Positions 1-64,000 are shown, counted from the first letter of the stretch. The stretch is 64,000 bases of DNA from Deltaproteobacteria bacterium (GCA_016218805.1 JACRCW010000025.1:1646-65645); one strand, 5' to 3'. Notes: generated by a model not told the origin, from the sequence alone. Program-made: numbers and translations.

Positions 1-147
1 CACCAGCGCAAACCGCTCGTCCGAGAGCAGGGAGAGGTCCAGGGTGGTGCCGGGGCCCACGCGCACCTGCCGCCCGAACGGCGGCTGCCAGCAGGAGGCC
101 AGCGGCGCCAGGGCCAACAACAGGGCAAGCAGCCGGCCGCGCGTCAT
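1..147 (-). CDS. N-terminal part of a lipoprotein/secreted protein (gene continues beyond window start)
   Basis: Reverse-complement reads ATG at 145-147 then MTRGRLLALLLALAPLASCW... (signal peptide with lipobox-like LASC); open to window edge; start overlaps stop of next gene (ATGA). Confidence 0.4.
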   Translation of the reverse strand, partial: MTRGRLLALLLALAPLASCWQPPFGRQVRVGPGTTLDLSLLSDERFALV

Positions 148-1130
148 GGATTCCCCCGCGTGGTGGTGACCTCCACCTTGCCGTTCCTGGAGGGCTGGGC
201 GCTGGAGCACGCGCCGGTTTGCAGGCAATACAGGACCCCGCCGCCAGCGGTGGCGCCGGCCCCGCCCACCGCCAGCAGCCCCACCACCAGCAGCACGCCG
301 CCGCCGGCGAGTCCCGCGGTGAGGATCACCGGAATGACGGGCACCCCGCCACCACCACCACCTTCTGAGCCCTCGGTGGCGGCGGCCGCGGACTTGCACG
401 GGCGGGCGGCAGCCGCCGCGTCCCCCACGGTGACCCGGTAGGTGGGCTTGCCGCCCTTGACCTCCACCTTGTCACCAATGACGTTCATGAACTCCAGCGC
501 GTAGTCCAGGAAGTACCCGGCGGGCTTGTCCCCCGGCATGCTGGCGGCGGGGTCGGCAAGGCGCCCCTTGAAGCTGCGCTCGCCCTCCTTGCCGGCGGAG
601 CCCTGCAGCGGCACGTCCACCCAGGCGCCCTCCTTGCCGCACAGCACCGCGCGCACCCGCGCGCGCGCGTTGCTCACCCGCGCGAACGCGTCTTTCACGG
701 ACAGCTCAATACCCACCCCCTCGCCGGGGGGGGCCGTGGACGGCGCCTCGTGGGTGAGGCCCACCTCGCCGCGCTTCTGGAACTCCTTCTTCACGTCAGA
801 GAAGACCGTGCGGAAGCGCGGGCTGACGGACGCGTCCATCTCAAACGCGGCGTCAATGATGAGCAACTTGACGAACGCCTCGCGCGCCTTGGGCGCGTCA
901 CCCAGCGCGGTGTAGGTGAACCCCTGGAGCTTGTAGATTTCCAGGTATTCCTCGCGCTTGAGATCCGGCTGCAACAACGCTTCCGCCAGGATGGCGGGCA
1001 GCGCCTGGTAGTCCAGGTCCCGGTATTTCTCGCGGGCCTGTTGCAGGTAGGCGCCGCCGCCGGCCAGCGCACTGCCGGCCACGCCGGCCAGGCCCAGCAC
1101 CAGGGCAAAGCGCAGTGCGCGCTGGCGCAT
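144..1130 (-). CDS. hypothetical secreted protein, TPR-like N-region, C-terminal Gly-rich membrane anchor
   Basis: ORF 144..1196(-); internal start MRQRALRFALVLGLAGVAGSALA (signal peptide) at 1130; C-terminal GGGGG..VLLVVGLLAVGG hydrophobic segment. Confidence 0.5.
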   Translation of the reverse strand: MRQRALRFALVLGLAGVAGSALAGGGAYLQQAREKYRDLDYQALPAILAEALLQPDLKREEYLEIYKLQGFTYTALGDAPKAREAFVKLLIIDAAFEMDASVSPRFRTVFSDVKKEFQKRGEVGLTHEAPSTAPPGEGVGIELSVKDAFARVSNARARVRAVLCGKEGAWVDVPLQGSAGKEGERSFKGRLADPAASMPGDKPAGYFLDYALEFMNVIGDKVEVKGGKPTYRVTVGDAAAAARPCKSAAAATEGSEGGGGGGVPVIPVILTAGLAGGGVLLVVGLLAVGGAGATAGGGVLYCLQTGACSSAQPSRNGKVEVTTTRGNP

Positions 1131-1810
1131 CAGGGCACCTCGCTGCACTGCGGGATGCCCGCGCTGTTGATGGGGCATGCCACGGTGGTGGCGCACGGCC
1201 CACCGTCACCGGGCACACAGCGGCGTCCGTCACACGGCGCCACACCGGAACCGCAGCGCGTGGGCAGGAAGCGGTCCGGGTGCACGGCCTGCTCCGGAAT
1301 GGCGTACAGGTGGTGGATGCTGGTGCCACCGGCGCCCGGACAGCTGAGCTTGAGCGTCTCATCCCCCGCAATGACGGCGGAGCAGCCGCCGTCCGTGGTG
1401 GGGGTGAACGCGCTGTGCGGGTCCAGCGTTCCACCCAGCAGCAACGGCGCAGGACCCCCATCTATCCCCACCGACGCCACCGCGCAGCTTCCCTGCGCCT
1501 GCTGCAGCACCAGCACCACCGGGTCCGCAGCGGAACCCGTGCGGTAGGCGGCGTAGCGCCCGGAAACGTTGAGGCAGGGCGGCACAAACCGGCAGGTGCC
1601 CCCCACGCAGATGCGGCGGTCCGCGCAGTCGGCCGTCGTGCTGCAGGTGGGGATGGCCGGTTGCTCGCGCTCCACGCAGCGCTTGAGCGGGCCACACACC
1701 TCCCGTTCGCCGCAGTCAAAATCCGTGGAGCACAACAGCTCCCGGCAGCCGGTCACTTGCCCGGTGACCGCAAGCAACGCCGTGACGGTGAGCAGCGGGA
1801 CGCGCTTCAT
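1130..1810 (-). CDS. cysteine-rich secreted lipoprotein
   Basis: MKRVPLLTVTALLAVTGQVTGC lipobox signal; about 22 Cys in 226 aa with repeated C-x-x-G-x-C patterns; start overlaps downstream gene. Confidence 0.5.
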   Translation of the reverse strand: MKRVPLLTVTALLAVTGQVTGCRELLCSTDFDCGEREVCGPLKRCVEREQPAIPTCSTTADCADRRICVGGTCRFVPPCLNVSGRYAAYRTGSAADPVVLVLQQAQGSCAVASVGIDGGPAPLLLGGTLDPHSAFTPTTDGGCSAVIAGDETLKLSCPGAGGTSIHHLYAIPEQAVHPDRFLPTRCGSGVAPCDGRRCVPGDGGPCATTVACPINSAGIPQCSEVP

Positions 1811-1853
1811 GAGGGGGGCCCTTATCACACCGGCAGCCCGCCGCGCGCAACCG

Positions 1854-2753
1854 TCAGTCCCGTGACGCCCAGTCGCACGCGCGCAGGTGTTCCACCAGGC
1901 GCGCTTCGGGTGTGCCGGGCGCGGGGGACTCGTTGTAACCCCAGCGGCACAGCGGCGGCAGCGACATCAGGATGGACTCCACGCGCCCCTGCGTCTCCAA
2001 CCCGAACACCGTGCCGCGGTCATACAGGAGGTTGAACTCCGCGTAGCGGCCGCGGCGCCACAACTGGTGGCGGCGTTCGCGCGCGCCGTAACACAGGCTG
2101 GCGCGGCGCTCGACGATGGGCAGGTAGGCAGGGAGGAACGCGTGCGCCGTATCGCGCACCAGCGGGAAGTGGCGCGTGGGGTCGGCCTCGCCGCGGCCCA
2201 GGTGGTCAAAGAAGATGCCGCCCAGCCCGCGCGTCTCGCCGCGGTGCTTGAGGAAGAAGTACTGGTCACAGGCGGCCTTGAAGCACGGGTAGTAGGCGCG
2301 GTCATGCCGGTCACAGGCGGCCTGCAGCGTGCGGTGGAAGTGCGCGGCGTCCGACACGTACAGGTAGCTGGGTGTGAGGTCCGCGCCGCCGCCCCACCAG
2401 CGCGCGGCGCCCTGCTCAAAGTAGCGGAAGTTGGCGTGCACGGTGGGGCAATGCGGGTTGCGCGGGTGCAGCACCAGGCTCACGCCGGTGGCAAAGAACT
2501 GCGTCCCCTCCCCGCCCACCCGGCGCGCAAACTCCGGCGGCAGCTCCCCTTCCACGGCGGAGAAGTTCACCCCGCCCTTCTCAAACACGCGCCCCTCCTC
2601 AATCACGCGCGCCCGCCCGCCGCCGCCACCGGGGCGCTCCCAGGGGTCCTCGCGGAAGCGCCCGCGTCCATCCGCGGCCTCCAGGCCGGCGGTGATGCGG
2701 TCCTGCAGGGCGCGCATGAAGGTCTCCACCTCGTGGCTGTAGGGCGTTCGCAT
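1854..2753 (-). CDS. hemF: oxygen-dependent coproporphyrinogen III oxidase
   Basis: 299 aa; aerobic HemF-family length and motifs (e.g. FFDHLGRGEAD, GARERRHQLWRRGRYAEFNLLYDRGTVFGL). Confidence 0.9.
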   Translation of the reverse strand: MRTPYSHEVETFMRALQDRITAGLEAADGRGRFREDPWERPGGGGGRARVIEEGRVFEKGGVNFSAVEGELPPEFARRVGGEGTQFFATGVSLVLHPRNPHCPTVHANFRYFEQGAARWWGGGADLTPSYLYVSDAAHFHRTLQAACDRHDRAYYPCFKAACDQYFFLKHRGETRGLGGIFFDHLGRGEADPTRHFPLVRDTAHAFLPAYLPIVERRASLCYGARERRHQLWRRGRYAEFNLLYDRGTVFGLETQGRVESILMSLPPLCRWGYNESPAPGTPEARLVEHLRACDWASRD

Positions 2754-2904
2754 GGCGCTGGGGCACTTAGCGCAGCGGGCCTGCGGCCGCAGGGCGCCTC
2801 CGGGCGGTCCGCCGGACGTCCGTTGACGGCCCGCACCGGCCGTGGCCTAAGCAGCCCACGCGGCCGGGGCGCCAAGCCCGCCCCGGCGAGAGGGAGAGCA
2901 CGCC

Positions 2905-4305
2905 ATGCCCAAGCCGCTGGAGGGACCGCTGACCAAGGACATGCTGGTGGAGGAGACCCGGTTCCTCCTCAAGACGCTGCTGCGGGATGACCTGTTCGGC
3001 GAAGAGGTCAGCGTCACCGAAGCGGAAAAGCTGCTGGAGGCGAGCCTGAGCCTGGGGTTTGTGGACTACGCGGCGTTCCTCAAGAAGCGCGAGTACGTGG
3101 TCATTGACCGCACGCGCAACACCGTGAAGGTCACCTCCAAGGGCCGCCTCATCGCAGACGGGATGGACGACGCGGAGTTCCACCGCGAGCTGGCCGGGCA
3201 TTTTGCCTCCCGGCTGGCGGGGGCGTCCCCGGGCGGTTCGCTGCCGCCCCTGTCCAGCACGCTGCCGCGCACCGGCGCGTCCACGCCGCCCACGCGGTCC
3301 GCCAGCTCGGCGCTGCCGGGCGCGTCACTGGGGCACCGGGACGGGCACCACCACGCGGCGGCGGCGGATGACCTCAAGGACGGCCGCTACACGCGCGGCG
3401 AGCTGCTGGGCCAGGGCGGCCTGGGCGGCGTGTTCAAGGGCCGCAACATCTACCTGAACCGCGACGTGGCGGTGAAGGAGTTCCGGCACCTGTTTGACTA
3501 CCTGGCGTTCCTGCAGCGTGACGAGGTGCTGCGCCGCCTGCGCGCCGCGGTGATGGCGCAGGCGGGGCTGGGCCACCCGTTTGTGCTGGAGGTGCTGGAC
3601 CTCAACTTTGACCGGGACCCGCCGTACGTGGTGCTTTCCCTGGCCGCCGGCGGCAACCTGAAGGACCGGCTGGCGCGCGCGCCGGACGGCGGCCGCCTGC
3701 CGGTCAACCTGGGCGCACGGATCCTGTTCCAGGCGGCCTACGCGCTGCAGCACGCACACGCGCACGGCGTGGTCCACGGTGACCTCAAGCCGGAGAACGT
3801 GCTGTTTGACGGCGCCGGCAACGTGAAGGTGTCCGACTTTGGCGTGGCGCGCGTGGTGGAGAAAGCGCCGGGCCAGGGCCCGCCGGTGTACGTGGGCGTG
3901 GGCAACCCGAGCTACCTGTCCCCGGAACAGCTGCACAACAGCGGGGATGTGACGGTGCTGTCGGATATCTACTCGTTTGGGATCCTGCTGTATCAGGTGG
4001 CCACTGGTCAGCTGCCCGGCCGCCGCAGCCCCATGCCCAGCGAAGTGAACCCGGGCTACCCCAAGAGCCTGGACACGCTGTTTGACGAGATGACGCGCGA
4101 CAAGCCGGAGGAGCGGGTCAAGACGTTTGACGACGTGTTGGCGGGGTTGTACGCGGCCTTCCCGCGCGACGAGGTGCTGGCGCGCGGCAACCTCATCCTG
4201 TTTGAGACCGACCCGCTGCCCCCCGTGACCGCCAAACCGGAGGAGAAACCCGCCGCCGCGCCTCCGGGACCCAACGGCGCGGATGCGCGCACTGAGCCGG
4301 GCTAA
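2905..4305 (+). CDS. serine/threonine protein kinase with uncharacterised N-terminal domain
   Basis: Hanks kinase motifs: VAVKEF (Lys), HGDLKPENVLF (catalytic loop), SDFGVAR (DFG), SPEQ; about 150 aa N-domain before kinase. Confidence 0.85.
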   Translation: MPKPLEGPLTKDMLVEETRFLLKTLLRDDLFGEEVSVTEAEKLLEASLSLGFVDYAAFLKKREYVVIDRTRNTVKVTSKGRLIADGMDDAEFHRELAGHFASRLAGASPGGSLPPLSSTLPRTGASTPPTRSASSALPGASLGHRDGHHHAAAADDLKDGRYTRGELLGQGGLGGVFKGRNIYLNRDVAVKEFRHLFDYLAFLQRDEVLRRLRAAVMAQAGLGHPFVLEVLDLNFDRDPPYVVLSLAAGGNLKDRLARAPDGGRLPVNLGARILFQAAYALQHAHAHGVVHGDLKPENVLFDGAGNVKVSDFGVARVVEKAPGQGPPVYVGVGNPSYLSPEQLHNSGDVTVLSDIYSFGILLYQVATGQLPGRRSPMPSEVNPGYPKSLDTLFDEMTRDKPEERVKTFDDVLAGLYAAFPRDEVLARGNLILFETDPLPPVTAKPEEKPAAAPPGPNGADARTEPG

Positions 4306-4495
4306 GCCTGGGCGAGGACCGGCTGCGCCGGTTGGACGTCGTGGAGGAGGGCCGGGCCGGTGGCCGGCGGGGACGCCGGCCCCACCGTTGCTGGTTGCGG
4401 TGGAGCGGCTGCAGCAGGCAGTCATGGTGCGCGAGCGTGTCCCGAGAGCGGCGGCGCCGCACCGGTGCGCCGGGCCTCCCGCGCCTCACCGCGCT

Positions 4496-5398
4496 TCACG
4501 CCTCCGCGGGCCACAGCCACGCCGCGCCACGCACGCCGCTGGCGTCGCCGTGGGCGGCGGGTGCCAGGCGCGTGTCCACGCGGTCGCTGAACACGTACGC
4601 ACTCCAGCGCGCCGGGATATCCCGGTACAACTCATGGATGTTGGACAGCCCACCGCCCAGCACAATGACGTGCGGGTCCACCACGTTGATGACGCTGGCC
4701 AGCGAGCGCGCCAGCCGGTCCACGTAGCGGCCGTACGCGTCCCGCGCGGCGGCCACTCCCGCGTGGCACAGCGCCATGATCTCCTCCGCAGGCGCGTCCT
4801 GGCCGCCGTGGCGCGCGAAGTCATGCCGGAAGCCGGGGCCGGACAGAAACGTCTCAACGCACCCCGCCCTGCCGCAGTAGCAGGCGGGGCCCGGGCGCTC
4901 GTCGGCGGCGGGCCAGGGGAGCGGGTTGTGGCCCCATTCGCCCGCAATGGCGTTGGGCCCCTGCACCAACTGGCGTCCCACCACCAGGCCGCCGCCCACC
5001 CCCGTCCCCAGAATGGCGGCAAACACCACCCCCGCCCCGGCGCCCGCACCATCGGTGGCTTCGGACAGCGCAAAGCAGTCCGCGTCATTGGCCATCCGCA
5101 CCGGGCGCCGCAGCGCCTGCTGCAGGTCCTCCAGCAAGGGTTGGCCGTTGAGGCAGGTGGAGTTGCAGTTCTTCATCCGCCCCGTCGCCGGCGAGCGCGC
5201 GCCGGGCGTGCCGATGCCCACCGTGCACTGCGCGGCCACCTCCGCTTCCAGTTCCTCGACGATGGAGGCGATCTCGCGCAGCGTGGCGGGGTAGTCCCCC
5301 GCCGGCGTGGGAACGCGCCGCCGGGCCCGCACGCGGCCGCGGACGTCCATCACCACCGCTTCAATCTTGGTGCCCCCGAGATCCACTCCGATGCGCAT
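4496..5398 (-). CDS. ROK-family sugar kinase (N-acetylglucosamine kinase/fructokinase-like)
   Basis: MRIGVDLGGTKIE N-terminal ATPase motif; Cys-rich zinc motif CYCGRAGCVETFLSG typical of ROK. Confidence 0.8.
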   Translation of the reverse strand: MRIGVDLGGTKIEAVVMDVRGRVRARRRVPTPAGDYPATLREIASIVEELEAEVAAQCTVGIGTPGARSPATGRMKNCNSTCLNGQPLLEDLQQALRRPVRMANDADCFALSEATDGAGAGAGVVFAAILGTGVGGGLVVGRQLVQGPNAIAGEWGHNPLPWPAADERPGPACYCGRAGCVETFLSGPGFRHDFARHGGQDAPAEEIMALCHAGVAAARDAYGRYVDRLARSLASVINVVDPHVIVLGGGLSNIHELYRDIPARWSAYVFSDRVDTRLAPAAHGDASGVRGAAWLWPAEA

Positions 5399-5437
5399 GG
5401 GCTCCTCCGCGCACCCGCGGTTGTACCCCTTGGCCGC

Positions 5438-8257
5438 TCACGGCGCGCGCGGCACCACCGTGGCCGGGTCCGGCCCCACCACGGACAGGACGTACCGGCC
5501 GGTGTCCATGTACTTGCGCGCCAGTGCCCGCACATCCGCGGCGGTCACCGCCATGATGCGGTCCGCATACCGGGCGTGCTCGGCGTAGCCCAGGCCGTAC
5601 ACTTCGTTGAAGGACAGCGTGGCGGCCCGCGCACCCATCTTCTGCAGGCCAATCTCATGCGTACCGACCAGATAGCGCTGCGCGCGGTCCAGTTCCTTCT
5701 GGCTCACGGGCTCTTCGCAGACGCGGGTGAGCTCTGCCAGGATGCCGCTGAGCGCCTGGTCCACCTTGTCCGGGGACGTGCCCATGTAGACGGCCACGTA
5801 CCCGGGATCCACGCCCTCCAGCGAAAACGCCGTGATGGAGTACGCCAGGGACTGCTTGTCACGCAGCTCAATGAACAGGCGCCCGCCCTGCCCCGCCAGG
5901 ATCGTCGTGAGCACCTCCAGGCCGTAGCGGTCCGGGCTGCCCAGCGTGGCGCCGCGGAAGCCCAGCACCAGGTGCGTCTGCTCCTTGTCCTTCTTGAGCC
6001 GCGCAATCAGCGGCGCGGTGATCTCCGGCTCGGCGGGGAACACGCGCGGCGCGGGGAAGGGGCGGCTGCGCGGCAGGTCGTTGAACGAATCCTCCACCAG
6101 CTCGGCCACCCGCTCGGGGTCCACGTCCCCCACGACGGAAAGCACCATGCGGTCCGGGGTGAAGTGCTCGCGGTAGTAGCGCACCAGGTCGTCCCGCTTG
6201 AAGGCGGTCACCGTGTCACGCGTGCCCAGCGTGTCCATGCGGTAGGGGTGGTGCTTGTACAGCGTGCGGCCAAACTGCTCGAACGCCAGCCCGCTGGGGT
6301 TGTCCTCCTTGTTGCGGATCTCCTCCAACACCAGCTTGCGCTGCCTCTCCAGCTCGTCGGCAGCAAACGCGGGGCGGATGATGCTGTCCGCCATCAGGCT
6401 GAACCCGTGCTCAAAGTGCCGGGCCAGGAACTCACCGCGCACGCCAAAGCTGTTGCGGCCGGTGAAGCCCTCCAGCGTGCCCGCCGCGCTTTCCACCTCG
6501 TGCGCCACCTCCAGCGCGCTGGGTCCGCCTTCAATGCCCCGGGTGACCAGCTCCGCCATGAGGTTGTGGATGCCGTTGGTCTTGTCGTCCTCGTCGCGCA
6601 GGCCGCCCAGCCACACCGCGCGCATGCTGACCACGGGCACCTTGGGATCCGGCAGCACCAGCAGCGTGACGCCGCTCTGCAGCTGGCCGCGCCACACGCC
6701 CAGCTCGCCGCGGCTGAGCAGCATGCGCTGGCGGATCTTCCCCAGCTCGTCGGCGGCGGCGGCCACGGTCTCCTTGAGCTGCGCCTCGGCAACCGGCGGG
6801 GCCTGCTCGGGGAGCAGCGCCACCAGCGTGAGCCGGTCATCCATGAGGTACTTGGCCGCCACGCGCTTGACGTCCTGCGCGGTGACCGCGCGGATGCCCG
6901 CCATGTACTGGCGCTCAAAGTCCACGCTGCCGGCAACCGCCTCGTAGTAGCCCAGCTTGCGCGCCAGGCCCTGCACGGTCTCCTTCTGGTAGACCGTGTC
7001 AGACTCAATGATGGTCTTGGCCTTCTCCAGTTCCTCCGCGGTCACCTGCCCGTCACGCAGGCGGTAGGTCTCCACCAGCATGGCCTGCAGCGCCGCGTGC
7101 AGGTCACCGTGGTGCAGGGATGCGCCCACCATCAGCAGGCCCGGGTCCCGCGGCGTGTAGCTGTAGGCGTAGACGTCATTGACCAGCCGGCGGCCGTGTT
7201 TGACGCCGCGGGACAACCGGGACGAATCACCGTGGCCCAGCAGGATGGACAGCACGTCCAGCGCGTGGATGTCCGGGTTGAGCATGTCCGGGATGTGCCA
7301 GGCCAGGCTGAGGTGCGTCTCCTGGATCTTGTCCTTGCCCACGCGCACGCGCAGGCCCTGCTGGGTGGGTTCGGACTGGCGTGGCGGCAGCGGCTCGGAA
7401 GCGCCGGCAAACGCGCCAAAGTTGGCCTCCACCTTGCGCAGCGCCTCGGTGGTGTCAAAGTCACCGGTGATCACCAGCACCATGCGGTCCGGGCGGTAGT
7501 GGCGCTTGTAGAACCCGAGGATCTTCTCGCGCGTGAACGCGCGCACCGTCCTCTCGTAGCCGATCACCGGGCGGCGGTAGGTGTGCTTCTGGTAGGCGGT
7601 CTCAAAGGTCAGCTCGCTGATGACGCGCGCCGGCATGTCACGGCTGCGCTTGACCTCCTCAATGACCACCTCCAGTTCCTTGGCCAGTTCCGCCGGGTCA
7701 AAGCTGCTGTGCTGCACCGCGTCCGCCAGGACCTCCAGCCCCTGGTCAAAGAACCGGCTGGCCATGACCACGTGGTAGACGGTCTGGTCAAAGCTGGTCC
7801 ACGCGTTGATGTCGCCACCGGCCGCTTCCACCGCCTGGGCAATCTCACCCACGCCGCGCTTCTCGGTGCCCTTGAAGAGCATGTGCTCGTGGACGTGGGC
7901 CAGCCCCGCCTCGTCCTCGGACTCGTCGGCGGAGCCCACCTTGACCCAAACCTGGAAAGCCACCACGCGGGCCTGGTGGGACTCCTCCAGGATGACGGTG
8001 AGCCCGTTGGGCAACACGCGCCGGACGGGTCCTTTCTCCAGGACGGGGGCGGATTCGGACGGGCTTTGAGGGACCACGCGGTCTTCCTTTCCAGGGGCTT
8101 CCTGGGGTGGCTCCGGGGCCGGGGGCGGCGGAGCGGGCCGGGGCTGGGGTTCCGGGCGGGGGAGATGTTCCCGACGCGCCCCCTGTGTGCAAGCTGCCGA
8201 CGACACGGCGACAGCCAGGGCGACCCAGCAGGCCGCTGTTGGGACGCGGTGGCGCAT
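5438..8257 (-). CDS. M16-family zinc metallopeptidase (tandem insulinase-like halves), secreted/lipoprotein
   Basis: HVHEHMLFKGT (HxxEH inverted zinc motif); two M16 repeats; internal start MRHRVPTAACWVALAVAVSSAAC signal/lipobox at 8257. Confidence 0.8.
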   Translation of the reverse strand: MRHRVPTAACWVALAVAVSSAACTQGARREHLPRPEPQPRPAPPPPAPEPPQEAPGKEDRVVPQSPSESAPVLEKGPVRRVLPNGLTVILEESHQARVVAFQVWVKVGSADESEDEAGLAHVHEHMLFKGTEKRGVGEIAQAVEAAGGDINAWTSFDQTVYHVVMASRFFDQGLEVLADAVQHSSFDPAELAKELEVVIEEVKRSRDMPARVISELTFETAYQKHTYRRPVIGYERTVRAFTREKILGFYKRHYRPDRMVLVITGDFDTTEALRKVEANFGAFAGASEPLPPRQSEPTQQGLRVRVGKDKIQETHLSLAWHIPDMLNPDIHALDVLSILLGHGDSSRLSRGVKHGRRLVNDVYAYSYTPRDPGLLMVGASLHHGDLHAALQAMLVETYRLRDGQVTAEELEKAKTIIESDTVYQKETVQGLARKLGYYEAVAGSVDFERQYMAGIRAVTAQDVKRVAAKYLMDDRLTLVALLPEQAPPVAEAQLKETVAAAADELGKIRQRMLLSRGELGVWRGQLQSGVTLLVLPDPKVPVVSMRAVWLGGLRDEDDKTNGIHNLMAELVTRGIEGGPSALEVAHEVESAAGTLEGFTGRNSFGVRGEFLARHFEHGFSLMADSIIRPAFAADELERQRKLVLEEIRNKEDNPSGLAFEQFGRTLYKHHPYRMDTLGTRDTVTAFKRDDLVRYYREHFTPDRMVLSVVGDVDPERVAELVEDSFNDLPRSRPFPAPRVFPAEPEITAPLIARLKKDKEQTHLVLGFRGATLGSPDRYGLEVLTTILAGQGGRLFIELRDKQSLAYSITAFSLEGVDPGYVAVYMGTSPDKVDQALSGILAELTRVCEEPVSQKELDRAQRYLVGTHEIGLQKMGARAATLSFNEVYGLGYAEHARYADRIMAVTAADVRALARKYMDTGRYVLSVVGPDPATVVPRAP

Positions 8258-8382
8258 GGCGCGGCACCATGGGGCCGCACTCCTGCACGGCGCAAGCCCG
8301 CCCCGGGACGGGCGCCACCGCCGCCGATGGAGTATCAACCCGCGCAGGCAACGCACGGCGGCGGCCGGTGCGGGGAGTGACC

Positions 8383-8964
8383 ATGCGGAGTGCCGGGCTG
8401 GTGAAGGGATGGGCGGTGGCGCTGGCACTGGCGGCGGTGACGGTGGCCTGCCCCCGGCTGGGGCCCGGTGACCGCGGGGACCCGTGCCGCGAACACGCGG
8501 ACTGCGCGGATGACCTGGTGTGCGCGGATGACAAGTGCGGCACGCCGTGGGCGCGGCGCTGGCGGCTGACCGTGGTGGGCGCGCACATCAGCGCGCTGGA
8601 TCCCTCCGGCGGCGCCTGGGACAGCGATGACAGCGCGCCCGACCCGTACATGACGGTGACGGTGGACGGCGCCGAGGCGCTCCGCACGCAGGCCAAGCCC
8701 GACACGCTTACCCCGGCGTGGAACGAAGCGGTCACCGTGTTTCTGAACAACAACACCACGGTCCAGATCGCCCTGTGGGACGACGATTTCTTCTCCCTGT
8801 TCCCCGCCCCCATTGCCGCCACGCGGGATGCACCCGTGGCGCTGTTTGAGCTGCGGCAGGGCAGCACCACCGCGTACGCGGTGACCGGCACGCTGCCGGA
8901 CGGAGGCGGCGGCGGGATGCAGACCACCACGACAATCACCTACCAGTGGGACCTGGCGGAGTGA
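8383..8964 (+). CDS. C2-domain-containing lipoprotein
   Basis: Start MRSAGLVKGWAVALALAAVTVAC (lipobox); C2 signature LTVVGAHISALDPSGG..SDDSAPDPYMTVTVDG..TLTPAWNEAVTVF..IALWDDDFFS. Confidence 0.6.
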   Translation: MRSAGLVKGWAVALALAAVTVACPRLGPGDRGDPCREHADCADDLVCADDKCGTPWARRWRLTVVGAHISALDPSGGAWDSDDSAPDPYMTVTVDGAEALRTQAKPDTLTPAWNEAVTVFLNNNTTVQIALWDDDFFSLFPAPIAATRDAPVALFELRQGSTTAYAVTGTLPDGGGGGMQTTTTITYQWDLAE

Positions 8965-8977
8965 GCGGGGGTACCGC

Positions 8978-10324
8978 GTGAAGGTCTGGTCCGTTCCAGC
9001 GGCGGACATCCGCGGGCACAAGGACCGCGCCATGGCGCACCTGGCGCGCGGCCGCCCGGACCGCGCGCTGGGGGAGTACCTGGAGGTGCTGCGCGTCCGC
9101 CCGGATGACCTGGCGGTCCGGCAACGCGTGGGGGAGCTGTACCAGCGGGTGGGCCGCCATGCGGACGCCATCCGCGAATACCAGCACGTGGCCGGCCGCT
9201 ACGCGCATGACGGTCAGCCGCTCAAGGCCATTGCGGTGTGCAAGCTGATCCTGCGGCTGGACGCGGCGCACACCGAGACGCAGCGCGTGCTGGCCGGCCT
9301 GTACGGGAGCCCGCGCACGCCGGCGGGCGCGCTGCGCCTGCCCGCGTCCATGACGGCGGCCCTGCCGGATGCCGCGGCGCCCACGGCGTCCGCACCGACG
9401 GAGGAACTGGCCCTGGTGGTCCCCGCGGAGCCCGCGGACGGTCCCGGCGGTGCGTTTGACATTGACGTGGAGGCGCCGGCAGCGCCGTCCCAGCCGCGGA
9501 CGCTGGATGCCTCCCGCCTGCCCACCATTCCGTTGTTCCGGGACCTGGGGCCGCGGGCGTTTGCCATGTTGAGCGACCGGATCCACATGCGGCCGGTGGT
9601 GGCGGGGGAGGTGGTGGTCCGGGAGGGGGAGACCGGGCAGAGCATGTTTGCGGTGGTGCAGGGGAGCGTGGAGGTGCGGCGGGCGGGCCCGGACGGCGTG
9701 GTGCGCCCGGTGGCCCGCATGGGCGAGGGCGAGTTCTTTGGCGAGATGGCGCTGGTGGCGGACGTGCCGCGGCTGGCGACGGTGGTGGCGGCGGAGGACG
9801 GGCTGCTGTTTGAGTTCACGCGCGAGAAGATCCGCGAGCTGGCGGCGGAGCACCCCACGGTGGCGCGGGTGATTGAGCGCTTCCACCGGCAGCGGCTGCT
9901 GGAGAACCTGCTGCGCTCCTCGGCGCTGTTCCGCCCGCTGTCCGAGGGCGACCGCGAGCGCCTGGTGGCGGGCTTCCGCGTGCGCCGCGTGCCGCCGGGT
10001 ACCACGCTGCTGCGCGAGGGCGAGCCCGGCAACGGTTTCTACGTGGTGCTGCGCGGGCGGTGCCGCGTGACCCACGGCCGGCGCGAGCTCCCCGGCCTGC
10101 GCGAGGGCGACGTGTTTGGCGAGATCTCGCTGCTGGCCGGCGTGCCGGCGACGGCCACCGTGGTGACGGCGGAAGACTGCGTGCTGATGCGGCTGGCGCC
10201 GGCGGCGTTTGCGGACTTGGTGGCGGAGCAGGCGCACGTGCGGGACGCGGTGGCTGCGCTGGCGCGCGAGCGGCTGGCGCGCACGCACCCCGGCGCGGTG
10301 GCGCGCGCGGAGGGACGCGTCTGA
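8978..10324 (+). CDS. TPR repeat protein with two cyclic-nucleotide-binding (cNMP) domains
   Basis: N-terminal TPR-like helices; two CAP-family cNMP domains (GEFFGEMALV...; GDVFGEISLLAG...). Confidence 0.8.
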   Translation: MKVWSVPAADIRGHKDRAMAHLARGRPDRALGEYLEVLRVRPDDLAVRQRVGELYQRVGRHADAIREYQHVAGRYAHDGQPLKAIAVCKLILRLDAAHTETQRVLAGLYGSPRTPAGALRLPASMTAALPDAAAPTASAPTEELALVVPAEPADGPGGAFDIDVEAPAAPSQPRTLDASRLPTIPLFRDLGPRAFAMLSDRIHMRPVVAGEVVVREGETGQSMFAVVQGSVEVRRAGPDGVVRPVARMGEGEFFGEMALVADVPRLATVVAAEDGLLFEFTREKIRELAAEHPTVARVIERFHRQRLLENLLRSSALFRPLSEGDRERLVAGFRVRRVPPGTTLLREGEPGNGFYVVLRGRCRVTHGRRELPGLREGDVFGEISLLAGVPATATVVTAEDCVLMRLAPAAFADLVAEQAHVRDAVAALARERLARTHPGAVARAEGRV

Positions 10325-10333
10325 CCGGCCCCG

Positions 10334-13300
10334 TCAGGCCTTGGGGGGCGGGGGCTTGGGGGCCGCGGCCACGGCGGCCACGCCGCCCTTGAGGCGCTGC
10401 AACTGCTCCAGCGCCTTCTGGTAGTCCTCGGTCAGCTTCTTGCGCTCGTCCTCGCGCTGCTTATAGCGGGCCACCAGCTCATTGTACTTCTTACGCAGCT
10501 CCGCGGCCTCCGCCCCGCCCACGGTCTTCTTGGCCATCTCCTCCTGCAGGCGCTTGTTCTTGGTGGAGGCGTCCTGGAGGGTGGCGGTGATCATCTGGAG
10601 CTCGCCCTCCAGCTCCTCAATGCGCTCGTCGCGGTCCTTGAGGTTCTTCTCCATCTGCACGCTGGCGGTGCCGCCGCCGTGCGCCACCTGCTGCTCCAGT
10701 GCGGTGAGGCGCGTCTGCAGTGCGTTCTTCTCCACCGTGGAGGCGGCGCGCTCCCGGACGCGCGCGGTGCGCTCGCCGTTGGCATCCGTCTCGGCGGTGG
10801 TGGCACGGGCCTCCGCGCGCTCCAGGCGCCGCGTCAACTCCTCCACCTTGCCCTGCAGGCCGCGCTTCTCGTCCTCCAGCGCGCGGGTCACGCCCTGCTT
10901 CTCGCGCTCGCGGGCGGTCTTGTCGCGCGCGGCGGCTTCCTGCAGCTCCGCCAGGGAGCGCTCCTTGACGCGCATCTCCCCGCGCAGCGCGTCCAGCTCC
11001 ACCTTGTGGCGCGCCTCGGCCGCCGCCAGGTCCTGCTGCATCTGCTCGCGCTGCTTCTCCAGCTTCTCCAGGTTCTTGCGCACGGCCAGGCGGTCGCGTT
11101 CGCTCTTGTCGCGCTTGTCCTTCTCCTCGGCCAGTGACTTCTGGATGGTCTCCAGCCGCCCCTCGGAGTCCACGCGGGCGCGCGCCTCGGCGTCGCGCTC
11201 GGCGCGCATGGTCATCAGTTCACCGCCCAGGGACTGCGCCTGGACCTCGTGGCCCTCGGACTGCAGGCGCATGTCCTCCAGCATGCTGCGGGCCTCGGAC
11301 AGCTGCTCGGACAGCTCGGTGATCTTCTGGCGGGCGCGCTCCTCCAGCTTGGCGCGCGCCGCGTCCAGCTCGCCCTTCTCCATCCCAAACTGCTCGCGCA
11401 GGCTCTCCAGTTCATGCTCCACCTGGCCGCCGCGCGCCTGGGAGGCGGACAGCTCCGCGGTGAGGCGGGTCTCATTGTCCGTCTTGCGGCGCAGCTGGGC
11501 CTGCTGGTCAGCCACCTGGCCCTTGAGCTGGTCGCGCTCGGCGGTGGTCTCGTCCAGGGAACCGCGCGTCTGGCGCAGGGCGCGCTCGGTCTCGCCCAGC
11601 TTGGCGCGGGTGGCGCTGAGGTCCTTCTCCGCCTGGCGCAGGTGGTCGGTGGTGGTGGACAGCTCCGTCTCCAGGGACAGGATCCGGGACTGCTGCTCGC
11701 TGTCACGCCGGTCCGCCTGGGCCTTCTGTTCGGCGGCGGCCTTGCGCTCCTTGGCCAGCGTGCCTTCCAGCTTCTCGCGCGTCTGCTGGTGGCCGCGCTG
11801 CTCCTCGGCCAGGGTGGCTTCCACGCTGCCCAGCCGCTCGGAGAGGTTGTCGCGCTCGGCGCGGGAGGCATCCAGCGCGGCGGTGAGGCGCGCCACGTCG
11901 GACTCCAGCGTCTGGATGCGCAGGTCGCGCTCCCGCAGCGTGGTCTCCAGACCCAGGATCTGTTCGCGCAGCTGGCGTTCGGTCTCGGAGCGTTCGGTGG
12001 CATCGCGCTCGGCCTGGTCGCGCGTCTCGGCCAGGCGCTGCTCCAGGTTCTGGATGCGTTCACGCGCGCGCTCCACGTCCGTCTCCAGGCCCTGGATGCG
12101 CGCGGCGCGGGCCTGCAGCTCACCGTTCTGCTCCTCAATATGCGCGTTGCGCTCGGCCAGCAGGCGTTCCAGGTCGGTGACCTTGCCCTGCTCCTCCAGC
12201 AGCTGTGCCTCCAGCTCGGAGCCACGGCTTTCCAACCGGGCAATCTGGTCGGCGCGGGCGGCCAGCTCGGCCAGGTGCGCGTCGCGCTCGTTCTCCAGCT
12301 CGGTGCGCTCGCGGGTGAGCCCGGCCACCTTCTCCTGCAGGTCCTTCTTGTCGCGCGCGGCGGCCTTGTCCCCGTCCTCCTTGACGCGCGTGAGGTCCGC
12401 CAGTGCGGTCTGGACCTTGATGCGTTCCTCGGTCTCGCTCGTGAGCAGGGCCTGGACGCCTTCGCGCGTGCCAATCTCCTCGTCCAGCTGGGTGCGCAGC
12501 CCCTCCTTCTCCTTCTGCAGCTGCAACTCGCGGCCGTGCGCCTCCTCGGCCGCCTGGTCGGCGGACTTGCGGGCCTGGTCAATCCGCTGCTCCAGCGTGC
12601 GGATGTCGGCCACGCGTTCGGCCGCCACGGCCTCCATCTCCTCCTGCTCACGCGCTTTCTGCGCCTCCAGGTCGCGGTACCGCTCCTCGGCGGCCTGCCG
12701 GTCGCGCTCGGCGGCGTCACGCAGGTTCTCACCGTCCTGCAGCAGCGCGTCGCGTTCGCGCTCCATGCGTTGGACGCGCTCCTCCAGGATGGCGCCCTCG
12801 GCGGTGGCGGAGGCCAGCCGTTCGTCCAGCGCGGACAGGCGGACCTGGGTGTCCCGCAGCTCGTCCCGGACGGTGTCCAGGTCACGCGTGCGGGCATCCA
12901 GCGCCTCCTCCATCGCCTGGACCTCGCGCTCGCGCGCGGCCCACAGCTCGCGGGCGCGGCCCAGCTCGGCCTCGCGGCGGCGCAGGCTCTCGCGCAGGAA
13001 CTGCTGGCGGGCCTCAGGGCCGGCGTTGGGCGGCAGGGAACCGGTTCCCTCGTCCGGGCGGCCCTGGCGCAGCAGTTCATCCAGGGACCCGCCGCGGGCG
13101 GAGCGGCCCAGCCGGCTGCCGGCGCGCGGAATGGGCGGCGGGCCGCCCGCGGAAGGCGGCGGCGTCTGGGGCGGCCGGGAGAGGGGCGGGAGGGAATCCA
13201 CGCTGCCGGAGGACACCGGCGCCGCGTTTCCAAACGCCTGGTCCAGGCTGGCGTCCAGGCCCGCCTCGCTGGCATCCGCGCTCCCGTCCTGGCCGCGCTC

Positions 13301-13741
13301 CTGCACGGCCAGCACGTCGTCATCACCGCCGGACCGCGGGGGGGCCGGCGCGCCGTTGCCGCCCTGGAACGCACCGGGCGCCAGTTGCTGCATGCGCGCC
13401 AGCAGGTCCGCCAGCTCCACGGGCTTGTGCAGGTAGGCGTCCGCGCGCGTGGCCAGCTTCTGGTGCTGGGCAAACGCCTCAGGGGTGGCCTGGCCGGAGG
13501 TGAGGATCAGCGGAATGCCCTGCATCTCCGCGTTGCGGCGCAGCCGGTTGCACAGCGAAAACCCGCTCCCCCGCGCCAGCTCCACGTTGACCAGCACCAG
13601 GTCGGGCCGCTCGTTCTTGATGAGCTCCACGGCGGCATCCCCGTCACCAATGGTGAGGGCCCGCAGCCCGTGGGGCTGCACCAGGTGGTTGACCGATTCG
13701 GCAAAGGACGCATCCGCGTCGACGATCACCAGTTTTGCCAT
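10334..13741 (-). CDS. AglZ/FrzS-like protein: N-terminal pseudo-receiver domain plus ~1000-aa coiled coil
   Basis: Start MAKLVIVDAD at 13741 (CAT at 13739-41 checked); receiver fold lacks phospho-Asp (PDLVLVNVEL instead of LD); remainder is heptad-rich E/R/A/L coiled coil; Pro-rich C-terminus. Confidence 0.75.
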   Translation of the reverse strand: MAKLVIVDADASFAESVNHLVQPHGLRALTIGDGDAAVELIKNERPDLVLVNVELARGSGFSLCNRLRRNAEMQGIPLILTSGQATPEAFAQHQKLATRADAYLHKPVELADLLARMQQLAPGAFQGGNGAPAPPRSGGDDDVLAVQERGQDGSADASEAGLDASLDQAFGNAAPVSSGSVDSLPPLSRPPQTPPPSAGGPPPIPRAGSRLGRSARGGSLDELLRQGRPDEGTGSLPPNAGPEARQQFLRESLRRREAELGRARELWAAREREVQAMEEALDARTRDLDTVRDELRDTQVRLSALDERLASATAEGAILEERVQRMERERDALLQDGENLRDAAERDRQAAEERYRDLEAQKAREQEEMEAVAAERVADIRTLEQRIDQARKSADQAAEEAHGRELQLQKEKEGLRTQLDEEIGTREGVQALLTSETEERIKVQTALADLTRVKEDGDKAAARDKKDLQEKVAGLTRERTELENERDAHLAELAARADQIARLESRGSELEAQLLEEQGKVTDLERLLAERNAHIEEQNGELQARAARIQGLETDVERARERIQNLEQRLAETRDQAERDATERSETERQLREQILGLETTLRERDLRIQTLESDVARLTAALDASRAERDNLSERLGSVEATLAEEQRGHQQTREKLEGTLAKERKAAAEQKAQADRRDSEQQSRILSLETELSTTTDHLRQAEKDLSATRAKLGETERALRQTRGSLDETTAERDQLKGQVADQQAQLRRKTDNETRLTAELSASQARGGQVEHELESLREQFGMEKGELDAARAKLEERARQKITELSEQLSEARSMLEDMRLQSEGHEVQAQSLGGELMTMRAERDAEARARVDSEGRLETIQKSLAEEKDKRDKSERDRLAVRKNLEKLEKQREQMQQDLAAAEARHKVELDALRGEMRVKERSLAELQEAAARDKTAREREKQGVTRALEDEKRGLQGKVEELTRRLERAEARATTAETDANGERTARVRERAASTVEKNALQTRLTALEQQVAHGGGTASVQMEKNLKDRDERIEELEGELQMITATLQDASTKNKRLQEEMAKKTVGGAEAAELRKKYNELVARYKQREDERKKLTEDYQKALEQLQRLKGGVAAVAAAPKPPPPKA

Positions 13742-13787
13742 GGGGCCCTGCTCCCGGGATGGGAAGGATGGGGAATTGCGGCGCGCG

Positions 13788-15917
13788 TCAGGGGCAGTTC
13801 TGCAGCTCCGGCCCCTGCAGGATCTGCTTGATGCGGTCCACCATGGGGCTGCCGGGGTTGAGCTCCACGTATTTCTTGTAGTGCGTCTTGGCCTCGCAGT
13901 ACTTGGCCTGCCGCGCGTAGGCCACGCCCAGCAGCTTGTGGGCATCCGTCAGGGACGGGTCCAGTTTGAGGGCCGTCTTCCCCTTCTGCACCGCATCATC
14001 AAAGTTGCCCAGCAGGATGGCGCGGTTGCCGTCCTCCAGCAGCTTCTTGGCCTCGGCGGCCTTGCCGCCGCCGGCGGGCTGGGCATTGTCGGCGGGCGTG
14101 GGGGACGGGCGCGGCGTGGGCTGCGGGGTGGGCCGGGCGGGCTGGGCGGAGGACCGGGCCTTGAGCCGGAGCGCCTTGTCCAGGAGTTTCTGCGCGTCCT
14201 TGTTGCCTTTGTCCAGGTCCAGCACGTCCTCGGAGTAGGTCTTGGCGCTCTGCCAGTCGCCCTGCTGCAGCGCGGCCTCGCCGTCCTTGAGCCACTTCTT
14301 GATGATCTGCGCGCGGGTATTGCGCGCCTCCACCAGCGCGCGGTCACGGGCGCGGGTGCCCTCAATGACCTCCAGCAGCTGGCGGTAGCACCGCACGGGG
14401 TCCGTCCCGCACAGGCCCATGGCGTCCTCCAGCTGGCGCTGCGCGCGGATCTCGCGGTCCACCTGCTCCAGGCACTCGCGCGCCTTGGGCACCAGGTCCT
14501 GCACGCGTTCGCAGATCTCCTTGGCTTCCACAAAGTTGCCCTTCCGGAGCGCGTCCAGTGCTGCCTTGTGCTGGCGCTGCGCCTCCGCCACCGGGTCCTC
14601 CCTGACCGGTGCCGGCATGGGCGTGGGAGCGGGCGTGGGGGCCGGGTCCCGCGGCGGGTTGCGCGGGGGCTTGCGGTCATCCGGCGGCTTGTGGTCCTCC
14701 GGGGGCGCCGCGGAGGCGGGCGCCGGCGGGGTGACGGCGCCGCCGGAGGAGGTTGCGGGCTTGGGGTCCTTGCCGCCGGGCCCGCCGGAAAACGCAAAAC
14801 CGATGACGATGAGCAGCACCACCACCCCGGCGCCGGCGCCGGCGACGATCTTGACGGGGAAGCCGCCGGCCTTCACGCGGCTGGTCATCACCGTCGTGGA
14901 GCCGCCGCCCATGCCGCCATCCGCGTCGGTGTCCTCGCGCTTGAGGCGCTCTATTTCTGAGGCGGACAGCTGGAAGCCCTCGCCGGGCTCCACAAAGCGC
15001 AGCTTGACGTGTCCCAGCTCAATGATGTCGCCCTTGCGCAGGTCAATCCGCTTGTACTCCTCCCCGTTGACCAGCACGCCGTTGGCGGAGTTGAGGTCCA
15101 CCACCGTGTAGCGGGCGCCGTCCCGGACAATCTTGGCGTGGTTGCGGCTGACGCTGCGGTGGTCCAACACCACGTCATTGTCATCCGTGCGGCCAATGAC
15201 GTTCTCCGGCTTGGTGAGGGCGTAGCTGTTGCCGGCCAGGCCGGTGGACACGGCCACCACGCGCGCGGAGGCCTCCTCGGCGGATGCCGTCAGGTCCGAC
15301 GTACGGACGATGGCGGTGGGCTCGGAACGGCGGGTGGGCTCCGGGTCCGGCGTGGGTTCGCCGGCCGCGGGCAGCGGCATGCGCGCGGTGGCCTCCGGAG
15401 GCGCGGAGGCGTGCAGCGCCGCGGCGGGCGCCGGCATTTCCCGCTCCGTGCGGGTCTGGTCCGGGTCCAGCCCGCCGGGGGGCGGCGCCACCATCTGGCT
15501 GGTGACCTCGTCAGGCGCGGCCCCGGGCAGCGTCCCTTCAGCCAGCGCCGTGGCCATGGACACCCGCTGCGTGGACTCCTCCGGGTGGCCACCCGCCCCA
15601 GCCAGCCCCGGCGAATCCGTCCCCTCCTGCTGGATGACCAGGTGGTAGTCGCCGATCTCGATGAGATCGCCTTCGTTGATGGAGACGCGGGTGTTGACCT
15701 GGATGCGGTCACCATTGACGCGGATGCCGTTGTAGCTGTCCAGGTCCTCAATGAAGACGTCCGCGCTGGCCTTGGAGATGCGCGCGTGGTGGCGGCTGAC
15801 GTTCCGCTCCGTCAGACGGATGTTGTTGCCTTCCTTGCGGCCAATGGTGATTTCGTCTCGCATGATCGGGACGACGGTGGTCTTCCCCTCGTCATCCTCG
15901 ATGATGAGCTTGTACAT
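13788..15917 (-). CDS. tandem FHA-domain protein with TM segment, Pro-rich linker and C-terminal TPR
   Basis: Two FHA cores (GR..GNNIRL..VSRHHARI; IGRTDDNDVVL..VSRNHAKI..SANGVLVNG); hydrophobic AGAGAGVVVLLIVIGFAF; PxxP-rich region; TPR C-terminus. Confidence 0.8.
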   Translation of the reverse strand: MYKLIIEDDEGKTTVVPIMRDEITIGRKEGNNIRLTERNVSRHHARISKASADVFIEDLDSYNGIRVNGDRIQVNTRVSINEGDLIEIGDYHLVIQQEGTDSPGLAGAGGHPEESTQRVSMATALAEGTLPGAAPDEVTSQMVAPPPGGLDPDQTRTEREMPAPAAALHASAPPEATARMPLPAAGEPTPDPEPTRRSEPTAIVRTSDLTASAEEASARVVAVSTGLAGNSYALTKPENVIGRTDDNDVVLDHRSVSRNHAKIVRDGARYTVVDLNSANGVLVNGEEYKRIDLRKGDIIELGHVKLRFVEPGEGFQLSASEIERLKREDTDADGGMGGGSTTVMTSRVKAGGFPVKIVAGAGAGVVVLLIVIGFAFSGGPGGKDPKPATSSGGAVTPPAPASAAPPEDHKPPDDRKPPRNPPRDPAPTPAPTPMPAPVREDPVAEAQRQHKAALDALRKGNFVEAKEICERVQDLVPKARECLEQVDREIRAQRQLEDAMGLCGTDPVRCYRQLLEVIEGTRARDRALVEARNTRAQIIKKWLKDGEAALQQGDWQSAKTYSEDVLDLDKGNKDAQKLLDKALRLKARSSAQPARPTPQPTPRPSPTPADNAQPAGGGKAAEAKKLLEDGNRAILLGNFDDAVQKGKTALKLDPSLTDAHKLLGVAYARQAKYCEAKTHYKKYVELNPGSPMVDRIKQILQGPELQNCP

Positions 15918-16010
15918 GGCGCGAGAACGCTCCGCTGGGACCGAGAACGATTTGGGTAACACAAAGTCGTGAGCGGCCTCAAGGTGGACGCCGTGCTCAG
16001 CGCGCCTCCA

Positions 16011-17366
16011 TCAGGGGCCACCGGAGGCGGAGGTGGGACGGCGCGCGGCGGCGAAGATCCTCCAGGCCTTGAGCGCATCCAGGGCGGCGCGGACCTGCGG
16101 GTCCTTGGGGCCGGCGGCCTGGTCCCCGGGCTTGGCCTGCGGGTCCGTGGTGTTGCGCAGGTGGCGCTTGAGGTCCTTCTCCCGGAAGGTGCCGTCGGCG
16201 GCGGGAGCGGGGGCGGGGGCGGCTGGGGGCGCGTCACCCTCAGGGAGCGCGGGGTCCAGGCGGACGTCCGGGACAATGCCGCGCTCCTGGATGGAGCGGC
16301 CCTTGGGGGTGAAGTAGCGGGCAATGGTGAGCTTCAGGCCGCTGCCGTCCTCCAGCTCCATGATGGACTGCACGCTGCCCTTGCCAAACGTGGGCACCCC
16401 CATCACCACAGCGCGCCCGTGGTCCTGCAGTGCGCCGGCGACGATCTCAGAGGCGGACGCGGTCCCCTCGTTGACCAGCACCACGATGGGATAGTCCGGC
16501 TGCGTGTCCTTGGGATGGGCCGTGTGGCGGGCCAGCACCTTGCGGCCACGCCCCTCCGTGGTGACGATGACGCCGTCCCACAGGAACTCGTCGGCCACGG
16601 CCACCGCCTCGTCCAGCAGACCGCCGGGGTCATTGCGCAGGTCCAGCACCAGGCCGGCCAGCCCGCGGTCCCGGGGCCCGGCGGGCGCGGCGCACGACCC
16701 GCCCAGTTGGAACAGCGACTGGTGGAGTTCCCTGGCCACGCGCTCCTGGAAGCTCTTGATGCGCACGTGGGCGAACCCGGGCTCCAGGCAGTGGCCCTCC
16801 ACGGCCACCAGCTTCACCTTCTCGCGCACCAGCGCCACGTCGCGGGGCTCGCCCCAGGAGGCGCGGCGGATCTTGAGCACCACCTTGGTGCCCGCCAGGC
16901 CGCGCAGCACGCGCCAGGCATCCTGCAGGTGGCCGGACAGGGCCTGCCCGTCCACGGCGAGGATCTGGTCACCCGCCAGCAGACCCGCGCGCGCGCCCGG
17001 CGCCCCTTCCATGGGCGCAACAATGACAATGACGCCGTCCTTCTCTTCAATCTCCAGGCCCAGCCCGCCGAACTCGCCCGCGGTGTCTTCCTGCAGCTTC
17101 TTGTATTCCTCCGCGGGCATGAAGACGGAATGCGGGTCCAGGGTCTCCATCATGCCGCGCACCGCGCCGTACACCAGCTGGTCCTCAGGCACCGGCTCCA
17201 CGTAGCTCTGCTGAATGTGGGTCATCACCTGCGTGAAGATGCGGAGCTTCCGGTAGGTGGCATCCGGGTCCCTGGCGGCCACCTGCGCCCCGGCGGCCAA
17301 CACCGCTCCGCACACCAATGCCCCACCCACCCACCGCCAGCTCCGCCGGTCCCTGCGTGTCACCAT
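16011..17366 (-). CDS. ctp: carboxyl-terminal processing protease (S41 peptidase with PDZ domain)
   Basis: GLGLEIEEKDGVIVIV..GDQILAVDG (PDZ), LVLDLRNDPGG and TASASEIVAGALQD (S41 catalytic region), signal peptide. Confidence 0.85.
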   Translation of the reverse strand: MVTRRDRRSWRWVGGALVCGAVLAAGAQVAARDPDATYRKLRIFTQVMTHIQQSYVEPVPEDQLVYGAVRGMMETLDPHSVFMPAEEYKKLQEDTAGEFGGLGLEIEEKDGVIVIVAPMEGAPGARAGLLAGDQILAVDGQALSGHLQDAWRVLRGLAGTKVVLKIRRASWGEPRDVALVREKVKLVAVEGHCLEPGFAHVRIKSFQERVARELHQSLFQLGGSCAAPAGPRDRGLAGLVLDLRNDPGGLLDEAVAVADEFLWDGVIVTTEGRGRKVLARHTAHPKDTQPDYPIVVLVNEGTASASEIVAGALQDHGRAVVMGVPTFGKGSVQSIMELEDGSGLKLTIARYFTPKGRSIQERGIVPDVRLDPALPEGDAPPAAPAPAPAADGTFREKDLKRHLRNTTDPQAKPGDQAAGPKDPQVRAALDALKAWRIFAAARRPTSASGGP

Positions 17367-17377
17367 GGCCGCCTAGC

Positions 17378-18499
17378 CTAGCCGCGCTCCCCGCCGGCCC
17401 CCAACAACGCGTCCAGGCATCCGGCTGCGCCCGGGGACAGCCAGCGCACGCGCACCTGCAGCGCCACCACCGGGGGCTCCCGCGCGTCCAGCGGCCAGCC
17501 GGCCGCGTCCTTCTCCGTCACCACGGCGGCCTCCGCGCCCACCGCGCGCACCCGGGCCTCCAGCTGAGCGACATCGCCGGCGGTCCAACCGGCATGGTCC
17601 GGGCGGGCCCAGGTGGCGGCGATCACTGCCCCCAGCGCGCCCACCGTCCGGGCCACCGCATCCGGGCGCGCCACGGCCGCAGCCACCAGCACGCGCCGCC
17701 CGCGCAACCAGGCGGGGTCCCCGGGGGTCTCCGGGCCGGACAGGCGCACCAGCCGCGCCGGCACCAGCGCCGCCCGCAGCACCCGCGCGGGGCGGACGCC
17801 GTCGGGAACCGGTTGATCGGTGGCTGCGGACGCGTCACCCAGCAGCACCACGGCGTCCACGTCCGCCAGGACGCTGGCGGGGTCCCGCAGCGGGCCGGCG
17901 GGCAGCAGCCGCCCGTTGCCAAACGGCCCGGGCACGCGCAGCACGGCCACGCGCGCGTCCTGGTGCACGCGGTGGTGCTGGAGCGCGTCATCCAGCAGGA
18001 CCACCGCAGCGCCGGCTTCCCGCGCCGCGCGGTCCGCCAGCATGGCCCGGTCCCGTCCCGCGTAGACGCTGACGCCGGGCAGCGCGCGCGCCAGCTGCGC
18101 GGGTTCGTCCCCCGCGTGCGCCGCGTCCAGAAGCACCGACTGGCTGTTGGATACACGGGCGCCGCCGGGCGGGAGGGCCACCCCGTAGCCGCGGGACACC
18201 ACCGCCACGGCCAACCCGCGCGCGCGCGCGTGTTCCGCCAGCGCCAGCACCACCGGCGTCTTCCCCGCCCCACCGGTCACCACGTTGCCCACGCCCACCA
18301 CCCGCGCCGGGCAGCGGTGCGCGTGCAGCAAGCCGGCGCCGTACGCCCCGCGGTGCACCGTCCGGGCAATCCACCAGGCCGCGGACAGCGGCGCCAGCGC
18401 GGCGCGCGCCACCCGCAGTGACGGTGAAGGCGCGTCGTCGTACCACAGGCGCAGCGGCGTGACCGGCGGCATGCGCGTCAGTAGGGGTCCGGGCCGCAC
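17378..18499 (-). CDS. lpxK: tetraacyldisaccharide 4'-kinase
   Basis: VGNVVTGGAGKTP P-loop at LpxK position, VVSRGYG; alternative start at M10 (18472) would remove 22-nt overlap with upstream gene. Confidence 0.85.
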   Translation of the reverse strand: MRPGPLLTRMPPVTPLRLWYDDAPSPSLRVARAALAPLSAAWWIARTVHRGAYGAGLLHAHRCPARVVGVGNVVTGGAGKTPVVLALAEHARARGLAVAVVSRGYGVALPPGGARVSNSQSVLLDAAHAGDEPAQLARALPGVSVYAGRDRAMLADRAAREAGAAVVLLDDALQHHRVHQDARVAVLRVPGPFGNGRLLPAGPLRDPASVLADVDAVVLLGDASAATDQPVPDGVRPARVLRAALVPARLVRLSGPETPGDPAWLRGRRVLVAAAVARPDAVARTVGALGAVIAATWARPDHAGWTAGDVAQLEARVRAVGAEAAVVTEKDAAGWPLDAREPPVVALQVRVRWLSPGAAGCLDALLGAGGERG

Positions 18500-19479
18500 A
18501 GGCCGCGCCGGCCCGCGTCAGGATCAGCGCCCCAGCACAGCAGTCCCGCGGTGCAGGCCCCGCCGTCACACGGGTCCGCGCACACCACCCCGCCATCAAA
18601 CGTGGCCGTGCCAAAGCGCGCGCAGCGCCCGGATGCGCACTGGTCCGCGCGGTCACACGCCGTGCCCACCGGCCGCGTGTCCACCAGCGGCGTGCAGGCG
18701 CGCGCCCCGCCCTGCAGCGCCAGGCAGGCGCCTGCGGGCGGGCACTCCTGGTCCGGCCCGCACGGCCCCACGCACACCGCGCCGCCGTCCACGGCGAAGC
18801 AGATGGCGGACACGCACTCGCGGGGGTCACCGCAGGCGCCCAGGTCCGGCACCGGCACCACGCAGGCGCTCCCGTAGGCGTGGGTGGTGTCACAGATGGC
18901 GCCGGCGTCCCCGCAGCCGGCTTCGCAGCCGCCGGCGCACTGGTACCGCCCGCCCCAGGGGACGCAGCGGCCTCCCGCGCACTCCCGGCCGGACGAGCAC
19001 GCGTTCCCGGCGGGCAGGACATCCGTAGGCGGCATGCAATAGGGCACGCCGGCCAGCGCGGGCTCCACCGCGCAGCGCAGCGTGGTGTCCGTGCAGGAGC
19101 CGTTGGGAAGGCAAGGCTCCACGCAGATCCCGGAGCCGGCGGATTCCACGCACGCGCCGCTGGCGCACTCCCGCCCGCCGCGGCAGGCGGAGCCGGCGGG
19201 GAGCGTGGCCACCAGCGGCAGGCACAGGCGCACGCCGTCCACCGTGGTGCACGAATGCGCCGCCGCGCAGGTTCCATCCGCCGCGCACGGCAGGCGGCAG
19301 GCGGTCCGTTCACCGGGGACGTGCGCGCAGAAGCCGGAGGCGCACTCGGCGTTGCGTTCGCAGTCCCCGTCAATGGGGGTCCCGCCGCCGTCCGCGCTGC
19401 CACCGTCAGCGCCGGACCCACCGGGCTTGCAGGCCACACTCAGGAGCAGGACGAGGAAACAGGCGAGCGCGCGGTTCAT
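18478..19479 (-). CDS. cysteine-rich repeat lipoprotein (repeated C-x5-C-x-S-G-x-C modules)
   Basis: Start MNRALACFLVLLLSVAC (lipobox) at 19479; repeats ACRGGRECASGACV / ACSSGRECAGGRCV / ACDRADQCASGRCA; longer listed ORF start rejected because it overlaps the tRNA. Confidence 0.55.
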   Translation of the reverse strand: MNRALACFLVLLLSVACKPGGSGADGGSADGGGTPIDGDCERNAECASGFCAHVPGERTACRLPCAADGTCAAAHSCTTVDGVRLCLPLVATLPAGSACRGGRECASGACVESAGSGICVEPCLPNGSCTDTTLRCAVEPALAGVPYCMPPTDVLPAGNACSSGRECAGGRCVPWGGRYQCAGGCEAGCGDAGAICDTTHAYGSACVVPVPDLGACGDPRECVSAICFAVDGGAVCVGPCGPDQECPPAGACLALQGGARACTPLVDTRPVGTACDRADQCASGRCARFGTATFDGGVVCADPCDGGACTAGLLCWGADPDAGRRGLCGPDPY

Positions 19480-19545
19480 GCGCCGGTTGTAGCAGCGCGG
19501 GGTGATCCGGGCGAAAGGAGGGGCACCGTCAGCCGCCGGGCTTGA

Positions 19546-19628
19546 TGCCCAGAGGGGGAATCGAACCCCCATGGCTGTGAACCACACGGACCTGAACCGT
19601 GCGCGTCTACCAATTCCGCCATCTGGGC
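19546..19628 (-). tRNA. tRNA-Leu (anticodon CAG), class II long variable arm, CCA not encoded
   Basis: Reverse complement GCCCAGATGGCGGAATTGGTAGACGCGCACGGTTCAGGTCCGTGTGGTTCACAGCCATGGGGGTTCGATTCCCCCTCTGGGCA folds as cloverleaf: 7-bp acceptor, anticodon stem CACGG/CCGTG, loop TTCAGGT, T-arm GGGGG-TTCGATT-CCCCC. Confidence 0.9.
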
Positions 19629-19702
19629 AGGACAGACGGCTGACGGTGGCGGGCTTCATATGGGAGTGCCGTCGGCGGCGTCAAGAGCGATGTGGCGACC
19701 GT

Positions 19703-22180
19703 TCAGGAGTCCTTGAGCGTGACCACGGTGACGCCGTTGCCGCCTTCACGGTCATTGCCCTTGCGGTGGGATTGGACGGCGGGGTGGCGCGCGAGCACCT
19801 CACGGATGGCGGTGCGCAGGGCTCCCGTGCCATGGCCGTGGAGGACGGTGAGGGGGCCGCTGGCGTCTGGCACCGCGTGGTCCAGGAATGCGGCCAGACG
19901 CTCCAGCGCGTCATCCACGCGCGTGCCGCGCAGGTCCAGCAGGCGGGGATGCGGGTCATCCGGGCGGGCGCGGGGGCGCGGCGGCACCGCGCCGGCGGCG
20001 GGTGGCGGACCGGCCGGCCGCGGCGGCGCAAGATCCCCCAGCGCAACACGCAGCCGCAACGCACCCGCCGCCACCAGGGCATCCCGCGCGGTGAGCTCCA
20101 GCACCTCGCCCTCAACGTCCAGAGTGAGCACGTGCACGCGGCTGCCCACCTGCAGGGGCGCATCATAGGCGCGCTCCTTGGCCTGGCGGCGCCGCTCCAC
20201 CTCCGCCTCGTGGGTGAGCTTCTGCTGCAGGGCGGCCACGTTCCTGAGCGGCGCCTGTGCGGCCTCCAGGCGCGTAGCGTCCCCGGCGCGCACGGCGTCG
20301 CGGATGGTGGTGCGGGCCTCGGCCACGGCCTCCTCCAGCTCCGCGCGCAGCCGCGCGCTGTCATCCAGCAGGCCGCGGCGCACCTCCGTGCGAAGCTCGC
20401 GCGCGCGCAGGCGGAGTGACTCACGCTCCTCCTCCGCCTTCTGCCGGGCCGCCACCCCCGCTTCGTGGGCCCGCGCCACGGTGGCGCGTTCCTCATCCAG
20501 CGCTTCCCGCTGCGCGCCCAGTGCGCGCAGCAGCTCCTCCAGGCGGCGGCCCTGCTCGCTGGAGAGCTCACGCGCGCGCTCCACAATGGGCCCCGGCAGC
20601 CCCAGCATGGCCGCCATGTCCAGCGCGCTTGAGGAGCCGGGCGTGTCGTAGGTCAGCCGGTAGGTGGGGCGCAGCGTGCCGGAGGCCAGCCCCACCGCCG
20701 CGTTGCGGAACACGGCGCGTTGCGCGGGGTCCAGGCCCGGGGCCTTGAGCTTCTCAAAGTGCGTGGTGGCGACGACGTCCGCACCCAAGCGCGCCAGCTC
20801 TTCCAGCACCGCCTGGCCCAGCGCCGCGCCCTGGTCCGGGTCGGTGCCCGCCATGATCTCATCCAGAACGCACAGGCAACCGTGGTGCTCCGCAGCGGCG
20901 CGGCGAACACCGTGCAGCATGTCCCGGATGGCCTGCAGGTGCGCGGCAAAACTGCTGAGCCCCTCCTGGAGCGACTGCCCGTCGCCCACCACGGCGTGGA
21001 CGCGGTCGTACAGCGGCAGCGTGCTGCCGTCCTCAACGGGAAGCGGCAGGCCCGCGCGCACCATGACCGCGGACAACCCCGCGCCCTTGAGCGCCACCGT
21101 CTTGCCCCCCGTGTTGGGACCGGTGATCACCAGCACCCGCGGCTCACCCACAAGCAGGTCGTTGGCCACCACGGTGGACGCGTCCCCGGCCGCCAGTGCA
21201 TCCAGCGCCAGCAGCGGGTGCCGGAATCCGCGCAGCACCATGGCGCGGCCGCCGCCGCCATCAGGCGCGGACAGCGCCGGGACGCGGCCGCCCAGGTCCA
21301 CGCCCAGACGCGCCCCGGCACACACCACGTCCAACGCGTGGAGCGACTCCACGTCAATGGCGATCTCCCGGGCGCGTGCGCCGACCAGCGTGCTGAGGTG
21401 CTGGAGGATCCGGTGCTCCTCCTGCGCCACGTCCGCCTGGGCCGCCTTGAGACGGTTGCCCAGGTCCACCACCTCCTGCGGCTCAATGAAGTAGGTCTGG
21501 TGCGTCTGTGAGGTGTCGTGGACAATGCCCTGCACGCGCCAGCGTTCGTGCGCCTTGACGGGGAGCACGTAGCGGTCTTCGCGCAGCGTGTGGAAGGTGT
21601 CCTGGAGCAGCCCCTGCGCGTCGAACTCACGCACCATCTGCTCCATCCGCACGCCCAGCGTTTCGCGCAGGCCGGCGGCGCGGCGCCGCAGTTCCCCCAG
21701 CTCCGGTGACGCGCTGTCCGCCACACGTCCGGTCCGCTCAATGCTGCGGTCCAACGTCCGCACCAGGCCCGAATAATCCCCAAATGCCTCCAGGCGTCCC
21801 GCCACCGTCGGCGCACGCTCCCGGCGCGCCACGCACCAGTTGGAGACGCGCTCGCCCGCGCCCAGCGACGCGGCCACATCCAGCAACTGCCGCGGCTCCA
21901 GCACGCCGCCGCGCTCCGCCAGGCGCACCGCCGCCGTCACGTCCACCACACCGCCCAGGACGGGCCATTCCTCGTCCTCACGCGCCACGGCCATCAGCTC
22001 CGCGGTGGCTGCCAGTTGCGCCGCCACCGCGGTGGAATCCGGCAACAGCGGCAGTGCCGTGCAGCGGGCCTTGCCGCCGTCGGTCTGCGCGCGCGCAGCC
22101 ACCGCCGCCTGCACGCGCGGGAAGTCCAGCTCCGCAAGCGTGCGTGCATCAACGTTGGGGAGAGTGCGGGCGGTGGTCAT
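19703..22180 (-). CDS. mutS2: endonuclease MutS2 (MutS domain ATPase plus C-terminal Smr domain)
   Basis: Start MTTARTLPNVD at 22180; Walker A GPNTGGKTV; C-terminal Smr (LDLRGTRVDDALERL..LTVLHGHGTGALR). Confidence 0.85.
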   Translation of the reverse strand: MTTARTLPNVDARTLAELDFPRVQAAVAARAQTDGGKARCTALPLLPDSTAVAAQLAATAELMAVAREDEEWPVLGGVVDVTAAVRLAERGGVLEPRQLLDVAASLGAGERVSNWCVARRERAPTVAGRLEAFGDYSGLVRTLDRSIERTGRVADSASPELGELRRRAAGLRETLGVRMEQMVREFDAQGLLQDTFHTLREDRYVLPVKAHERWRVQGIVHDTSQTHQTYFIEPQEVVDLGNRLKAAQADVAQEEHRILQHLSTLVGARAREIAIDVESLHALDVVCAGARLGVDLGGRVPALSAPDGGGGRAMVLRGFRHPLLALDALAAGDASTVVANDLLVGEPRVLVITGPNTGGKTVALKGAGLSAVMVRAGLPLPVEDGSTLPLYDRVHAVVGDGQSLQEGLSSFAAHLQAIRDMLHGVRRAAAEHHGCLCVLDEIMAGTDPDQGAALGQAVLEELARLGADVVATTHFEKLKAPGLDPAQRAVFRNAAVGLASGTLRPTYRLTYDTPGSSSALDMAAMLGLPGPIVERARELSSEQGRRLEELLRALGAQREALDEERATVARAHEAGVAARQKAEEERESLRLRARELRTEVRRGLLDDSARLRAELEEAVAEARTTIRDAVRAGDATRLEAAQAPLRNVAALQQKLTHEAEVERRRQAKERAYDAPLQVGSRVHVLTLDVEGEVLELTARDALVAAGALRLRVALGDLAPPRPAGPPPAAGAVPPRPRARPDDPHPRLLDLRGTRVDDALERLAAFLDHAVPDASGPLTVLHGHGTGALRTAIREVLARHPAVQSHRKGNDREGGNGVTVVTLKDS

Positions 22181-22256
22181 GGCGGAGTGGAGTCCTGATT
22201 CTCTCGACGAGGAGGGCGCTTGTATCAAGCCCGCCGCCGGGCCGCCACCCGCGCCT

Positions 22257-23252
22257 TCACGACGCGGCGCGCACCATGCGGTCCCGCAGCGCATCCCAGG
22301 CCGCGCCCTCTGGCGGCGCTTCCATGACGAGCATGGAACATCCGGCGTCCTCCATGCGGTGGAGCGCGTCGTAGAACAGCGCCTGCGCCTCGCCGGGGTC
22401 CGGCGGCAGCTTCACGCCCAGCAGCGCGCCCCCCACGTCAAACGAAAACACCAGCGCCCCATGCCCCGGCCCCGCTTCACCCCGCGCCGCCTGCCACGCG
22501 GCGGTGTCACCGTGCGCCACCAGAGTGACCGGCACCCGCGGCGCGTAGTGACGCTGCGCCATCCCCGGGGAGGCGCGCGCCGCGCCGTCCTCCACCCGCG
22601 GCCCGTGCACAAACGCCACGCCGGGCAACGCGGCGCGCAACTGGTCAAGCGGCACACCCCCGGGCCGCAGCAGCGCGGGCTCAGCGCCGGAGAGATCCAC
22701 CACGGTGCTCTCCACGCCCACATCACAGCGGCCGCCGTCCAGCACCAGGTCCACCGCGTCCCCCAGGCTGCGCACCACGTGCTCCGCGCGGGTGGGGGAG
22801 ACGTGCATGAAGCGGTTGGCGGACGGCGCGGCCACGGGCTCACCCAAAGCGGCAATCAGCGCGCGGGCCACCGGGTGCGCGGGAACGCGCACGGCCACGG
22901 TGGGCAGGCCGGCGTTGACCTCGTCCGGGACGGCGGGAGCGCGGGGCAGCACCAGCGTCAGCGGCCCGGGCCAGAACGCCGCGGCCAGGGTGGCAGCCGT
23001 GGCGGGCCACGCCGACACGACGTGGGCGCGCGCCATCTCCACGCCGGACACATGCACGATGAGCGGGTTCCACCCGGGGCGGCCCTTGGCCGCGTAGATG
23101 CGGCGAACGTGCGCCGCGTCCAGCGCGCGTGCGCCCAGGCCGTAGACCGTCTCAGTGGGGAACGCCACCAGGCCGCCGCGGCGCATGACGTCAACCGCCT
23201 CGGCAATGCGCGCCGGCTCGGGGTGCACGGGGTCGACGGGGAGCACCTTCAT
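22257..23252 (-). CDS. tsaC: L-threonylcarbamoyladenylate synthase, Sua5-type (YrdC domain plus Sua5 C-domain)
   Basis: Start MKVLPVDPVHPE at 23252; YrdC motifs VAFPTETVYGLG, KGRP; about 331 aa. Confidence 0.8.
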   Translation of the reverse strand: MKVLPVDPVHPEPARIAEAVDVMRRGGLVAFPTETVYGLGARALDAAHVRRIYAAKGRPGWNPLIVHVSGVEMARAHVVSAWPATAATLAAAFWPGPLTLVLPRAPAVPDEVNAGLPTVAVRVPAHPVARALIAALGEPVAAPSANRFMHVSPTRAEHVVRSLGDAVDLVLDGGRCDVGVESTVVDLSGAEPALLRPGGVPLDQLRAALPGVAFVHGPRVEDGAARASPGMAQRHYAPRVPVTLVAHGDTAAWQAARGEAGPGHGALVFSFDVGGALLGVKLPPDPGEAQALFYDALHRMEDAGCSMLVMEAPPEGAAWDALRDRMVRAAS

Positions 23253-23340
23253 TGCGCGGGCGCTGGAAGCTAGGCGGCGCCAACGGCGGCGGCAACCGCG
23301 GCGGATGCCTCGCCGGAGCGGAACGGGTATGTGTGGGCGC

Positions 23341-23766
23341 ATGAGCGCGCTCGTCGTCCACCAGCAGTTCCTGGAGGTCCCTACCCGTGGCCGGGGCCTG
23401 GTCAACGTCACGCCGCGCATTGCCGAGGTGGTGGCCGCCTCCGGCGTGCGCACGGGACTGTGCGTCGCCTTCATCCAGCACACCTCCGCCAGCCTGGTCA
23501 TCCAGGAGAACGCGGACCCCTCCGTGCAGCGTGACCTGCTGCACTGGCTGGATGACCTGGCGCCGGAGACGCGCGGCTGGGAGCATGACGCCGAAGGGCC
23601 CGACGACATGCCCGCGCACGCCAAGAGCGCGGTGACCCGCACCAGCGAGACGATCCCCGTGGTGGAGGGCCGGCTGGCGCTGGGCACCTGGCAGGGCCTG
23701 TACCTGGCGGAACACCGCGCACGCCCGCACGTGCGGCGCCTGGTGGTGCACGTCCAGGGGTGCTGA
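23341..23766 (+). CDS. YjbQ/UPF0047 family protein (secondary thiamine-phosphate synthase-like)
   Basis: ATG at 23341 (MSALVVHQQFLEV...); about 141 aa typical YjbQ; 3-nt gap to uvrC start. Confidence 0.7.
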   Translation: MSALVVHQQFLEVPTRGRGLVNVTPRIAEVVAASGVRTGLCVAFIQHTSASLVIQENADPSVQRDLLHWLDDLAPETRGWEHDAEGPDDMPAHAKSAVTRTSETIPVVEGRLALGTWQGLYLAEHRARPHVRRLVVHVQGC

Positions 23767-23769
23767 GAC

Positions 23770-25827
23770 ATGGCGGCGGATGAGACGGAGGACCGCTACC
23801 GCGGCCTGCCCGCGGGACTGGGCGAGCGTATCGACAACCTGCCGCAGGAACCCGGCGTGTACCTGATGCGCAACCGGCGCGCCGAGGTGATCTACGTCGG
23901 CAAGGCGGTCAACCTGCGCAGCCGCGTGCGCAGCTACTTCGGACGGGGGGATGGACGCGCGTTTGTGGCGCTGCTGCACAAGCTGCTGGGAGACATTGAG
24001 GTCATCCTGGTGCGCAGCGAAAAGGAAGCGCTGCTGCTGGAACAACAGCTCATCAAGGAGCACCGCCCGCGTTTCAACGTCATTCACCGTGACGACAAGA
24101 GCTTCATCACGCTGGCCCTCAACACGCGGCATGACTGGCCGCGCATTGAGGTCACCCGCACCCACCAACTGCAGCAGGACGGCCCCAAGCCGGGGCACCG
24201 CTACTTCGGCCCGTTCTCGTCCGCCGCGGCGGTACGGGCCACGTTGCGGGTGCTCAACCATCACTTCCTGTTGCGCACCTGCACGGACCACGTGCTGCAG
24301 AACCGCGAGCGCCCGTGCCTGGAGTACCAGATTGGCCGCTGCATGGCGCCGTGCGTGTACGACGTGCCCGGCGACGTGTACCGCCAGCACGTGGACGACG
24401 CGGTGCTGTTCCTGTCCGGGCGCCGTGGTGCATTGGCCACGGAGTTGCGGCGCCGCATGACGGAGGCTTCGGACGGATTGCGGTTTGAGGAGGCGGCGCG
24501 GCTGCGGGACCAGTTGGTGGACGTGGAGCGCACCACGGAGAAGCAGGTGATGGCGGACGCCACGGGCCAGGAAGACACGGACATCCTGGGCCTGTGGCGT
24601 GAAGGCAGCACCGCCGCGGTAGGCGTGCTGGAGGCGCGGGGCGGGCGCGTGCTGGGGAAGGACGTCCTCACCTACCGGGACGCGGAGCTGCCCGATGACG
24701 AGTTGGTGCTCCAGGTGCTGGATGCGCGCTACGCGGACGTCCCCGGCGAAGACCTGCCCGCCGCCATCCTGGTACCCGCGGAGTTGCCCGACGACGAGCG
24801 CGCCGCGCGTGAGGCGCTGCTCACCGAGCGGCGCGGCCGGCGCGTGGAGGTGCACTTCCCGCAGCGCGGGGACCGGCGCGCGCTGCTGGAGATTGCCAAC
24901 CGCAACGCGCGCGCCGCGCTGGAGGAGAAAGCGCAGCAGGAGGCCACGCGGCGGGACGCGGTGGAGCGCCTCACGCAGCGGCTGGGACTGGGGCGGCGGC
25001 CCACGGTGATGGAGTGCTTTGATATCTCGCTGTTCCAGGGCTCTGCGCCGGTGGCCAGCCAGGTGACGTTTGTTGACGGGGCGCCGGAGAAGAAGCGCTA
25101 CCGCAAGTACGGCGTGCGCACGGTGGAGGGCACGGACGACTTCGCCATGATGCACGAGGTGCTCACGCGCCGCCTGGCGCGCGGCGTGACGGAGGGGGAC
25201 CTGCCGGATCTGGTGGTTATTGACGGCGGGCGCGGGCAGCTCAACGCGGCGCTGGCGGCGTTCCGTGACGCGGGTGTGCCCACCAGCGCGCTGGAGGCCA
25301 CCGAACAGAATGCATGGGTTTCTGACGCTGGAACGCCGGCCTGGCCGGATGCGCAGCGTTGGGTGGAGGTGGTGGGCCTGGCCAAGGCACGCACGCTCAA
25401 GGACGGCGGGCGCCGCGGGTGGGCGGGCCGCAAGCGCCTGGTGGAGGACGCGCCCGGCGGTGCGGAGCGCTGGGAAGAGGGCGGAGAAGGCGGTGGCAGC
25501 GCGCACAGCCCGGAGCGCGTGTTCCTGGCGACGGCGAAGGACCCCGTGACGCTGAAGCCCAACAGCGCGGAACTACACCTGCTGACGCAGCTGCGTGACG
25601 AGGCGCACCGGTTCGCCATCACGTTCCACCGCGCGCGGCGGTCCAAGAACACGCTGCGGTCTTCGCTGGACGAGGTGGACGGCGTGGGACCCGCGCGGCG
25701 CAAGGCGCTGCTGCGGCACTTCGGCAGCCTCACCGCGCTGCAGGAAGCGGACGTTGACACCATTGCCGCGGCACCGGGCATCCCGCGGCCGCTGGCGGAG
25801 CGCATCTGGGAACACTTCCGCAAGTGA
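23770..25827 (+). CDS. uvrC: excinuclease ABC subunit C
   Basis: N-terminal GIY-YIG (GVYLMRN..VIYVGKA), UvrBC-interaction region, C-terminal HhH; 685 aa. Confidence 0.9.
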   Translation: MAADETEDRYRGLPAGLGERIDNLPQEPGVYLMRNRRAEVIYVGKAVNLRSRVRSYFGRGDGRAFVALLHKLLGDIEVILVRSEKEALLLEQQLIKEHRPRFNVIHRDDKSFITLALNTRHDWPRIEVTRTHQLQQDGPKPGHRYFGPFSSAAAVRATLRVLNHHFLLRTCTDHVLQNRERPCLEYQIGRCMAPCVYDVPGDVYRQHVDDAVLFLSGRRGALATELRRRMTEASDGLRFEEAARLRDQLVDVERTTEKQVMADATGQEDTDILGLWREGSTAAVGVLEARGGRVLGKDVLTYRDAELPDDELVLQVLDARYADVPGEDLPAAILVPAELPDDERAAREALLTERRGRRVEVHFPQRGDRRALLEIANRNARAALEEKAQQEATRRDAVERLTQRLGLGRRPTVMECFDISLFQGSAPVASQVTFVDGAPEKKRYRKYGVRTVEGTDDFAMMHEVLTRRLARGVTEGDLPDLVVIDGGRGQLNAALAAFRDAGVPTSALEATEQNAWVSDAGTPAWPDAQRWVEVVGLAKARTLKDGGRRGWAGRKRLVEDAPGGAERWEEGGEGGGSAHSPERVFLATAKDPVTLKPNSAELHLLTQLRDEAHRFAITFHRARRSKNTLRSSLDEVDGVGPARRKALLRHFGSLTALQEADVDTIAAAPGIPRPLAERIWEHFRK

Positions 25828-25845
25828 CACACCGCGGAAATCCCA

Positions 25846-27015
25846 TCAATCCCGCAACACCGACGACGCGATGCGGTCCGCCAAGAGCGCTCCGCGCGCC
25901 GTCACGCGGAAACAGCGCGGTGCCGCGCGCTCCAGCAGCCCCTCCCGTGCGTACTGCTCCAGCGCCCCCTCCACGTCGCCAGGCACCCGCACCTGGTGCT
26001 CCGCCTCCAGCGCATCCAGCGCAATGCCGCGCTCCATGTCCCGCAACCCCGCAAACATCCGGTCCGCCAAAGCGTGTGCGCCGTCCAGGTGTTCCTCGTC
26101 GACAATGTGCGCCCGTCCGGCAAGGTACCCCTCCAGGTCCGGCGCGTTGCGTCCGCGCCACGCGGTACCATCGGGGTAGCGCAAGTAGGACGCCGCGCCG
26201 GGTCCCAACCCCAGATACGCCCGCCCCTGCCAGTACAACCGGTTGTGCACCGCCTCGTGGCCCGGCCGCGCGTAGTTGCTGGGCTCGTACTGGCGGAAAC
26301 CGGACGCCGTCAGGCGCGCCTGCACGCGCTCGTAGCGGTCCGCTTCCCCGTCGGAGTCCAGTGCCGCCAGCCTCCCGCGGGACCGCAGGCGCGTGAGGTG
26401 CGTCCCCTCCTCGTACGTCAGGCAATACACGCTCACGTGGTCGGCCATTGACGAGGCCAACGCCAGGTCGCGGTCCAGTTCATCCGCCCCCTGCGTGTCC
26501 GCGCCAAAGATGAGGTCAATGGACAACTCCCGGAACCCTGCACCCGCCAGCCGTTCCACCGCGGTCCGTGCATCCGCACCGGTGTGACCCCGTCCCAGCC
26601 GCTTGAGCGTGGCGTCGTGAAAGCTCTGCACGCCCAGGCTCACGCGCGTCACACCCGCCGCCCGCCACGCGGCCACACTTGCGGGGCTGACGTCGCGCGG
26701 GTTCACCTCCAGCGTGACCTCCGCGCCCGGCGTCAGTGCCGCTTCGCGTCCCACCGCGCTGATGATCGCGTGCACCTGTTCCGGCAGCAGCAGCCCCGGC
26801 GTCCCGCCGCCAAAGTACAGTCCCACCAGCGCGGGCGCCTCACCCAACTGCCCGCGGCGTTCCCGCCATTCATCCACCACCGCCTGCGCAAACCGCGGGT
26901 CCGGCCTCCCCACAACAAAATAGAAGTCACAATACGCACACCGGTGCTTGCACCACGGCACGTGGATGTAGACGCCGGCGGGGCGAACGACGGGGGAGCG
27001 CGCGGGGGGGGCCAA
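25846..27015 (-). CDS. hemW: radical SAM heme chaperone HemW (HemN-like, oxygen-independent coproporphyrinogen oxidase family)
   Basis: VYIHVPWCKHRCAYCDF CxxxCxxC radical-SAM motif near N-terminus; about 380 aa matches HemW; start set at in-frame TTG (27015), exact start uncertain. Confidence 0.7.
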   Translation of the reverse strand: MAPPARSPVVRPAGVYIHVPWCKHRCAYCDFYFVVGRPDPRFAQAVVDEWRERRGQLGEAPALVGLYFGGGTPGLLLPEQVHAIISAVGREAALTPGAEVTLEVNPRDVSPASVAAWRAAGVTRVSLGVQSFHDATLKRLGRGHTGADARTAVERLAGAGFRELSIDLIFGADTQGADELDRDLALASSMADHVSVYCLTYEEGTHLTRLRSRGRLAALDSDGEADRYERVQARLTASGFRQYEPSNYARPGHEAVHNRLYWQGRAYLGLGPGAASYLRYPDGTAWRGRNAPDLEGYLAGRAHIVDEEHLDGAHALADRMFAGLRDMERGIALDALEAEHQVRVPGDVEGALEQYAREGLLERAAPRCFRVTARGALLADRIASSVLRD

Positions 27016-27063
27016 GGGCCGGAGACCTTGCCAAAACCCTTCTGGCCGCGCCACCTTGCCGCC

Positions 27064-27654
27064 GTGGCCAAGCAGGTTGGAACCCCAGAAAAGCGCCCGG
27101 CACGTGCCACCGGTGGGACCGCGGCCACGCGGGATGCCGCGCGGCGCCGCCTGTTGGACCGCGCCAAGGGCCTCATCGGCGCCACCACGGATGACGGCTG
27201 GGACTGGCGCAAGGGTTCGCTCAGCGCACTGGACGTCTTCCCGTTTGCCGCGGAACCGCACCTGCGGGAGGCCATGCTGGCCGATTTCCAACGCGACCAG
27301 GCGGGCTACCGGAAGATCGGCGGCGGGTCCAACACGCCGCGCGCGGCGTACTTTCTCCGTCGTCACGCCAACGTGCGCCACTGCCTGCAGCGGCTGGACC
27401 TGTACTACCCGCGCGGCGGCGCCGTGGAGCCCGCGCCCGGCATGGTGGTGTTCTTTGAGTGGCCGGAGGACCGCGGCCGGTTCAACTTCAAGCCGGACCG
27501 CAGCGGCATCATTGAGTCCGTAGACAAGGGCGAAGTGGTGCGGGCCATCATGGCGGTGCAGGACGCGGACCGCTGGCGCGTGCGCCTGGTGACGCTGCCG
27601 GAGGCCTCACGCGTCGCCATCGTCGCCTACGGCGACTGCCCCGGCCTGGTCTGA
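27064..27654 (+). CDS. hypothetical protein (C-terminal conserved-looking GDCPG motif); start uncertain (alternative ATG at 27274)
   Basis: Only frame with protein-like composition between hemW and greA; C-terminal half MVVFFEWPEDRGRFNFKPDRSGIIES...VAIVAYGDCPGLV; competing minus-frame upstream of hemW is Arg/Gly/Ala junk. Confidence 0.4.
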   Translation: MAKQVGTPEKRPARATGGTAATRDAARRRLLDRAKGLIGATTDDGWDWRKGSLSALDVFPFAAEPHLREAMLADFQRDQAGYRKIGGGSNTPRAAYFLRRHANVRHCLQRLDLYYPRGGAVEPAPGMVVFFEWPEDRGRFNFKPDRSGIIESVDKGEVVRAIMAVQDADRWRVRLVTLPEASRVAIVAYGDCPGLV

Positions 27655-27655
27655 G

Positions 27656-28162
27656 TCACGCGCCGTACTTCACCGTAATGATGGTGACGTCCACCTCGCC
27701 GGCGGGCCGGCGCACCGTGGCCACGTCGTCCACCTTCTTGCGCAGCAGCGCGCGCGCCATGGGGCTGTTGATGGAGATGCGCCCGCCGCCGGAGCCCAGT
27801 TCATCCTCGCCCACAATGGTGTACGTGGCGCGCTTGCCGTCCTCGTCCTCCACCGTCACCGTGGCGCCAAAGTACACCTCCGCCTTCCCCGCGTGGTCCC
27901 GCGGATCCACCACGTTCACCTTGTCCAACCGGCGCTGGAGGAACTGCAGCCGCTTGTCGATCTCGCGCAGCTTCTTCTTGCCGTAGATGTACTCGGCGTT
28001 CTCGCTGCGGTCTCCCTGCGCGGCCGCGTCAGACACCTCCTGCACCACCTTGGGCCGATCCACCTTGGTCAGCCGCTCCAGTTCCGCGGCCAACCGCCGG
28101 TAGCCCTCCAGCGTGATGTGCACCGCGCCGCCCGGGCGCCGCTCGTCGTCCTCGTCCGTCAT
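27656..28162 (-). CDS. greA: transcription elongation factor GreA
   Basis: Start MTDEDDERRPG; GreA coiled-coil motif DRSENAEY and C-terminal FKBP-like domain. Confidence 0.85.
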   Translation of the reverse strand: MTDEDDERRPGGAVHITLEGYRRLAAELERLTKVDRPKVVQEVSDAAAQGDRSENAEYIYGKKKLREIDKRLQFLQRRLDKVNVVDPRDHAGKAEVYFGATVTVEDEDGKRATYTIVGEDELGSGGGRISINSPMARALLRKKVDDVATVRRPAGEVDVTIITVKYGA

Positions 28163-28286
28163 GGTGGACCGGGCATAGCCTCGCCGCGGCGCCGACGCCA
28201 ACGGCGTGGGCCTGATTTGACGCTCCGCTTCGCGGCCTGCTAGCCCCGCGGTCCCCGCGTGGGGACGTCACGGAGGCGCAACCGGC

Positions 28287-29234
28287 ATGGGCAGGATCGC
28301 GTTGTTGTTCCCGGGTCAGGGCAGCCAGGCGGTGGGCATGGGCAAGGCGCTGGCGGACAAGTACCCCGCCGCGCGCGCGGTGTTTGACCAGGCGGACGCG
28401 GCGCTGGGCTGGCCGCTGTCCAAGCTGTGCTTTGAGGGCCCGGACACGGAGCTCAAGCGCACCGCCGTCACGCAACCTGCCATCCTGACCACGTCCATTG
28501 CCGTCTGGAAGGTGGCCACCGCGGAGCTGGGCCTGACGGCGGACGCGGTGTGCGGCCACAGCCTGGGCGAGTACTCCGCGCTGGTGGCCGCCGGCTGCCT
28601 CACGCTGCGGGACGCGGTGAAGGCGGTGAACGCGCGCGGCCAGTTCATGCAGACCGCGGTGCCGGAGGGCGTGGGCGCCATGGGCGCGGTGCTGGGCCTG
28701 GACGCCGCCGCCATCCGCGAGGTGTGCGCCAAGGTGTCCAACCCCGCGGCCGGTGAGCTCGTCGAGGTGGCCAACTACAACGGGCCGGACCAGACGGTGA
28801 TCAGCGGCCACAAGGCCGGCGTGGAGAAGGCCACCGCGGCGCTCAAGGAGGCCGGGGCCAAGCGCGTGTTGCCGCTGCCGGTGTCCGCGCCCTTCCATTG
28901 CGGCCTGATGAAGCCGGTGCAGGCGCAGCTGCAGCACGTCCTGGATGGGTGCACGTTTGCGCCGCTGGCGGTGCCGTGCGTGGCCAACGTCAACGCGGAG
29001 CCCAACCAGGATCCCATGAAGCACCGGGGGCTGCTCATTGATCAGGTGGTGGCCAGCGTGCGGTTCACGCAGAGCGTGGAGGCGCTGCTGGGGATGGGCG
29101 TGGACACGTTTGTGGAGCTGGGGCCGGGCAAGGTGCTCACGGGGATTGTGAAGCGCATCCGCAAGGACGTGAAGCTCATCAACATTGAGGACCCGGCAGG
29201 GCTGGACGCGGCGCGCGCCGCCCTGGCCGGCTGA
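28287..29234 (+). CDS. fabD: malonyl-CoA:ACP transacylase
   Basis: LLFPGQGSQ, GHSLGEYSALV active-site Ser motif; SD GGAGG upstream. Confidence 0.9.
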   Translation: MGRIALLFPGQGSQAVGMGKALADKYPAARAVFDQADAALGWPLSKLCFEGPDTELKRTAVTQPAILTTSIAVWKVATAELGLTADAVCGHSLGEYSALVAAGCLTLRDAVKAVNARGQFMQTAVPEGVGAMGAVLGLDAAAIREVCAKVSNPAAGELVEVANYNGPDQTVISGHKAGVEKATAALKEAGAKRVLPLPVSAPFHCGLMKPVQAQLQHVLDGCTFAPLAVPCVANVNAEPNQDPMKHRGLLIDQVVASVRFTQSVEALLGMGVDTFVELGPGKVLTGIVKRIRKDVKLINIEDPAGLDAARAALAG

Positions 29235-29250
29235 CACGACGGAGGCCGTG

Positions 29251-29997
29251 ATGATGCTGAAGGATCGCGTGGCGGTGGTGACGGGTGCATCGCGCGGCAT
29301 CGGCCGCGCCATCGCGGTGGAGCTGGCGCGTCACGGGGCGCGCGTCGTGGTCAACTACCAGGGCAGCGAAGCCGCGGCGCAGGAAACCCTCAAGCTGTGC
29401 CAGGGCGCCGGCGGTGGCGAGCACATGGTCAAGCAGTTTGATGTGGGCAACCCGGACCAGGTGACCGCGACGATGAAGGAGCTCCACGAGGCGTGCGGCC
29501 GGCTGGACATCCTGGTCAACAACGCGGGTATCTCCCGGGACATGCTGATCATGCGCTTCAAGAACGAGGACTGGGATGCGGTGCTGCGCACCAACCTCTC
29601 CGGCGTGTTCTACTGCTCGCGCGCGGTGTCGCGGTACATGAGCAAGCAGGAGTTCGGGCGCATCGTGAACGTGTCGTCCATCGTGGGGCAGATGGGCAAT
29701 GCGGGCCAGGTGGCGTACTCCGCGGCCAAGGCGGGCATCATTGGGATGACCAAGACGCTGGCCAAGGAGTTGGCCAAGCGGAAGGTCACCGTGAACGCGG
29801 TGGCGCCGGGCTTCATCAAGACGGACATGACCGCCGCGCTGAAGGAAGAAATGGTGCAGATGGCGCAGATGGCCATCCCCATGGGCGAGCTGGGCACACC
29901 GGAGGACATCGCCCCCGGCGTCGCGTTCCTGTGCTCGGACGGCGCGCGCTACATCACCGGACAGGTGCTGGCCATCAACGGCGGCTTGTACATGTGA
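29251..29997 (+). CDS. fabG: 3-oxoacyl-ACP reductase
   Basis: ATG at 29251 (MMLKDRVAVVTGASRGIGRAIA Rossmann); SDR catalytic YSAAK; 17-nt after fabD stop. Confidence 0.85.
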   Translation: MMLKDRVAVVTGASRGIGRAIAVELARHGARVVVNYQGSEAAAQETLKLCQGAGGGEHMVKQFDVGNPDQVTATMKELHEACGRLDILVNNAGISRDMLIMRFKNEDWDAVLRTNLSGVFYCSRAVSRYMSKQEFGRIVNVSSIVGQMGNAGQVAYSAAKAGIIGMTKTLAKELAKRKVTVNAVAPGFIKTDMTAALKEEMVQMAQMAIPMGELGTPEDIAPGVAFLCSDGARYITGQVLAINGGLYM

Positions 29998-30006
29998 AGG
30001 GGGCAG

Positions 30007-32433
30007 TCAGCCGCGGAAGAACAACGGGTACGCGGCCGGATCCGTCTCGTGCATCGTGGCCCACGCGGCATCAAAGATCGTCTCGCGGTTGGGCTTGGAC
30101 CAGTAGTCACCGTCGGAACCGTACGCGGGGCGGTGCTCCGCGGCGGCCACCGTGCGCGGCGCGGCGTCCAGCCACTGGTAGCCGCCCTGCTTCTCCAAGA
30201 CCTCCTGCAGCATGTACGCGGTGGCGCCCCCGGGCACGTCCTCGTCCACAAACACCACGCGGTTGGTCCGCTGCAGGCTCTTGGTGATCACCCCGCGCAC
30301 ATCAAACGGCAGCAGCGTCTGCACGTCGATCACTTCGGCGGACACGCCCGCTTCCTGCAACATCTCCGCTGCCTCCAGCGCCACGCGGCAGCAAGCGCCG
30401 TAGGTCACCAGCGTGACGTCGCTGCCGGCGCGGATGACCTCCGGCACGCCCAGTGGGACGGTGAACTCAGTGAGGTTGGCGGGGAGGCGCTCCTTGAGGC
30501 GGTAGCCGTTGAGCACCTCCACCACGACGGCGGGGTCATCCCCGCGCAGCAGCGTGTTGTACATGCCCGCTGCCTGCACAAAGTTGCGCGGGACGCACAC
30601 GTGCATGCCGCGGCACAGGTGGATGATGGCCGCCATGGGGCTGCCCGAATGCCACACGCCCTCCAGCCGGTGCCCGCGCGTCCGGACAATGCACGGCGAC
30701 ATCTGCCCGCCGCGGGTGCGCCAACGCAGCGTGGCCAGGTCGTCGCTCATCAACTGCAGCGCGTAGAGGATGTAGTCCAGGTACTGAATCTCGACGATGG
30801 GACGCAGCCCCCGCATGGCCAGGCCAATGCCCTGTCCCAGCATGGTGCACTCGCGGATGCCGGTGTCCGCCACGCGCAGCACGCCGTGCTTGTCCTGCAG
30901 GCCGGCGCAGCCCTGGTTGACGTCACCCAGCTTCCCCACGTCCTCGCCAAAGATCAGCACGCGCGGATCGCGCGCCAGCAGCGCATCAAAGCAGCGGTTG
31001 ATGATCTCAAAGCCGTTGAGCCGCGGCGCGCCCTCGTCGTAGCGCGCGGGGATCTCCGGCACGCGCAGCGGGCTGGTGGCCGCCTCGCTGACCAGATTGT
31101 CGCTGTAGCGCGCACGCTGTGCGGCCTGCATGGCGTCACGCCAGGCCACCAGGCGGGCGCGCGCGTCGGACGGTTCCGCGCGCACCGCCAGCAGCGTGTC
31201 GGCGATGACCCGGAAGAAGTCACGGCGGAATGGCGCGGTTTCCGCCCGCAGCGCCGCCGCGTGTTCCCGCACCCGGGCGCCACCCGCGGGGCTCTGCGCC
31301 GCCACATCATCCAGCAGCGCCAGCAACTCCGCCTTCTCACCCTCCAGCGGCGCGCGGTGCTCGGCCCAGCACTTCCTCTGCAGCTCGCGCACCAGCTGGG
31401 TGTCCTCCTGCTCCCACTGCTCCAGCTGCGCGGCGGTGGCCACGCCCTCGGCCAGCACCCACAAACGCAGGCGCCGCAGGCAATCCCACTCATCCTCCCA
31501 GCCCAGCCGCTCCTTGCTCTTGTAGCGTTCGTGGCTGCCGGAGGTGGAATGCCCCTGCGGCTGGGTCATCTCCACCACGTGGATGATCTGCGGGACGTGC
31601 TCGGTCCGCGCCGTGTGCGCCGCCGCCTGGTAGACGTGACGCAGCGCCGCATAGTCGTGTCCCTTCACCACGTGGATGTCAAAACCGCGCGGGTCCGACG
31701 GCGAACGCCGGAATCCCTCGAGCAGGTCGCTGACGTTGCCGCGGATGACCTGCTGTTCGCTGGGCACGGAGATGCCGTAACCGTTGTCCCAGATGGACAT
31801 CACCAGCGGGATGCCCAGCACACCGGCCGCGTTCATGCCTTCCCAGAACATGCCCTCCGCGCAGGACGCATTGCCAATGGTGCCCCAGGCCACCTCGTCG
31901 CCACCGCGGGAGAACGGCGTGTCCGCCAGGTCCGGCAGCGCCCGGTAGATCTTGGAGGCCTGCGCCAGCCCCACCAGGCGCGGCACCTGGGAGCCCGTCG
32001 GGGAGATGTCCCCGGAGGTGCCCACCATGTCGCGCGCACCCTTCCACCGTCCCAACTCGTCCACGTAGCGCGTGGCAAAGTGCCCGTTCATCATGCGCCC
32101 AGCGCTCGCGGGTTCCAGTTCCACGTCGGTGGTTGCGTACAGCTGGTGGAAGAACCGTTCCATGGTCCCAATGCCGGCGGCGAACATGAAGGTCTGGTCG
32201 CGGTAATAGCCCGCGCGCGTGTCGCCCTTGCGGAACGCGCGCGCCATGGCCAGCTGGGCCACTTCCTTCCCGTCGCCAAAGATGCCGAACTTGGCCTTGC
32301 CCCCCAGCACCTCCCGGCGCCCCATGAGACTGGCCTGCCGGGACCGGAACCCCAACCGGTAGTCCTCAATGATGCTGTCGGCGCTGAATGGAAGTGCCCC
32401 GCGGCCTTCCTGCGAAGTGCTGGTTGCCACCAT
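30007..32433 (-). CDS. TPP-dependent 2-oxoacid dehydrogenase E1 component, fused alpha and beta subunits
   Basis: 808 aa; N-half E1-alpha-like (TPP-binding), C-half E1-beta/transketolase-C-like. Confidence 0.8.
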   Translation of the reverse strand: MVATSTSQEGRGALPFSADSIIEDYRLGFRSRQASLMGRREVLGGKAKFGIFGDGKEVAQLAMARAFRKGDTRAGYYRDQTFMFAAGIGTMERFFHQLYATTDVELEPASAGRMMNGHFATRYVDELGRWKGARDMVGTSGDISPTGSQVPRLVGLAQASKIYRALPDLADTPFSRGGDEVAWGTIGNASCAEGMFWEGMNAAGVLGIPLVMSIWDNGYGISVPSEQQVIRGNVSDLLEGFRRSPSDPRGFDIHVVKGHDYAALRHVYQAAAHTARTEHVPQIIHVVEMTQPQGHSTSGSHERYKSKERLGWEDEWDCLRRLRLWVLAEGVATAAQLEQWEQEDTQLVRELQRKCWAEHRAPLEGEKAELLALLDDVAAQSPAGGARVREHAAALRAETAPFRRDFFRVIADTLLAVRAEPSDARARLVAWRDAMQAAQRARYSDNLVSEAATSPLRVPEIPARYDEGAPRLNGFEIINRCFDALLARDPRVLIFGEDVGKLGDVNQGCAGLQDKHGVLRVADTGIRECTMLGQGIGLAMRGLRPIVEIQYLDYILYALQLMSDDLATLRWRTRGGQMSPCIVRTRGHRLEGVWHSGSPMAAIIHLCRGMHVCVPRNFVQAAGMYNTLLRGDDPAVVVEVLNGYRLKERLPANLTEFTVPLGVPEVIRAGSDVTLVTYGACCRVALEAAEMLQEAGVSAEVIDVQTLLPFDVRGVITKSLQRTNRVVFVDEDVPGGATAYMLQEVLEKQGGYQWLDAAPRTVAAAEHRPAYGSDGDYWSKPNRETIFDAAWATMHETDPAAYPLFFRG

Positions 32434-32734
32434 GGCTCTCCTTTATCGGGGCGCCCCCTGTACGGCATGGACGTGCAGATTGCCACCCCGGACCCACGGG
32501 CCCGCCCGCACCCGCGCACGGCGTTCCCGCGGGCCCTGACGACGAGGAGGGGTGCGCGGCGCCGGGCTCCCGGCCGTCCGGATCCGCGGCGCGCCTGCCC
32601 GGTTCGGCGCTGTGCGGCAGCGGCCCCCGGGCCGCGCAGGTGACGTGGCACCCCGTGCGTGGCGGGTGGTACCTCCCCGTCGGACCAGGGTACGCTCAGC
32701 GCGCGCGGCCACCGGCCGCCAGACGGGACAACCA

Positions 32735-33241
32735 ATGCTTGAACTCTACAACTTCATGGAAGGCAACCACGACGCGCTGGTGAGCAACCTGCTCGCCAAG
32801 GTGCCCAAGGAGGTCCCCGCCTACTCCCGGCTCCCCCGCAACGAGCTCAAGCAGTCCATTGAACACCTGCTGGAGGCCTACACGGACCTGCTGGTCACCG
32901 GCCAGGACGAGGGCTTGCGCGCGTTCTTCAAGTACATCGCCAAGATCCGCTCCGCGCAGTCCTTCAAGGTCTCTGACGTCATGCGCGCGCTGCTGTGCTT
33001 CCCGCCGGCCATCCGCCGCATGCTGCAGGACGAGTACCGCGACATGGAGGGCGACGGCCTGTCCCTGTTCAACAAGTCCATGGAGAAGATTGAGAGCACG
33101 TGCTTCACCAGCGTGTGCACCTTTGTGGACATCTTCCAGGAGTACCTGGACAGCCGCATCAAGGAACACAACGACTACCTGAATGAGAAGAACAAGCAGC
33201 TGGGCGTGGACCTCTCCAAGTTCATCCTGTTCCGCGGCTGA
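32735..33241 (+). CDS. hypothetical protein (168 aa, Lys/Phe/Tyr-rich, helical)
   Basis: ATG at 32735 (MLELYNFMEGNHDALVSNLLAKVPKEV...); codon usage native (GC3-rich) despite K/F/Y/N-rich composition. Confidence 0.5.
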   Translation: MLELYNFMEGNHDALVSNLLAKVPKEVPAYSRLPRNELKQSIEHLLEAYTDLLVTGQDEGLRAFFKYIAKIRSAQSFKVSDVMRALLCFPPAIRRMLQDEYRDMEGDGLSLFNKSMEKIESTCFTSVCTFVDIFQEYLDSRIKEHNDYLNEKNKQLGVDLSKFILFRG

Positions 33242-33346
33242 CCGGGACCGCCCACGGCCGCCCCGCCGCGCGCGGTTTGCGCGATCCGATATTGATATTG
33301 ACTTTCATTTTCAGAATGCGCTACCGGTTGGACACGGAGGTGGCGC

Positions 33347-34039
33347 GTGTCCGTTGTTGCAGGCGTGCTGGTGGTGGCCATGACGGCGGGCGGACTGCCC
33401 GGCGGCACGGTGCGGCACGTGTCCCGCATGACCGGGGCGCTGTTGGAGGTGGTGACCGCGTCACCCGGCGCGCTGGTGCGCGTGGACGGTGAAGTGCGCG
33501 GCCGCACACCGGTGCGGGTGGCCGGCCTGGCGCCGGGAGTGCACCGCGTGGAACTCAAGGGCGGCGGCGTGGATTCCGCCCGGTCGGTGGACATGGATGA
33601 CGGCATGCTGGTCCGTGTGGAGGCGGACGCCACCGGCGTGCGCGTGCGCAGCGGGCCACTGGCGGACACCAGCCCGGCCGCAGCGGGTTCCGCTTCGGAC
33701 GCGCCGGCGGCGTGGCGGCCGGACGTGTCGTCGTTGCGCAGCCTGCTGGCGCAGCCCTGGGTGTATGCGGCGGCGGCCTGCACCGGGTTGGCGCTGCTGG
33801 GCGCCGGCTTGCTGTGGACCTCCACGCCGGACCGGTTCCCCGTGCTGCGCCGCCTGCCGCTCCACGTGGAGCCCTGGCAATACACCGCGGCGCGTTGGGT
33901 TTCCGTGGGCGCCGTTGCCACGGGGCTGGTGCTCACCGCGGCGCTGTGGGTGGTCCCGGCGCTGCCCAGCCTGGCGGCCCTGCTCCACCGTGACCGCGCA
34001 GCGGCGGCGGCGCCGCCGCCGGACGCCACGGCCGGCTGA
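33347..34039 (+). CDS. PEGA-domain membrane protein
   Basis: PEGA motif ALLEVVTASPGALVRVDGEVRGRTPVRVAGLAPGVHRVEL; C-terminal TM helices; GTG start preceded by GGAGGTG. Confidence 0.6.
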   Translation: MSVVAGVLVVAMTAGGLPGGTVRHVSRMTGALLEVVTASPGALVRVDGEVRGRTPVRVAGLAPGVHRVELKGGGVDSARSVDMDDGMLVRVEADATGVRVRSGPLADTSPAAAGSASDAPAAWRPDVSSLRSLLAQPWVYAAAACTGLALLGAGLLWTSTPDRFPVLRRLPLHVEPWQYTAARWVSVGAVATGLVLTAALWVVPALPSLAALLHRDRAAAAAPPPDATAG

Positions 34040-34045
34040 CGTCGT

Positions 34046-34321
34046 TCAGAACCTCAGATCACAGCGGTCGTTGGCCGCCTCCGCGCAGCTGGCGCTGTAA
34101 CTGCTCACGTTCGGATTGGCGCAGTGGTACGCGCGCCGGAACGCCTCCACCGCCTTGCGCTCCGCTTCAGCCGAGGACGACGTGGACACACACACCCGCG
34201 CCTTCCGACCGCAGCCCTGGACCCGCACGCTGTAGCAGCCCGCTGCCACGGCCTCACCGGTCACCGCCAGCCAGCCGGCGGCCACCAGCAACCACGCCAG
34301 GAAAGGAACCAGCGCGCGCAT
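34046..34321 (-). CDS. small secreted cysteine-containing protein (91 aa)
   Basis: Signal peptide MRALVPFLAWLLVAAGWLAVTGEAVAA; 6 Cys; directly downstream of preceding gene. Confidence 0.4.
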   Translation of the reverse strand: MRALVPFLAWLLVAAGWLAVTGEAVAAGCYSVRVQGCGRKARVCVSTSSSAEAERKAVEAFRRAYHCANPNVSSYSASCAEAANDRCDLRF

Positions 34322-34360
34322 GACCGGACTGTAGGACGCCGCCGGCAGCGGGGCCAGACG

Positions 34361-35320
34361 TCACGCCACCCGCAGCACCAGCGCCGTGGCCAGGCCCTCC
34401 ACCAGCACCCCGCCGTCACCCCGGCGCAGCCGCGGCTGGGCCACGCCCAGCTCCGCCAGGGGGACCACGTTCCCGTCATCCAGGCCCACGCGGCAGGCAT
34501 GCAGCGGCCCGGAGGTCTCCCCCGGCGCGTTGGCCACCATCAGTGCGGCCACCACCGTCCGCTCGTCCAGCACCGCGGGCACGCTCACACCCTGGTTCAC
34601 CGCGCGCTGATGCACCACGCGGCCCGGGCCGTCCGCCTCCAAGACCCGCAGCGTGCAGCGCGGCCCGTCGTGGAGTTCCTGCACAAGCGCCACCACCCGG
34701 CCGGACGGGAGGAAGCCCCCGCTCACCCGCGAGGGCGCGGACAGCGGCCCCAACACGGTCCGCCGCTCACCGTCATCAAGCGAAATGGCCTCCAGCGCCC
34801 CGTCCAGCTGTGCGGTCCGGGCGGTCATGACCAACGCGCGGGCGCCGTCGTCGGACAACGCCGGCACCGGAGCCAGCATGGGATGCATGGCGGTGGCCAC
34901 CGGGCAGGCTTCGCGGGAGGTTGCCGCCAACAGGTCCACCGCGTGGAGGACACCGCGCACCACGTCCACCACCGCCGCGCGCCGCCCGTCCGCAGAAACG
35001 CCCAGTGATTGACCCGGCACGCGCAGGACCTCCCTCCCCTCCGCCAGGAACGCGACCTCGTCGACAATGGGCGGGATGGACCCGGGGCGGAACCGGTGCA
35101 CGGCCAGCAGGCGTCCCGCGGCCACGGGGAACACGTGCACCGCGCCGGCATGGTCCAGCCACACCGGGCGGGGGCTGCCGCCTTCGTCCTCCACGTAGAC
35201 GCCCGGGTGCACGCCGCCCTCGGCGCGGAACACCAGCGCGCTGCCCCAGAAGCCGCAACCGGTGACGCGGACCCCCGCTCCCAGGCGCGGACCGCGCGAG
35301 CTGACCGTGCAGCTTCCCAT
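34361..35320 (-). CDS. hypothetical protein
   Basis: Start chosen at MGSCTVSS (35320), 6 nt after DJ-1 stop; protein-like composition versus Arg/His-rich opposite-strand ORF. Confidence 0.45.
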   Translation of the reverse strand: MGSCTVSSRGPRLGAGVRVTGCGFWGSALVFRAEGGVHPGVYVEDEGGSPRPVWLDHAGAVHVFPVAAGRLLAVHRFRPGSIPPIVDEVAFLAEGREVLRVPGQSLGVSADGRRAAVVDVVRGVLHAVDLLAATSREACPVATAMHPMLAPVPALSDDGARALVMTARTAQLDGALEAISLDDGERRTVLGPLSAPSRVSGGFLPSGRVVALVQELHDGPRCTLRVLEADGPGRVVHQRAVNQGVSVPAVLDERTVVAALMVANAPGETSGPLHACRVGLDDGNVVPLAELGVAQPRLRRGDGGVLVEGLATALVLRVA

Positions 35321-35325
35321 CCGGC

Positions 35326-35841
35326 TCACCCCCGGTGGAGGAACTTCACCAGCGCCTCGCCAAAGGCCGGCAGGTCCGGCGGACGGCGGGAGGTCACCAG
35401 GTTCCCGTCCACCACCACCGGGTCGTCGCGCCACAGGGCGCCCGCGTTCTCCACGTCGTCACGCACGCCGGCGGAACCCGTCACGCGCCGCCCCTTGAGG
35501 ATCCTGGCGGACACCAGCACCCACGGGCCGTGGCAGATGGCCGCCACCAGCTTTCCGCGCGCATCCATGTCCCGCACCACTTCCAGCAGCTGCCCGTGCC
35601 GCCGCAGCACGTCCGGCGCCCACCCGCCGGGCACCACCACGCCGTCCAGTTCGCGCGGGTCCACCGCGCCCAGCGCCGCGTGCACGTCCATGGGATAGCC
35701 GTGCTTGCCGCGGCAGCCCTTGCCATCCGGACTGGCAACGACCACGTGCACACCTGCCGCCTCCAGTCGCAGGCGCGGGTACCACGCTTCCAGGTCTTCG
35801 TAGGCATCAGCCACCGGGATGAGAATGCGCGTGGGAGTCAT
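35326..35841 (-). CDS. DJ-1/PfpI family protein (glutamine amidotransferase-like/intracellular protease)
   Basis: AICHGPWVL nucleophile-elbow Cys-His, GKGCRGKHGYPMD, 171 aa. Confidence 0.85.
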   Translation of the reverse strand: MTPTRILIPVADAYEDLEAWYPRLRLEAAGVHVVVASPDGKGCRGKHGYPMDVHAALGAVDPRELDGVVVPGGWAPDVLRRHGQLLEVVRDMDARGKLVAAICHGPWVLVSARILKGRRVTGSAGVRDDVENAGALWRDDPVVVDGNLVTSRRPPDLPAFGEALVKFLHRG

Positions 35842-35894
35842 GCGCCCTTTGTAGCCGCCGCGCGCAACCGCCCGCTACCCGTGCCGCGGCGCTT

Positions 35895-37928
35895 GTGCCG
35901 GGACCGTGGACGCGGGCATCCTGCACCGCCTCCACGACGGGAGCACCCCTGGCCCGACTCCGCCCCCACGTCCTGCGCGCGCTCCTCCTCAAGGAGGCGC
36001 GCGAGGTCCTGCGCGACCGGCGCACCCTCCTGCTGACGCTGGCGCTGCCCACCATCATCTACCCCGTGTTCATCGCCGGCCTGGGCGAGATCTCCGCCGC
36101 GGCCACGCTCAGCCTGCGTGCGCGGCCCATCAGCGTGGTTGTTGCCGCAGAGGTCCCGGAGGATGTGCGCCGCGCCCTGCGCGCGGCGGAACGGGTCACC
36201 GTGCGCGCCGGCGCGCCCGAGGAGGAGGTCCGCGCGGGCCTGGCGGAGGCGGGCGTGGGTGCGCGGCCGCGCCCGCGGGGGGACCACGCGCTGGTGGTCT
36301 ACGTGGACCGTTCGCGTGATGAGAGCAGCGCCGCGGCGGAGCGCGTGAACCGCGCCATTGCCCGCGCCCGGGACGCGCGGCTGCAGGCGCGCGTGGCCGC
36401 GCTGGGCATCCCCCGTGAGGACGTGGAGCCGCTCCCCGCGGAACAGCGCAATGTCTCGTCGGGCGAGCGCATGCGTTCATACATGGCCAGCCGCATGCTG
36501 CCCTTCCTGCTCATTGTGCTGAGCCTGGTGGGCGCCACGGCCACCGCCGTGGACATCACCGCGGGCGAACGCGAACGCGGCACCCTCCTCACGCTGCTCT
36601 CCACGCCGGTGCACGCGGCGGAGGTCGCCGCGGCCAAGCTGGTCACGGTGGCCGCCGTGGCGCTGGCCAGCGGGCTGGTCAACGTGGTGGCGCTGGCCCT
36701 CACGCTGACCTCGTCACTGGGCCAGGGCGCGGCCGAGTTCTCCGCCGGGCTGGACGCGCGCCTGCTGCTGGGCACCATGGCCGCGCTGCTGCCCACCTCG
36801 TTGTACGGCGCCGCGCTGCTGCTGGGCCTGGCCGCGCTGGGGAAGACCACCAAGGAGGCGCAGGCCTCTACCGCTCCCGCGCTGTTCCTGGCGCTGGGCC
36901 TGTCCGCCGTCAGCATTGTGCCCGGCGTGCGCGCCAACCTCATGCTGGACGCGCTCCCCGTTGCCGGGCCCGCGCTGCTGATGCGGGACCTGGTCATGGG
37001 CGACGCCACGCTGGGCCAGGGCCTGGCCGTGCTGATCTCCAGCGCGCTGACCCTGTGGCTGATGGTGGCCTTTGCCGCGCGCGTGCTGATGAGTGAACCC
37101 ATGCTCTCCGCGCACCTGTCCGCCTCCGCCGTCCTGCGCGAGCTGGGCGGCGACCGGCGACCCACGCCGCTGACCGCCGCGCTCGTCGCCTCGCTGCTGC
37201 TGGGCGTGGTGGTCTACGCGGGCCCGGCGCTGCAGGGCGCGGACCTCCCGCTGGGCCTCCTGGGAACGCTGGCGCTGCTGGCCGCCTGCCCGCTGCTGCT
37301 GCTGCGCGGCCTGGGGCTGCTGTCGGGCCCGCTGCTGGGATTTGGACGGCGGCCGGACGGCGGCGCGCTGGCCGCCGCGGTGCTGTGGGGCCTGGCGCTG
37401 TTGCTGCCGCTGTCCGCGGGCACCCGCGCGCTGGTGCGCCTGATGGGCATGGACGAGGCCGCCGAGGCGCTGGAGGAGGCGCTGCGCGCGCTCATGGAGG
37501 GCCAGCAGCACGGCGGCATGGCGCTGCTGCTCGTCGGCCTGGCGCCGGGTTTCCTGGAGGAGGTGGCCTTCCGCGGCGCGCTGCAGGGCGTGCTGCTGAG
37601 GGTGACCACGCCGGGGCGCGCGGTGCTGGCGCAGGCGGTGGCCTTTGGGCTGGCGCACCTGAGCGTCATCCGCTTCCCGGGGACCTTTGCGGTGGGGCTG
37701 CTGTTGGGCGCGCTGCGGTGGCGCTCGGGGTCCATCTGGCCGGGCGTGCTGATGCACTCGCTGCACAACGGACTGGCCACCGCGCTGGTAGTGCTGGGCG
37801 TGGCGGCCGAGGGCGGTGACGACGAACTCCCGGCCGCGCTGCTGGGCGGGTGCGTGGCGGCGCTGGTGGCGGGCGGGTGGCTGCTGCAGCGGGTGCGGCC
37901 GCCGGTCAGCGACGTCGGAAGAACGTGA
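35895..37928 (+). CDS. fusion protein: ABC-2 family transporter permease (N) plus CPBP/CAAX intramembrane metalloprotease (C)
   Basis: N-term LKEAREVLRDRRTLLLTLALPTIIYPV and 6 TM helices (ABC-2 permease); C-term CPBP motifs FLEEVAFRGALQ, FGLAHL, MHSLHN; GTG start. Confidence 0.7.
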   Translation: MPGPWTRASCTASTTGAPLARLRPHVLRALLLKEAREVLRDRRTLLLTLALPTIIYPVFIAGLGEISAAATLSLRARPISVVVAAEVPEDVRRALRAAERVTVRAGAPEEEVRAGLAEAGVGARPRPRGDHALVVYVDRSRDESSAAAERVNRAIARARDARLQARVAALGIPREDVEPLPAEQRNVSSGERMRSYMASRMLPFLLIVLSLVGATATAVDITAGERERGTLLTLLSTPVHAAEVAAAKLVTVAAVALASGLVNVVALALTLTSSLGQGAAEFSAGLDARLLLGTMAALLPTSLYGAALLLGLAALGKTTKEAQASTAPALFLALGLSAVSIVPGVRANLMLDALPVAGPALLMRDLVMGDATLGQGLAVLISSALTLWLMVAFAARVLMSEPMLSAHLSASAVLRELGGDRRPTPLTAALVASLLLGVVVYAGPALQGADLPLGLLGTLALLAACPLLLLRGLGLLSGPLLGFGRRPDGGALAAAVLWGLALLLPLSAGTRALVRLMGMDEAAEALEEALRALMEGQQHGGMALLLVGLAPGFLEEVAFRGALQGVLLRVTTPGRAVLAQAVAFGLAHLSVIRFPGTFAVGLLLGALRWRSGSIWPGVLMHSLHNGLATALVVLGVAAEGGDDELPAALLGGCVAALVAGGWLLQRVRPPVSDVGRT

Positions 37929-38565
37929 ACTCGCCGCTCATGTCATCCGCCAGGCGGTCAAACGCGGCCGGCCCGAACAGGTAGCTGTACTCCTCGCCGT
38001 GCGCGCGCGCCCACGCCTGCAGGTAGCGCTTGAGATCCCCCGTCTCCGGCCGGGCCTCTTCGGGCTCCGGCGCCGGCGGCTCCGCGCCGGCGGTGATGGG
38101 CGCGGGCTCCATGGGCAGATCCAGCGTCCAGGGCGGCGGCTCATCCGGCTCCAACCGGTGCTGCTTCATCCAGTCCAGGATGTACTGGTGCGCCAGCACG
38201 TCGCGGAAGGTGAACCAGCGCTTGCGCTCGTCCGCGTATTGCGTGACCACGTCCTTGAAGCGCCGGAACGCGCCCTTGCCCACAATGCTGTCCTGCAGGC
38301 GCGTCTTGAGCTCCGCGTGCACCACGGTGGCAATGAAGCGTTCCATCATCCGGTACTGCTCGCGGCTGGGGATGGGCTCCACCCGGGCAAAGTTCTCCGG
38401 CCCCTCCGCCACGCGTTTGGCCAGCGCGTCGGTCGTGTCGTCGCCCAGCACCGTCACCACCTCGCCGGAGGCGCGGTCCACGTAACTGCGCGCATCCGGC
38501 GAATGGTTCTCAAAGGCGCTCTCCAGGCTCGCCCAATCCATGTGCAGCGTCCGACCCGTCATCAT
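37906..38565 (-). CDS. hypothetical protein (conserved-looking, Trp/Arg-rich DUF-like)
   Basis: 219 aa, MMTGRTLHMDWASLESAFENHSPDARSYVD...; 23-nt convergent overlap with ABC-2/CPBP gene. Confidence 0.5.
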   Translation of the reverse strand: MMTGRTLHMDWASLESAFENHSPDARSYVDRASGEVVTVLGDDTTDALAKRVAEGPENFARVEPIPSREQYRMMERFIATVVHAELKTRLQDSIVGKGAFRRFKDVVTQYADERKRWFTFRDVLAHQYILDWMKQHRLEPDEPPPWTLDLPMEPAPITAGAEPPAPEPEEARPETGDLKRYLQAWARAHGEEYSYLFGPAAFDRLADDMSGEFTFFRRR

Positions 38566-38587
38566 CCAACCTCCGTGTGCGCGCCGT

Positions 38588-38935
38588 TCATCCCGCGGCG
38601 TTCAGGACCGCCCGCAGCTCCATGGACAGTTCGTCCGCCATCATAAGCCGCACCACCCCCGCCGCCCGCAAGGACGCCACCTCGCCCGGCAACACCGTCT
38701 CCCACACACCCAGCACCGGCACGCCCGCCCCGCCCGGTAGGGCGCGCAGGGCCGCCACGTCGGCGGCGCAACCCGGGGCGGCCCATCGGATCACCAACGC
38801 CGGCGCCGTGTCACCCCACCACGCCGCGGCCGGCCCCGCCCGGCCCTCCACCGCCACCCGCGGCGGCGCACACCCCGCCGCCCGACGGAGCCACGCCTCC
38901 CCCATGTCCCACAGCACCACCCGGATGCGCTGCAT
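38588..38935 (-). CDS. hypothetical small protein (possible degenerate receiver-like fold)
   Basis: 115 aa ORF 22 nt upstream of previous gene; weak support. Confidence 0.3.
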   Translation of the reverse strand: MQRIRVVLWDMGEAWLRRAAGCAPPRVAVEGRAGPAAAWWGDTAPALVIRWAAPGCAADVAALRALPGGAGVPVLGVWETVLPGEVASLRAAGVVRLMMADELSMELRAVLNAAG

Positions 38936-39001
38936 TGCCCCGGCACACTAGGGACGTGCCGCGCCCCGGGCCAACGCCGCGCGCGGGGCCCGGGTAAAGT
39001 T

Positions 39002-39029
39002 TTGACCCACGGCGCCCGTGGGTTACGGT
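39002..39029 (+). promoter_or_regulatory. candidate sigma70-type promoter (-35 TTGACC, -10 TACGGT) with a 7-bp perfect palindrome CCCACGG-cgc-CCGTGGG in the spacer
   Basis: TTGACC-16 nt-TACGGT about 30 nt upstream of kinase ATG (39060); palindrome 39006-39022 overlaps spacer (operator-like). Confidence 0.3.
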
Positions 39030-39059
39030 GCCTGATTGGCAGACCCGATCGGGGAAGTC

Positions 39060-41234
39060 ATGGGCGAGAAGTTCGGAAACTACGAGCTCGTGCGCCGCAT
39101 TGCGCAAGGCGGCATGGCCGAGGTGTTCCTCGCCCGTTTCACGGGCGTCGAAGGCTTCGAGCGGTGGCTCGTCATCAAGCGGATGCTGCCCGAGCTGGCC
39201 ATCCGCAAGGACTTTGTCGAGATGTTTCTCGACGAGGCCCGGCTCGCCGCGCGGTTCAACCACCCCAATATTGTGCTGGTGCATGAGCTGGGTGAAAAGA
39301 ACGGCAGCTATTTCATGGCCATGGAGTACGTGGACGGGCCGCACCTGGGCGCCCTGTTCGCGCACAGCCTGCGCAAGAAGTCCCCCATGCCCGTGTCCCT
39401 GTGCTGCTACGTGCTGGCCCGCGCCGCTGAGGGCCTGCACCACGCGCATGAGCTCAAGGACCGTGACGGCACGCCGCTGTCCATTGTCCACCGGGACGTG
39501 TCCCCGCAGAACATCCTCATCAGCCGTGATGGCGACGTGAAGGTGATGGACTTTGGCGTGGCCAAGGCCGCCAGCCAGACCACGCAGACGCGCACCGGCG
39601 TGGTCAAAGGCAAGGTCGGCTACATGTCCCCGGAGCAGTGCCTGGCCAACCCGGTGGACCGCCGCACCGACGTGTTTGCGCTGGGCATTGTCCTGTACGA
39701 GCTGGTCACGCGCCGCCGCCTGTTCCGCGACAAGAGCGACCTGGTGGTGATGCAGAAGATCACGACGGAGGAGGTGCCGCCGCCTTCGCAGGTCAACCCC
39801 AAGATTCCGCGCGAGTTGGACGAGCTCATCCTCAAGTCCCTGCGCCGGGAGAAGGACGCGCGCACCCCGGACGCCCTCACGCTGTCCGACGAGCTGGACA
39901 CCTACCTGGCGGGCAGCGGCGAAGCGGTCACGCGCAACACCCTGGCCCGCTGGATGAACGAGAACGCCACCGACCTGGTCCCCAGCGGCGAGCTGGTGCA
40001 GAACCCCACGCCGTCCTGGACGGGGGCGCAGAGCCCGTCCGGCGGCTCGCGGCCGGGGATGGCCTCCACCGCCCCCACGCCCCCGCGCTCCAATGACGCG
40101 GAGACGCGCGCGCTGAGCACCGCCCACCTCAACGAAGGCACCCAGGACGAGACCCCCGCGTCGTCCGGCGCCGCCGAGGGCGGACTGGCCCTTCCGCCCG
40201 ACACGCCGGTGGACACCGGTGGAAAACCGGCCGGGCCCAGCCGGGCTCCGCTGGTGGCCGGCGCCGTGGTGGCCGTGGTGGCGCTGGGCGGCACCGCGGC
40301 GTTCTTTGCCCTGGGCGGGCTGAGCTCCACGGGGACCCTCCGGCCGGTCACCCCCACCACCACCTCGGGGAGTTCCGGCCAACCCGAGGCGCCGCCCTCC
40401 TCCGCCGCCCCCACCCCGCCGCCGGCCAGCGCGGGCAGCCCCGCCACCGCGGCAGGTGGCGCCCCCGCACCGGACATCACGCTGGGCGCGCTGCGGATCC
40501 TGGTGGACCCGCCGCAGGCGGAGGTCACCGTCAACCGCGTGTCCCGCGGCACCTGTGAGAACGGCGCGGTCCTGGTGGACAAGCTCAGCATGGAAAACCC
40601 TGAGGCGCAGGTGGTCCTCAGCCTGGACGGCTATGAGACCCAGCGCATGAGCGTCCCGCTTGTTGGCGGGGATACCATTACGCTGCCCGTCATCCGGCTG
40701 CGCAGGCAGTCCGCCACCGTCCGGCCGGTGCACGGCATCTTTGAAATCACCTCCGACCCGTCCAATCTCAAGGTGAGCATTGACGGGAGGACGGTGGGAC
40801 GGACGCCGCTGGTCAAGCTGGAAGTGAAGGACGGCGCGCACACCATCGTCGTTGAGGCGCCGCCGGGGTACGAGCCATACCGGGACACGTTCAAGAGCGT
40901 GGCCGGGATGAAGCAGTCACTGCCCATCACGCTGCAGAAGGCCGCGCGCCCCCCGCGGGATGACCGCCCCCGGGAACCGGAGGGCACCGGCAAGCTCGTC
41001 GTGGACACCACGCCGTACTGGACCTACGTGTACCTCAACGGCAAGAACCTGGGCGCCACACCCATTGCGCCCCCGGTGGAGGTACCCGCAGGAAAGGTCA
41101 CACTGCGGCTGCGGCGGGACGGCAAGGACGGTTGCACCATTGACGTCACGCGCAGCGTGGAGGTGGCCGCCAACCAGCTCACCCGCAAGTCGTTCACGCT
41201 GGAAGCGCGCGAAGCCAAGGGCACCTGCCAGTAG
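39060..41234 (+). CDS. serine/threonine protein kinase with C-terminal Pro/Ser linker, TM segment and PEGA domains
   Basis: ATG at 39060 (MGEKFGNYELVRRIAQGGMAEV glycine loop), VIKRM Lys, HRDVSPQNILI, MDFGVAK, SPEQ; C-terminal PEGA-like repeats. Confidence 0.85.
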   Translation: MGEKFGNYELVRRIAQGGMAEVFLARFTGVEGFERWLVIKRMLPELAIRKDFVEMFLDEARLAARFNHPNIVLVHELGEKNGSYFMAMEYVDGPHLGALFAHSLRKKSPMPVSLCCYVLARAAEGLHHAHELKDRDGTPLSIVHRDVSPQNILISRDGDVKVMDFGVAKAASQTTQTRTGVVKGKVGYMSPEQCLANPVDRRTDVFALGIVLYELVTRRRLFRDKSDLVVMQKITTEEVPPPSQVNPKIPRELDELILKSLRREKDARTPDALTLSDELDTYLAGSGEAVTRNTLARWMNENATDLVPSGELVQNPTPSWTGAQSPSGGSRPGMASTAPTPPRSNDAETRALSTAHLNEGTQDETPASSGAAEGGLALPPDTPVDTGGKPAGPSRAPLVAGAVVAVVALGGTAAFFALGGLSSTGTLRPVTPTTTSGSSGQPEAPPSSAAPTPPPASAGSPATAAGGAPAPDITLGALRILVDPPQAEVTVNRVSRGTCENGAVLVDKLSMENPEAQVVLSLDGYETQRMSVPLVGGDTITLPVIRLRRQSATVRPVHGIFEITSDPSNLKVSIDGRTVGRTPLVKLEVKDGAHTIVVEAPPGYEPYRDTFKSVAGMKQSLPITLQKAARPPRDDRPREPEGTGKLVVDTTPYWTYVYLNGKNLGATPIAPPVEVPAGKVTLRLRRDGKDGCTIDVTRSVEVAANQLTRKSFTLEAREAKGTCQ

Positions 41235-41332
41235 CTTCACACCCCAACGCGTCATCCCATTGGGTCGGGGTCGGCGCTCGGCCCGGCTTCCAACAAGACC
41301 GGCGAAGTTGTGACCTCACCGAGTTCCCCTGC

Positions 41333-42124
41333 TCAGTTGCTGGGAATGCTTCCGTTGGGACGCGGGGCGGATGAGCTGGCCTCATCCCGCGTGCGCCGTT
41401 CACTGACCCGTGCGCATCCTTCGCCGAAGAAGCACGTCTCGCCATCGGTACATTGGACAGCACCACATGACTCGCGGATCTGTGCGGCCACCTCCAACGT
41501 GACTGAGTTGGGCCATGCCACGGATATCATCCGCCGCAGCTGGACAAGCGTGACCTGCGCTTCCTCAAGAAGACCCGGTCCGTCGCTGGTCTCCTTGTCC
41601 TGCAGGAGGACGCGGTCCCCTTCCATGCAAAAGAACTTGTACATGCCGCTCGCCGTGTATGCGTCGGCTCCGTCGGGCGCGCGGGCAACGCCGGCCGCGC
41701 TCACCACCGCGACAACCCTTGTACCGACCGGGGGAGCACCCTTCCCGTCGCACATCTCGTCGACCCAGCGCCTGGTCCGGATGGTGTGTTCATCGCCCAA
41801 TCGCCAATCAGGGCGACCGCCCGGAAGCGGCTGAAGCGGAGCGGTGAGTTGTTCCAGCACGCGGATGCGGACGAAGCGCCCCTCCGACAGGCCCGTTGGA
41901 TTTCGAGGTCTATCCATGCACGCCTGGACGGGTCCATAGGCGACCTCTTCGGCGATGGTCTCGACCAGGAAGATTCCGTGTTGCGCCCGCCAATCCGCGA
42001 TTTCTGAAATGCGATAGAGGGAGAGCGCACCAGTGCCCGACGGCGGCCCCTCACACGCCAGGTAGCAGCACAAGACCAGCAGGCCCACACGCCCAGAACT
42101 CCGGCCCGGCGCAATTTGGCGCAT
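41333..42124 (-). CDS. lipoprotein of unknown function with atypical (lower-GC) codon usage
   Basis: MRQIAPGRSSGRVGLLVLCCYLAC lipobox; strong SD AAGGAGG 7 nt before ATG; codons tat/gaa/aat/aga/cga frequent, unlike neighbours. Confidence 0.55.
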   Translation of the reverse strand: MRQIAPGRSSGRVGLLVLCCYLACEGPPSGTGALSLYRISEIADWRAQHGIFLVETIAEEVAYGPVQACMDRPRNPTGLSEGRFVRIRVLEQLTAPLQPLPGGRPDWRLGDEHTIRTRRWVDEMCDGKGAPPVGTRVVAVVSAAGVARAPDGADAYTASGMYKFFCMEGDRVLLQDKETSDGPGLLEEAQVTLVQLRRMISVAWPNSVTLEVAAQIRESCGAVQCTDGETCFFGEGCARVSERRTRDEASSSAPRPNGSIPSN

Positions 42125-42371
42125 GAAAGGCCTCCTTTCAGCGTGTCGGTGTCAGTGCGGGTCCTTCCGACTGCAGGCAACCGACCGAAAGGACCGCAAC
42201 ACAACACAGCCCGCGAATGGTCATCATGATCCCTCCGCGTGAGGATCCTCGGTGGCCCGCGGTTGGGGTTCAAGCGAACCGACTGCGCCGCCAACGCGTG
42301 CGTCGCCGCGGGTGCATCGCCGTGCGTTCAGCCCTTGTGCCCGCCCCTTCCCGAGTCCTAGCTTGCTCGCC

Positions 42372-43835
42372 ATGCACAAGCGGTGGCTCGCCTACGGAGC
42401 CTGCGTTCTCCTCGTCGCCACGGGTGCCGGGGCGGAGACCCCGCCGGCGCCCGACAAGGTCGCGCCCAAGGCGCCCACGGAGGACGACGCCAAGGCGCGC
42501 TTCCTCCGCGGCAAGGAGCTGTACGCGCAGGGCGACTTTGACGGTGCCATCCGCGAGTGGCAGGCGGCGCACGAGCGGGCACCCAAACCGGAGCTGCTGT
42601 TCAACATTGCGCGGGCGTGTGAGCAGGCGGGCCGCACCGAGGACGCCATCCGCAACTACCGCCGCTACCTGGACGAGGCGAAGGACCCGCCCGACCGTCC
42701 CAGCGTGGAGGCCACCATTGCGCGCCTGCAGGAGCAGCAGGACGCCCGGGCCAGCAAGGAGGGTGAAGCGCGCAAGCAGGAGCAGGCGGCCGAACACCTG
42801 CGCAAGGGCCGCGAACTCTACCAGGCCAGCCGCTACGCCGACGCGCTCAAGGAGCTGCAGGCGGCTTTTGAGCTCGTTCCGTCCGCCACGCTGGTTTACA
42901 ACATGGCCAAGACGCGCGAGCGGTTGGGGGACCTGCGCGGCGCGCTGGGTGACTACCGCCGCTACCTGGAGATGGAGCCGCGGGCACCGGACCGCTCCGA
43001 CGTGGACTTTGTAATCAAGGCGCTGGAGAAGAAACTGGGCCAGTCCATCAACGAGCTGGCCCTGGAGTCCAGCCCGCCCGGCGCGGAGGTCTACCTGGAC
43101 GACGGGACCGCCCTGGCTGGTCAGACGCCGCTCACGCTCCGCGTGGTGGCCGGGCCGCACAAGCTCCGCGTGGTGCGCAACGGTTTTGAGCCGGCGGTGC
43201 GGGACTTCACCATGCCGGAGGACCGGCCGCTGACCCTGACGTTTGACCTGCGGCCGCTGGAGAACGTGGGCTGGCTCAGTGTGGACTGCGACCAGGAAGG
43301 CAGCCACATCTTCCTGGACGGCACCATCCTGGCGCTCACGCCCTACCGGGACCGGCGTGCGCTGCCCGCGGGCCGCCACCAGGTGGTCCTGGAGCGCACG
43401 GGCTACGAGCGGTTTGTGCAGGTGGTGGACGTCAAGCAGGGCAAGGAGACGCACGTGCGCGTACGGCTGCAGTCCGCCGGGGGCCGCTCCGTTCTCCCGT
43501 TGGTGCTGGCGCCGCTGCTGGGGACGCCGCTGGTGCTGGCGGGCGCCGCCGCGGGCGGCCTGTCCGGCGCGTTGTTCTACCGGGCGCGCTCCGTCATTGA
43601 CGGGACGCCGGCCTGGCAGCGCGCGCTGGGCGGGATGGGCGCGGCCGCCGCCGCCGCCGTGGTGCTGGTGCTGACCGGAGCGGGCGTGTGCGGCGGCATC
43701 GTGGGACTGTGGGTGGCGCTGGGCCTGGTGGGCCGCAGCGGCAGTGACGTCAGCGTGCGCCCCGGGCCGGCCACCGCGGAGACCGCACCCGCCCCGACGG
43801 CCAAGCCACCCGCGCCCGCCGGAGGTGCGCCGTGA
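42372..43835 (+). CDS. secreted TPR-repeat protein with PEGA domains and C-terminal TM/Ala-Gly-rich region
   Basis: Start MHKRWLAYGACVLLVATGAGA signal; four TPR-like units; PEGA-like modules. Confidence 0.7.
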   Translation: MHKRWLAYGACVLLVATGAGAETPPAPDKVAPKAPTEDDAKARFLRGKELYAQGDFDGAIREWQAAHERAPKPELLFNIARACEQAGRTEDAIRNYRRYLDEAKDPPDRPSVEATIARLQEQQDARASKEGEARKQEQAAEHLRKGRELYQASRYADALKELQAAFELVPSATLVYNMAKTRERLGDLRGALGDYRRYLEMEPRAPDRSDVDFVIKALEKKLGQSINELALESSPPGAEVYLDDGTALAGQTPLTLRVVAGPHKLRVVRNGFEPAVRDFTMPEDRPLTLTFDLRPLENVGWLSVDCDQEGSHIFLDGTILALTPYRDRRALPAGRHQVVLERTGYERFVQVVDVKQGKETHVRVRLQSAGGRSVLPLVLAPLLGTPLVLAGAAAGGLSGALFYRARSVIDGTPAWQRALGGMGAAAAAAVVLVLTGAGVCGGIVGLWVALGLVGRSGSDVSVRPGPATAETAPAPTAKPPAPAGGAP

Positions 43836-44974
43836 CCTCCCGCCTGCCCCGCGCGCTGGCCGTGCTGGCCCTGGCCGTGTTTGCCGCGGCGGGCAGCTGC
43901 CCGTTCTCCGGGCTGCCCGTGCCGTGCGCCACGCCGGAGATTCCCGTCTCCACCGGCCTCACCTTCCTTGTGGGCGGGGACCCCACGTGCTCGGAGAATG
44001 GGACCCCGCTGTGCGCCAACTCCATTGGTGATGACGGTGACCGCACCATCCCGGAGCACCTGGTGAGCCTGGACCCGTTCCTGGTGGACCAGACGGAGGT
44101 CAGCAACATCCAGTACCGGGAATGCGTGGACCGCGGCGCCTGCGGCCTCCCGTTGGACTGCGTGCCGGGCGCGCCGTTCCTGGCGTTGGGGGCGCGCGTC
44201 AATCCCGCCGGCGGCTGCCGGTTTGAGCTGCGCCAGTATGACGACCTGCCGGTGGTGGCGGTGAGCTGGGACGACGCCCGGCGGTACTGTGAATGGCGCG
44301 GCAAGAGCCTGCCCACCGAGGCGCAGTGGGAGCGGGCCGCCGTGGGCCCGCGGGGAGAGGGCGAGGCCGCGCGCAAGTTCCCGTGGGGCGACGAGGCGTC
44401 CTTTGAAGGGCGCGCGCAGGTCACGCCCGAGGACCGGTGCGACGGATTCCTCAAGGACCGGCCCGCGCCCGTCCGGGACGAGGCCCGCCGGGCAGGGCGC
44501 TCCGTGGAGGGCGTCTATGACCTGGCGGGCAACGTGCGCGAGTGGACCCTGGATGACTTTGACCCGGCGCTCTACTGCCGGGACACCACGCCCTCCGCCG
44601 AGGAACGGGCGGCCCACGGCGGCGCGGACTGCGGGGGCGCGGAGCACCGCGAGTGCCCGCGCACCGACCAGGCGCCGCTGCCCCCCGCCGTCGTGGCCAA
44701 CCCGGTCTACGGCGGCAGCGCCGCGCGCAAGGTCGTCCGCGGGGGGGCGTTCTGCTCCACCAACGTCTCGCAGGTGCAGCATGACTGCGACCTGCACGCG
44801 CGCTCACGCGCGGGACTCCAGCGCGACTTCCAGACGGCGGACCTGCCTTCCGTGCCCCTGCTCACCGCGCGCCTGGCTGGCCTGTACAATGACGCCCAGC
44901 TCACCGGCTTCCGGTGTGTGCGCAACGGCCTGGTGCCGGACCCCGCGCTGTCCTACTGCCCGCTGCTGCCCTGA
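43832..44974 (+). CDS. formylglycine-generating enzyme (FGE-sulfatase/SUMF1) family lipoprotein
   Basis: Lipobox LAVFAAAGSC; FGE signature VSWDDARRYCEWRGKSLPTEAQWE, LAGNVREW, RGGAF; GTGA overlap with upstream stop. Confidence 0.8.
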   Translation: MTSRLPRALAVLALAVFAAAGSCPFSGLPVPCATPEIPVSTGLTFLVGGDPTCSENGTPLCANSIGDDGDRTIPEHLVSLDPFLVDQTEVSNIQYRECVDRGACGLPLDCVPGAPFLALGARVNPAGGCRFELRQYDDLPVVAVSWDDARRYCEWRGKSLPTEAQWERAAVGPRGEGEAARKFPWGDEASFEGRAQVTPEDRCDGFLKDRPAPVRDEARRAGRSVEGVYDLAGNVREWTLDDFDPALYCRDTTPSAEERAAHGGADCGGAEHRECPRTDQAPLPPAVVANPVYGGSAARKVVRGGAFCSTNVSQVQHDCDLHARSRAGLQRDFQTADLPSVPLLTARLAGLYNDAQLTGFRCVRNGLVPDPALSYCPLLP

Positions 44975-46722
44975 GGCGCGGCGCCCGGGGACACGGGCAG
45001 CAGGTGGTCACGCAGCCAACGCTCCTCCTGTTCCACCACGTCGGCCGCGCCCAGGCGCTGTGCCAGCACCCGGCGCTCCTCGTGCAGCCGGCGCGAACAG
45101 CACGCCCGGGCCACCGCTTCGTCATACGCCTCCAGCGCCTGGGGTAGCGCGCCGCGGGCAAACCGCCCGCGGGCCAGCACCATGGGGCCGGCGGGCAGCC
45201 ACGGTGCCAGGCGGGCAGCGCGGATCGCGGCCTCGTCGTGCTCCCGCCACAGTGCGGCCTGCTCATCCGGGTCCTGCGTGCGCTGGATGGACAGCAGGAT
45301 CTCCTCGGCCAGCGTGAGCTGCGCCCGCGCGTCGTAGCTCAGCAGCTGCGCGCCCGCCCGCGTGGCCGCCAGGTTGGGCTCTTCTCCCGGCAGGCGCGGT
45401 ACACCGCGGTCCGCCAGCCCCACGCCGGCGCATACCCACGCGGCGGCCAGGAAGCCTGCGCCCGCCGCCATCCGCGCGGGCGCGGGAAGCTCGTCCAGGT
45501 CCTGCGGGGAGGCCGTGCGCGCGCACAGCCAGCCCAGCGCAATCCACAGGCCCAGGCCCGCCACGTGGTGCGCGTCATAATCCACCTGGTGGTGCAGGAT
45601 GGACGCCAGCACCCCCGTCGCCGCCAGCACCTCCGGCAGCTCCCCCCGCGCGGCCCACCGCAGCGCCCACGCCGCCAGCGCCCCGTACATCACCACCGCC
45701 AGCAGGCCGCCCAGCGGACCCAGCTCCACCATCATCTGCAGGACCCCGCTGTGCACGTAGGCGGCGTAGCGGCGGGGCGGTGACAGGTGGTTGAACGCGG
45801 ACTCAAAGGCACCGGCCCCCACGCCCCACGGCGGCAGGTGCGCCAGCATGGCCGCGGCATTGGCCCAGTCCTCCAGCCGCTCGCGCCCGCTCATGGCGGC
45901 GGACGCATCCGGCCGCCATGACCGCAACCACCACACCAATGCCAACGCCGCGGCCACCGCCAGCCACGCCAGCAGCACCGTGCCCCACCGGCGCCTGCGC
46001 CAGCCCGCCGCCGTGATCCCCAGCACCACCGCCCCGCCCAGCGCCAGCGCCGCCCCCACCGACTGGGTCATCAGCAGCACCAGGCCGCCCAGGGACGCCA
46101 GCGCCAGCCAGGTGGCGCGGACGCCGGGGCGGCCGCCTTCGCGCGCGGCCAGGGCGGCCAGCATGCCCAGCAGTGGGAGCAGAAAGCCCGCCAGCATGTC
46201 CGGCGAGCTGAACGGTCCCATGGCGCGGTGCCGCGTCACCCACAGCTCCGCGAACCCGCGCGCCTGGGCGTCCTCCACCGTGGCCGCCAATTCCCCGGCG
46301 GCCTCCAGGCTCCCGCCCAGCTGCCGCAGCGCGGACAGCGCGCACGCTGCCACCGCCACGCCCGCGCCCAATTCCAGCGCCCGCTCCTGCCCGCGGGATG
46401 CCAGCAGCAGCGCGGCCCCGCCGGCCCACAGCGTCACAGTCCACGCGGACTGCCCGGCATCCACGCTCCACGTCATGCTGGCCAGCTGCCAGGCCAGCAG
46501 GGCCAGCACGGGTATCTCCAGGCGCACGCGGGGTGCGCGCTCCATCACCGCCAGGGCCAGCAGGCCCAGCGGCGCGGTGGCCATGGACAAGCCGGGCAGC
46601 AGCACCTGGGGCACCACGGGCGCGGCGGCGGCCAGCAGCAGCAGCACGTGCTGGGCGCGGCCGCTGAGGCCCCGCAGCCCCGGGCGCTCTTCCGTGGGCA
46701 GGGATGCGGGGGGCGTGCTCAC
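44953..46722 (-). CDS. O-antigen ligase (Wzy_C) family polytopic membrane protein with C-terminal TPR-like soluble domain; candidate protein O-oligosaccharyltransferase
   Basis: about 10 TM helices; O-antigen-ligase-like loop; 4-nt overlap with upstream ABC permease gene; 22-nt convergent overlap with FGE gene. Confidence 0.55.
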   Translation of the reverse strand: MSTPPASLPTEERPGLRGLSGRAQHVLLLLAAAAPVVPQVLLPGLSMATAPLGLLALAVMERAPRVRLEIPVLALLAWQLASMTWSVDAGQSAWTVTLWAGGAALLLASRGQERALELGAGVAVAACALSALRQLGGSLEAAGELAATVEDAQARGFAELWVTRHRAMGPFSSPDMLAGFLLPLLGMLAALAAREGGRPGVRATWLALASLGGLVLLMTQSVGAALALGGAVVLGITAAGWRRRRWGTVLLAWLAVAAALALVWWLRSWRPDASAAMSGRERLEDWANAAAMLAHLPPWGVGAGAFESAFNHLSPPRRYAAYVHSGVLQMMVELGPLGGLLAVVMYGALAAWALRWAARGELPEVLAATGVLASILHHQVDYDAHHVAGLGLWIALGWLCARTASPQDLDELPAPARMAAGAGFLAAAWVCAGVGLADRGVPRLPGEEPNLAATRAGAQLLSYDARAQLTLAEEILLSIQRTQDPDEQAALWREHDEAAIRAARLAPWLPAGPMVLARGRFARGALPQALEAYDEAVARACCSRRLHEERRVLAQRLGAADVVEQEERWLRDHLLPVSPGAAPQGSSGQ

Positions 46723-47465
46723 TTGAGATCCCGGCGCTCAAACACAATGCCCGCCACCAGCACCAGCGCCACGGCGTGAACCACCGCGTCAGCCAGCACC
46801 AGCGCCGTGCGGGAGGCATCCAGCGGGTGGGCGTTGAAGTCCAGCCGCTGCAGGTTGGGCATGGCCCAGGCGGCCAGGCGGAGCATCCAGGCCAGCGCGG
46901 CCTCGCCTTGGGTTTCTGCGTAGCGGCGGAGTTCGTCGCCCCCCAGACCCACCAGCCACGTCGCCAGGCCGCACACGGCGGCCACCGTGGTGCCGGCAAA
47001 CGCCGTGAAGACCAGCGTCGCCGCCACCACCAGCGCCGCCTCCGCCCCCAGCCCCAGCAGCGGCACCAGCAGGCCCGCTCCGGGCGCATCCGACACGGCA
47101 ACGGCCAGGCGCAGCAGCAGCCCGGCCAGCAGCGTGTTCACCCACAGCAGCGCGGACAGGCCCAGGAACTTCCCCGCCATCAGCTGCATGCGGGTGACCG
47201 GCCGCACCAGCACGGTCAGGAGCATCCGCCGGTCATCCGCGCCGCCCATGCTCTGCACGGCCATCATCACCGCCAGCAGCGCGTTGACGCCGGACAACAG
47301 CGCCAGCGCGGTGTCCCGCAGCGTGCGCCCTTTCTCCCCAATGGTGAGCCCCTCCAGCAGCAGGGCCATGCCCACCGCAAACACGGCAAACACCGCCAGG
47401 TTGACAAACACCTGGCTGCGGACGCCTTCGCGGAACGTGGCGCGCGCAATGACCAGGACCCTCAT
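46719..47465 (-). CDS. ABC-2 type transporter permease (PilI-like)
   Basis: Start MRVLVIARATFREG at 47465 (ATGA overlap with ATPase stop); 6 predicted TM helices. Confidence 0.7.
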   Translation of the reverse strand: MRVLVIARATFREGVRSQVFVNLAVFAVFAVGMALLLEGLTIGEKGRTLRDTALALLSGVNALLAVMMAVQSMGGADDRRMLLTVLVRPVTRMQLMAGKFLGLSALLWVNTLLAGLLLRLAVAVSDAPGAGLLVPLLGLGAEAALVVAATLVFTAFAGTTVAAVCGLATWLVGLGGDELRRYAETQGEAALAWMLRLAAWAMPNLQRLDFNAHPLDASRTALVLADAVVHAVALVLVAGIVFERRDLK

Positions 47466-48415
47466 GGCGAGTTCCTCCCCTCCACCGGTGCCAGCGCGTG
47501 TGCCTGCAGGACCAGTTCCTCCAGCGCGCCCTGGCGGGGGAGGACCCCCAGCACCTGGCAGCCTGATGCCAGCGCCAGCTCCAGGGCGGCGTTGATGCTG
47601 CCGGGGTCCTGCAACTCCCACACGTGCACGGGCCCCGCCGTGCGGACCGGCCCCAGCTTCTCCAGCGCCCCCAGCGTCCCCGGCCGCCCGCCGGACAGGC
47701 GGACCTCCACGCTGGTGGTGGTGCCCGCGGCCACCTCAGCCAGCGTTCCGGCCCGGAACACGCGCCCGCGCGCCAGGACCGCCACGTCGTCGCACAGCGC
47801 TTCCACGTCCGCCAGCACGTGTGACGAGAACAGCACCGTGCACCCCCGCGCGTGCTCCGCACGGATGATTTCCCGGACATGGTGGCGTCCCAGCGGGTCC
47901 AACCCGCTCATGGGCTCATCCAGCACCAGCAGGTCCGGCAGCGCGCACAGCGCCACGGCAATACCCAGGCGCTGCTGCATGCCCTTGGAGTACGTGTGCA
48001 GCCGGTCGCCCGCGGCGCGGCCCAGCCCCACGCGCTCCAGCAGCCCGTCACGGCGCCCGGTCCAGCCCGCGTCCCGGACCCCGGCCAGACCGGCCTGGAA
48101 GTCCAGCACCTCCGCACCGGTGAGGAAGCGCGGGTAGACCGGCAGCTCCGGCAGGTAGCCCAGGCGTGCACGGGCCCGGAGGCTCCCGAGCGGCTCGCCC
48201 AGCAGCGTGCCGCGGCCCGCGTCAGGGCGGACAAAGCCCAGCAGCATCCGCAGTGTGGTGGTCTTCCCGGCGCCGTTGGGGCCAATCAGCCCCACCACGT
48301 GCCCCGCGGGCACCTGCAGCGTGACGTCGTCAACCGCCAGCACGCGCCGGCCCCAGAAGCCCACGCGGAACACCTTGCGCAGGTGTTGGACCTCGCAGGC
48401 CAGGGGCGCGCTCAC
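47462..48415 (-). CDS. ABC transporter ATP-binding protein (PilH-like)
   Basis: Walker A GPNGAGKTT, signature LSGGQ-like YSKGMQQRL, Walker B LLVLDEP, H-loop. Confidence 0.85.
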   Translation of the reverse strand: MSAPLACEVQHLRKVFRVGFWGRRVLAVDDVTLQVPAGHVVGLIGPNGAGKTTTLRMLLGFVRPDAGRGTLLGEPLGSLRARARLGYLPELPVYPRFLTGAEVLDFQAGLAGVRDAGWTGRRDGLLERVGLGRAAGDRLHTYSKGMQQRLGIAVALCALPDLLVLDEPMSGLDPLGRHHVREIIRAEHARGCTVLFSSHVLADVEALCDDVAVLARGRVFRAGTLAEVAAGTTTSVEVRLSGGRPGTLGALEKLGPVRTAGPVHVWELQDPGSINAALELALASGCQVLGVLPRQGALEELVLQAHALAPVEGRNSP

Positions 48416-49326
48416 GGCGCGCTCCCGGGCGGCGGCGGAGCATCATGCCCGCGCAGGTGGATGCGCGGTACCGGCGCGGCCAGATTCACGCTGCCGTCAC
48501 CTGCAAGGACCACAGGCTGACCGGCCGCCCGGGGAACCCCGCCCAGCAGCCCGGCGGCCACCACTTCATCCAGGGTGGCCGGAAGACGCCCCTCCCGCTG
48601 GCGGTAGCTGGCCACCGCCGCCTCCACGTTGCGCAGCGTGCACTCCACCTTCAGGTCCCGCACGCGTGCAGCCAGCGCCGCCTGTCCCTGCCCTGGCGGG
48701 CTCATGTCCAGGATCTGCTCCGCGGTGCGCTGGGCAATGAGGCACGCCTCGTCACGCGACCGCAGGCGGCCCGCGGCTTGCGCCAGATAGGGCGGCGCGT
48801 CTGGCAGCGCCGACGCCCGCTCCCACGCCGCAGCGGCGGCCGTGGTATTGAACAACGCCGTGAGCTGCAGGGCCCCCTCCAGGAACGGGAAGCGCCATTG
48901 GTTGGGGAAGTGGCTGCCGGCCTCGTGGGCCACCGCGGCTGCTTCACGCTCCCCGCCCTTCTCCGTCGACAGGATCAGCGCACCTACCCACCACGCGTCG
49001 GCAAACCCGCTGTCCAGGTCCAGCACCAGGCGCAACAGGGGTTGCAGCGCGGGACGGACGGCCTGGTGGCGGTTGTCCCCCGCGTAGCTGGCAAACCTCA
49101 GCCATTGGATGTCCGCCGCGGCCCGGCCCCGCAGCAGGCCGTGGAACAGCGCCACCGGGTAGGAGGGTACGTTGGGGTGCATCACGGGCGGCCTGGCGCC
49201 CTGGACCTGCCCGTCCAGCCACGCATGCGTGCCTGCCGCAGCCACCAGCAACAGGGCGGGGACGGCCCGCGTCGTGGCCGCCATCCCTCGAGACGTGCTC
49301 GGCGGTATTGGGGATGCTCGGCTCAT
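48412..49326 (-). CDS. hypothetical secreted protein (PilG-like accessory protein of ABC transporter)
   Basis: Start MSRASPIPPSTSRGMAATTRAVPALLLVAAAGTHA (signal) at 49326, CAT at 49324-26 checked; ATGA-type overlap with ATPase gene. Confidence 0.5.
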   Translation of the reverse strand: MSRASPIPPSTSRGMAATTRAVPALLLVAAAGTHAWLDGQVQGARPPVMHPNVPSYPVALFHGLLRGRAAADIQWLRFASYAGDNRHQAVRPALQPLLRLVLDLDSGFADAWWVGALILSTEKGGEREAAAVAHEAGSHFPNQWRFPFLEGALQLTALFNTTAAAAAWERASALPDAPPYLAQAAGRLRSRDEACLIAQRTAEQILDMSPPGQGQAALAARVRDLKVECTLRNVEAAVASYRQREGRLPATLDEVVAAGLLGGVPRAAGQPVVLAGDGSVNLAAPVPRIHLRGHDAPPPPGSAP

Positions 49327-49595
49327 GCCTGCAACAGCCTGCCGGGTGTGGGTGGGAACGGGTCCGGCAAGGGATTGCTGAAGTAGTCCATCACAGCAGG
49401 GACGCGCGAGCTTCAAAGGGACGCGGCCCCGTCCGGGAAACGGCCCAGCGCCGGGGCCCGCCCGGGAGCAGCAGCTTGTTGGAACGGCTGGTGGCTTGTT
49501 GCGGACCGTCTCACGCACTCGGCGGGCGAACGCGCAACCAAGCCCGCGGAAGGCGTGGAACCGACCAACGACCCAGCGCGCGGGCCGGTGCCGGC

Positions 49596-49638
49596 AAAGA
49601 CAACGAGACACCCCCGACAGACCAGCCGGGGGTGTCTC
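49596..49638 (-). terminator. rho-independent terminator downstream of pilA
   Basis: Perfect 12-bp GC-rich inverted repeat GAGACACCCCCG-10 nt-CGGGGGTGTCTC followed on transcript by GUUGUCUUU. Confidence 0.55.
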
Positions 49639-49653
49639 TCGTCATTCACTGAT

Positions 49654-50067
49654 TCAGTTGCAGGCGTTGGTTCCGTTGGCGGGTTGCGCGCTGTTCTGGT
49701 CGATGGTCCAAATGTCATCGGCACCAGAGGTGTTGATGCGGACCCGGTTGTCCTGCGCGGTAGCTGAGAAGTTGCTGCCGCCCGTGATGGTGTAGTTGTA
49801 GTACTTGGTGTTGCCGACGGTCTTGGTGTCCAGGCCGCCGAACGACGTGAGCTGGTCGAGGTTCAGATAGGAGCCGAACTCACCGTTGTAGGCGAGCTGG
49901 GTGGTGTACACGGCCTTCAGGCCCGTCTTGGCCTCGGTCTGCTTGGCCTTGCACTGGAACTTGAGGAAGTTGGGAATGGCGATGGCTGCCAAGATGCCGA
50001 TGATGGCGACGACGATCATCAGCTCGATGAGCGTGAAGCCCTTGGCAATCTTCTTGAGTGCGGACAT
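49654..50067 (-). CDS. pilA: type IV pilin (PilA-like, 137 aa)
   Basis: ATG at 50067 with SD GGAGGA; prepilin leader [10 protein letters not shown] then [28 protein letters not shown]; Ser/Thr/Asn-rich C-domain ending ...NGTNACN. Confidence 0.85.
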
Positions 50068-50119
50068 GAGGATCCTCCGTTGGGTGTTCGCGCGTGCACA
50101 GCGCGGCAGGCGTGCCTCT

Positions 50120-50135
50120 AGCACGGGGCGAGCCA
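50120..50135 (-). promoter_or_regulatory. candidate sigma54 (-24/-12) promoter for pilA: TGGCTC-N5-GTGCT
   Basis: On minus strand TGGCTCgccccGTGCT with GG/GC spacing identical to TGGCAC-N5-TTGCW, about 50 nt upstream of pilA ATG; AT-rich palindrome TTTTCG-ct-CGAAAA about 25 nt further upstream (plus 50157-50170). Confidence 0.35.
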
Positions 50136-50269
50136 CCGGCAACAGGATCTTGCCCGTGGTTTTCGCTCGAAAAACGGGCAGGTGCGGCTGACCACTGACG
50201 AACTTTGTCACTGCCTACAGTCACGCAGTGACGCGTGCCGTCACCCAGGCACCGGGGTATGGGGGGCGG

Positions 50270-51196
50270 ATGGAACTTGACGTCGCAACCGCCATCCGGA
50301 CGCTGTGGCTCCTGTTCGGGGCCACGGTGGGAGCGTGCCTGGGGTCCTTTGCCAACGTCGTGGTCGCCCGCGTGCCAGCGGGCGAAAGCATCGTCCACCC
50401 GCCCAGCCGCTGCCCGCACTGCGGCACGCCCATCGCCCCCTGGCACAACATCCCTGTGGCCAGCTGGCTGGCACTGCGCGGCAGGGCGCGGTGCTGCGGC
50501 GCGCCCATCGCCGCGCGTTACGTGGTCGTGGAGCTTGCGGGTGCGCTGCTGGGCTGGTCCTTGGTGCTGCGGGACGGGCCCTCAGCCGAAGCCGTGATGC
50601 ATGGCCTGGCGTTGCTGGCGCTGCTGTGCGTGGCGCTCATTGACCTGGAACACTGGATCATCCCGCCCGCCCTGTCGTTGGGGCTCATCCCCGTGGGGCT
50701 GCTGGGCAACGCGTGGGTGGGCTGGCAGGCGGACGCCTCGCTGGCGGGGATGGCGGGCCACCTGCTGCGCCACAGCGTCCTGGGTGGCGTGGCCGGGTTT
50801 CTGGTGCTGTGGGTGATGCGGGTGACCAGCACGGCATTGCTGCGGCGCACGGGCCGGTTGGCCCCGGATGAGGACGCCATGGGCTCCGGGGATGAAGACC
50901 TGCTGGCGGGGGTGGGCGCGGTGCTGGGGCCGGCGGGCGTGTTCTGGACGCTGTTCCTGGGTGCGGCCCAGGGTGCCGCGGCCGGGATCACCCTCAGAAT
51001 CGGCAGGGCCGCGCGCGGTGAGCCCGAACAGTCCGTCCCCCTGCCCGACGGGTGGACGCCGCCATCCGGGTCGCTGCCATTTGGCCCGTTCCTGGCGCTG
51101 GCCGCCACGGAGTTCCTCTTCCTGTCCACCTACCTGCCATCCGTGTCCCTGCCGCCGTGGGGCCTGCTGCTGGGCCTGGGTGACGGCGAGCCGTGA
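50270..51196 (+). CDS. pilD: prepilin peptidase (A24 family leader peptidase/N-methyltransferase)
   Basis: ATG at 50270 (MELDVATAIRTLWLLFG); zinc tetracysteine CPHCGTPI..CCGAPI; multiple TM helices; catalytic Asp region. Confidence 0.85.
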   Translation: MELDVATAIRTLWLLFGATVGACLGSFANVVVARVPAGESIVHPPSRCPHCGTPIAPWHNIPVASWLALRGRARCCGAPIAARYVVVELAGALLGWSLVLRDGPSAEAVMHGLALLALLCVALIDLEHWIIPPALSLGLIPVGLLGNAWVGWQADASLAGMAGHLLRHSVLGGVAGFLVLWVMRVTSTALLRRTGRLAPDEDAMGSGDEDLLAGVGAVLGPAGVFWTLFLGAAQGAAAGITLRIGRAARGEPEQSVPLPDGWTPPSGSLPFGPFLALAATEFLFLSTYLPSVSLPPWGLLLGLGDGEP

Positions 51197-51238
51197 CGCG
51201 GTTGCAAAGCGCGCGCGCGGCGGCCATGAGTCCGCCCC

Positions 51239-52303
51239 ATGGTGGCGCGTCCGCTCCTGGCCCGGCTGTTGTTGCCCTGCCTGCTGTCCGGCTGCGGCGA
51301 GGAGCGCCTGGTGGACTCCGGGGGTGGCGGCGGGCCGGCGCACACTGCGGACGACGCCGGGACCGGCACCGCGCGGTCGCTTGATGACCCCCAGATGGTG
51401 CCGTTGGTGCCCGAACCGGTCCAACCGGTGCGCGTGCACGATGGCCGCCGCGGCCCGCCCTACCCGGTGGTGCTGGCGCACGGTCTCAACGGTTTCCGGG
51501 ACGTGGGACCGGTGGACTACTACTTCCGCGTCCCCGGCGCGCTGCAGGACGCCGGGGTGGAGGTCTACGTCACGGCGGTGGCACCGTACGACGGCAGCAC
51601 GGCGCGGGCGCGCGCGCTGGCGGCAGAGATTGACCGCATCCTCGCCCAGTCGGGTGCCGCGCGGGTGAACATCATCGCGCACAGCCAGGGCGGCATTGAC
51701 AGCCGCTACCTCATCTCCACGCTGGGCTACGGCGACCGCGTGGCCAGCCTGACCACCATCTCCACGCCGCACCGGGGCACCCACGTGGCGGACCTCATCG
51801 CCGGCGGCGGCGTGGTGGCGGTGGCCATCGCGGACGCCTGGGCGTGGCTGTTCGGTGAGCTGTCACGGGACACCGTCAATGACCCCAATTCCCGCGCCGC
51901 CCTGGAGACGTTGTCCACCGCCGGGATGGAGGCCTTCAACCGCGCCAACCCGGATGACCCGCGGGTGCGGTACTTTTCGTTCGCCGGGCGCAGCAACCTG
52001 CAGAAGGCGGACGCGGAGTGCGGGGCGGGTGAGCGCGGCAACCCCGACGCGGTGGACACCATTGAGCCGGCGCTGCTGCCAACGTGGGCGTACCTGGCGG
52101 ACTCACTGACGGACCCGGTGCCCAACGACGGGCTGGTCACCGTGCCCAGCGCCCGGTGGGGGCGCTTCATGGGCTGCCTCCCGGCCGACCACGCCGACGA
52201 GATCGGCCAGCTGGCGGACCTGTTCCCGGACCTGGTGAGCGGGTGGGACCACGTGGGTTTCTACGTCGAGTGGGTGGCCTACCTGCGCGGCCTGGGCCTG
52301 TGA
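51239..52303 (+). CDS. secreted lipase/esterase (alpha/beta hydrolase, lipase class 2-like) lipoprotein
   Basis: Lipobox LLPCLLSGC; VVLAHGLNGF, nucleophile elbow AHSQGG, His near C-terminus. Confidence 0.8.
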   Translation: MVARPLLARLLLPCLLSGCGEERLVDSGGGGGPAHTADDAGTGTARSLDDPQMVPLVPEPVQPVRVHDGRRGPPYPVVLAHGLNGFRDVGPVDYYFRVPGALQDAGVEVYVTAVAPYDGSTARARALAAEIDRILAQSGAARVNIIAHSQGGIDSRYLISTLGYGDRVASLTTISTPHRGTHVADLIAGGGVVAVAIADAWAWLFGELSRDTVNDPNSRAALETLSTAGMEAFNRANPDDPRVRYFSFAGRSNLQKADAECGAGERGNPDAVDTIEPALLPTWAYLADSLTDPVPNDGLVTVPSARWGRFMGCLPADHADEIGQLADLFPDLVSGWDHVGFYVEWVAYLRGLGL

Positions 52304-52352
52304 AGCCGCGGCGCCTTTCTGGCCTTCCCAAACCCGCTGCGCCACACTGGCT

Positions 52353-52778
52353 GTGATGTGTGCGTGGTTGCCGCAACGGGCCAGACCGCTCCGCCTCGTT
52401 GCGGGCACGGCGGAGGGGCTCGCCCTGCTGCTGGTGGTGGGGTGCACGCAGACCATGCATGCGTTTCCGGAGGAATACGTTGGCGTGGGGGTGGAACTCA
52501 CGGTCCGGGACGGCGTGCCCCAGGTGGTGCAGGTGGTGCCCGGCAGCCCGGCGGACATGGCGGGCCTGGCGCCGGGCATGGAGTTGCGCACGGTGGCCGG
52601 CGAAGACGTGCGCGGGCGCCCGCTGGCCGACGTGGTGAAGCTGCTGCGCGGCAAGCCGGAGACGCGTGTGAGCGTGGAGGCCGCCCAGGGTGGCCGGACC
52701 TTCCGCGTGTCACTGCTGCGGCGCAGCCTGACGCGGGCGGGTGCTGACGGCGGGGGCTATCTGACGGGCAGCCGCTGA
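52353..52778 (+). CDS. small PDZ-domain lipoprotein
   Basis: LLLVVGC lipobox-like; PDZ core GVGVELTVRDGVPQVVQVVPGSPADMAGLAPGMEL; start uncertain. Confidence 0.5.
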   Translation: MMCAWLPQRARPLRLVAGTAEGLALLLVVGCTQTMHAFPEEYVGVGVELTVRDGVPQVVQVVPGSPADMAGLAPGMELRTVAGEDVRGRPLADVVKLLRGKPETRVSVEAAQGGRTFRVSLLRRSLTRAGADGGGYLTGSR

Positions 52779-52789
52779 CGGGCCGCGGG

Positions 52790-54685
52790 TCACCCGGGCT
52801 GGCAGCAGAACGTCACCGGCCCGGATGCCGTGACCTCACCGGTGGGTGACGCCGTGGCGGTGCACGCCGCCGCGCCGGAGAAGTTCCCCGAGATGGCCAC
52901 GCTGACCGTACCTGTGGCGGCACCGCGGTCCACGCATTCCTGGCCCACCGTGAGGTTGTCCAGCGGCGCGGGCAGCCGGAGGGTGCAGCGGGTGTCCGCC
53001 CATGCCGCAATGCTGGTGATGGCGCAGTTCCCGGTGCGGTTGCAGGTACACGCCGTGCAGCTGCGCCCGTCCAAAGCGTCACGGTGGTACAGCGCACGCA
53101 CCGGCCAGGCGGCGGGGCAGGCGAGGTCCCCGTCCTGGTGGATGCACAAGGGCGCCGGAAATGGCGCGGTATCCGGCCAGCACGTCCCACCCGCCGCGCA
53201 CACGTGGTCCACCGGCCCGGCGCCGGTGCACGCGGACAGCGTGGTCAACGCGGTCCACGGCGCCGTGGAGGACGTGCCGGTGGCCGCGCAGGTCTGGCCG
53301 CCGGTCTCCAGCGCCACCGTGGCGGAATCCACGTTGCTGGCCAGCGAGATGTCCTGGCAGGCCTGCAACATGGTCTCCGTCACCACCTCAGAGAAGACGA
53401 GCGGCAGCCCCAGGCAGTTCCGCCCCAGGTAGCGCCGCACGCGCAGTGCGCACTCCGCCGCGCAACTGCACGGACAGGAAGCGGACGCACCGGTGATGCC
53501 GGCGTAGGCCGCCAGCTCTGGCGTGGGCCAGGCGGGCGGGCAGGCAGATGCGGCGGTGGCCGCATGCGCCGCCACGGGGCCACTCCACCCGGGCTCCACG
53601 GCGGGAGCACAGGTGAACCCGCACGGAGGCTTCACGGCAATGTTCACCGTGCTGGTGGTGGCGCCGACGTCATTGTGGGCGGTGACCACGTAGGTGGTTC
53701 GGGGGGACAGGACGTTGGGCCGCCCGGAGATGGCACCCGTCACCGCATCCATGAGCAGGCCGTTGGGCAGCGGCGGGTCCACCGTGAACGAGTTGGCACC
53801 GGCCGCACCGACGGGAAGGTTGGGCGTGACATCCACTCCCAGGGCCCAGGTCACCTCCGGCTCCGCGTACGCAAAGGGCGCCGGCGGGTCCAACACCGCC
53901 AGGTAGAGCGTGAAGTCGGACTGGCCGCCGCTGTTGGCGGCCGTGATCACGTATGCGCTGCGGGCGGCCACGTCGGTGGGGATGCCGGAGACCACGCCGG
54001 TAAGGGCGTGCAGGACCAGCCCGGGGGGCAGGGACGGGGCGGCGGTGAACGCCAGCGGCGTGCCCCCTGTCAGCGAAGGCACGTTGGGCGTGATGGGATC
54101 CCCGCGCCGGTAGCTGGCAATGGGCTCAGAGTAGGTGACGATGAGCGGCGGCACATCCACCACCGTGACGGCGAGCGTGGCGTGCCCCGCGAACGACGGG
54201 CCGCTGGCCGTGACGCCGAATTCGGTACGCGGGGACACCGCCGCAGGCTGGCCCGTGATGACGCCGGTGGCGGCATCCAGCACCAGGCCCACCGGGAGCG
54301 CCGGAGTCACCGCAAACGCTGTGGCGCCCTCGGCGCCCACCGGGGTGTTGGGGGCGATCACGCTGCCCAGGACGTAGACCGCGTCCGGGGTTGCGTAGGT
54401 GAATTGCACCGGCCCACCGGAGGACGCGGACGCGGCCCCCGCGGACGAGGACGCGGCGAACGACGACGGTGCTCCGGCGAGCGATGACGGTGCGCCGGCG
54501 GACGACGAGGGTGCGCCGGCGGACGACGCGGTCCGCGCGGACGAGGGTCCCGGGGACGCGGCGGAAGCGGCCGAGGAGGAAGCAGGGGCGCCGACGGGGT
54601 CATTGCCCCCGGTGGTCCGCTGTTCGGGACAAGCGGCAAGGGCGGAAACCAGCACTCCCAGCACCGCGGCGCGGCATGCGTGCAT
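52790..54685 (-). CDS. surface lipoprotein with Ser/Ala-rich linker, tandem putative-Ig (He_PIG-like) repeats and Cys-rich C-terminal domain
   Basis: Start MHACRAAVLGVLVSALAAC at 54685; four repeats with LP.GL..D..TG.I.G.P pattern; about 30 Cys in last 250 aa. Confidence 0.6.
   Translation of the reverse strand: MHACRAAVLGVLVSALAACPEQRTTGGNDPVGAPASSSAASAASPGPSSARTASSAGAPSSSAGAPSSLAGAPSSFAASSSAGAASASSGGPVQFTYATPDAVYVLGSVIAPNTPVGAEGATAFAVTPALPVGLVLDAATGVITGQPAAVSPRTEFGVTASGPSFAGHATLAVTVVDVPPLIVTYSEPIASYRRGDPITPNVPSLTGGTPLAFTAAPSLPPGLVLHALTGVVSGIPTDVAARSAYVITAANSGGQSDFTLYLAVLDPPAPFAYAEPEVTWALGVDVTPNLPVGAAGANSFTVDPPLPNGLLMDAVTGAISGRPNVLSPRTTYVVTAHNDVGATTSTVNIAVKPPCGFTCAPAVEPGWSGPVAAHAATAASACPPAWPTPELAAYAGITGASASCPCSCAAECALRVRRYLGRNCLGLPLVFSEVVTETMLQACQDISLASNVDSATVALETGGQTCAATGTSSTAPWTALTTLSACTGAGPVDHVCAAGGTCWPDTAPFPAPLCIHQDGDLACPAAWPVRALYHRDALDGRSCTACTCNRTGNCAITSIAAWADTRCTLRLPAPLDNLTVGQECVDRGAATGTVSVAISGNFSGAAACTATASPTGEVTASGPVTFCCQPG
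54430..54600 (-). repeat. imperfect tandem DNA repeats (~18-21 bp units) encoding Ser/Ala-rich linker
   Basis: Plus strand ggtgcgccggcggacgacg-like units repeated; protein SSAGAPSSSAGAPSSLAGAPSSF. Confidence 0.4.
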
Positions 54686-54726
54686 GGCGCGCAGGGTAGC
54701 CCCCGGACCTGCCGCCTTCCACCGCC

Positions 54727-55431
54727 TCACGGCGCAGCCGCGGCATCACAGACGACGACGCAGCGCGGGTGCAGCCGCAACGCAAGCTGGACGGGCATGG
54801 CCTGGATGTCCACCGGGTCCGCCAGCGCGCGGCGCAGCACCGCCGCCTTGGACGCACCGGTCACCAGCACCACCACGTGCGCCGCACGGGCTATCTCCGC
54901 GGGGGTCACGGTGAGCCGGCGGTGCCGCGGCGTGCCTTCGTGAACGGCCACCACGCGCTCCCCGGAGGGGGTCAACGCCCCGCTGCCCGGGAACAGGCTT
55001 GCGGTGTGCGCGTCATCCCCCAGGCCCAGCAACAGGACGTCCAGCCCGCGGTCCCCCAGGCAGGTCTGCAGTTCCGCGGAGGCGCGGCGCGCTTCCACGT
55101 CAATATCCGCCGCCTCCCCGCGCAGGCGGTGGACCATGTCCGGCGGGAAGTGGCGCGTGAGCGCAAGGTGCGCCATGCGCGCATTGCTGTCCGCGTGGTC
55201 CGGCGGCACGCACCGCTCATCCCCAAAGAACAGGTGCACACCGGTGAGCCGGGCAGGATCACCCTCCAGGGCCATCCGCTCATACAGCGCCCGCGGCGTG
55301 CTCCCGCCGGACAATCCCAACGCCGCCGTGCCGGACCGGCCGCGCGCTTCCAGCAGCCCCGTGACCACCAGCGCACGCGCGGCCACCGCCACGTCTCCGG
55401 GCGCGGCACACCGCAGCAGCACCGCCGTCAC
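54727..55431 (-). CDS. pgl: 6-phosphogluconolactonase
   Basis: GLSGGSTP motif, 234 aa, downstream of zwf-opcA. Confidence 0.85.
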   Translation of the reverse strand: MTAVLLRCAAPGDVAVAARALVVTGLLEARGRSGTAALGLSGGSTPRALYERMALEGDPARLTGVHLFFGDERCVPPDHADSNARMAHLALTRHFPPDMVHRLRGEAADIDVEARRASAELQTCLGDRGLDVLLLGLGDDAHTASLFPGSGALTPSGERVVAVHEGTPRHRRLTVTPAEIARAAHVVVLVTGASKAAVLRRALADPVDIQAMPVQLALRLHPRCVVVCDAAAAP

Positions 55432-56522
55432 GCCGCCATCTCCACCGCCCGCGCCAGCACCCGCGGGAACGCCGGGTCAAACGCCCGCGGCCCCATGGCG
55501 CGCGCCACGCGGTCCCCCAGTGACGATGGATCCAGCGCCATGCTGCGCACCCCCACCGCCGTCTCGATGAGCGCCACCGGCTCGCTGCCGCGGCGCACGC
55601 GCACCACCTGGTCCCGCATCACCAGCTCCAGCAGCGTCTCCGGCTCCGCCCCACCGGGCGGTGCGGGAACCGCGGTCAGCTCCACGGTCAGCGCACCCGC
55701 CGGGCCACTGAACACGCTGGTGCGCCGCGCACCCGCGCGCAGGTTGTCAGGCGGGCCGCGCCACTTGAGCCGCTCAGCCAGCCAGGCCACCAGCAGCACG
55801 CGCCCGGCCATCCGCGCCGCCGGAGCCACCAGGTTCACCTGCGTGAGGGTGCCCAGCGCCGCGCGCGGCCCGTCATGGTCAAACACGCTGGCAATGGAGC
55901 TGCGCAACCCCGCCAGCCCCAGCCAGCCCAGGTCCACCACCTGGCGCGCCCCGTCAGCCAGCGCCTCCATGCGAACCAGTTCCCGGAGGTCCGTGAGCAT
56001 GGCGGTGTCAATGATCAGGCGGTCACACAGGCCCAGCAGCGGGGTGACGGCGGTGGTGCCCGCCGTGGGCGGACGCACCAGGAGGAACATGGTGGGGACG
56101 TTGGCCACCAGCAGCGCGCGGACCACCGCGGCCACGTGGCGCAGCCCGTCCCCGCGCGCCACCAGCGTCACCTCCTCGGAGCACACCAGCTTGCCGCCGC
56201 CGGGCGCCAGGATGCAGTTGGCGCTGATGTAGCTCTCAAACGCCGGCGCGTCGTCACGGGCCGGCTCGCTCTTCACAATGAGCACGCGCGCGGGCACGCT
56301 GACCACCAGCGCATCAAACGCCTGCTTGAGGGCGGCCAGGTGCGCGTCGTCCTCGCACCACACCACCAGGTTGGCCAGGCACGCGCGCGTGACCGGTTTC
56401 AGGTCGGCCGCGCCCGCCTCGCCGGAGGCGCTGCGCCACAGCGCCGCAAACTCCCGCTCAATGGCGGCCACGTCCACACCCACGTCCTCGCCCCGGCCCA
56501 GCCGTTCCGTGGTGGCCGTCAC
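55428..56522 (-). CDS. opcA: glucose-6-phosphate dehydrogenase assembly protein OpcA
   Basis: OpcA-like sequence directly after zwf; start assigned to GTG overlapping zwf stop (GTGA); ATGA overlap with pgl. Confidence 0.7.
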   Translation of the reverse strand: MTATTERLGRGEDVGVDVAAIEREFAALWRSASGEAGAADLKPVTRACLANLVVWCEDDAHLAALKQAFDALVVSVPARVLIVKSEPARDDAPAFESYISANCILAPGGGKLVCSEEVTLVARGDGLRHVAAVVRALLVANVPTMFLLVRPPTAGTTAVTPLLGLCDRLIIDTAMLTDLRELVRMEALADGARQVVDLGWLGLAGLRSSIASVFDHDGPRAALGTLTQVNLVAPAARMAGRVLLVAWLAERLKWRGPPDNLRAGARRTSVFSGPAGALTVELTAVPAPPGGAEPETLLELVMRDQVVRVRRGSEPVALIETAVGVRSMALDPSSLGDRVARAMGPRAFDPAFPRVLARAVEMAA

Positions 56523-58042
56523 GGGCGCCTCCAGGTGCGGCCGGTGCGCGCCAGCAGCGCGTCCGCCTCCGCCGGCCCCCACGTCCCCGCCTCGTACGGC
56601 GGCATGTCCGGGCGGCGGTCCGCGGCCCACGTCTCATGAATGCGGCTGACGTAGCGCCAGCTCTCCAGCACCCAGTCCGCGCGCGTGAACAGCGTGGTGT
56701 CACCCAGCATGCAGTCCAGCAGCAGGCGCTCATAGGCTTCCGGGGGCTCCGCGCCAAAGCTGGACGCGTAGCGGAACTCCATGGTCACCGGCGTGACGGC
56801 CACGGACGGACCGGGGACCTTGGAACCCATGTTGAGGCTGATACCCTCGTCAGGCTGGATGCGCAGCGCCAGCACGTTGGGCACCACGTGCGCGGCGCCA
56901 AACAGCGCCAGCGGCGCCTGCTTGAAATGGATGGCCACCTCCGTGACGCGCTTGGGCATGCGCTTGGCGCTGCGCAGGAAGAACGGCACGCCGGCCCAGC
57001 GCCAGTTGTCAATGGCCATCTCCAGCGCCACGTACGTCTCCGTGGACGACGCGGGGTTCACGCCCGGTTCCTCGCGGTAGCCGGGGACCTGGCGCGCCAG
57101 CACGCTGCCGGCGCCGTACTGGCCCCGCACCACGTGGCGCCGCACGTCCTCCGCGCTCAGCGGCCGCAGCGCCCGCAGCACCTTGGTCTTCTCATCCCGC
57201 ACGCTGGCCGCATCAAAGCCCACCGGCGGCTCCATGGCCGCCATGCACAGCACCTGCAGCAGGTGGTTCTGCACCATGTCCCGCAGGATGCCGGCTTCCT
57301 CAAAGTAGCCGCCGCGGCCCTCCACACCAATGGCCTCCGCGCCGGTGATTTGCACGTGGTCCACGTATTTGCCGTTCATGAGCGGTTCAAAGATGGCGTT
57401 GGCAAACCGGAAGACCAACATGTTCTGCACGGTCTCTTTTCCCAGGTAATGATCGATCCGGTAGATTTGTTCCTCGTCCAGCACGGCGTGCAGTTCCGCG
57501 TTGAGGCGCTCCGCCGAGCGGTAGTCCACGCCAAACGGTTTCTCCACAATGACCCGCGCGTAGCCCTGCCCGTCCCGGGGCACCAGGCCGGCGGCGCCCA
57601 GCGCCCGCACAATGGGACCAAACGACGAGGGCGGCGTGGACAGGTAGAAGATGCGGTTGGGCGGCATGCCGCTCTCCCGTTCAATCTGCTCCAGGCGCGC
57701 CTTCAGCGTCCGGTAGTCCTCCACGTTGTCAAATGACCCCTGGTGGTAGTGCACGCGTGACGCAAAGCTCTTCCACAGGTCCGCGTGCACCGGGCGCCGC
57801 CGGGCGTGTTCGTTGACGCCCTCCAGCATCTGCTCCCGGAACGCGTCATCCGCCACCGGACGCCGCGCGAACCCGACGATGGCCACGCGCGTGAGCATGC
57901 GGTCCCGCGCCAGGCTGTAGAGCGCGGGCAGCAGCTTGCGCTTGGTGAGGTCCCCGGAGGCACCAAAGATGACCACGGTGCACTCGTCGGGGATGCGGTC
58001 CTGGGCAAGTCCTTCCCTCAAGGGATTGGCGGCAACATCCAT
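56519..58042 (-). CDS. zwf: glucose-6-phosphate 1-dehydrogenase
   Basis: Start MDVAANPL at 58042; VIFGASGDL NADP motif, RIDHYLGKE active-site motif. Confidence 0.9.
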   Translation of the reverse strand: MDVAANPLREGLAQDRIPDECTVVIFGASGDLTKRKLLPALYSLARDRMLTRVAIVGFARRPVADDAFREQMLEGVNEHARRRPVHADLWKSFASRVHYHQGSFDNVEDYRTLKARLEQIERESGMPPNRIFYLSTPPSSFGPIVRALGAAGLVPRDGQGYARVIVEKPFGVDYRSAERLNAELHAVLDEEQIYRIDHYLGKETVQNMLVFRFANAIFEPLMNGKYVDHVQITGAEAIGVEGRGGYFEEAGILRDMVQNHLLQVLCMAAMEPPVGFDAASVRDEKTKVLRALRPLSAEDVRRHVVRGQYGAGSVLARQVPGYREEPGVNPASSTETYVALEMAIDNWRWAGVPFFLRSAKRMPKRVTEVAIHFKQAPLALFGAAHVVPNVLALRIQPDEGISLNMGSKVPGPSVAVTPVTMEFRYASSFGAEPPEAYERLLLDCMLGDTTLFTRADWVLESWRYVSRIHETWAADRRPDMPPYEAGTWGPAEADALLARTGRTWRRP

Positions 58043-58104
58043 GTTGGTGACCCCTGGGCGGCCCCGGGCCGCGCGCGTGGCGCCGGACCCTATCACCACG
58101 TCCC

Positions 58105-58398
58105 GGACGGGATGGAACGGTTGACGTTCGCTCCGCGAACGGGGGGACTCCGGCGTGGCTGGCCGAACCCACCGATGTGTTCCTCGGGCAACTGTCCGTG
58201 GTCCCGTTCGACGGCGACGTGGCGCATGTGTACGGGTCCGTGCGCGCCACCCTGGAGAAGCGGGGCAAACCCATTGGGGAGCTGGACATGCTCATCGCCG
58301 CCACCGCCCTGCACCGGAGGTCCGTGCTGGTGACCAACAACCTGCGCGAGTTCCAGCGCGTACCGCGATTGGAGTGCGAGAGCTGGGCAAGCGCGTGA
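58105..58398 (+). pseudogene. vapC: truncated vapC (PIN-domain toxin) remnant: C-terminal half only
   Basis: In-frame translation ...DVFLGQLSVVPFDGDVAHVYGSVRATLEKRGKPIGELDMLIAATALHRRSVLVTNNLREFQRVPRLECESW matches VapC C-terminal half (DxLIAATA..LVTxNxxxF..I.GL motif); N-terminal half with MILLDTNV-type motif absent; no vapB upstream (zwf start abuts). Confidence 0.55.
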
Positions 58399-58416
58399 AC
58401 ACCGCAACGCCGCGGT

Positions 58417-59325
58417 TCACTCCACGAACGCGCTGCCGCGGATGCGCTTGGCGCGCTTCTTCTTCTCAATGAGCGCCTCGCCCGCGGCGGACGCGGTGGC
58501 AAAGTTTTCCCGCGCGGAACTGACCGCGGCGATGGACAGTGACAGCAGCGGGAACTGCGCCTGCCGGCCGCGCCGGTCCCGCGCCATGTAGTAGCCCTGC
58601 TTGAGTTCGTCCGGCGTGTGGAAGCGCGCGCGCTTCTGGTCAAACTCCTCCAGGATGCGCGTGCAGATGCGGCGGTAGCGGCTCTCCGGCAGCACCAGCA
58701 CAAAGTCGTCCCCGCCCAGGTGCCCGACGAATTCGCTGCCATCCCCCTCCAGCGTGCCAATGCCGGCGAGGATGCGGGACGTCAGCGCAATGACCTCGTT
58801 GGCGCGCTCAAACCCGTGGCTGTCCGCGTAGCTCTTGAAGTTGTCCAGATCAGCGTGGCAGACGGCCACCGGCTGGCCGTCCTTGAGGCGCTTCTGGATG
58901 GCCGCCTCAATGGCGTCCCCGCCCGGCAGGTTGGAGGTGGGGTTGCGTTCCAGGTTGCGGCGCGCCAGGCGGACCAGCGCGCCACACTTGGCAACAAGCT
59001 CGTCCAGTTCGAAGGGCTTGGTGAGGTAGTCGTCGACGCCGCTTTCGTAGGCCAGCAGCTTCTCGTGCGAATCACTGACGGCCGTGAGCATCAGCACCGG
59101 GATCTGCGCCAGGAACGGGTTGCTGCGGATCTTCTGAAGCAGCGCCAGCCCATCCATGCCCGGCATCTGGCGGTCCATGATGATGAGGTCCGGCGTCTCC
59201 TGCTGCAGCTGCTGCAGCGCCGCCTCACCGTCGTGGGTGACGTCGCAGGTGAACCCGCGCGACACCAGCGCGCGGTTCACCAGTTCGCCCATGTGGGGCT
59301 CGTCGTCGACCACCAGTGCCCGCAT
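58417..59325 (-). CDS. response regulator: receiver domain plus GGDEF-like domain with GGDDF motif
   Basis: Start MRALVVDDE at 59325; receiver LIIMDRQMPGMDG with phospho-Asp; C-terminal diguanylate-cyclase-like fold with HLGGDDFVLVL. Confidence 0.75.
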   Translation of the reverse strand: MRALVVDDEPHMGELVNRALVSRGFTCDVTHDGEAALQQLQQETPDLIIMDRQMPGMDGLALLQKIRSNPFLAQIPVLMLTAVSDSHEKLLAYESGVDDYLTKPFELDELVAKCGALVRLARRNLERNPTSNLPGGDAIEAAIQKRLKDGQPVAVCHADLDNFKSYADSHGFERANEVIALTSRILAGIGTLEGDGSEFVGHLGGDDFVLVLPESRYRRICTRILEEFDQKRARFHTPDELKQGYYMARDRRGRQAQFPLLSLSIAAVSSARENFATASAAGEALIEKKKRAKRIRGSAFVE

Positions 59326-59512
59326 CCGCCGCCCGTGACCCTCGCCTGCCGTCGCCGCCACCATACGCGAGCGCGCAGTGAACCGGCCAATCTTCCGCCC
59401 TGCAACTCCCCGGATCTGCGGGCCACTTGACCCGCTCCCACCTTCCCCCACGCGGGTTGACCGGCGGGCGGGCGCGCGCGATGGGGGGCGCCCCCGCACC
59501 GGTTCCACCCCC

Positions 59513-60088
59513 ATGGCCGCCCGCTCTCACCCGCGTTCTTCCGTCGCCACGTGGCGCGGCGCTGCCGCGGCGGGTGCGCTGCTGGCCTGGGCGTGCACGC
59601 CGCCGCCCGTGGACTTTTCGCGGCCGGTGGCGTGTTCCAACGTCCCGGCAGAGGAGGTTCCCAGTGAGGGCTGGGCCCACGTGGACGAGGGCACGCCCCT
59701 GGAATACGCGCACAACCCGCCGGCATCCGGGCCGCACTACCCGTCCTGGGGGCGTTACGGCGTGCACGCCACCGTCCTGGAGCGCCCCTACTGGGTGCAC
59801 AACGTGGAGCACGGTGCGGTGGTGCTGCTGTACCGCCCGGACGCCCCGGCGGACGCGGTGGATGAGCTGCGTGCCGCCTACGACGACATCCCGCTGGACC
59901 CCACCTGCCTGCACCGCCGCACCGTGCTCACCGCGGACCCGCTGCTGGACGTCCCCGTTGCCGCCGTGACCGCACTGCGCGTGAAGAAGGGGGACCGCCT
60001 GGCCCGGGCGGAGGTGGTGACCTTTGCGCGGGCGTGCCGCGGGCACGCGCCGGAGGACGTGTGTACGGACGGGTCCCAGGGAGACTGA
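59513..60088 (+). CDS. DUF3105-like secreted lipoprotein
   Basis: Start MAARSHPRSSVATWRGAAAAGALLAWAC; conserved GPHYPSWGRYGV..WVHNVEHGAVVLLY pattern. Confidence 0.6.
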   Translation: MAARSHPRSSVATWRGAAAAGALLAWACTPPPVDFSRPVACSNVPAEEVPSEGWAHVDEGTPLEYAHNPPASGPHYPSWGRYGVHATVLERPYWVHNVEHGAVVLLYRPDAPADAVDELRAAYDDIPLDPTCLHRRTVLTADPLLDVPVAAVTALRVKKGDRLARAEVVTFARACRGHAPEDVCTDGSQGD

Positions 60089-60094
60089 ACGTGC

Positions 60095-60844
60095 TCACTC
60101 CCGCCGGGACAGCGTGACGTCGTACCCCAACCAGCCCAGCAGGCGTTCCAGGGCGCGCTGCAGCAGCGGCGGCCGCGTGGCCGCGACCCGCACCGCGCGG
60201 GAATCCACCACCAGGCGCACTTCCCTGGCGTGCAGCCGGACCACGCGCTCTTCCAGCCAGCTGCCCCACCACTGTTCCTTCACCATCTGCAGGCCCCAGC
60301 CCCCCTTGAGCGCCGCGCGCAGCGCCTCCACCAGCGCCGCAGACAGGCCGCCCTTGTGCACCAGCTGGCCAAGCTGCTCCACGTCACCCGCCAGGATCCA
60401 CGCACGCGCCACGTCATCATGCGCGCGCTGGCAGGACCACCCCGGCTGCGCCAGCAGCGCCGCGCACACCGGTGCCCGGCCGGCCACCCACGCGGTCTCA
60501 AACAGCGCTTCGCCGCGTTCACGCAGCAGCTCCGCATCCGCCCGCACCACGTCCAGCGCCACCTCCAGGTGCCGCAGCTGCATGGATGCGTCAAACACGG
60601 AGCGACGACGGGCCGCGCTCTCCGGACCCGGGGGGAGCCCGTCGAGTTCGCGGCGGAGCAGCAGCACGGTGTCCGCCGGCGGTGCAACCGCGGGGGCGGG
60701 CGCCGCGGTGCTCACACTGTCGGACTCGGCCAGCGCAATGGTGCGCGGCCCGGGCGGGTCAAAGGGCGTGTCCGCCGGCGGCGCCGCCGTGGTGTCCCCC
60801 GCGGTCGCTTCGGCAGCGGGCGCTTTCTCCTCGGTGTCCGGCAT
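60095..60844 (-). CDS. hypothetical protein (Ala/Pro-rich N-terminus)
   Basis: 249 aa ORF with protein-like C-terminal two-thirds; no recognised motif. Confidence 0.4.
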   Translation of the reverse strand: MPDTEEKAPAAEATAGDTTAAPPADTPFDPPGPRTIALAESDSVSTAAPAPAVAPPADTVLLLRRELDGLPPGPESAARRRSVFDASMQLRHLEVALDVVRADAELLRERGEALFETAWVAGRAPVCAALLAQPGWSCQRAHDDVARAWILAGDVEQLGQLVHKGGLSAALVEALRAALKGGWGLQMVKEQWWGSWLEERVVRLHAREVRLVVDSRAVRVAATRPPLLQRALERLLGWLGYDVTLSRRE

Positions 60845-60944
60845 GGGGGTCTCCTGCGCCGGAGCCTACCGCCCACCCGTGCGCGGAGATACCGCGCCAC
60901 GTCGGGCATGACGGCCACGCGCGCGTTCTGGTATCAGCGCGGCC

Positions 60945-62123
60945 ATGCGGCGGCGGGCGTGGACGGTGGTGCTGGTGGTGACGGCGTGCGCGCGGCCGGT
61001 GATGCGGCCCGTGGAGGTCGTGGAGCCGTCGCTGCCGCGCGTGTCTGAGGCGGAGGTGGCCCGCACCATCCCGCGCACCGTCAAGGACCGCGACGGTTGG
61101 GCGGCGGACATCGTGGAGGCGCTGGACGCATTGGAGCTGGGGCGGTCGCCCACGTCGGTGTGTTCGGTGGTCGCGGTGATTGAGCAGGAGAGCGGGTTCA
61201 ATCCCAACCCGGTGGTTCCGGGCCTGGCGCGGATCGTCCAGGAGCGGCTGGACCGCTATTCCGCCAAGCTGGGGCTGCTGGGGCGGCCGGCGCTGCACGC
61301 GCTGCTGCAGGGACACGGCCCGTCCAGCAAGGAGACGTTTGAGCAGCGGCTGGAGCACGTGAAGACGGAGAAGGACCTGGATGTCATCTTCCGTGAACTG
61401 CTGGACTACTATGACCGCAAGTACCCCACCACCATGATGCTGCTGGACACGCTGGGCGGCGCGTTCACCGCGAGCCACCTGGAGGACCTCAACCCGGTGA
61501 CCACCGCGGGTTCCATGCAGGTGTCCGTGCGGTACGCCACGCAGCAGGGCGAGGCTTCCGGCCTGACGGGCTCCATGGTGCGGGACCGCCTGTACACGCG
61601 CCGCGGCGGCGTGCACTACGGCACCGCGCGCCTGCTCGGGTACGACGCTGCTTATGCCGACCCGCTGTACCGGTTTGCGGACTACAACGCGGGGCTGTAC
61701 GCGTCCCGCAACGCGGCGCTGCAGGCGCAACTGGCCGAGTTGACCGGCTTCAAGCTCACCGCTGACGGAGACCTGCTGGCGTACAACCGCGTGGGCCGCC
61801 CCACGGATGCGCTGACCAACACGGTGCGCGCGCTGATGGCGTGGCGCACGCGGTACGCGCGCAGCCTGTCTGACGCGCAGCTCCGCCGGGACGCGGCCAC
61901 AGAGAAGACGGCGGCGTTTGAAGCCACGGAAACCTGGCGCGCGCTCAAGCGCACCTACGAGCACCACGCCGGCCGCGCGCCGGCCTATGCGCGGATGCCA
62001 GACGTGACCATCACGTCCCCCAAGATGAAGCGTGACCGCTCCACCGCGTGGTACGCGCGCAACGTCAACCTCCGTTTCCAGGCGTGCCTGGGAAAGCTGC
62101 GGGCACGCGCCCCCGAAGCCTGA
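60945..62123 (+). CDS. conserved lipoprotein (resembles DUF1615 family)
   Basis: MRRRAWTVVLVVTAC lipobox; VIEQESGFNPNP and downstream conserved blocks. Confidence 0.6.
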   Translation: MRRRAWTVVLVVTACARPVMRPVEVVEPSLPRVSEAEVARTIPRTVKDRDGWAADIVEALDALELGRSPTSVCSVVAVIEQESGFNPNPVVPGLARIVQERLDRYSAKLGLLGRPALHALLQGHGPSSKETFEQRLEHVKTEKDLDVIFRELLDYYDRKYPTTMMLLDTLGGAFTASHLEDLNPVTTAGSMQVSVRYATQQGEASGLTGSMVRDRLYTRRGGVHYGTARLLGYDAAYADPLYRFADYNAGLYASRNAALQAQLAELTGFKLTADGDLLAYNRVGRPTDALTNTVRALMAWRTRYARSLSDAQLRRDAATEKTAAFEATETWRALKRTYEHHAGRAPAYARMPDVTITSPKMKRDRSTAWYARNVNLRFQACLGKLRARAPEA

Positions 62124-62143
62124 AGCACGTGCATAGGAATCCC

Positions 62144-63334
62144 ATGCGAACACTCCGCCTCCTCAGCCTGCTGTGCGTGCCCGGGGTTGCCGCGGCGGCC
62201 CCGCCGCCCAAGGCCATGCGCGCGCCGCTGCACGTCACCGGTGACGCGCGCGCGGTGCACGTCCACGCGGAGGGCAGTGGCGTGGGCGAGGTGGCGGCGC
62301 GGACCGGGGCCGTGGCGGGGCTGGCCGTGCGGGTGGACCCGGACGTCGCCACGCTGCCGGTGTGGGTGCATGCGGACGGCGTGGAACCGGAGGAATTGCT
62401 GCGCCGGGTGGCGGCCGCGCTGGGCCTGCTGGCCACGGAGGAACCTGCCACCAGTGGGCCGGTGGTGTGGCGGGTGTCCCCGGCGGCGGCGGCGGATCCG
62501 CCGCTGGACCCGGCCCGCCGGCGCCGCATTGTCGCCACCGGCGCGCCGGACGAGCTGGCGGCCCTGATGCAGAACCACATCCTGTCCTCCCGCGGGCGCG
62601 CCACGCCGTTCAGCGCCCGCAGCGCGGTGATCCTGGAGGACACGCCGGAACACGTGGACGCCGCGGAGCGGCTCGCGGGCATGCTGACCCCCAACCCCGG
62701 CACCGCGCCGCTGCTGGTGACGCCGCCACCGCGCGCGCCCGCCGGCCCCGCCCCCTGCCGGCCGGCCGCACCCCTGCCACCGTGGCGGCCGCTGGACCCG
62801 GTCAACGCCGTGCGCGGCGAGCCCGCGGGGCAGGCGCTGGTGGTGGTGGCCGCCTTGCAGGCGCGCAACGTGGTGGTGGGTTGCGGTGGTGACCGGCCCG
62901 CGTGGGCCAGCTTTGACCGCACCACGCTGCTGGAGGAGTTGGCGGACGGGCTGGGCCTGTGGAGTTCCGCGCGGGCATCCCAGCCAGCGGCGGACGCGGC
63001 CCCCGGACGCCGCCGTGAGGCGTGGCGCCAGGACGCGGCCGGTTCACCGCTGTTGCAGGTGCTGATGGACCGGCGCGAGCAGGCGGCGCTGGCGCGGTGG
63101 TCCTCTGACGAACCGCCCGCACGGGTCCTGCTGTTCCCCGTGCGCAAACCGGAGACGTACACGGGAATCACCGCGCTGACCGGCGGCGTGGTCACCGTGC
63201 TGCCCACGCTGGGATGGGTGGCGGTGGAGTGCGCGGACCCCGCGGCGGCCGAAGCGGTGCTGCGTCAGCTGTCTCCCAAGGTCTCCCCGGAGCTGCCCCC
63301 GTCCCGGGAGGTGCACCTGGGTCCCGCGCGGTAG
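62144..63334 (+). CDS. hypothetical secreted protein
   Basis: ATG at 62144, MRTLRLLSLLCVPGVAAAAPPP signal; 20 nt after upstream gene. Confidence 0.5.
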   Translation: MRTLRLLSLLCVPGVAAAAPPPKAMRAPLHVTGDARAVHVHAEGSGVGEVAARTGAVAGLAVRVDPDVATLPVWVHADGVEPEELLRRVAAALGLLATEEPATSGPVVWRVSPAAAADPPLDPARRRRIVATGAPDELAALMQNHILSSRGRATPFSARSAVILEDTPEHVDAAERLAGMLTPNPGTAPLLVTPPPRAPAGPAPCRPAAPLPPWRPLDPVNAVRGEPAGQALVVVAALQARNVVVGCGGDRPAWASFDRTTLLEELADGLGLWSSARASQPAADAAPGRRREAWRQDAAGSPLLQVLMDRREQAALARWSSDEPPARVLLFPVRKPETYTGITALTGGVVTVLPTLGWVAVECADPAAAEAVLRQLSPKVSPELPPSREVHLGPAR

Positions 63335-63338
63335 GCGG

Positions 63339-63932
63339 TCACTTCACGGCCAGCACCTGCACCACCGCGGACATCCCGTTGTGCAGCCGGCCTTCATGGA
63401 TCTCGCGCACCTTCTCCTCGGCCTGGAGAAAGCGCAGCGGGGCCAGCTCCGTGCGCAGCGCGGCCAGCGTGGGCAGCATGTCCGCGTTGGGCGGACCGCC
63501 GGTGCGGTAGGTGAGCTGCTCGGGCGTGTACGCCTCCATCACAAACATCCCGCCGGGCCGCAGCGCCTCCACAATGCGGCGGTTGACCTCCCGGCGCAGC
63601 GCGGACGGCAGGTGGCACCAGATGGCAACCATGACGTCCCACTGCGCATTCCCCAGTTCAAACGTGGCCAGGTCCCCCTGCACGGTGGACAGCCGCGTGC
63701 CCCGCCGGGCCGCAAGCTCGCGCGCCTTGCCCAGGCCCACCTCGGACAGGTCCATGGCGGTGACCTCCCAGCCGCGCCCCGCCAGGAACACCGCGTTGCG
63801 GCCCTCGCCTTCCGCAAGGAACAGCGCGCGGCCCGGCGGCAGCTGCCCCACCACCTCGGCCAGGAAGTCATTGGGCGCCTCACCGTAGGCAAACCCGTCC
63901 TGCGCATACTGCAAATCCCAGTGTTCCTTCAT
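63339..63932 (-). CDS. class I SAM-dependent methyltransferase (TehB/TPMT-like)
   Basis: Start MKEHWDLQY at 63932; motif I LFLAEGEGRNAVFLAGRG; 197 aa. Confidence 0.75.
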   Translation of the reverse strand: MKEHWDLQYAQDGFAYGEAPNDFLAEVVGQLPPGRALFLAEGEGRNAVFLAGRGWEVTAMDLSEVGLGKARELAARRGTRLSTVQGDLATFELGNAQWDVMVAIWCHLPSALRREVNRRIVEALRPGGMFVMEAYTPEQLTYRTGGPPNADMLPTLAALRTELAPLRFLQAEEKVREIHEGRLHNGMSAVVQVLAVK

Positions 63933-64000
63933 GCCGGCCTCTCCTTCACGCAACCACGACGGCGTCGTGGCCCTCCCGCAGTCCCTGTTCTGCCAGCTCG

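Follow-up and report, generated by a model that had tools for sequence, protein, structure and literature searches.

What is a membrane enzyme of the Wzy_C/O-antigen-ligase family doing in a type IV pilin operon at whose locus glycan-synthesis genes are absent? The gene in question lies in a 64 000-nucleotide stretch of DNA, referred to here as the window, whose host is an uncultured myxobacterium-like organism. The locus is a Myxococcus-type pilin locus with a divergent pilD, and the Wzy_C enzyme is a fifth operon gene that was gained in this lineage.

Gene content and layout of the locus

All six genes proposed in an earlier, sequence-only reading were found at their expected positions (Table 1), and the last four (pilG, pilH, pilI and wzyC) were coupled by 4-nt start/stop overlaps, the three junctions being GTGA, ATGA and GTGA. 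The NCBI start of the pilG-like gene is 14 codons downstream of the one used here.

Table 1. Features of the pilin locus, with positions counted from the first nucleotide of the window
Feature	Position	Strand	Domain match
pilD, prepilin peptidase/N-methyltransferase	50228..51196	+	Pfam A24_N_bact 1.8e-30, Peptidase_A24 2.3e-11
Putative σ54-type -24/-12 promoter-like element TGGCTC-N5-GTGCT, 5' of pilA	50121..50135	-	
pilA, short type IVa pilin, 137 aa precursor	49654..50067	-	N_methyl 3.6e-09
Terminator-like hairpin, 14-bp stem, directly 3' of the pilA stop, before pilG	49605..49638	-	
pilG-like gene, 304 aa, N-terminal hydrophobic anchor and TPR-type helical repeats, predicted periplasmic	48412..49326	-	
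pilH-like ABC ATPase, DrrA/NodI/GldA-like ABC-2 class	47462..48415	-	ABC_tran 2.2e-25
pilI-like ABC-2 permease, ~6 predicted TM	46719..47465	-	ABC2_membrane_2 7.3e-08
Wzy_C-family membrane enzyme, 589 aa	44953..46722	-	Wzy_C 3.1e-13, residues 209-342

The order pilA-pilG-pilH-pilI on one strand was also seen in three related loci (L038, L033 and L020), and is that of M. xanthus pilA-pilG-pilH-pilI(-pilD), with which the locus further shares three homologous protein families, the type of pilin N-terminus and an adjacent pilD. The references for PilG, PilH and PilI were the loci of Myxococcus sp. 1LA, Corallococcus and Pyxidicoccus, named by synteny, and not that of strain DK1622. The pilG family HMM matched the ORF immediately after pilA in these loci (~1e-51 to 1e-53) and the pilI family HMM matched the PilI position (~1e-49 to 1e-58). 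PilH was 40–42 % identical to PilH of the Myxococcaceae loci, the blastp identities of PilG (26–29 %) and PilI (25–26 %) were low, and each of the three proteins was its query's only match in the window. HMMs, blastp and synteny thus agreed with the assignment of the middle genes to the PilG, PilH and PilI families in a Myxococcus-like order. The pilG-like protein had no Pfam match, and comparison of its profile with solved structures retrieved TPR proteins (BBS4, 1.6e-07) and, weakly, GspG. The best NCBIfam match of PilH was drrA (181 bits, which is below the cut-off of that model). PilD possessed both the N-terminal and the peptidase A24 domains, and was 34–36 % identical to PilD of the Myxococcus sp. 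and Corallococcus loci.

Unlike M. xanthus, the locus has no pilBTC, pilSR or pilMNOPQ within 64 kb. No homologue of PilB, PilT, PilC, PilS, PilM, PilN, PilO, PilP or PilQ was detected in the window by blastp with Myxococcus and Corallococcus Pil proteins as queries, and no further pil genes and no glycosyltransferase came to light when the remainder of the window was scanned with Pfam, in keeping with the description of the locus as an orphan. The ‘inverted’ pilD is indeed divergent from pilA, but this is not unusual since Corallococcus aberystwythensis shares the same layout. It is doubtful that the module is ‘accessory’, because the conserved σ54-type promoter, pilD and PilGHI resemble those of a main pilA locus, and doubtful that it is ‘self-contained’, as genes for glycan synthesis are absent from the locus and any donor must come from elsewhere.

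The N-terminus of PilA was the only pilin-like N-terminus in the window. It carries a class III signal peptide (cleavage after KG, before [14 protein letters not shown]; Gly-1, Phe+1, Glu+5 and a hydrophobic helix), giving a mature pilin of ~127 aa. The pilin has Cys39 and Cys136. The precursor (137 aa, compared with >210 aa in M. xanthus) is not an equivalog of Myxococcus PilA, as NCBIfam model PilA_Myxo (NF041775) gave 95.5 bits where 400 are required, and the match was confined to the N-terminal half of the pilin (residues 7–104). Orthologues of 136–139 aa were found in L001 (two copies), L002, L005, L097 and L099, in which the sequence KFQCKAKQ and the C-terminal Cys were kept. The M. xanthus pilA promoter is of the σ54 type, and the same may apply here: the match to the σ54-type element was by itself not above chance within the window, but TGGCxx-N5-xTGCT occurred at a similar position 5' of the orthologous pilins in all five of these loci, and in L097 a gene for a σ54 activator adjoins pilD.

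The Wzy_C enzyme and its relatives

Assignment of the last gene to the Wzy_C/O-antigen-ligase family was confirmed by a Pfam match of 50.2 bits (cut-off 31.7) and by retention of the catalytic residues; the match was also above the gathering score in all other clade members. R166, R282, H324, Q329, E333 and D381 were invariant in eight sequences from three phyla, and in PglL_A-positive proteins the positions aligned with H324 and R282 are occupied by H358 and R313, likewise invariant. The catalytic residues are R215, R288 and H338 in E. coli WaaL and R224, R298 and H349 in PglL (PMC3643930); to judge from the sequences, R166, R282 and H324 probably represent the corresponding catalytic Arg, Arg and His.

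Hydropathy predicted a topology of ~13 TM helices with the N-terminus inside and the C-terminus outside, which satisfies the positive-inside rule in every loop. The C-terminal tail of ~150 aa, predicted to be periplasmic, carries an invariant R-A/S-C-C-S motif (C541, C542 and S543). AlphaFold2 models were poor overall (pLDDT 48 and 64), and the tail was modelled as a helical repeat of hairpins with pLDDT 70–88. No Pfam TPR model matched the tail and the best Foldseek match, a TPR protein, was not significant (E 0.15), whilst the tail aligned with the last TPRs of relatives in L016 and L021; the earlier description of it as TPR-like is compatible with the modelled repeat and with this alignment, but the Pfam models do not show it.

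The nearest outgroups, identified by a search of 1.84e9 proteins, were proteins combining Wzy_C with TPRs, and profile comparison gave E 8e-20 for Wzy_C-TPR proteins compared with 4e-10 for PglL-type proteins. Outside the clade, the most similar proteins found (HMM 51–58 bits; hhalign probability 99.2 %) were those of Nitrospira L016, Nitrospirae L021 and Rokubacteria L019, which share operon partners with the enzyme described here. In L016 and L021 the gene is part of pilin-pilGHI operons, with the pilins on one side and pilG on the other, and its end in L021 shares 4 nt with the beginning of pilG; in L019 it is directly 3' of a pilin. These relatives differ in length (617–665 aa), in having five to six Pfam-detectable TPRs instead of about three degenerate repeats, in lacking the C-C-S motif and in the placement of the gene before pilG rather than after pilI.

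Related loci were a small sample chosen by pilin similarity (the best 80 of at least 386 matches). Within the small clade, in which PilH was 54–61 % identical, the Wzy_C gene was directly 3' of pilI in seven of the 10 distinct loci (the window, L001, L002, L005, L091, L097 and L099), and a short pilin was present upstream in all six of those that could be checked. The remaining three (L004, L096 and L101) had no upstream pilin and no adjacent Wzy_C gene. Linkage of Wzy_C to the pilin and PilGHI is therefore conserved in the clade and recurs independently in other phyla.

To our knowledge, TfpO (PilO), TfpM, PglS and PglL are the only characterised Wzy_C enzymes with genes beside pilins, and the enzyme studied here shares with them the Wzy_C domain, the catalytic His and Arg, and its location in a pilin operon. 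All four known families of pilin O-transferases have a Wzy_C domain, and the genes for TfpO and TfpM are directly 3' of their own pilin (PMC9829042, PMC3643930), which ends in the Ser or Thr that serves as acceptor (PMC9829042). TfpO and TfpM are ~425–460 aa in length with no extra domains, whereas the present enzyme has a TPR-like tail, and pilG, pilH and pilI intervene between its gene and the pilin; the Nitrospirota and Rokubacteria relatives do follow pilins directly, as TfpO and TfpM do. PglL_A (PF15864) gave no match at E ≤ 0.01 and Wzy_C_2 (PF11846) was not found, although both were present in four pilin-adjacent control proteins (L083, L051, L073 and L076), PglL_A at 1e-8 to 1e-9. The pilin ends in NACN, the last residue being N, Q, E or D in orthologues, and thus lacks a C-terminal Ser/Thr acceptor of the TfpO/TfpM type. 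Contrary to the sequence-only reading, which had likened the enzyme to PglL and TfpO, the enzyme differs from the PglL, TfpO and TfpM types in the missing domains, the size, the gene position and the pilin C-terminus.

Two features of the pilin had been taken as signs of glycosylation. All four N-x-S/T sequons exist but are irrelevant to Wzy_C O-transferases, as such sequons are sites of N-glycosylation by STT3/PglB enzymes. The Ser+Thr content of 21 % is a weak sign, being no higher than in pilins of loci without a Wzy_C gene (18–24 %).

In the S-layer pathway of Geobacillus, an ABC-2 exporter (Wzm/Wzt) acts before glycan transfer. The S-layer O-transferase WsfB consists of Wzy_C with a C-terminal TPR, and WsfB and WsaB (with WsaA) of Paenibacillus/Geobacillus resemble the present enzyme in joining Wzy_C to a repeat module, in their case a TPR module at the C-terminus or alongside, their acceptor being a specific surface protein (PMC2943079). 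Their loci are Gram-positive and rich in glycosyltransferase and sugar-nucleotide genes, none of which is found at the present locus, whose permease is an ABC2_membrane_2 protein and where a pilin would serve as acceptor.

Possible acceptor and partners of the enzyme

The best explanation, to which we give a probability of roughly 0.55, is a σ54-driven pilA-pilGHI operon with a dedicated, periplasm-facing glycan transferase that would act on the pilin. The σ54 promoter would drive pilA, and the hairpin after pilA would pass a fraction of transcripts into the coupled genes. PilD would cleave and methylate the prepilin at the inner membrane, and PilGHI (a TPR protein with an ABC-2 ATPase and permease) would have the same role as in M. 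xanthus. With its catalytic loop and tail in the periplasm, the Wzy_C enzyme could then take a lipid-linked glycan, supplied on undecaprenyl diphosphate by genes outside the locus, and attach it to a Ser or Thr of the pilin globular domain, and the tail may dock the pilin or PilG. In favour of this reading are the intact catalytic residues, the linkage kept in the clade and seen again in other phyla, the lack of LPS, EPS and glycosyltransferase genes in the window, the other membrane glycosyltransferase families beside pilA-PilG loci, and the precedents of the pilin O-transferases and WsfB. Against it stand the absence of PglL_A and Wzy_C_2, by which protein O-transferases can be told from WaaL, the missing C-terminal Ser/Thr of the pilin and its ordinary Ser/Thr content, the lack of donor genes in the operon, and the Myxococcaceae loci, where PilGHI occurs with no such enzyme. 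Three genes also lie between wzyC and pilA, so that the partner of the enzyme could be PilGHI instead of the pilin. The arrangement of pilA, PilGHI and Wzy_C, recurring in other phyla, suggests an uncharacterised route for adding sugars to pili.

It is unlikely that the enzyme is instead a WaaL or a surface-polysaccharide polymerase or ligase with a non-protein acceptor, with PilHI exporting a lipid-linked glycan and the pilin link reflecting co-regulation of pili and matrix. The Wzy_C family does span WaaL, Wzy and protein O-transferases, PglL-specific motifs are missing, and the enzyme shares with WaaL its superfamily, catalytic residues and a polytopic structure with a large periplasmic loop. 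ABC-dependent O-antigen synthesis likewise works with an ABC-2 pump followed by a WaaL-type ligase, and L004 has a Wzy_C gene near PilGHI with the upstream pilin missing. In Geobacter sulfurreducens, GSU1501 (xapD), an ABC ATPase gene near the pil genes and a possible counterpart of pilH, is described as a sugar ABC transporter essential for electrode growth (PMC5585712). Unlike WaaL, however, the enzyme has an extra 13th predicted helix and a putative periplasmic repeat tail, and is encoded in a conserved operon with pilin genes outside any LPS locus: Pfam scans detected no LPS, EPS or polysaccharide cluster in the window, the sole such gene being lpxK (17378–18499), 26 kb distant. None of the NCBIfam ligase or polymerase models matched the enzyme (0 families returned), and the 25 best NCBIfam matches of PilH, led by DrrA/GldA/NodI-type models, did not include Wzt, KpsT or TagH. 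Adjacency of Wzy_C in the clade also tracks the pilin (six loci with both, three with neither), and the Nitrospirota and Rokubacteria genes are directly 3' of pilin genes.

Rather improbable is a single machine in which PilHI flips or presents a lipid-linked glycan, PilG makes the connection with the pilin and glycan transfer falls to the Wzy_C-TPR enzyme, PilGHI having originally been a transporter for pilin glycosylation. Translational coupling of pilG, pilH, pilI and wzyC fits such a machine, as do the coupling of the L021 enzyme to pilG in another gene order, the TPR modules on both PilG and the enzyme, and the sugar-modifying genes that flank PilGHI elsewhere (DegT in L008 and L010; GT2, GT4, epimerase and acyltransferase in L006). 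Nevertheless, PilGHI is needed for piliation in M. xanthus (PMC3724824, PMC5544727), yet the Myxococcaceae clusters have PilGHI without any Wzy_C enzyme, as do L096 and L101, and PilI is NosY/GldF-like (ABC2_membrane_2) rather than Wzm-like. A non-catalytic or differently catalytic partner, such as a scaffold for PilGHI or a factor in pilin folding or disulfide handling, would suit the invariant Cys-Cys of the predicted periplasmic tail and the conserved Cys pair of the pilin, but is very improbable, as an inactive enzyme would not be expected to keep the Arg, Arg, His and H-x3-L-Q-x3-E-x-G motif that is invariant over three phyla.

Other membrane glycosyltransferase families were also seen beside pilA-PilG loci. 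These were YfhO in L006 and L030, PMT-like plus TPR in L013, and the TMEM260-like and STT3-like families in L087.

The pil locus and its surroundings

ORF calls and domain scans agreed on all of the genes listed in the sequence-only reading and on their positions (see table). The window has a G+C content of ~72 % and encodes one pilin-like N-terminus. The final four genes of the pilA operon (pilG-pilH-pilI-Wzy_C) are coupled by the start/stop overlaps GTGA, ATGA and GTGA.

Features of the window in and around the pil locus
Feature	Position	Strand	Details
ABC-2 permease-protease fusion	35895-37928	+	677 aa, ~12 TM; ABC2_membrane_2/3 (aa 29-392) fused to Rce1-like CAAX/CPBP intramembrane protease (aa 543-626)
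FGE-sulfatase-domain gene	43832-44974	+	Convergent with Wzy_C gene; 22-nt 3'-end overlap (44953-44974)
Wzy_C protein	44953-46722	-	589 aa; 50.2 bits, cut-off 31.7
R-A/S-C-C-S of Wzy_C protein tail	44953-45402	-	Residues 539-543
ABC2_membrane_2 permease (pilI-like)	46719-47465	-	ORF call and domain scan
ABC ATPase (pilH-like)	47462-48415	-	ORF call and domain scan
pilG-like protein	48412-49326	-	304 aa; hydrophobic N-terminal anchor; no Pfam match
Hairpin	49605-49638	-	Perfect 14-bp stem, T-rich tail
Pilin (pilA)	49654-50067	-	137 aa; N-terminus KG|[14 protein letters not shown]
TGGCxx-N5-xTGCT element	50121-50135	-	
pilD	50228-51196	+	A24_N_bact and Peptidase_A24 domains
Alpha/beta-hydrolase (lipase-like) and small PDZ-domain genes	51239-52778	+	Follow pilD
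Secreted He_PIG protein	52790-54730	-	646 aa; three He_PIG Ig-like repeats; Cys-rich C-terminal half
G6PD-OpcA-6-phosphogluconolactonase operon	54727-58099		Adjoins He_PIG gene

Pil proteins of Myxococcus sp. 1LA (L038) and Corallococcus aberystwythensis (L020) served as queries and were named by gene order, following the canonical order of the pil cluster. The pil sub-clusters used for naming have been described previously (PMC5544727). When all window ORFs were compared by blastp, counterparts were found only for PilA, PilG, PilH, PilI and PilD, together with receiver-domain similarity in one response regulator, and the proposed absence of other pil genes nearby was thus borne out over 64 kb. 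Pfam scans assigned the other large ORFs of the window to housekeeping and signalling functions (uvrC, greA, fabD/fabG, G6PD-OpcA, kinases, mutS2 and lpxK) and detected no glycosyltransferase, flippase or polysaccharide genes among them; a nearby LPS cluster, named beforehand as a finding that would speak against the proposal, was likewise absent from the window. As the blastp and Pfam scans gave no further pil or polysaccharide gene, the pil locus is an orphan within 64 kb.

The inverted pilD, listed in the sequence-only reading as a difference from M. xanthus, is not special: C. aberystwythensis shares it. In this strain (L020, 44-20199) the pilA-pilG-pilH-pilI block is inverted between pilD...pilQ and pilR-pilS-pilC-pilT-pilB, and a divergent pilD and pilA therefore also exist within a complete pil cluster. 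The hydrolase and PDZ-domain genes that follow pilD form a conserved block, being present after pilD in the window and in two loci of its clade (L002, 5523-7097; L005, 5446-7082).

PilGHI and the conservation of the linkage

HMMs made from the window PilG- and PilI-like proteins plus relatives matched the Myxococcaceae loci. In Myxococcus sp., Corallococcus and Pyxidicoccus, the PilG HMM matched the ORF immediately 3' of pilA (~1e-51 to 1e-53) and the PilI HMM gave ~1e-49 to 1e-58 at the same loci. Identity to the Myxococcaceae proteins was 40-42 % for PilH, 26-29 % for PilG and 25-26 % for PilI; each protein is homologous, and the naming of the ABC genes and their neighbour as PilGHI stood. 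PilG is an anchored TPR protein whose profile matched solved TPR structures (BBS4, 1.6e-07), and profile comparison revealed a faint GspG-like motif at its C-terminus. The pilin-PilG-PilH-PilI module was also found in Nitrospirota, Methylomirabilis and unclassified bacteria (L018), and a partial module, with PilG only, was found in Bdellovibrionales (L014).

The need of Myxococcus pili for PilGHI has been known since 1998. Deletion of pilG, pilH or pilI in M. xanthus abolished S motility and EPS production (PMC5544727). The three proteins have been stated to be essential for pilin translocation through the inner membrane (PMC3724824), and experimental data backing this role have been described as not available (PMC6060248).

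The loci with the closest PilH (54-61 % identical to that of the window) comprise a clade of 10 distinct loci, and in seven of these (window, L001, L002, L005, L091, L097 and L099) a Wzy_C gene lies immediately 3' of pilI. A pilin of 136-139 aa was encoded upstream in all six Wzy_C-adjacent loci that could be checked, and pilD was divergent in five of the six, the exception being L001, which has no adjacent pilD. The remaining three loci (L004, L096 and L101) possess neither an upstream pilin nor an adjacent Wzy_C gene, although L004 has a Wzy_C gene 6 kb away, preceded by genes for two proteins without a Pfam match, one of 1060 aa and the other of 557 aa with 7 TM. These pilin-less PilGHI sets (L004, 508-11051; L096, 2459-5081; L101, 1428-4082) are as close to the window set as the pilin-linked ones and may represent either a second copy of the set or a rearranged locus.

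Outside the clade, pilins in Nitrospira L016 and Nitrospirae L021 are followed by a Wzy_C+TPR gene and then by pilG-pilH-pilI, with a 4-nt overlap between the Wzy_C end and the pilG start in L021; in Rokubacteria L019 a Wzy_C+TPR gene follows the pilin at the contig end. Since the related Nitrospirota-like loci L008 and L010 lack the gene, it behaves as an accessory insertion, comparable with the accessory genes found downstream of pilA in the Pseudomonas pilin groups. Other PilG loci carried different membrane glycosyltransferase families beside the pilin, namely YfhO (L006, 5516-7819; L030, 1033-3360), a PMT-like+TPR protein (L013, 4539-8273) and TMEM260-like and weakly STT3-like proteins (L087, 3435-7882), which suggests that several unrelated glycosyltransferase families were recruited to pilin/PilG loci. 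Pilin-adjacent proteins of this set also included a 9-TM+TPR membrane protein. The Myxococcaceae loci had no membrane glycosyltransferase next to the pilin. The genes immediately flanking PilGHI in other lineages include sugar-modifying ones: one for a DegT aminotransferase in both L008 and L010 (11847-13072), and GT2, GT4, epimerase, methyltransferase and acyltransferase genes in L006 (10947-17730). The sample of related loci is small and non-random, representing the best 80 of at least 386 matches of a pilin-alignment genome scan, and these 80 did not include the genome from which the window comes.

The Wzy_C protein and its possible acceptor

The dedicated pilin O-oligosaccharyltransferase (O-OTase) module proposed in the sequence-only reading survived in part: PilGHI identity and Wzy_C family membership held, the latter with a score above the cut-off, but the resemblance to PglL/TfpO failed. 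Neither PglL_A nor Wzy_C_2 was found in the protein by Pfam, whereas the four control proteins, taken from the same data set and encoded next to pilins in betaproteobacteria, possessed Wzy_C, PglL_A and Wzy_C_2; a PglL-type identity was therefore rejected. A TfpO/TfpM-type identity was also rejected, as size, gene position and pilin C-terminal residue all differ (PMC9829042). NCBIfam ligase models gave no match, and a place in the PEP-CTERM or any other curated ligase family was rejected for this reason.

Residues R166, R282, H324, Q329, E333 and D381 did not vary among eight sequences spanning three phyla, nor among eight clade representatives, and a profile-profile alignment paired H324 and R282 with the His and Arg that are invariant in PglL-type proteins. 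Judged from its sequence, the Wzy_C protein is an intact enzyme. Hydropathy gave ~13 helices in an N-in/C-out arrangement, with the positive-inside rule met in every loop, and the catalytic loop (264-336) and the 150-aa tail are accordingly predicted to be periplasmic.

An exhaustive HMMER search of 1.84 billion representative proteins gave 10 matches at E ≤ 1e-30, query counted, followed by a steep drop in score; the next relatives, among those checked, were Wzy_C + TPR proteins. A metagenome scan with the Wzy_C alignment added one further clade member only. In word-indexed searches the Wzy_C and PilG queries yielded one non-identical match each, and it was the ATPase query that led to the related loci. 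In hhalign comparisons the E value was 8e-20 to the Nitrospirota/Rokubacteria Wzy_C-TPR set and 4e-10 to the PglL-type set, and the tail aligned onto the last TPRs of the former. AlphaFold2 predicted helical hairpins for the tail (pLDDT 64 when modelled alone; 48 for the full-length protein from a two-sequence alignment). Pfam detected no TPR in the tail and Foldseek gave no significant match to the pLDDT-64 model. The PDB gave no match to the single Wzy_C protein and one insignificant TPR match to its profile (E 1.9). The predicted periplasmic tails of the clade share an invariant R-A/S-C-C-S motif that is missing from the Nitrospirota relatives.

The argument for a glycosylated pilin from its sequence did not hold. 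The four N-x-S/T sequons are real, but such sequons are a signal for N-glycosylation, and with 21 % Ser+Thr the pilin does not differ from those of loci lacking a Wzy_C gene. The pilin itself thus adds nothing to the case for glycosylation. Of the four sequons, only that at 112-114 recurs throughout the seven orthologues, in the form N-[TSN]-S. N-glycosylation of the sequons was rejected, the window having no STT3/PglB gene, as was TfpO-like C-terminal glycosylation, the pilin C-terminus being Asn. The short orthologous pilins have two cysteines in common, Cys39 (KFQCKAKQ) and one lying two residues before the C-terminus. This suggests a disulfide that ties the C-terminus to the point where the N-terminal helix ends. 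L012, which has no Wzy_C gene, encodes a 141-aa pilin of the same Cys pattern.

Because the operon linkage is conserved across phyla, the best reading of the Wzy_C protein is a pilin-directed glycan transferase (probability about 0.55). The main rival reading, in which a ligase or polymerase fed by the ABC pump would act on a non-protein acceptor, seems to us rather improbable; if the enzyme were an ordinary O-antigen ligase, the finding would shrink to an unusual gene placement.

Glycosylation of pilin alters the adhesion and solubility of pili as well as their recognition by phages and predators, and pilin-adjacent O-transferases are tools of bioconjugate vaccine engineering. A Wzy_C-TPR type tied to pilin would, if true, widen the O-transferase set and bring a built-in protein-recognition module. 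We found no published description of Wzy_C-TPR genes in pilA-pilGHI operons. The four characterized pilin O-transferase families (PMC9829042, PMC3643930) are all Proteobacterial, whereas the Wzy_C-TPR loci occur in environmental phyla; the S-layer enzyme WsfB provides a precedent for a TPR-bearing O-transferase (PMC2943079). The most speculative extension of the pilin-directed reading, for which the odds are long, is that Wzy_C-TPR proteins of Myxococcota, Nitrospirota and Rokubacteria make up a fifth family of pilin O-oligosaccharyltransferases, one that crosses phyla and works jointly with PilGHI: the ABC-2 pump would supply or present the lipid-linked glycan while the TPR protein PilG would hold the pilin. 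This would be the first mechanistic handle on PilGHI function. With PilGHI and an enzyme that handles glycans encoded in one translationally coupled unit, it becomes a testable question whether PilGHI handles lipid-linked glycan or pilin.

Expression of pilA

The M. xanthus pilA gene has a σ54 promoter. In the window, L001, L002, L005, L097 and L099, a TGGCxx-N5-xTGCT element precedes the pilin start codon by ~55-75 nt. The σ54 pattern alone was not above chance expectation in the window, and it is the conservation of the element across the six loci that suggests a putative σ54-type pilA promoter. No σ54 activator was found in the window; in L097 an activator gene adjoins pilD. Given the σ54 element together with pilD and PilGHI, a main pilin locus is more likely than the accessory one first proposed. 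The hairpin lies directly 3' of the pilA stop codon, before pilG, and is likely an attenuator setting the pilA:pilGHI-wzyC expression ratio.
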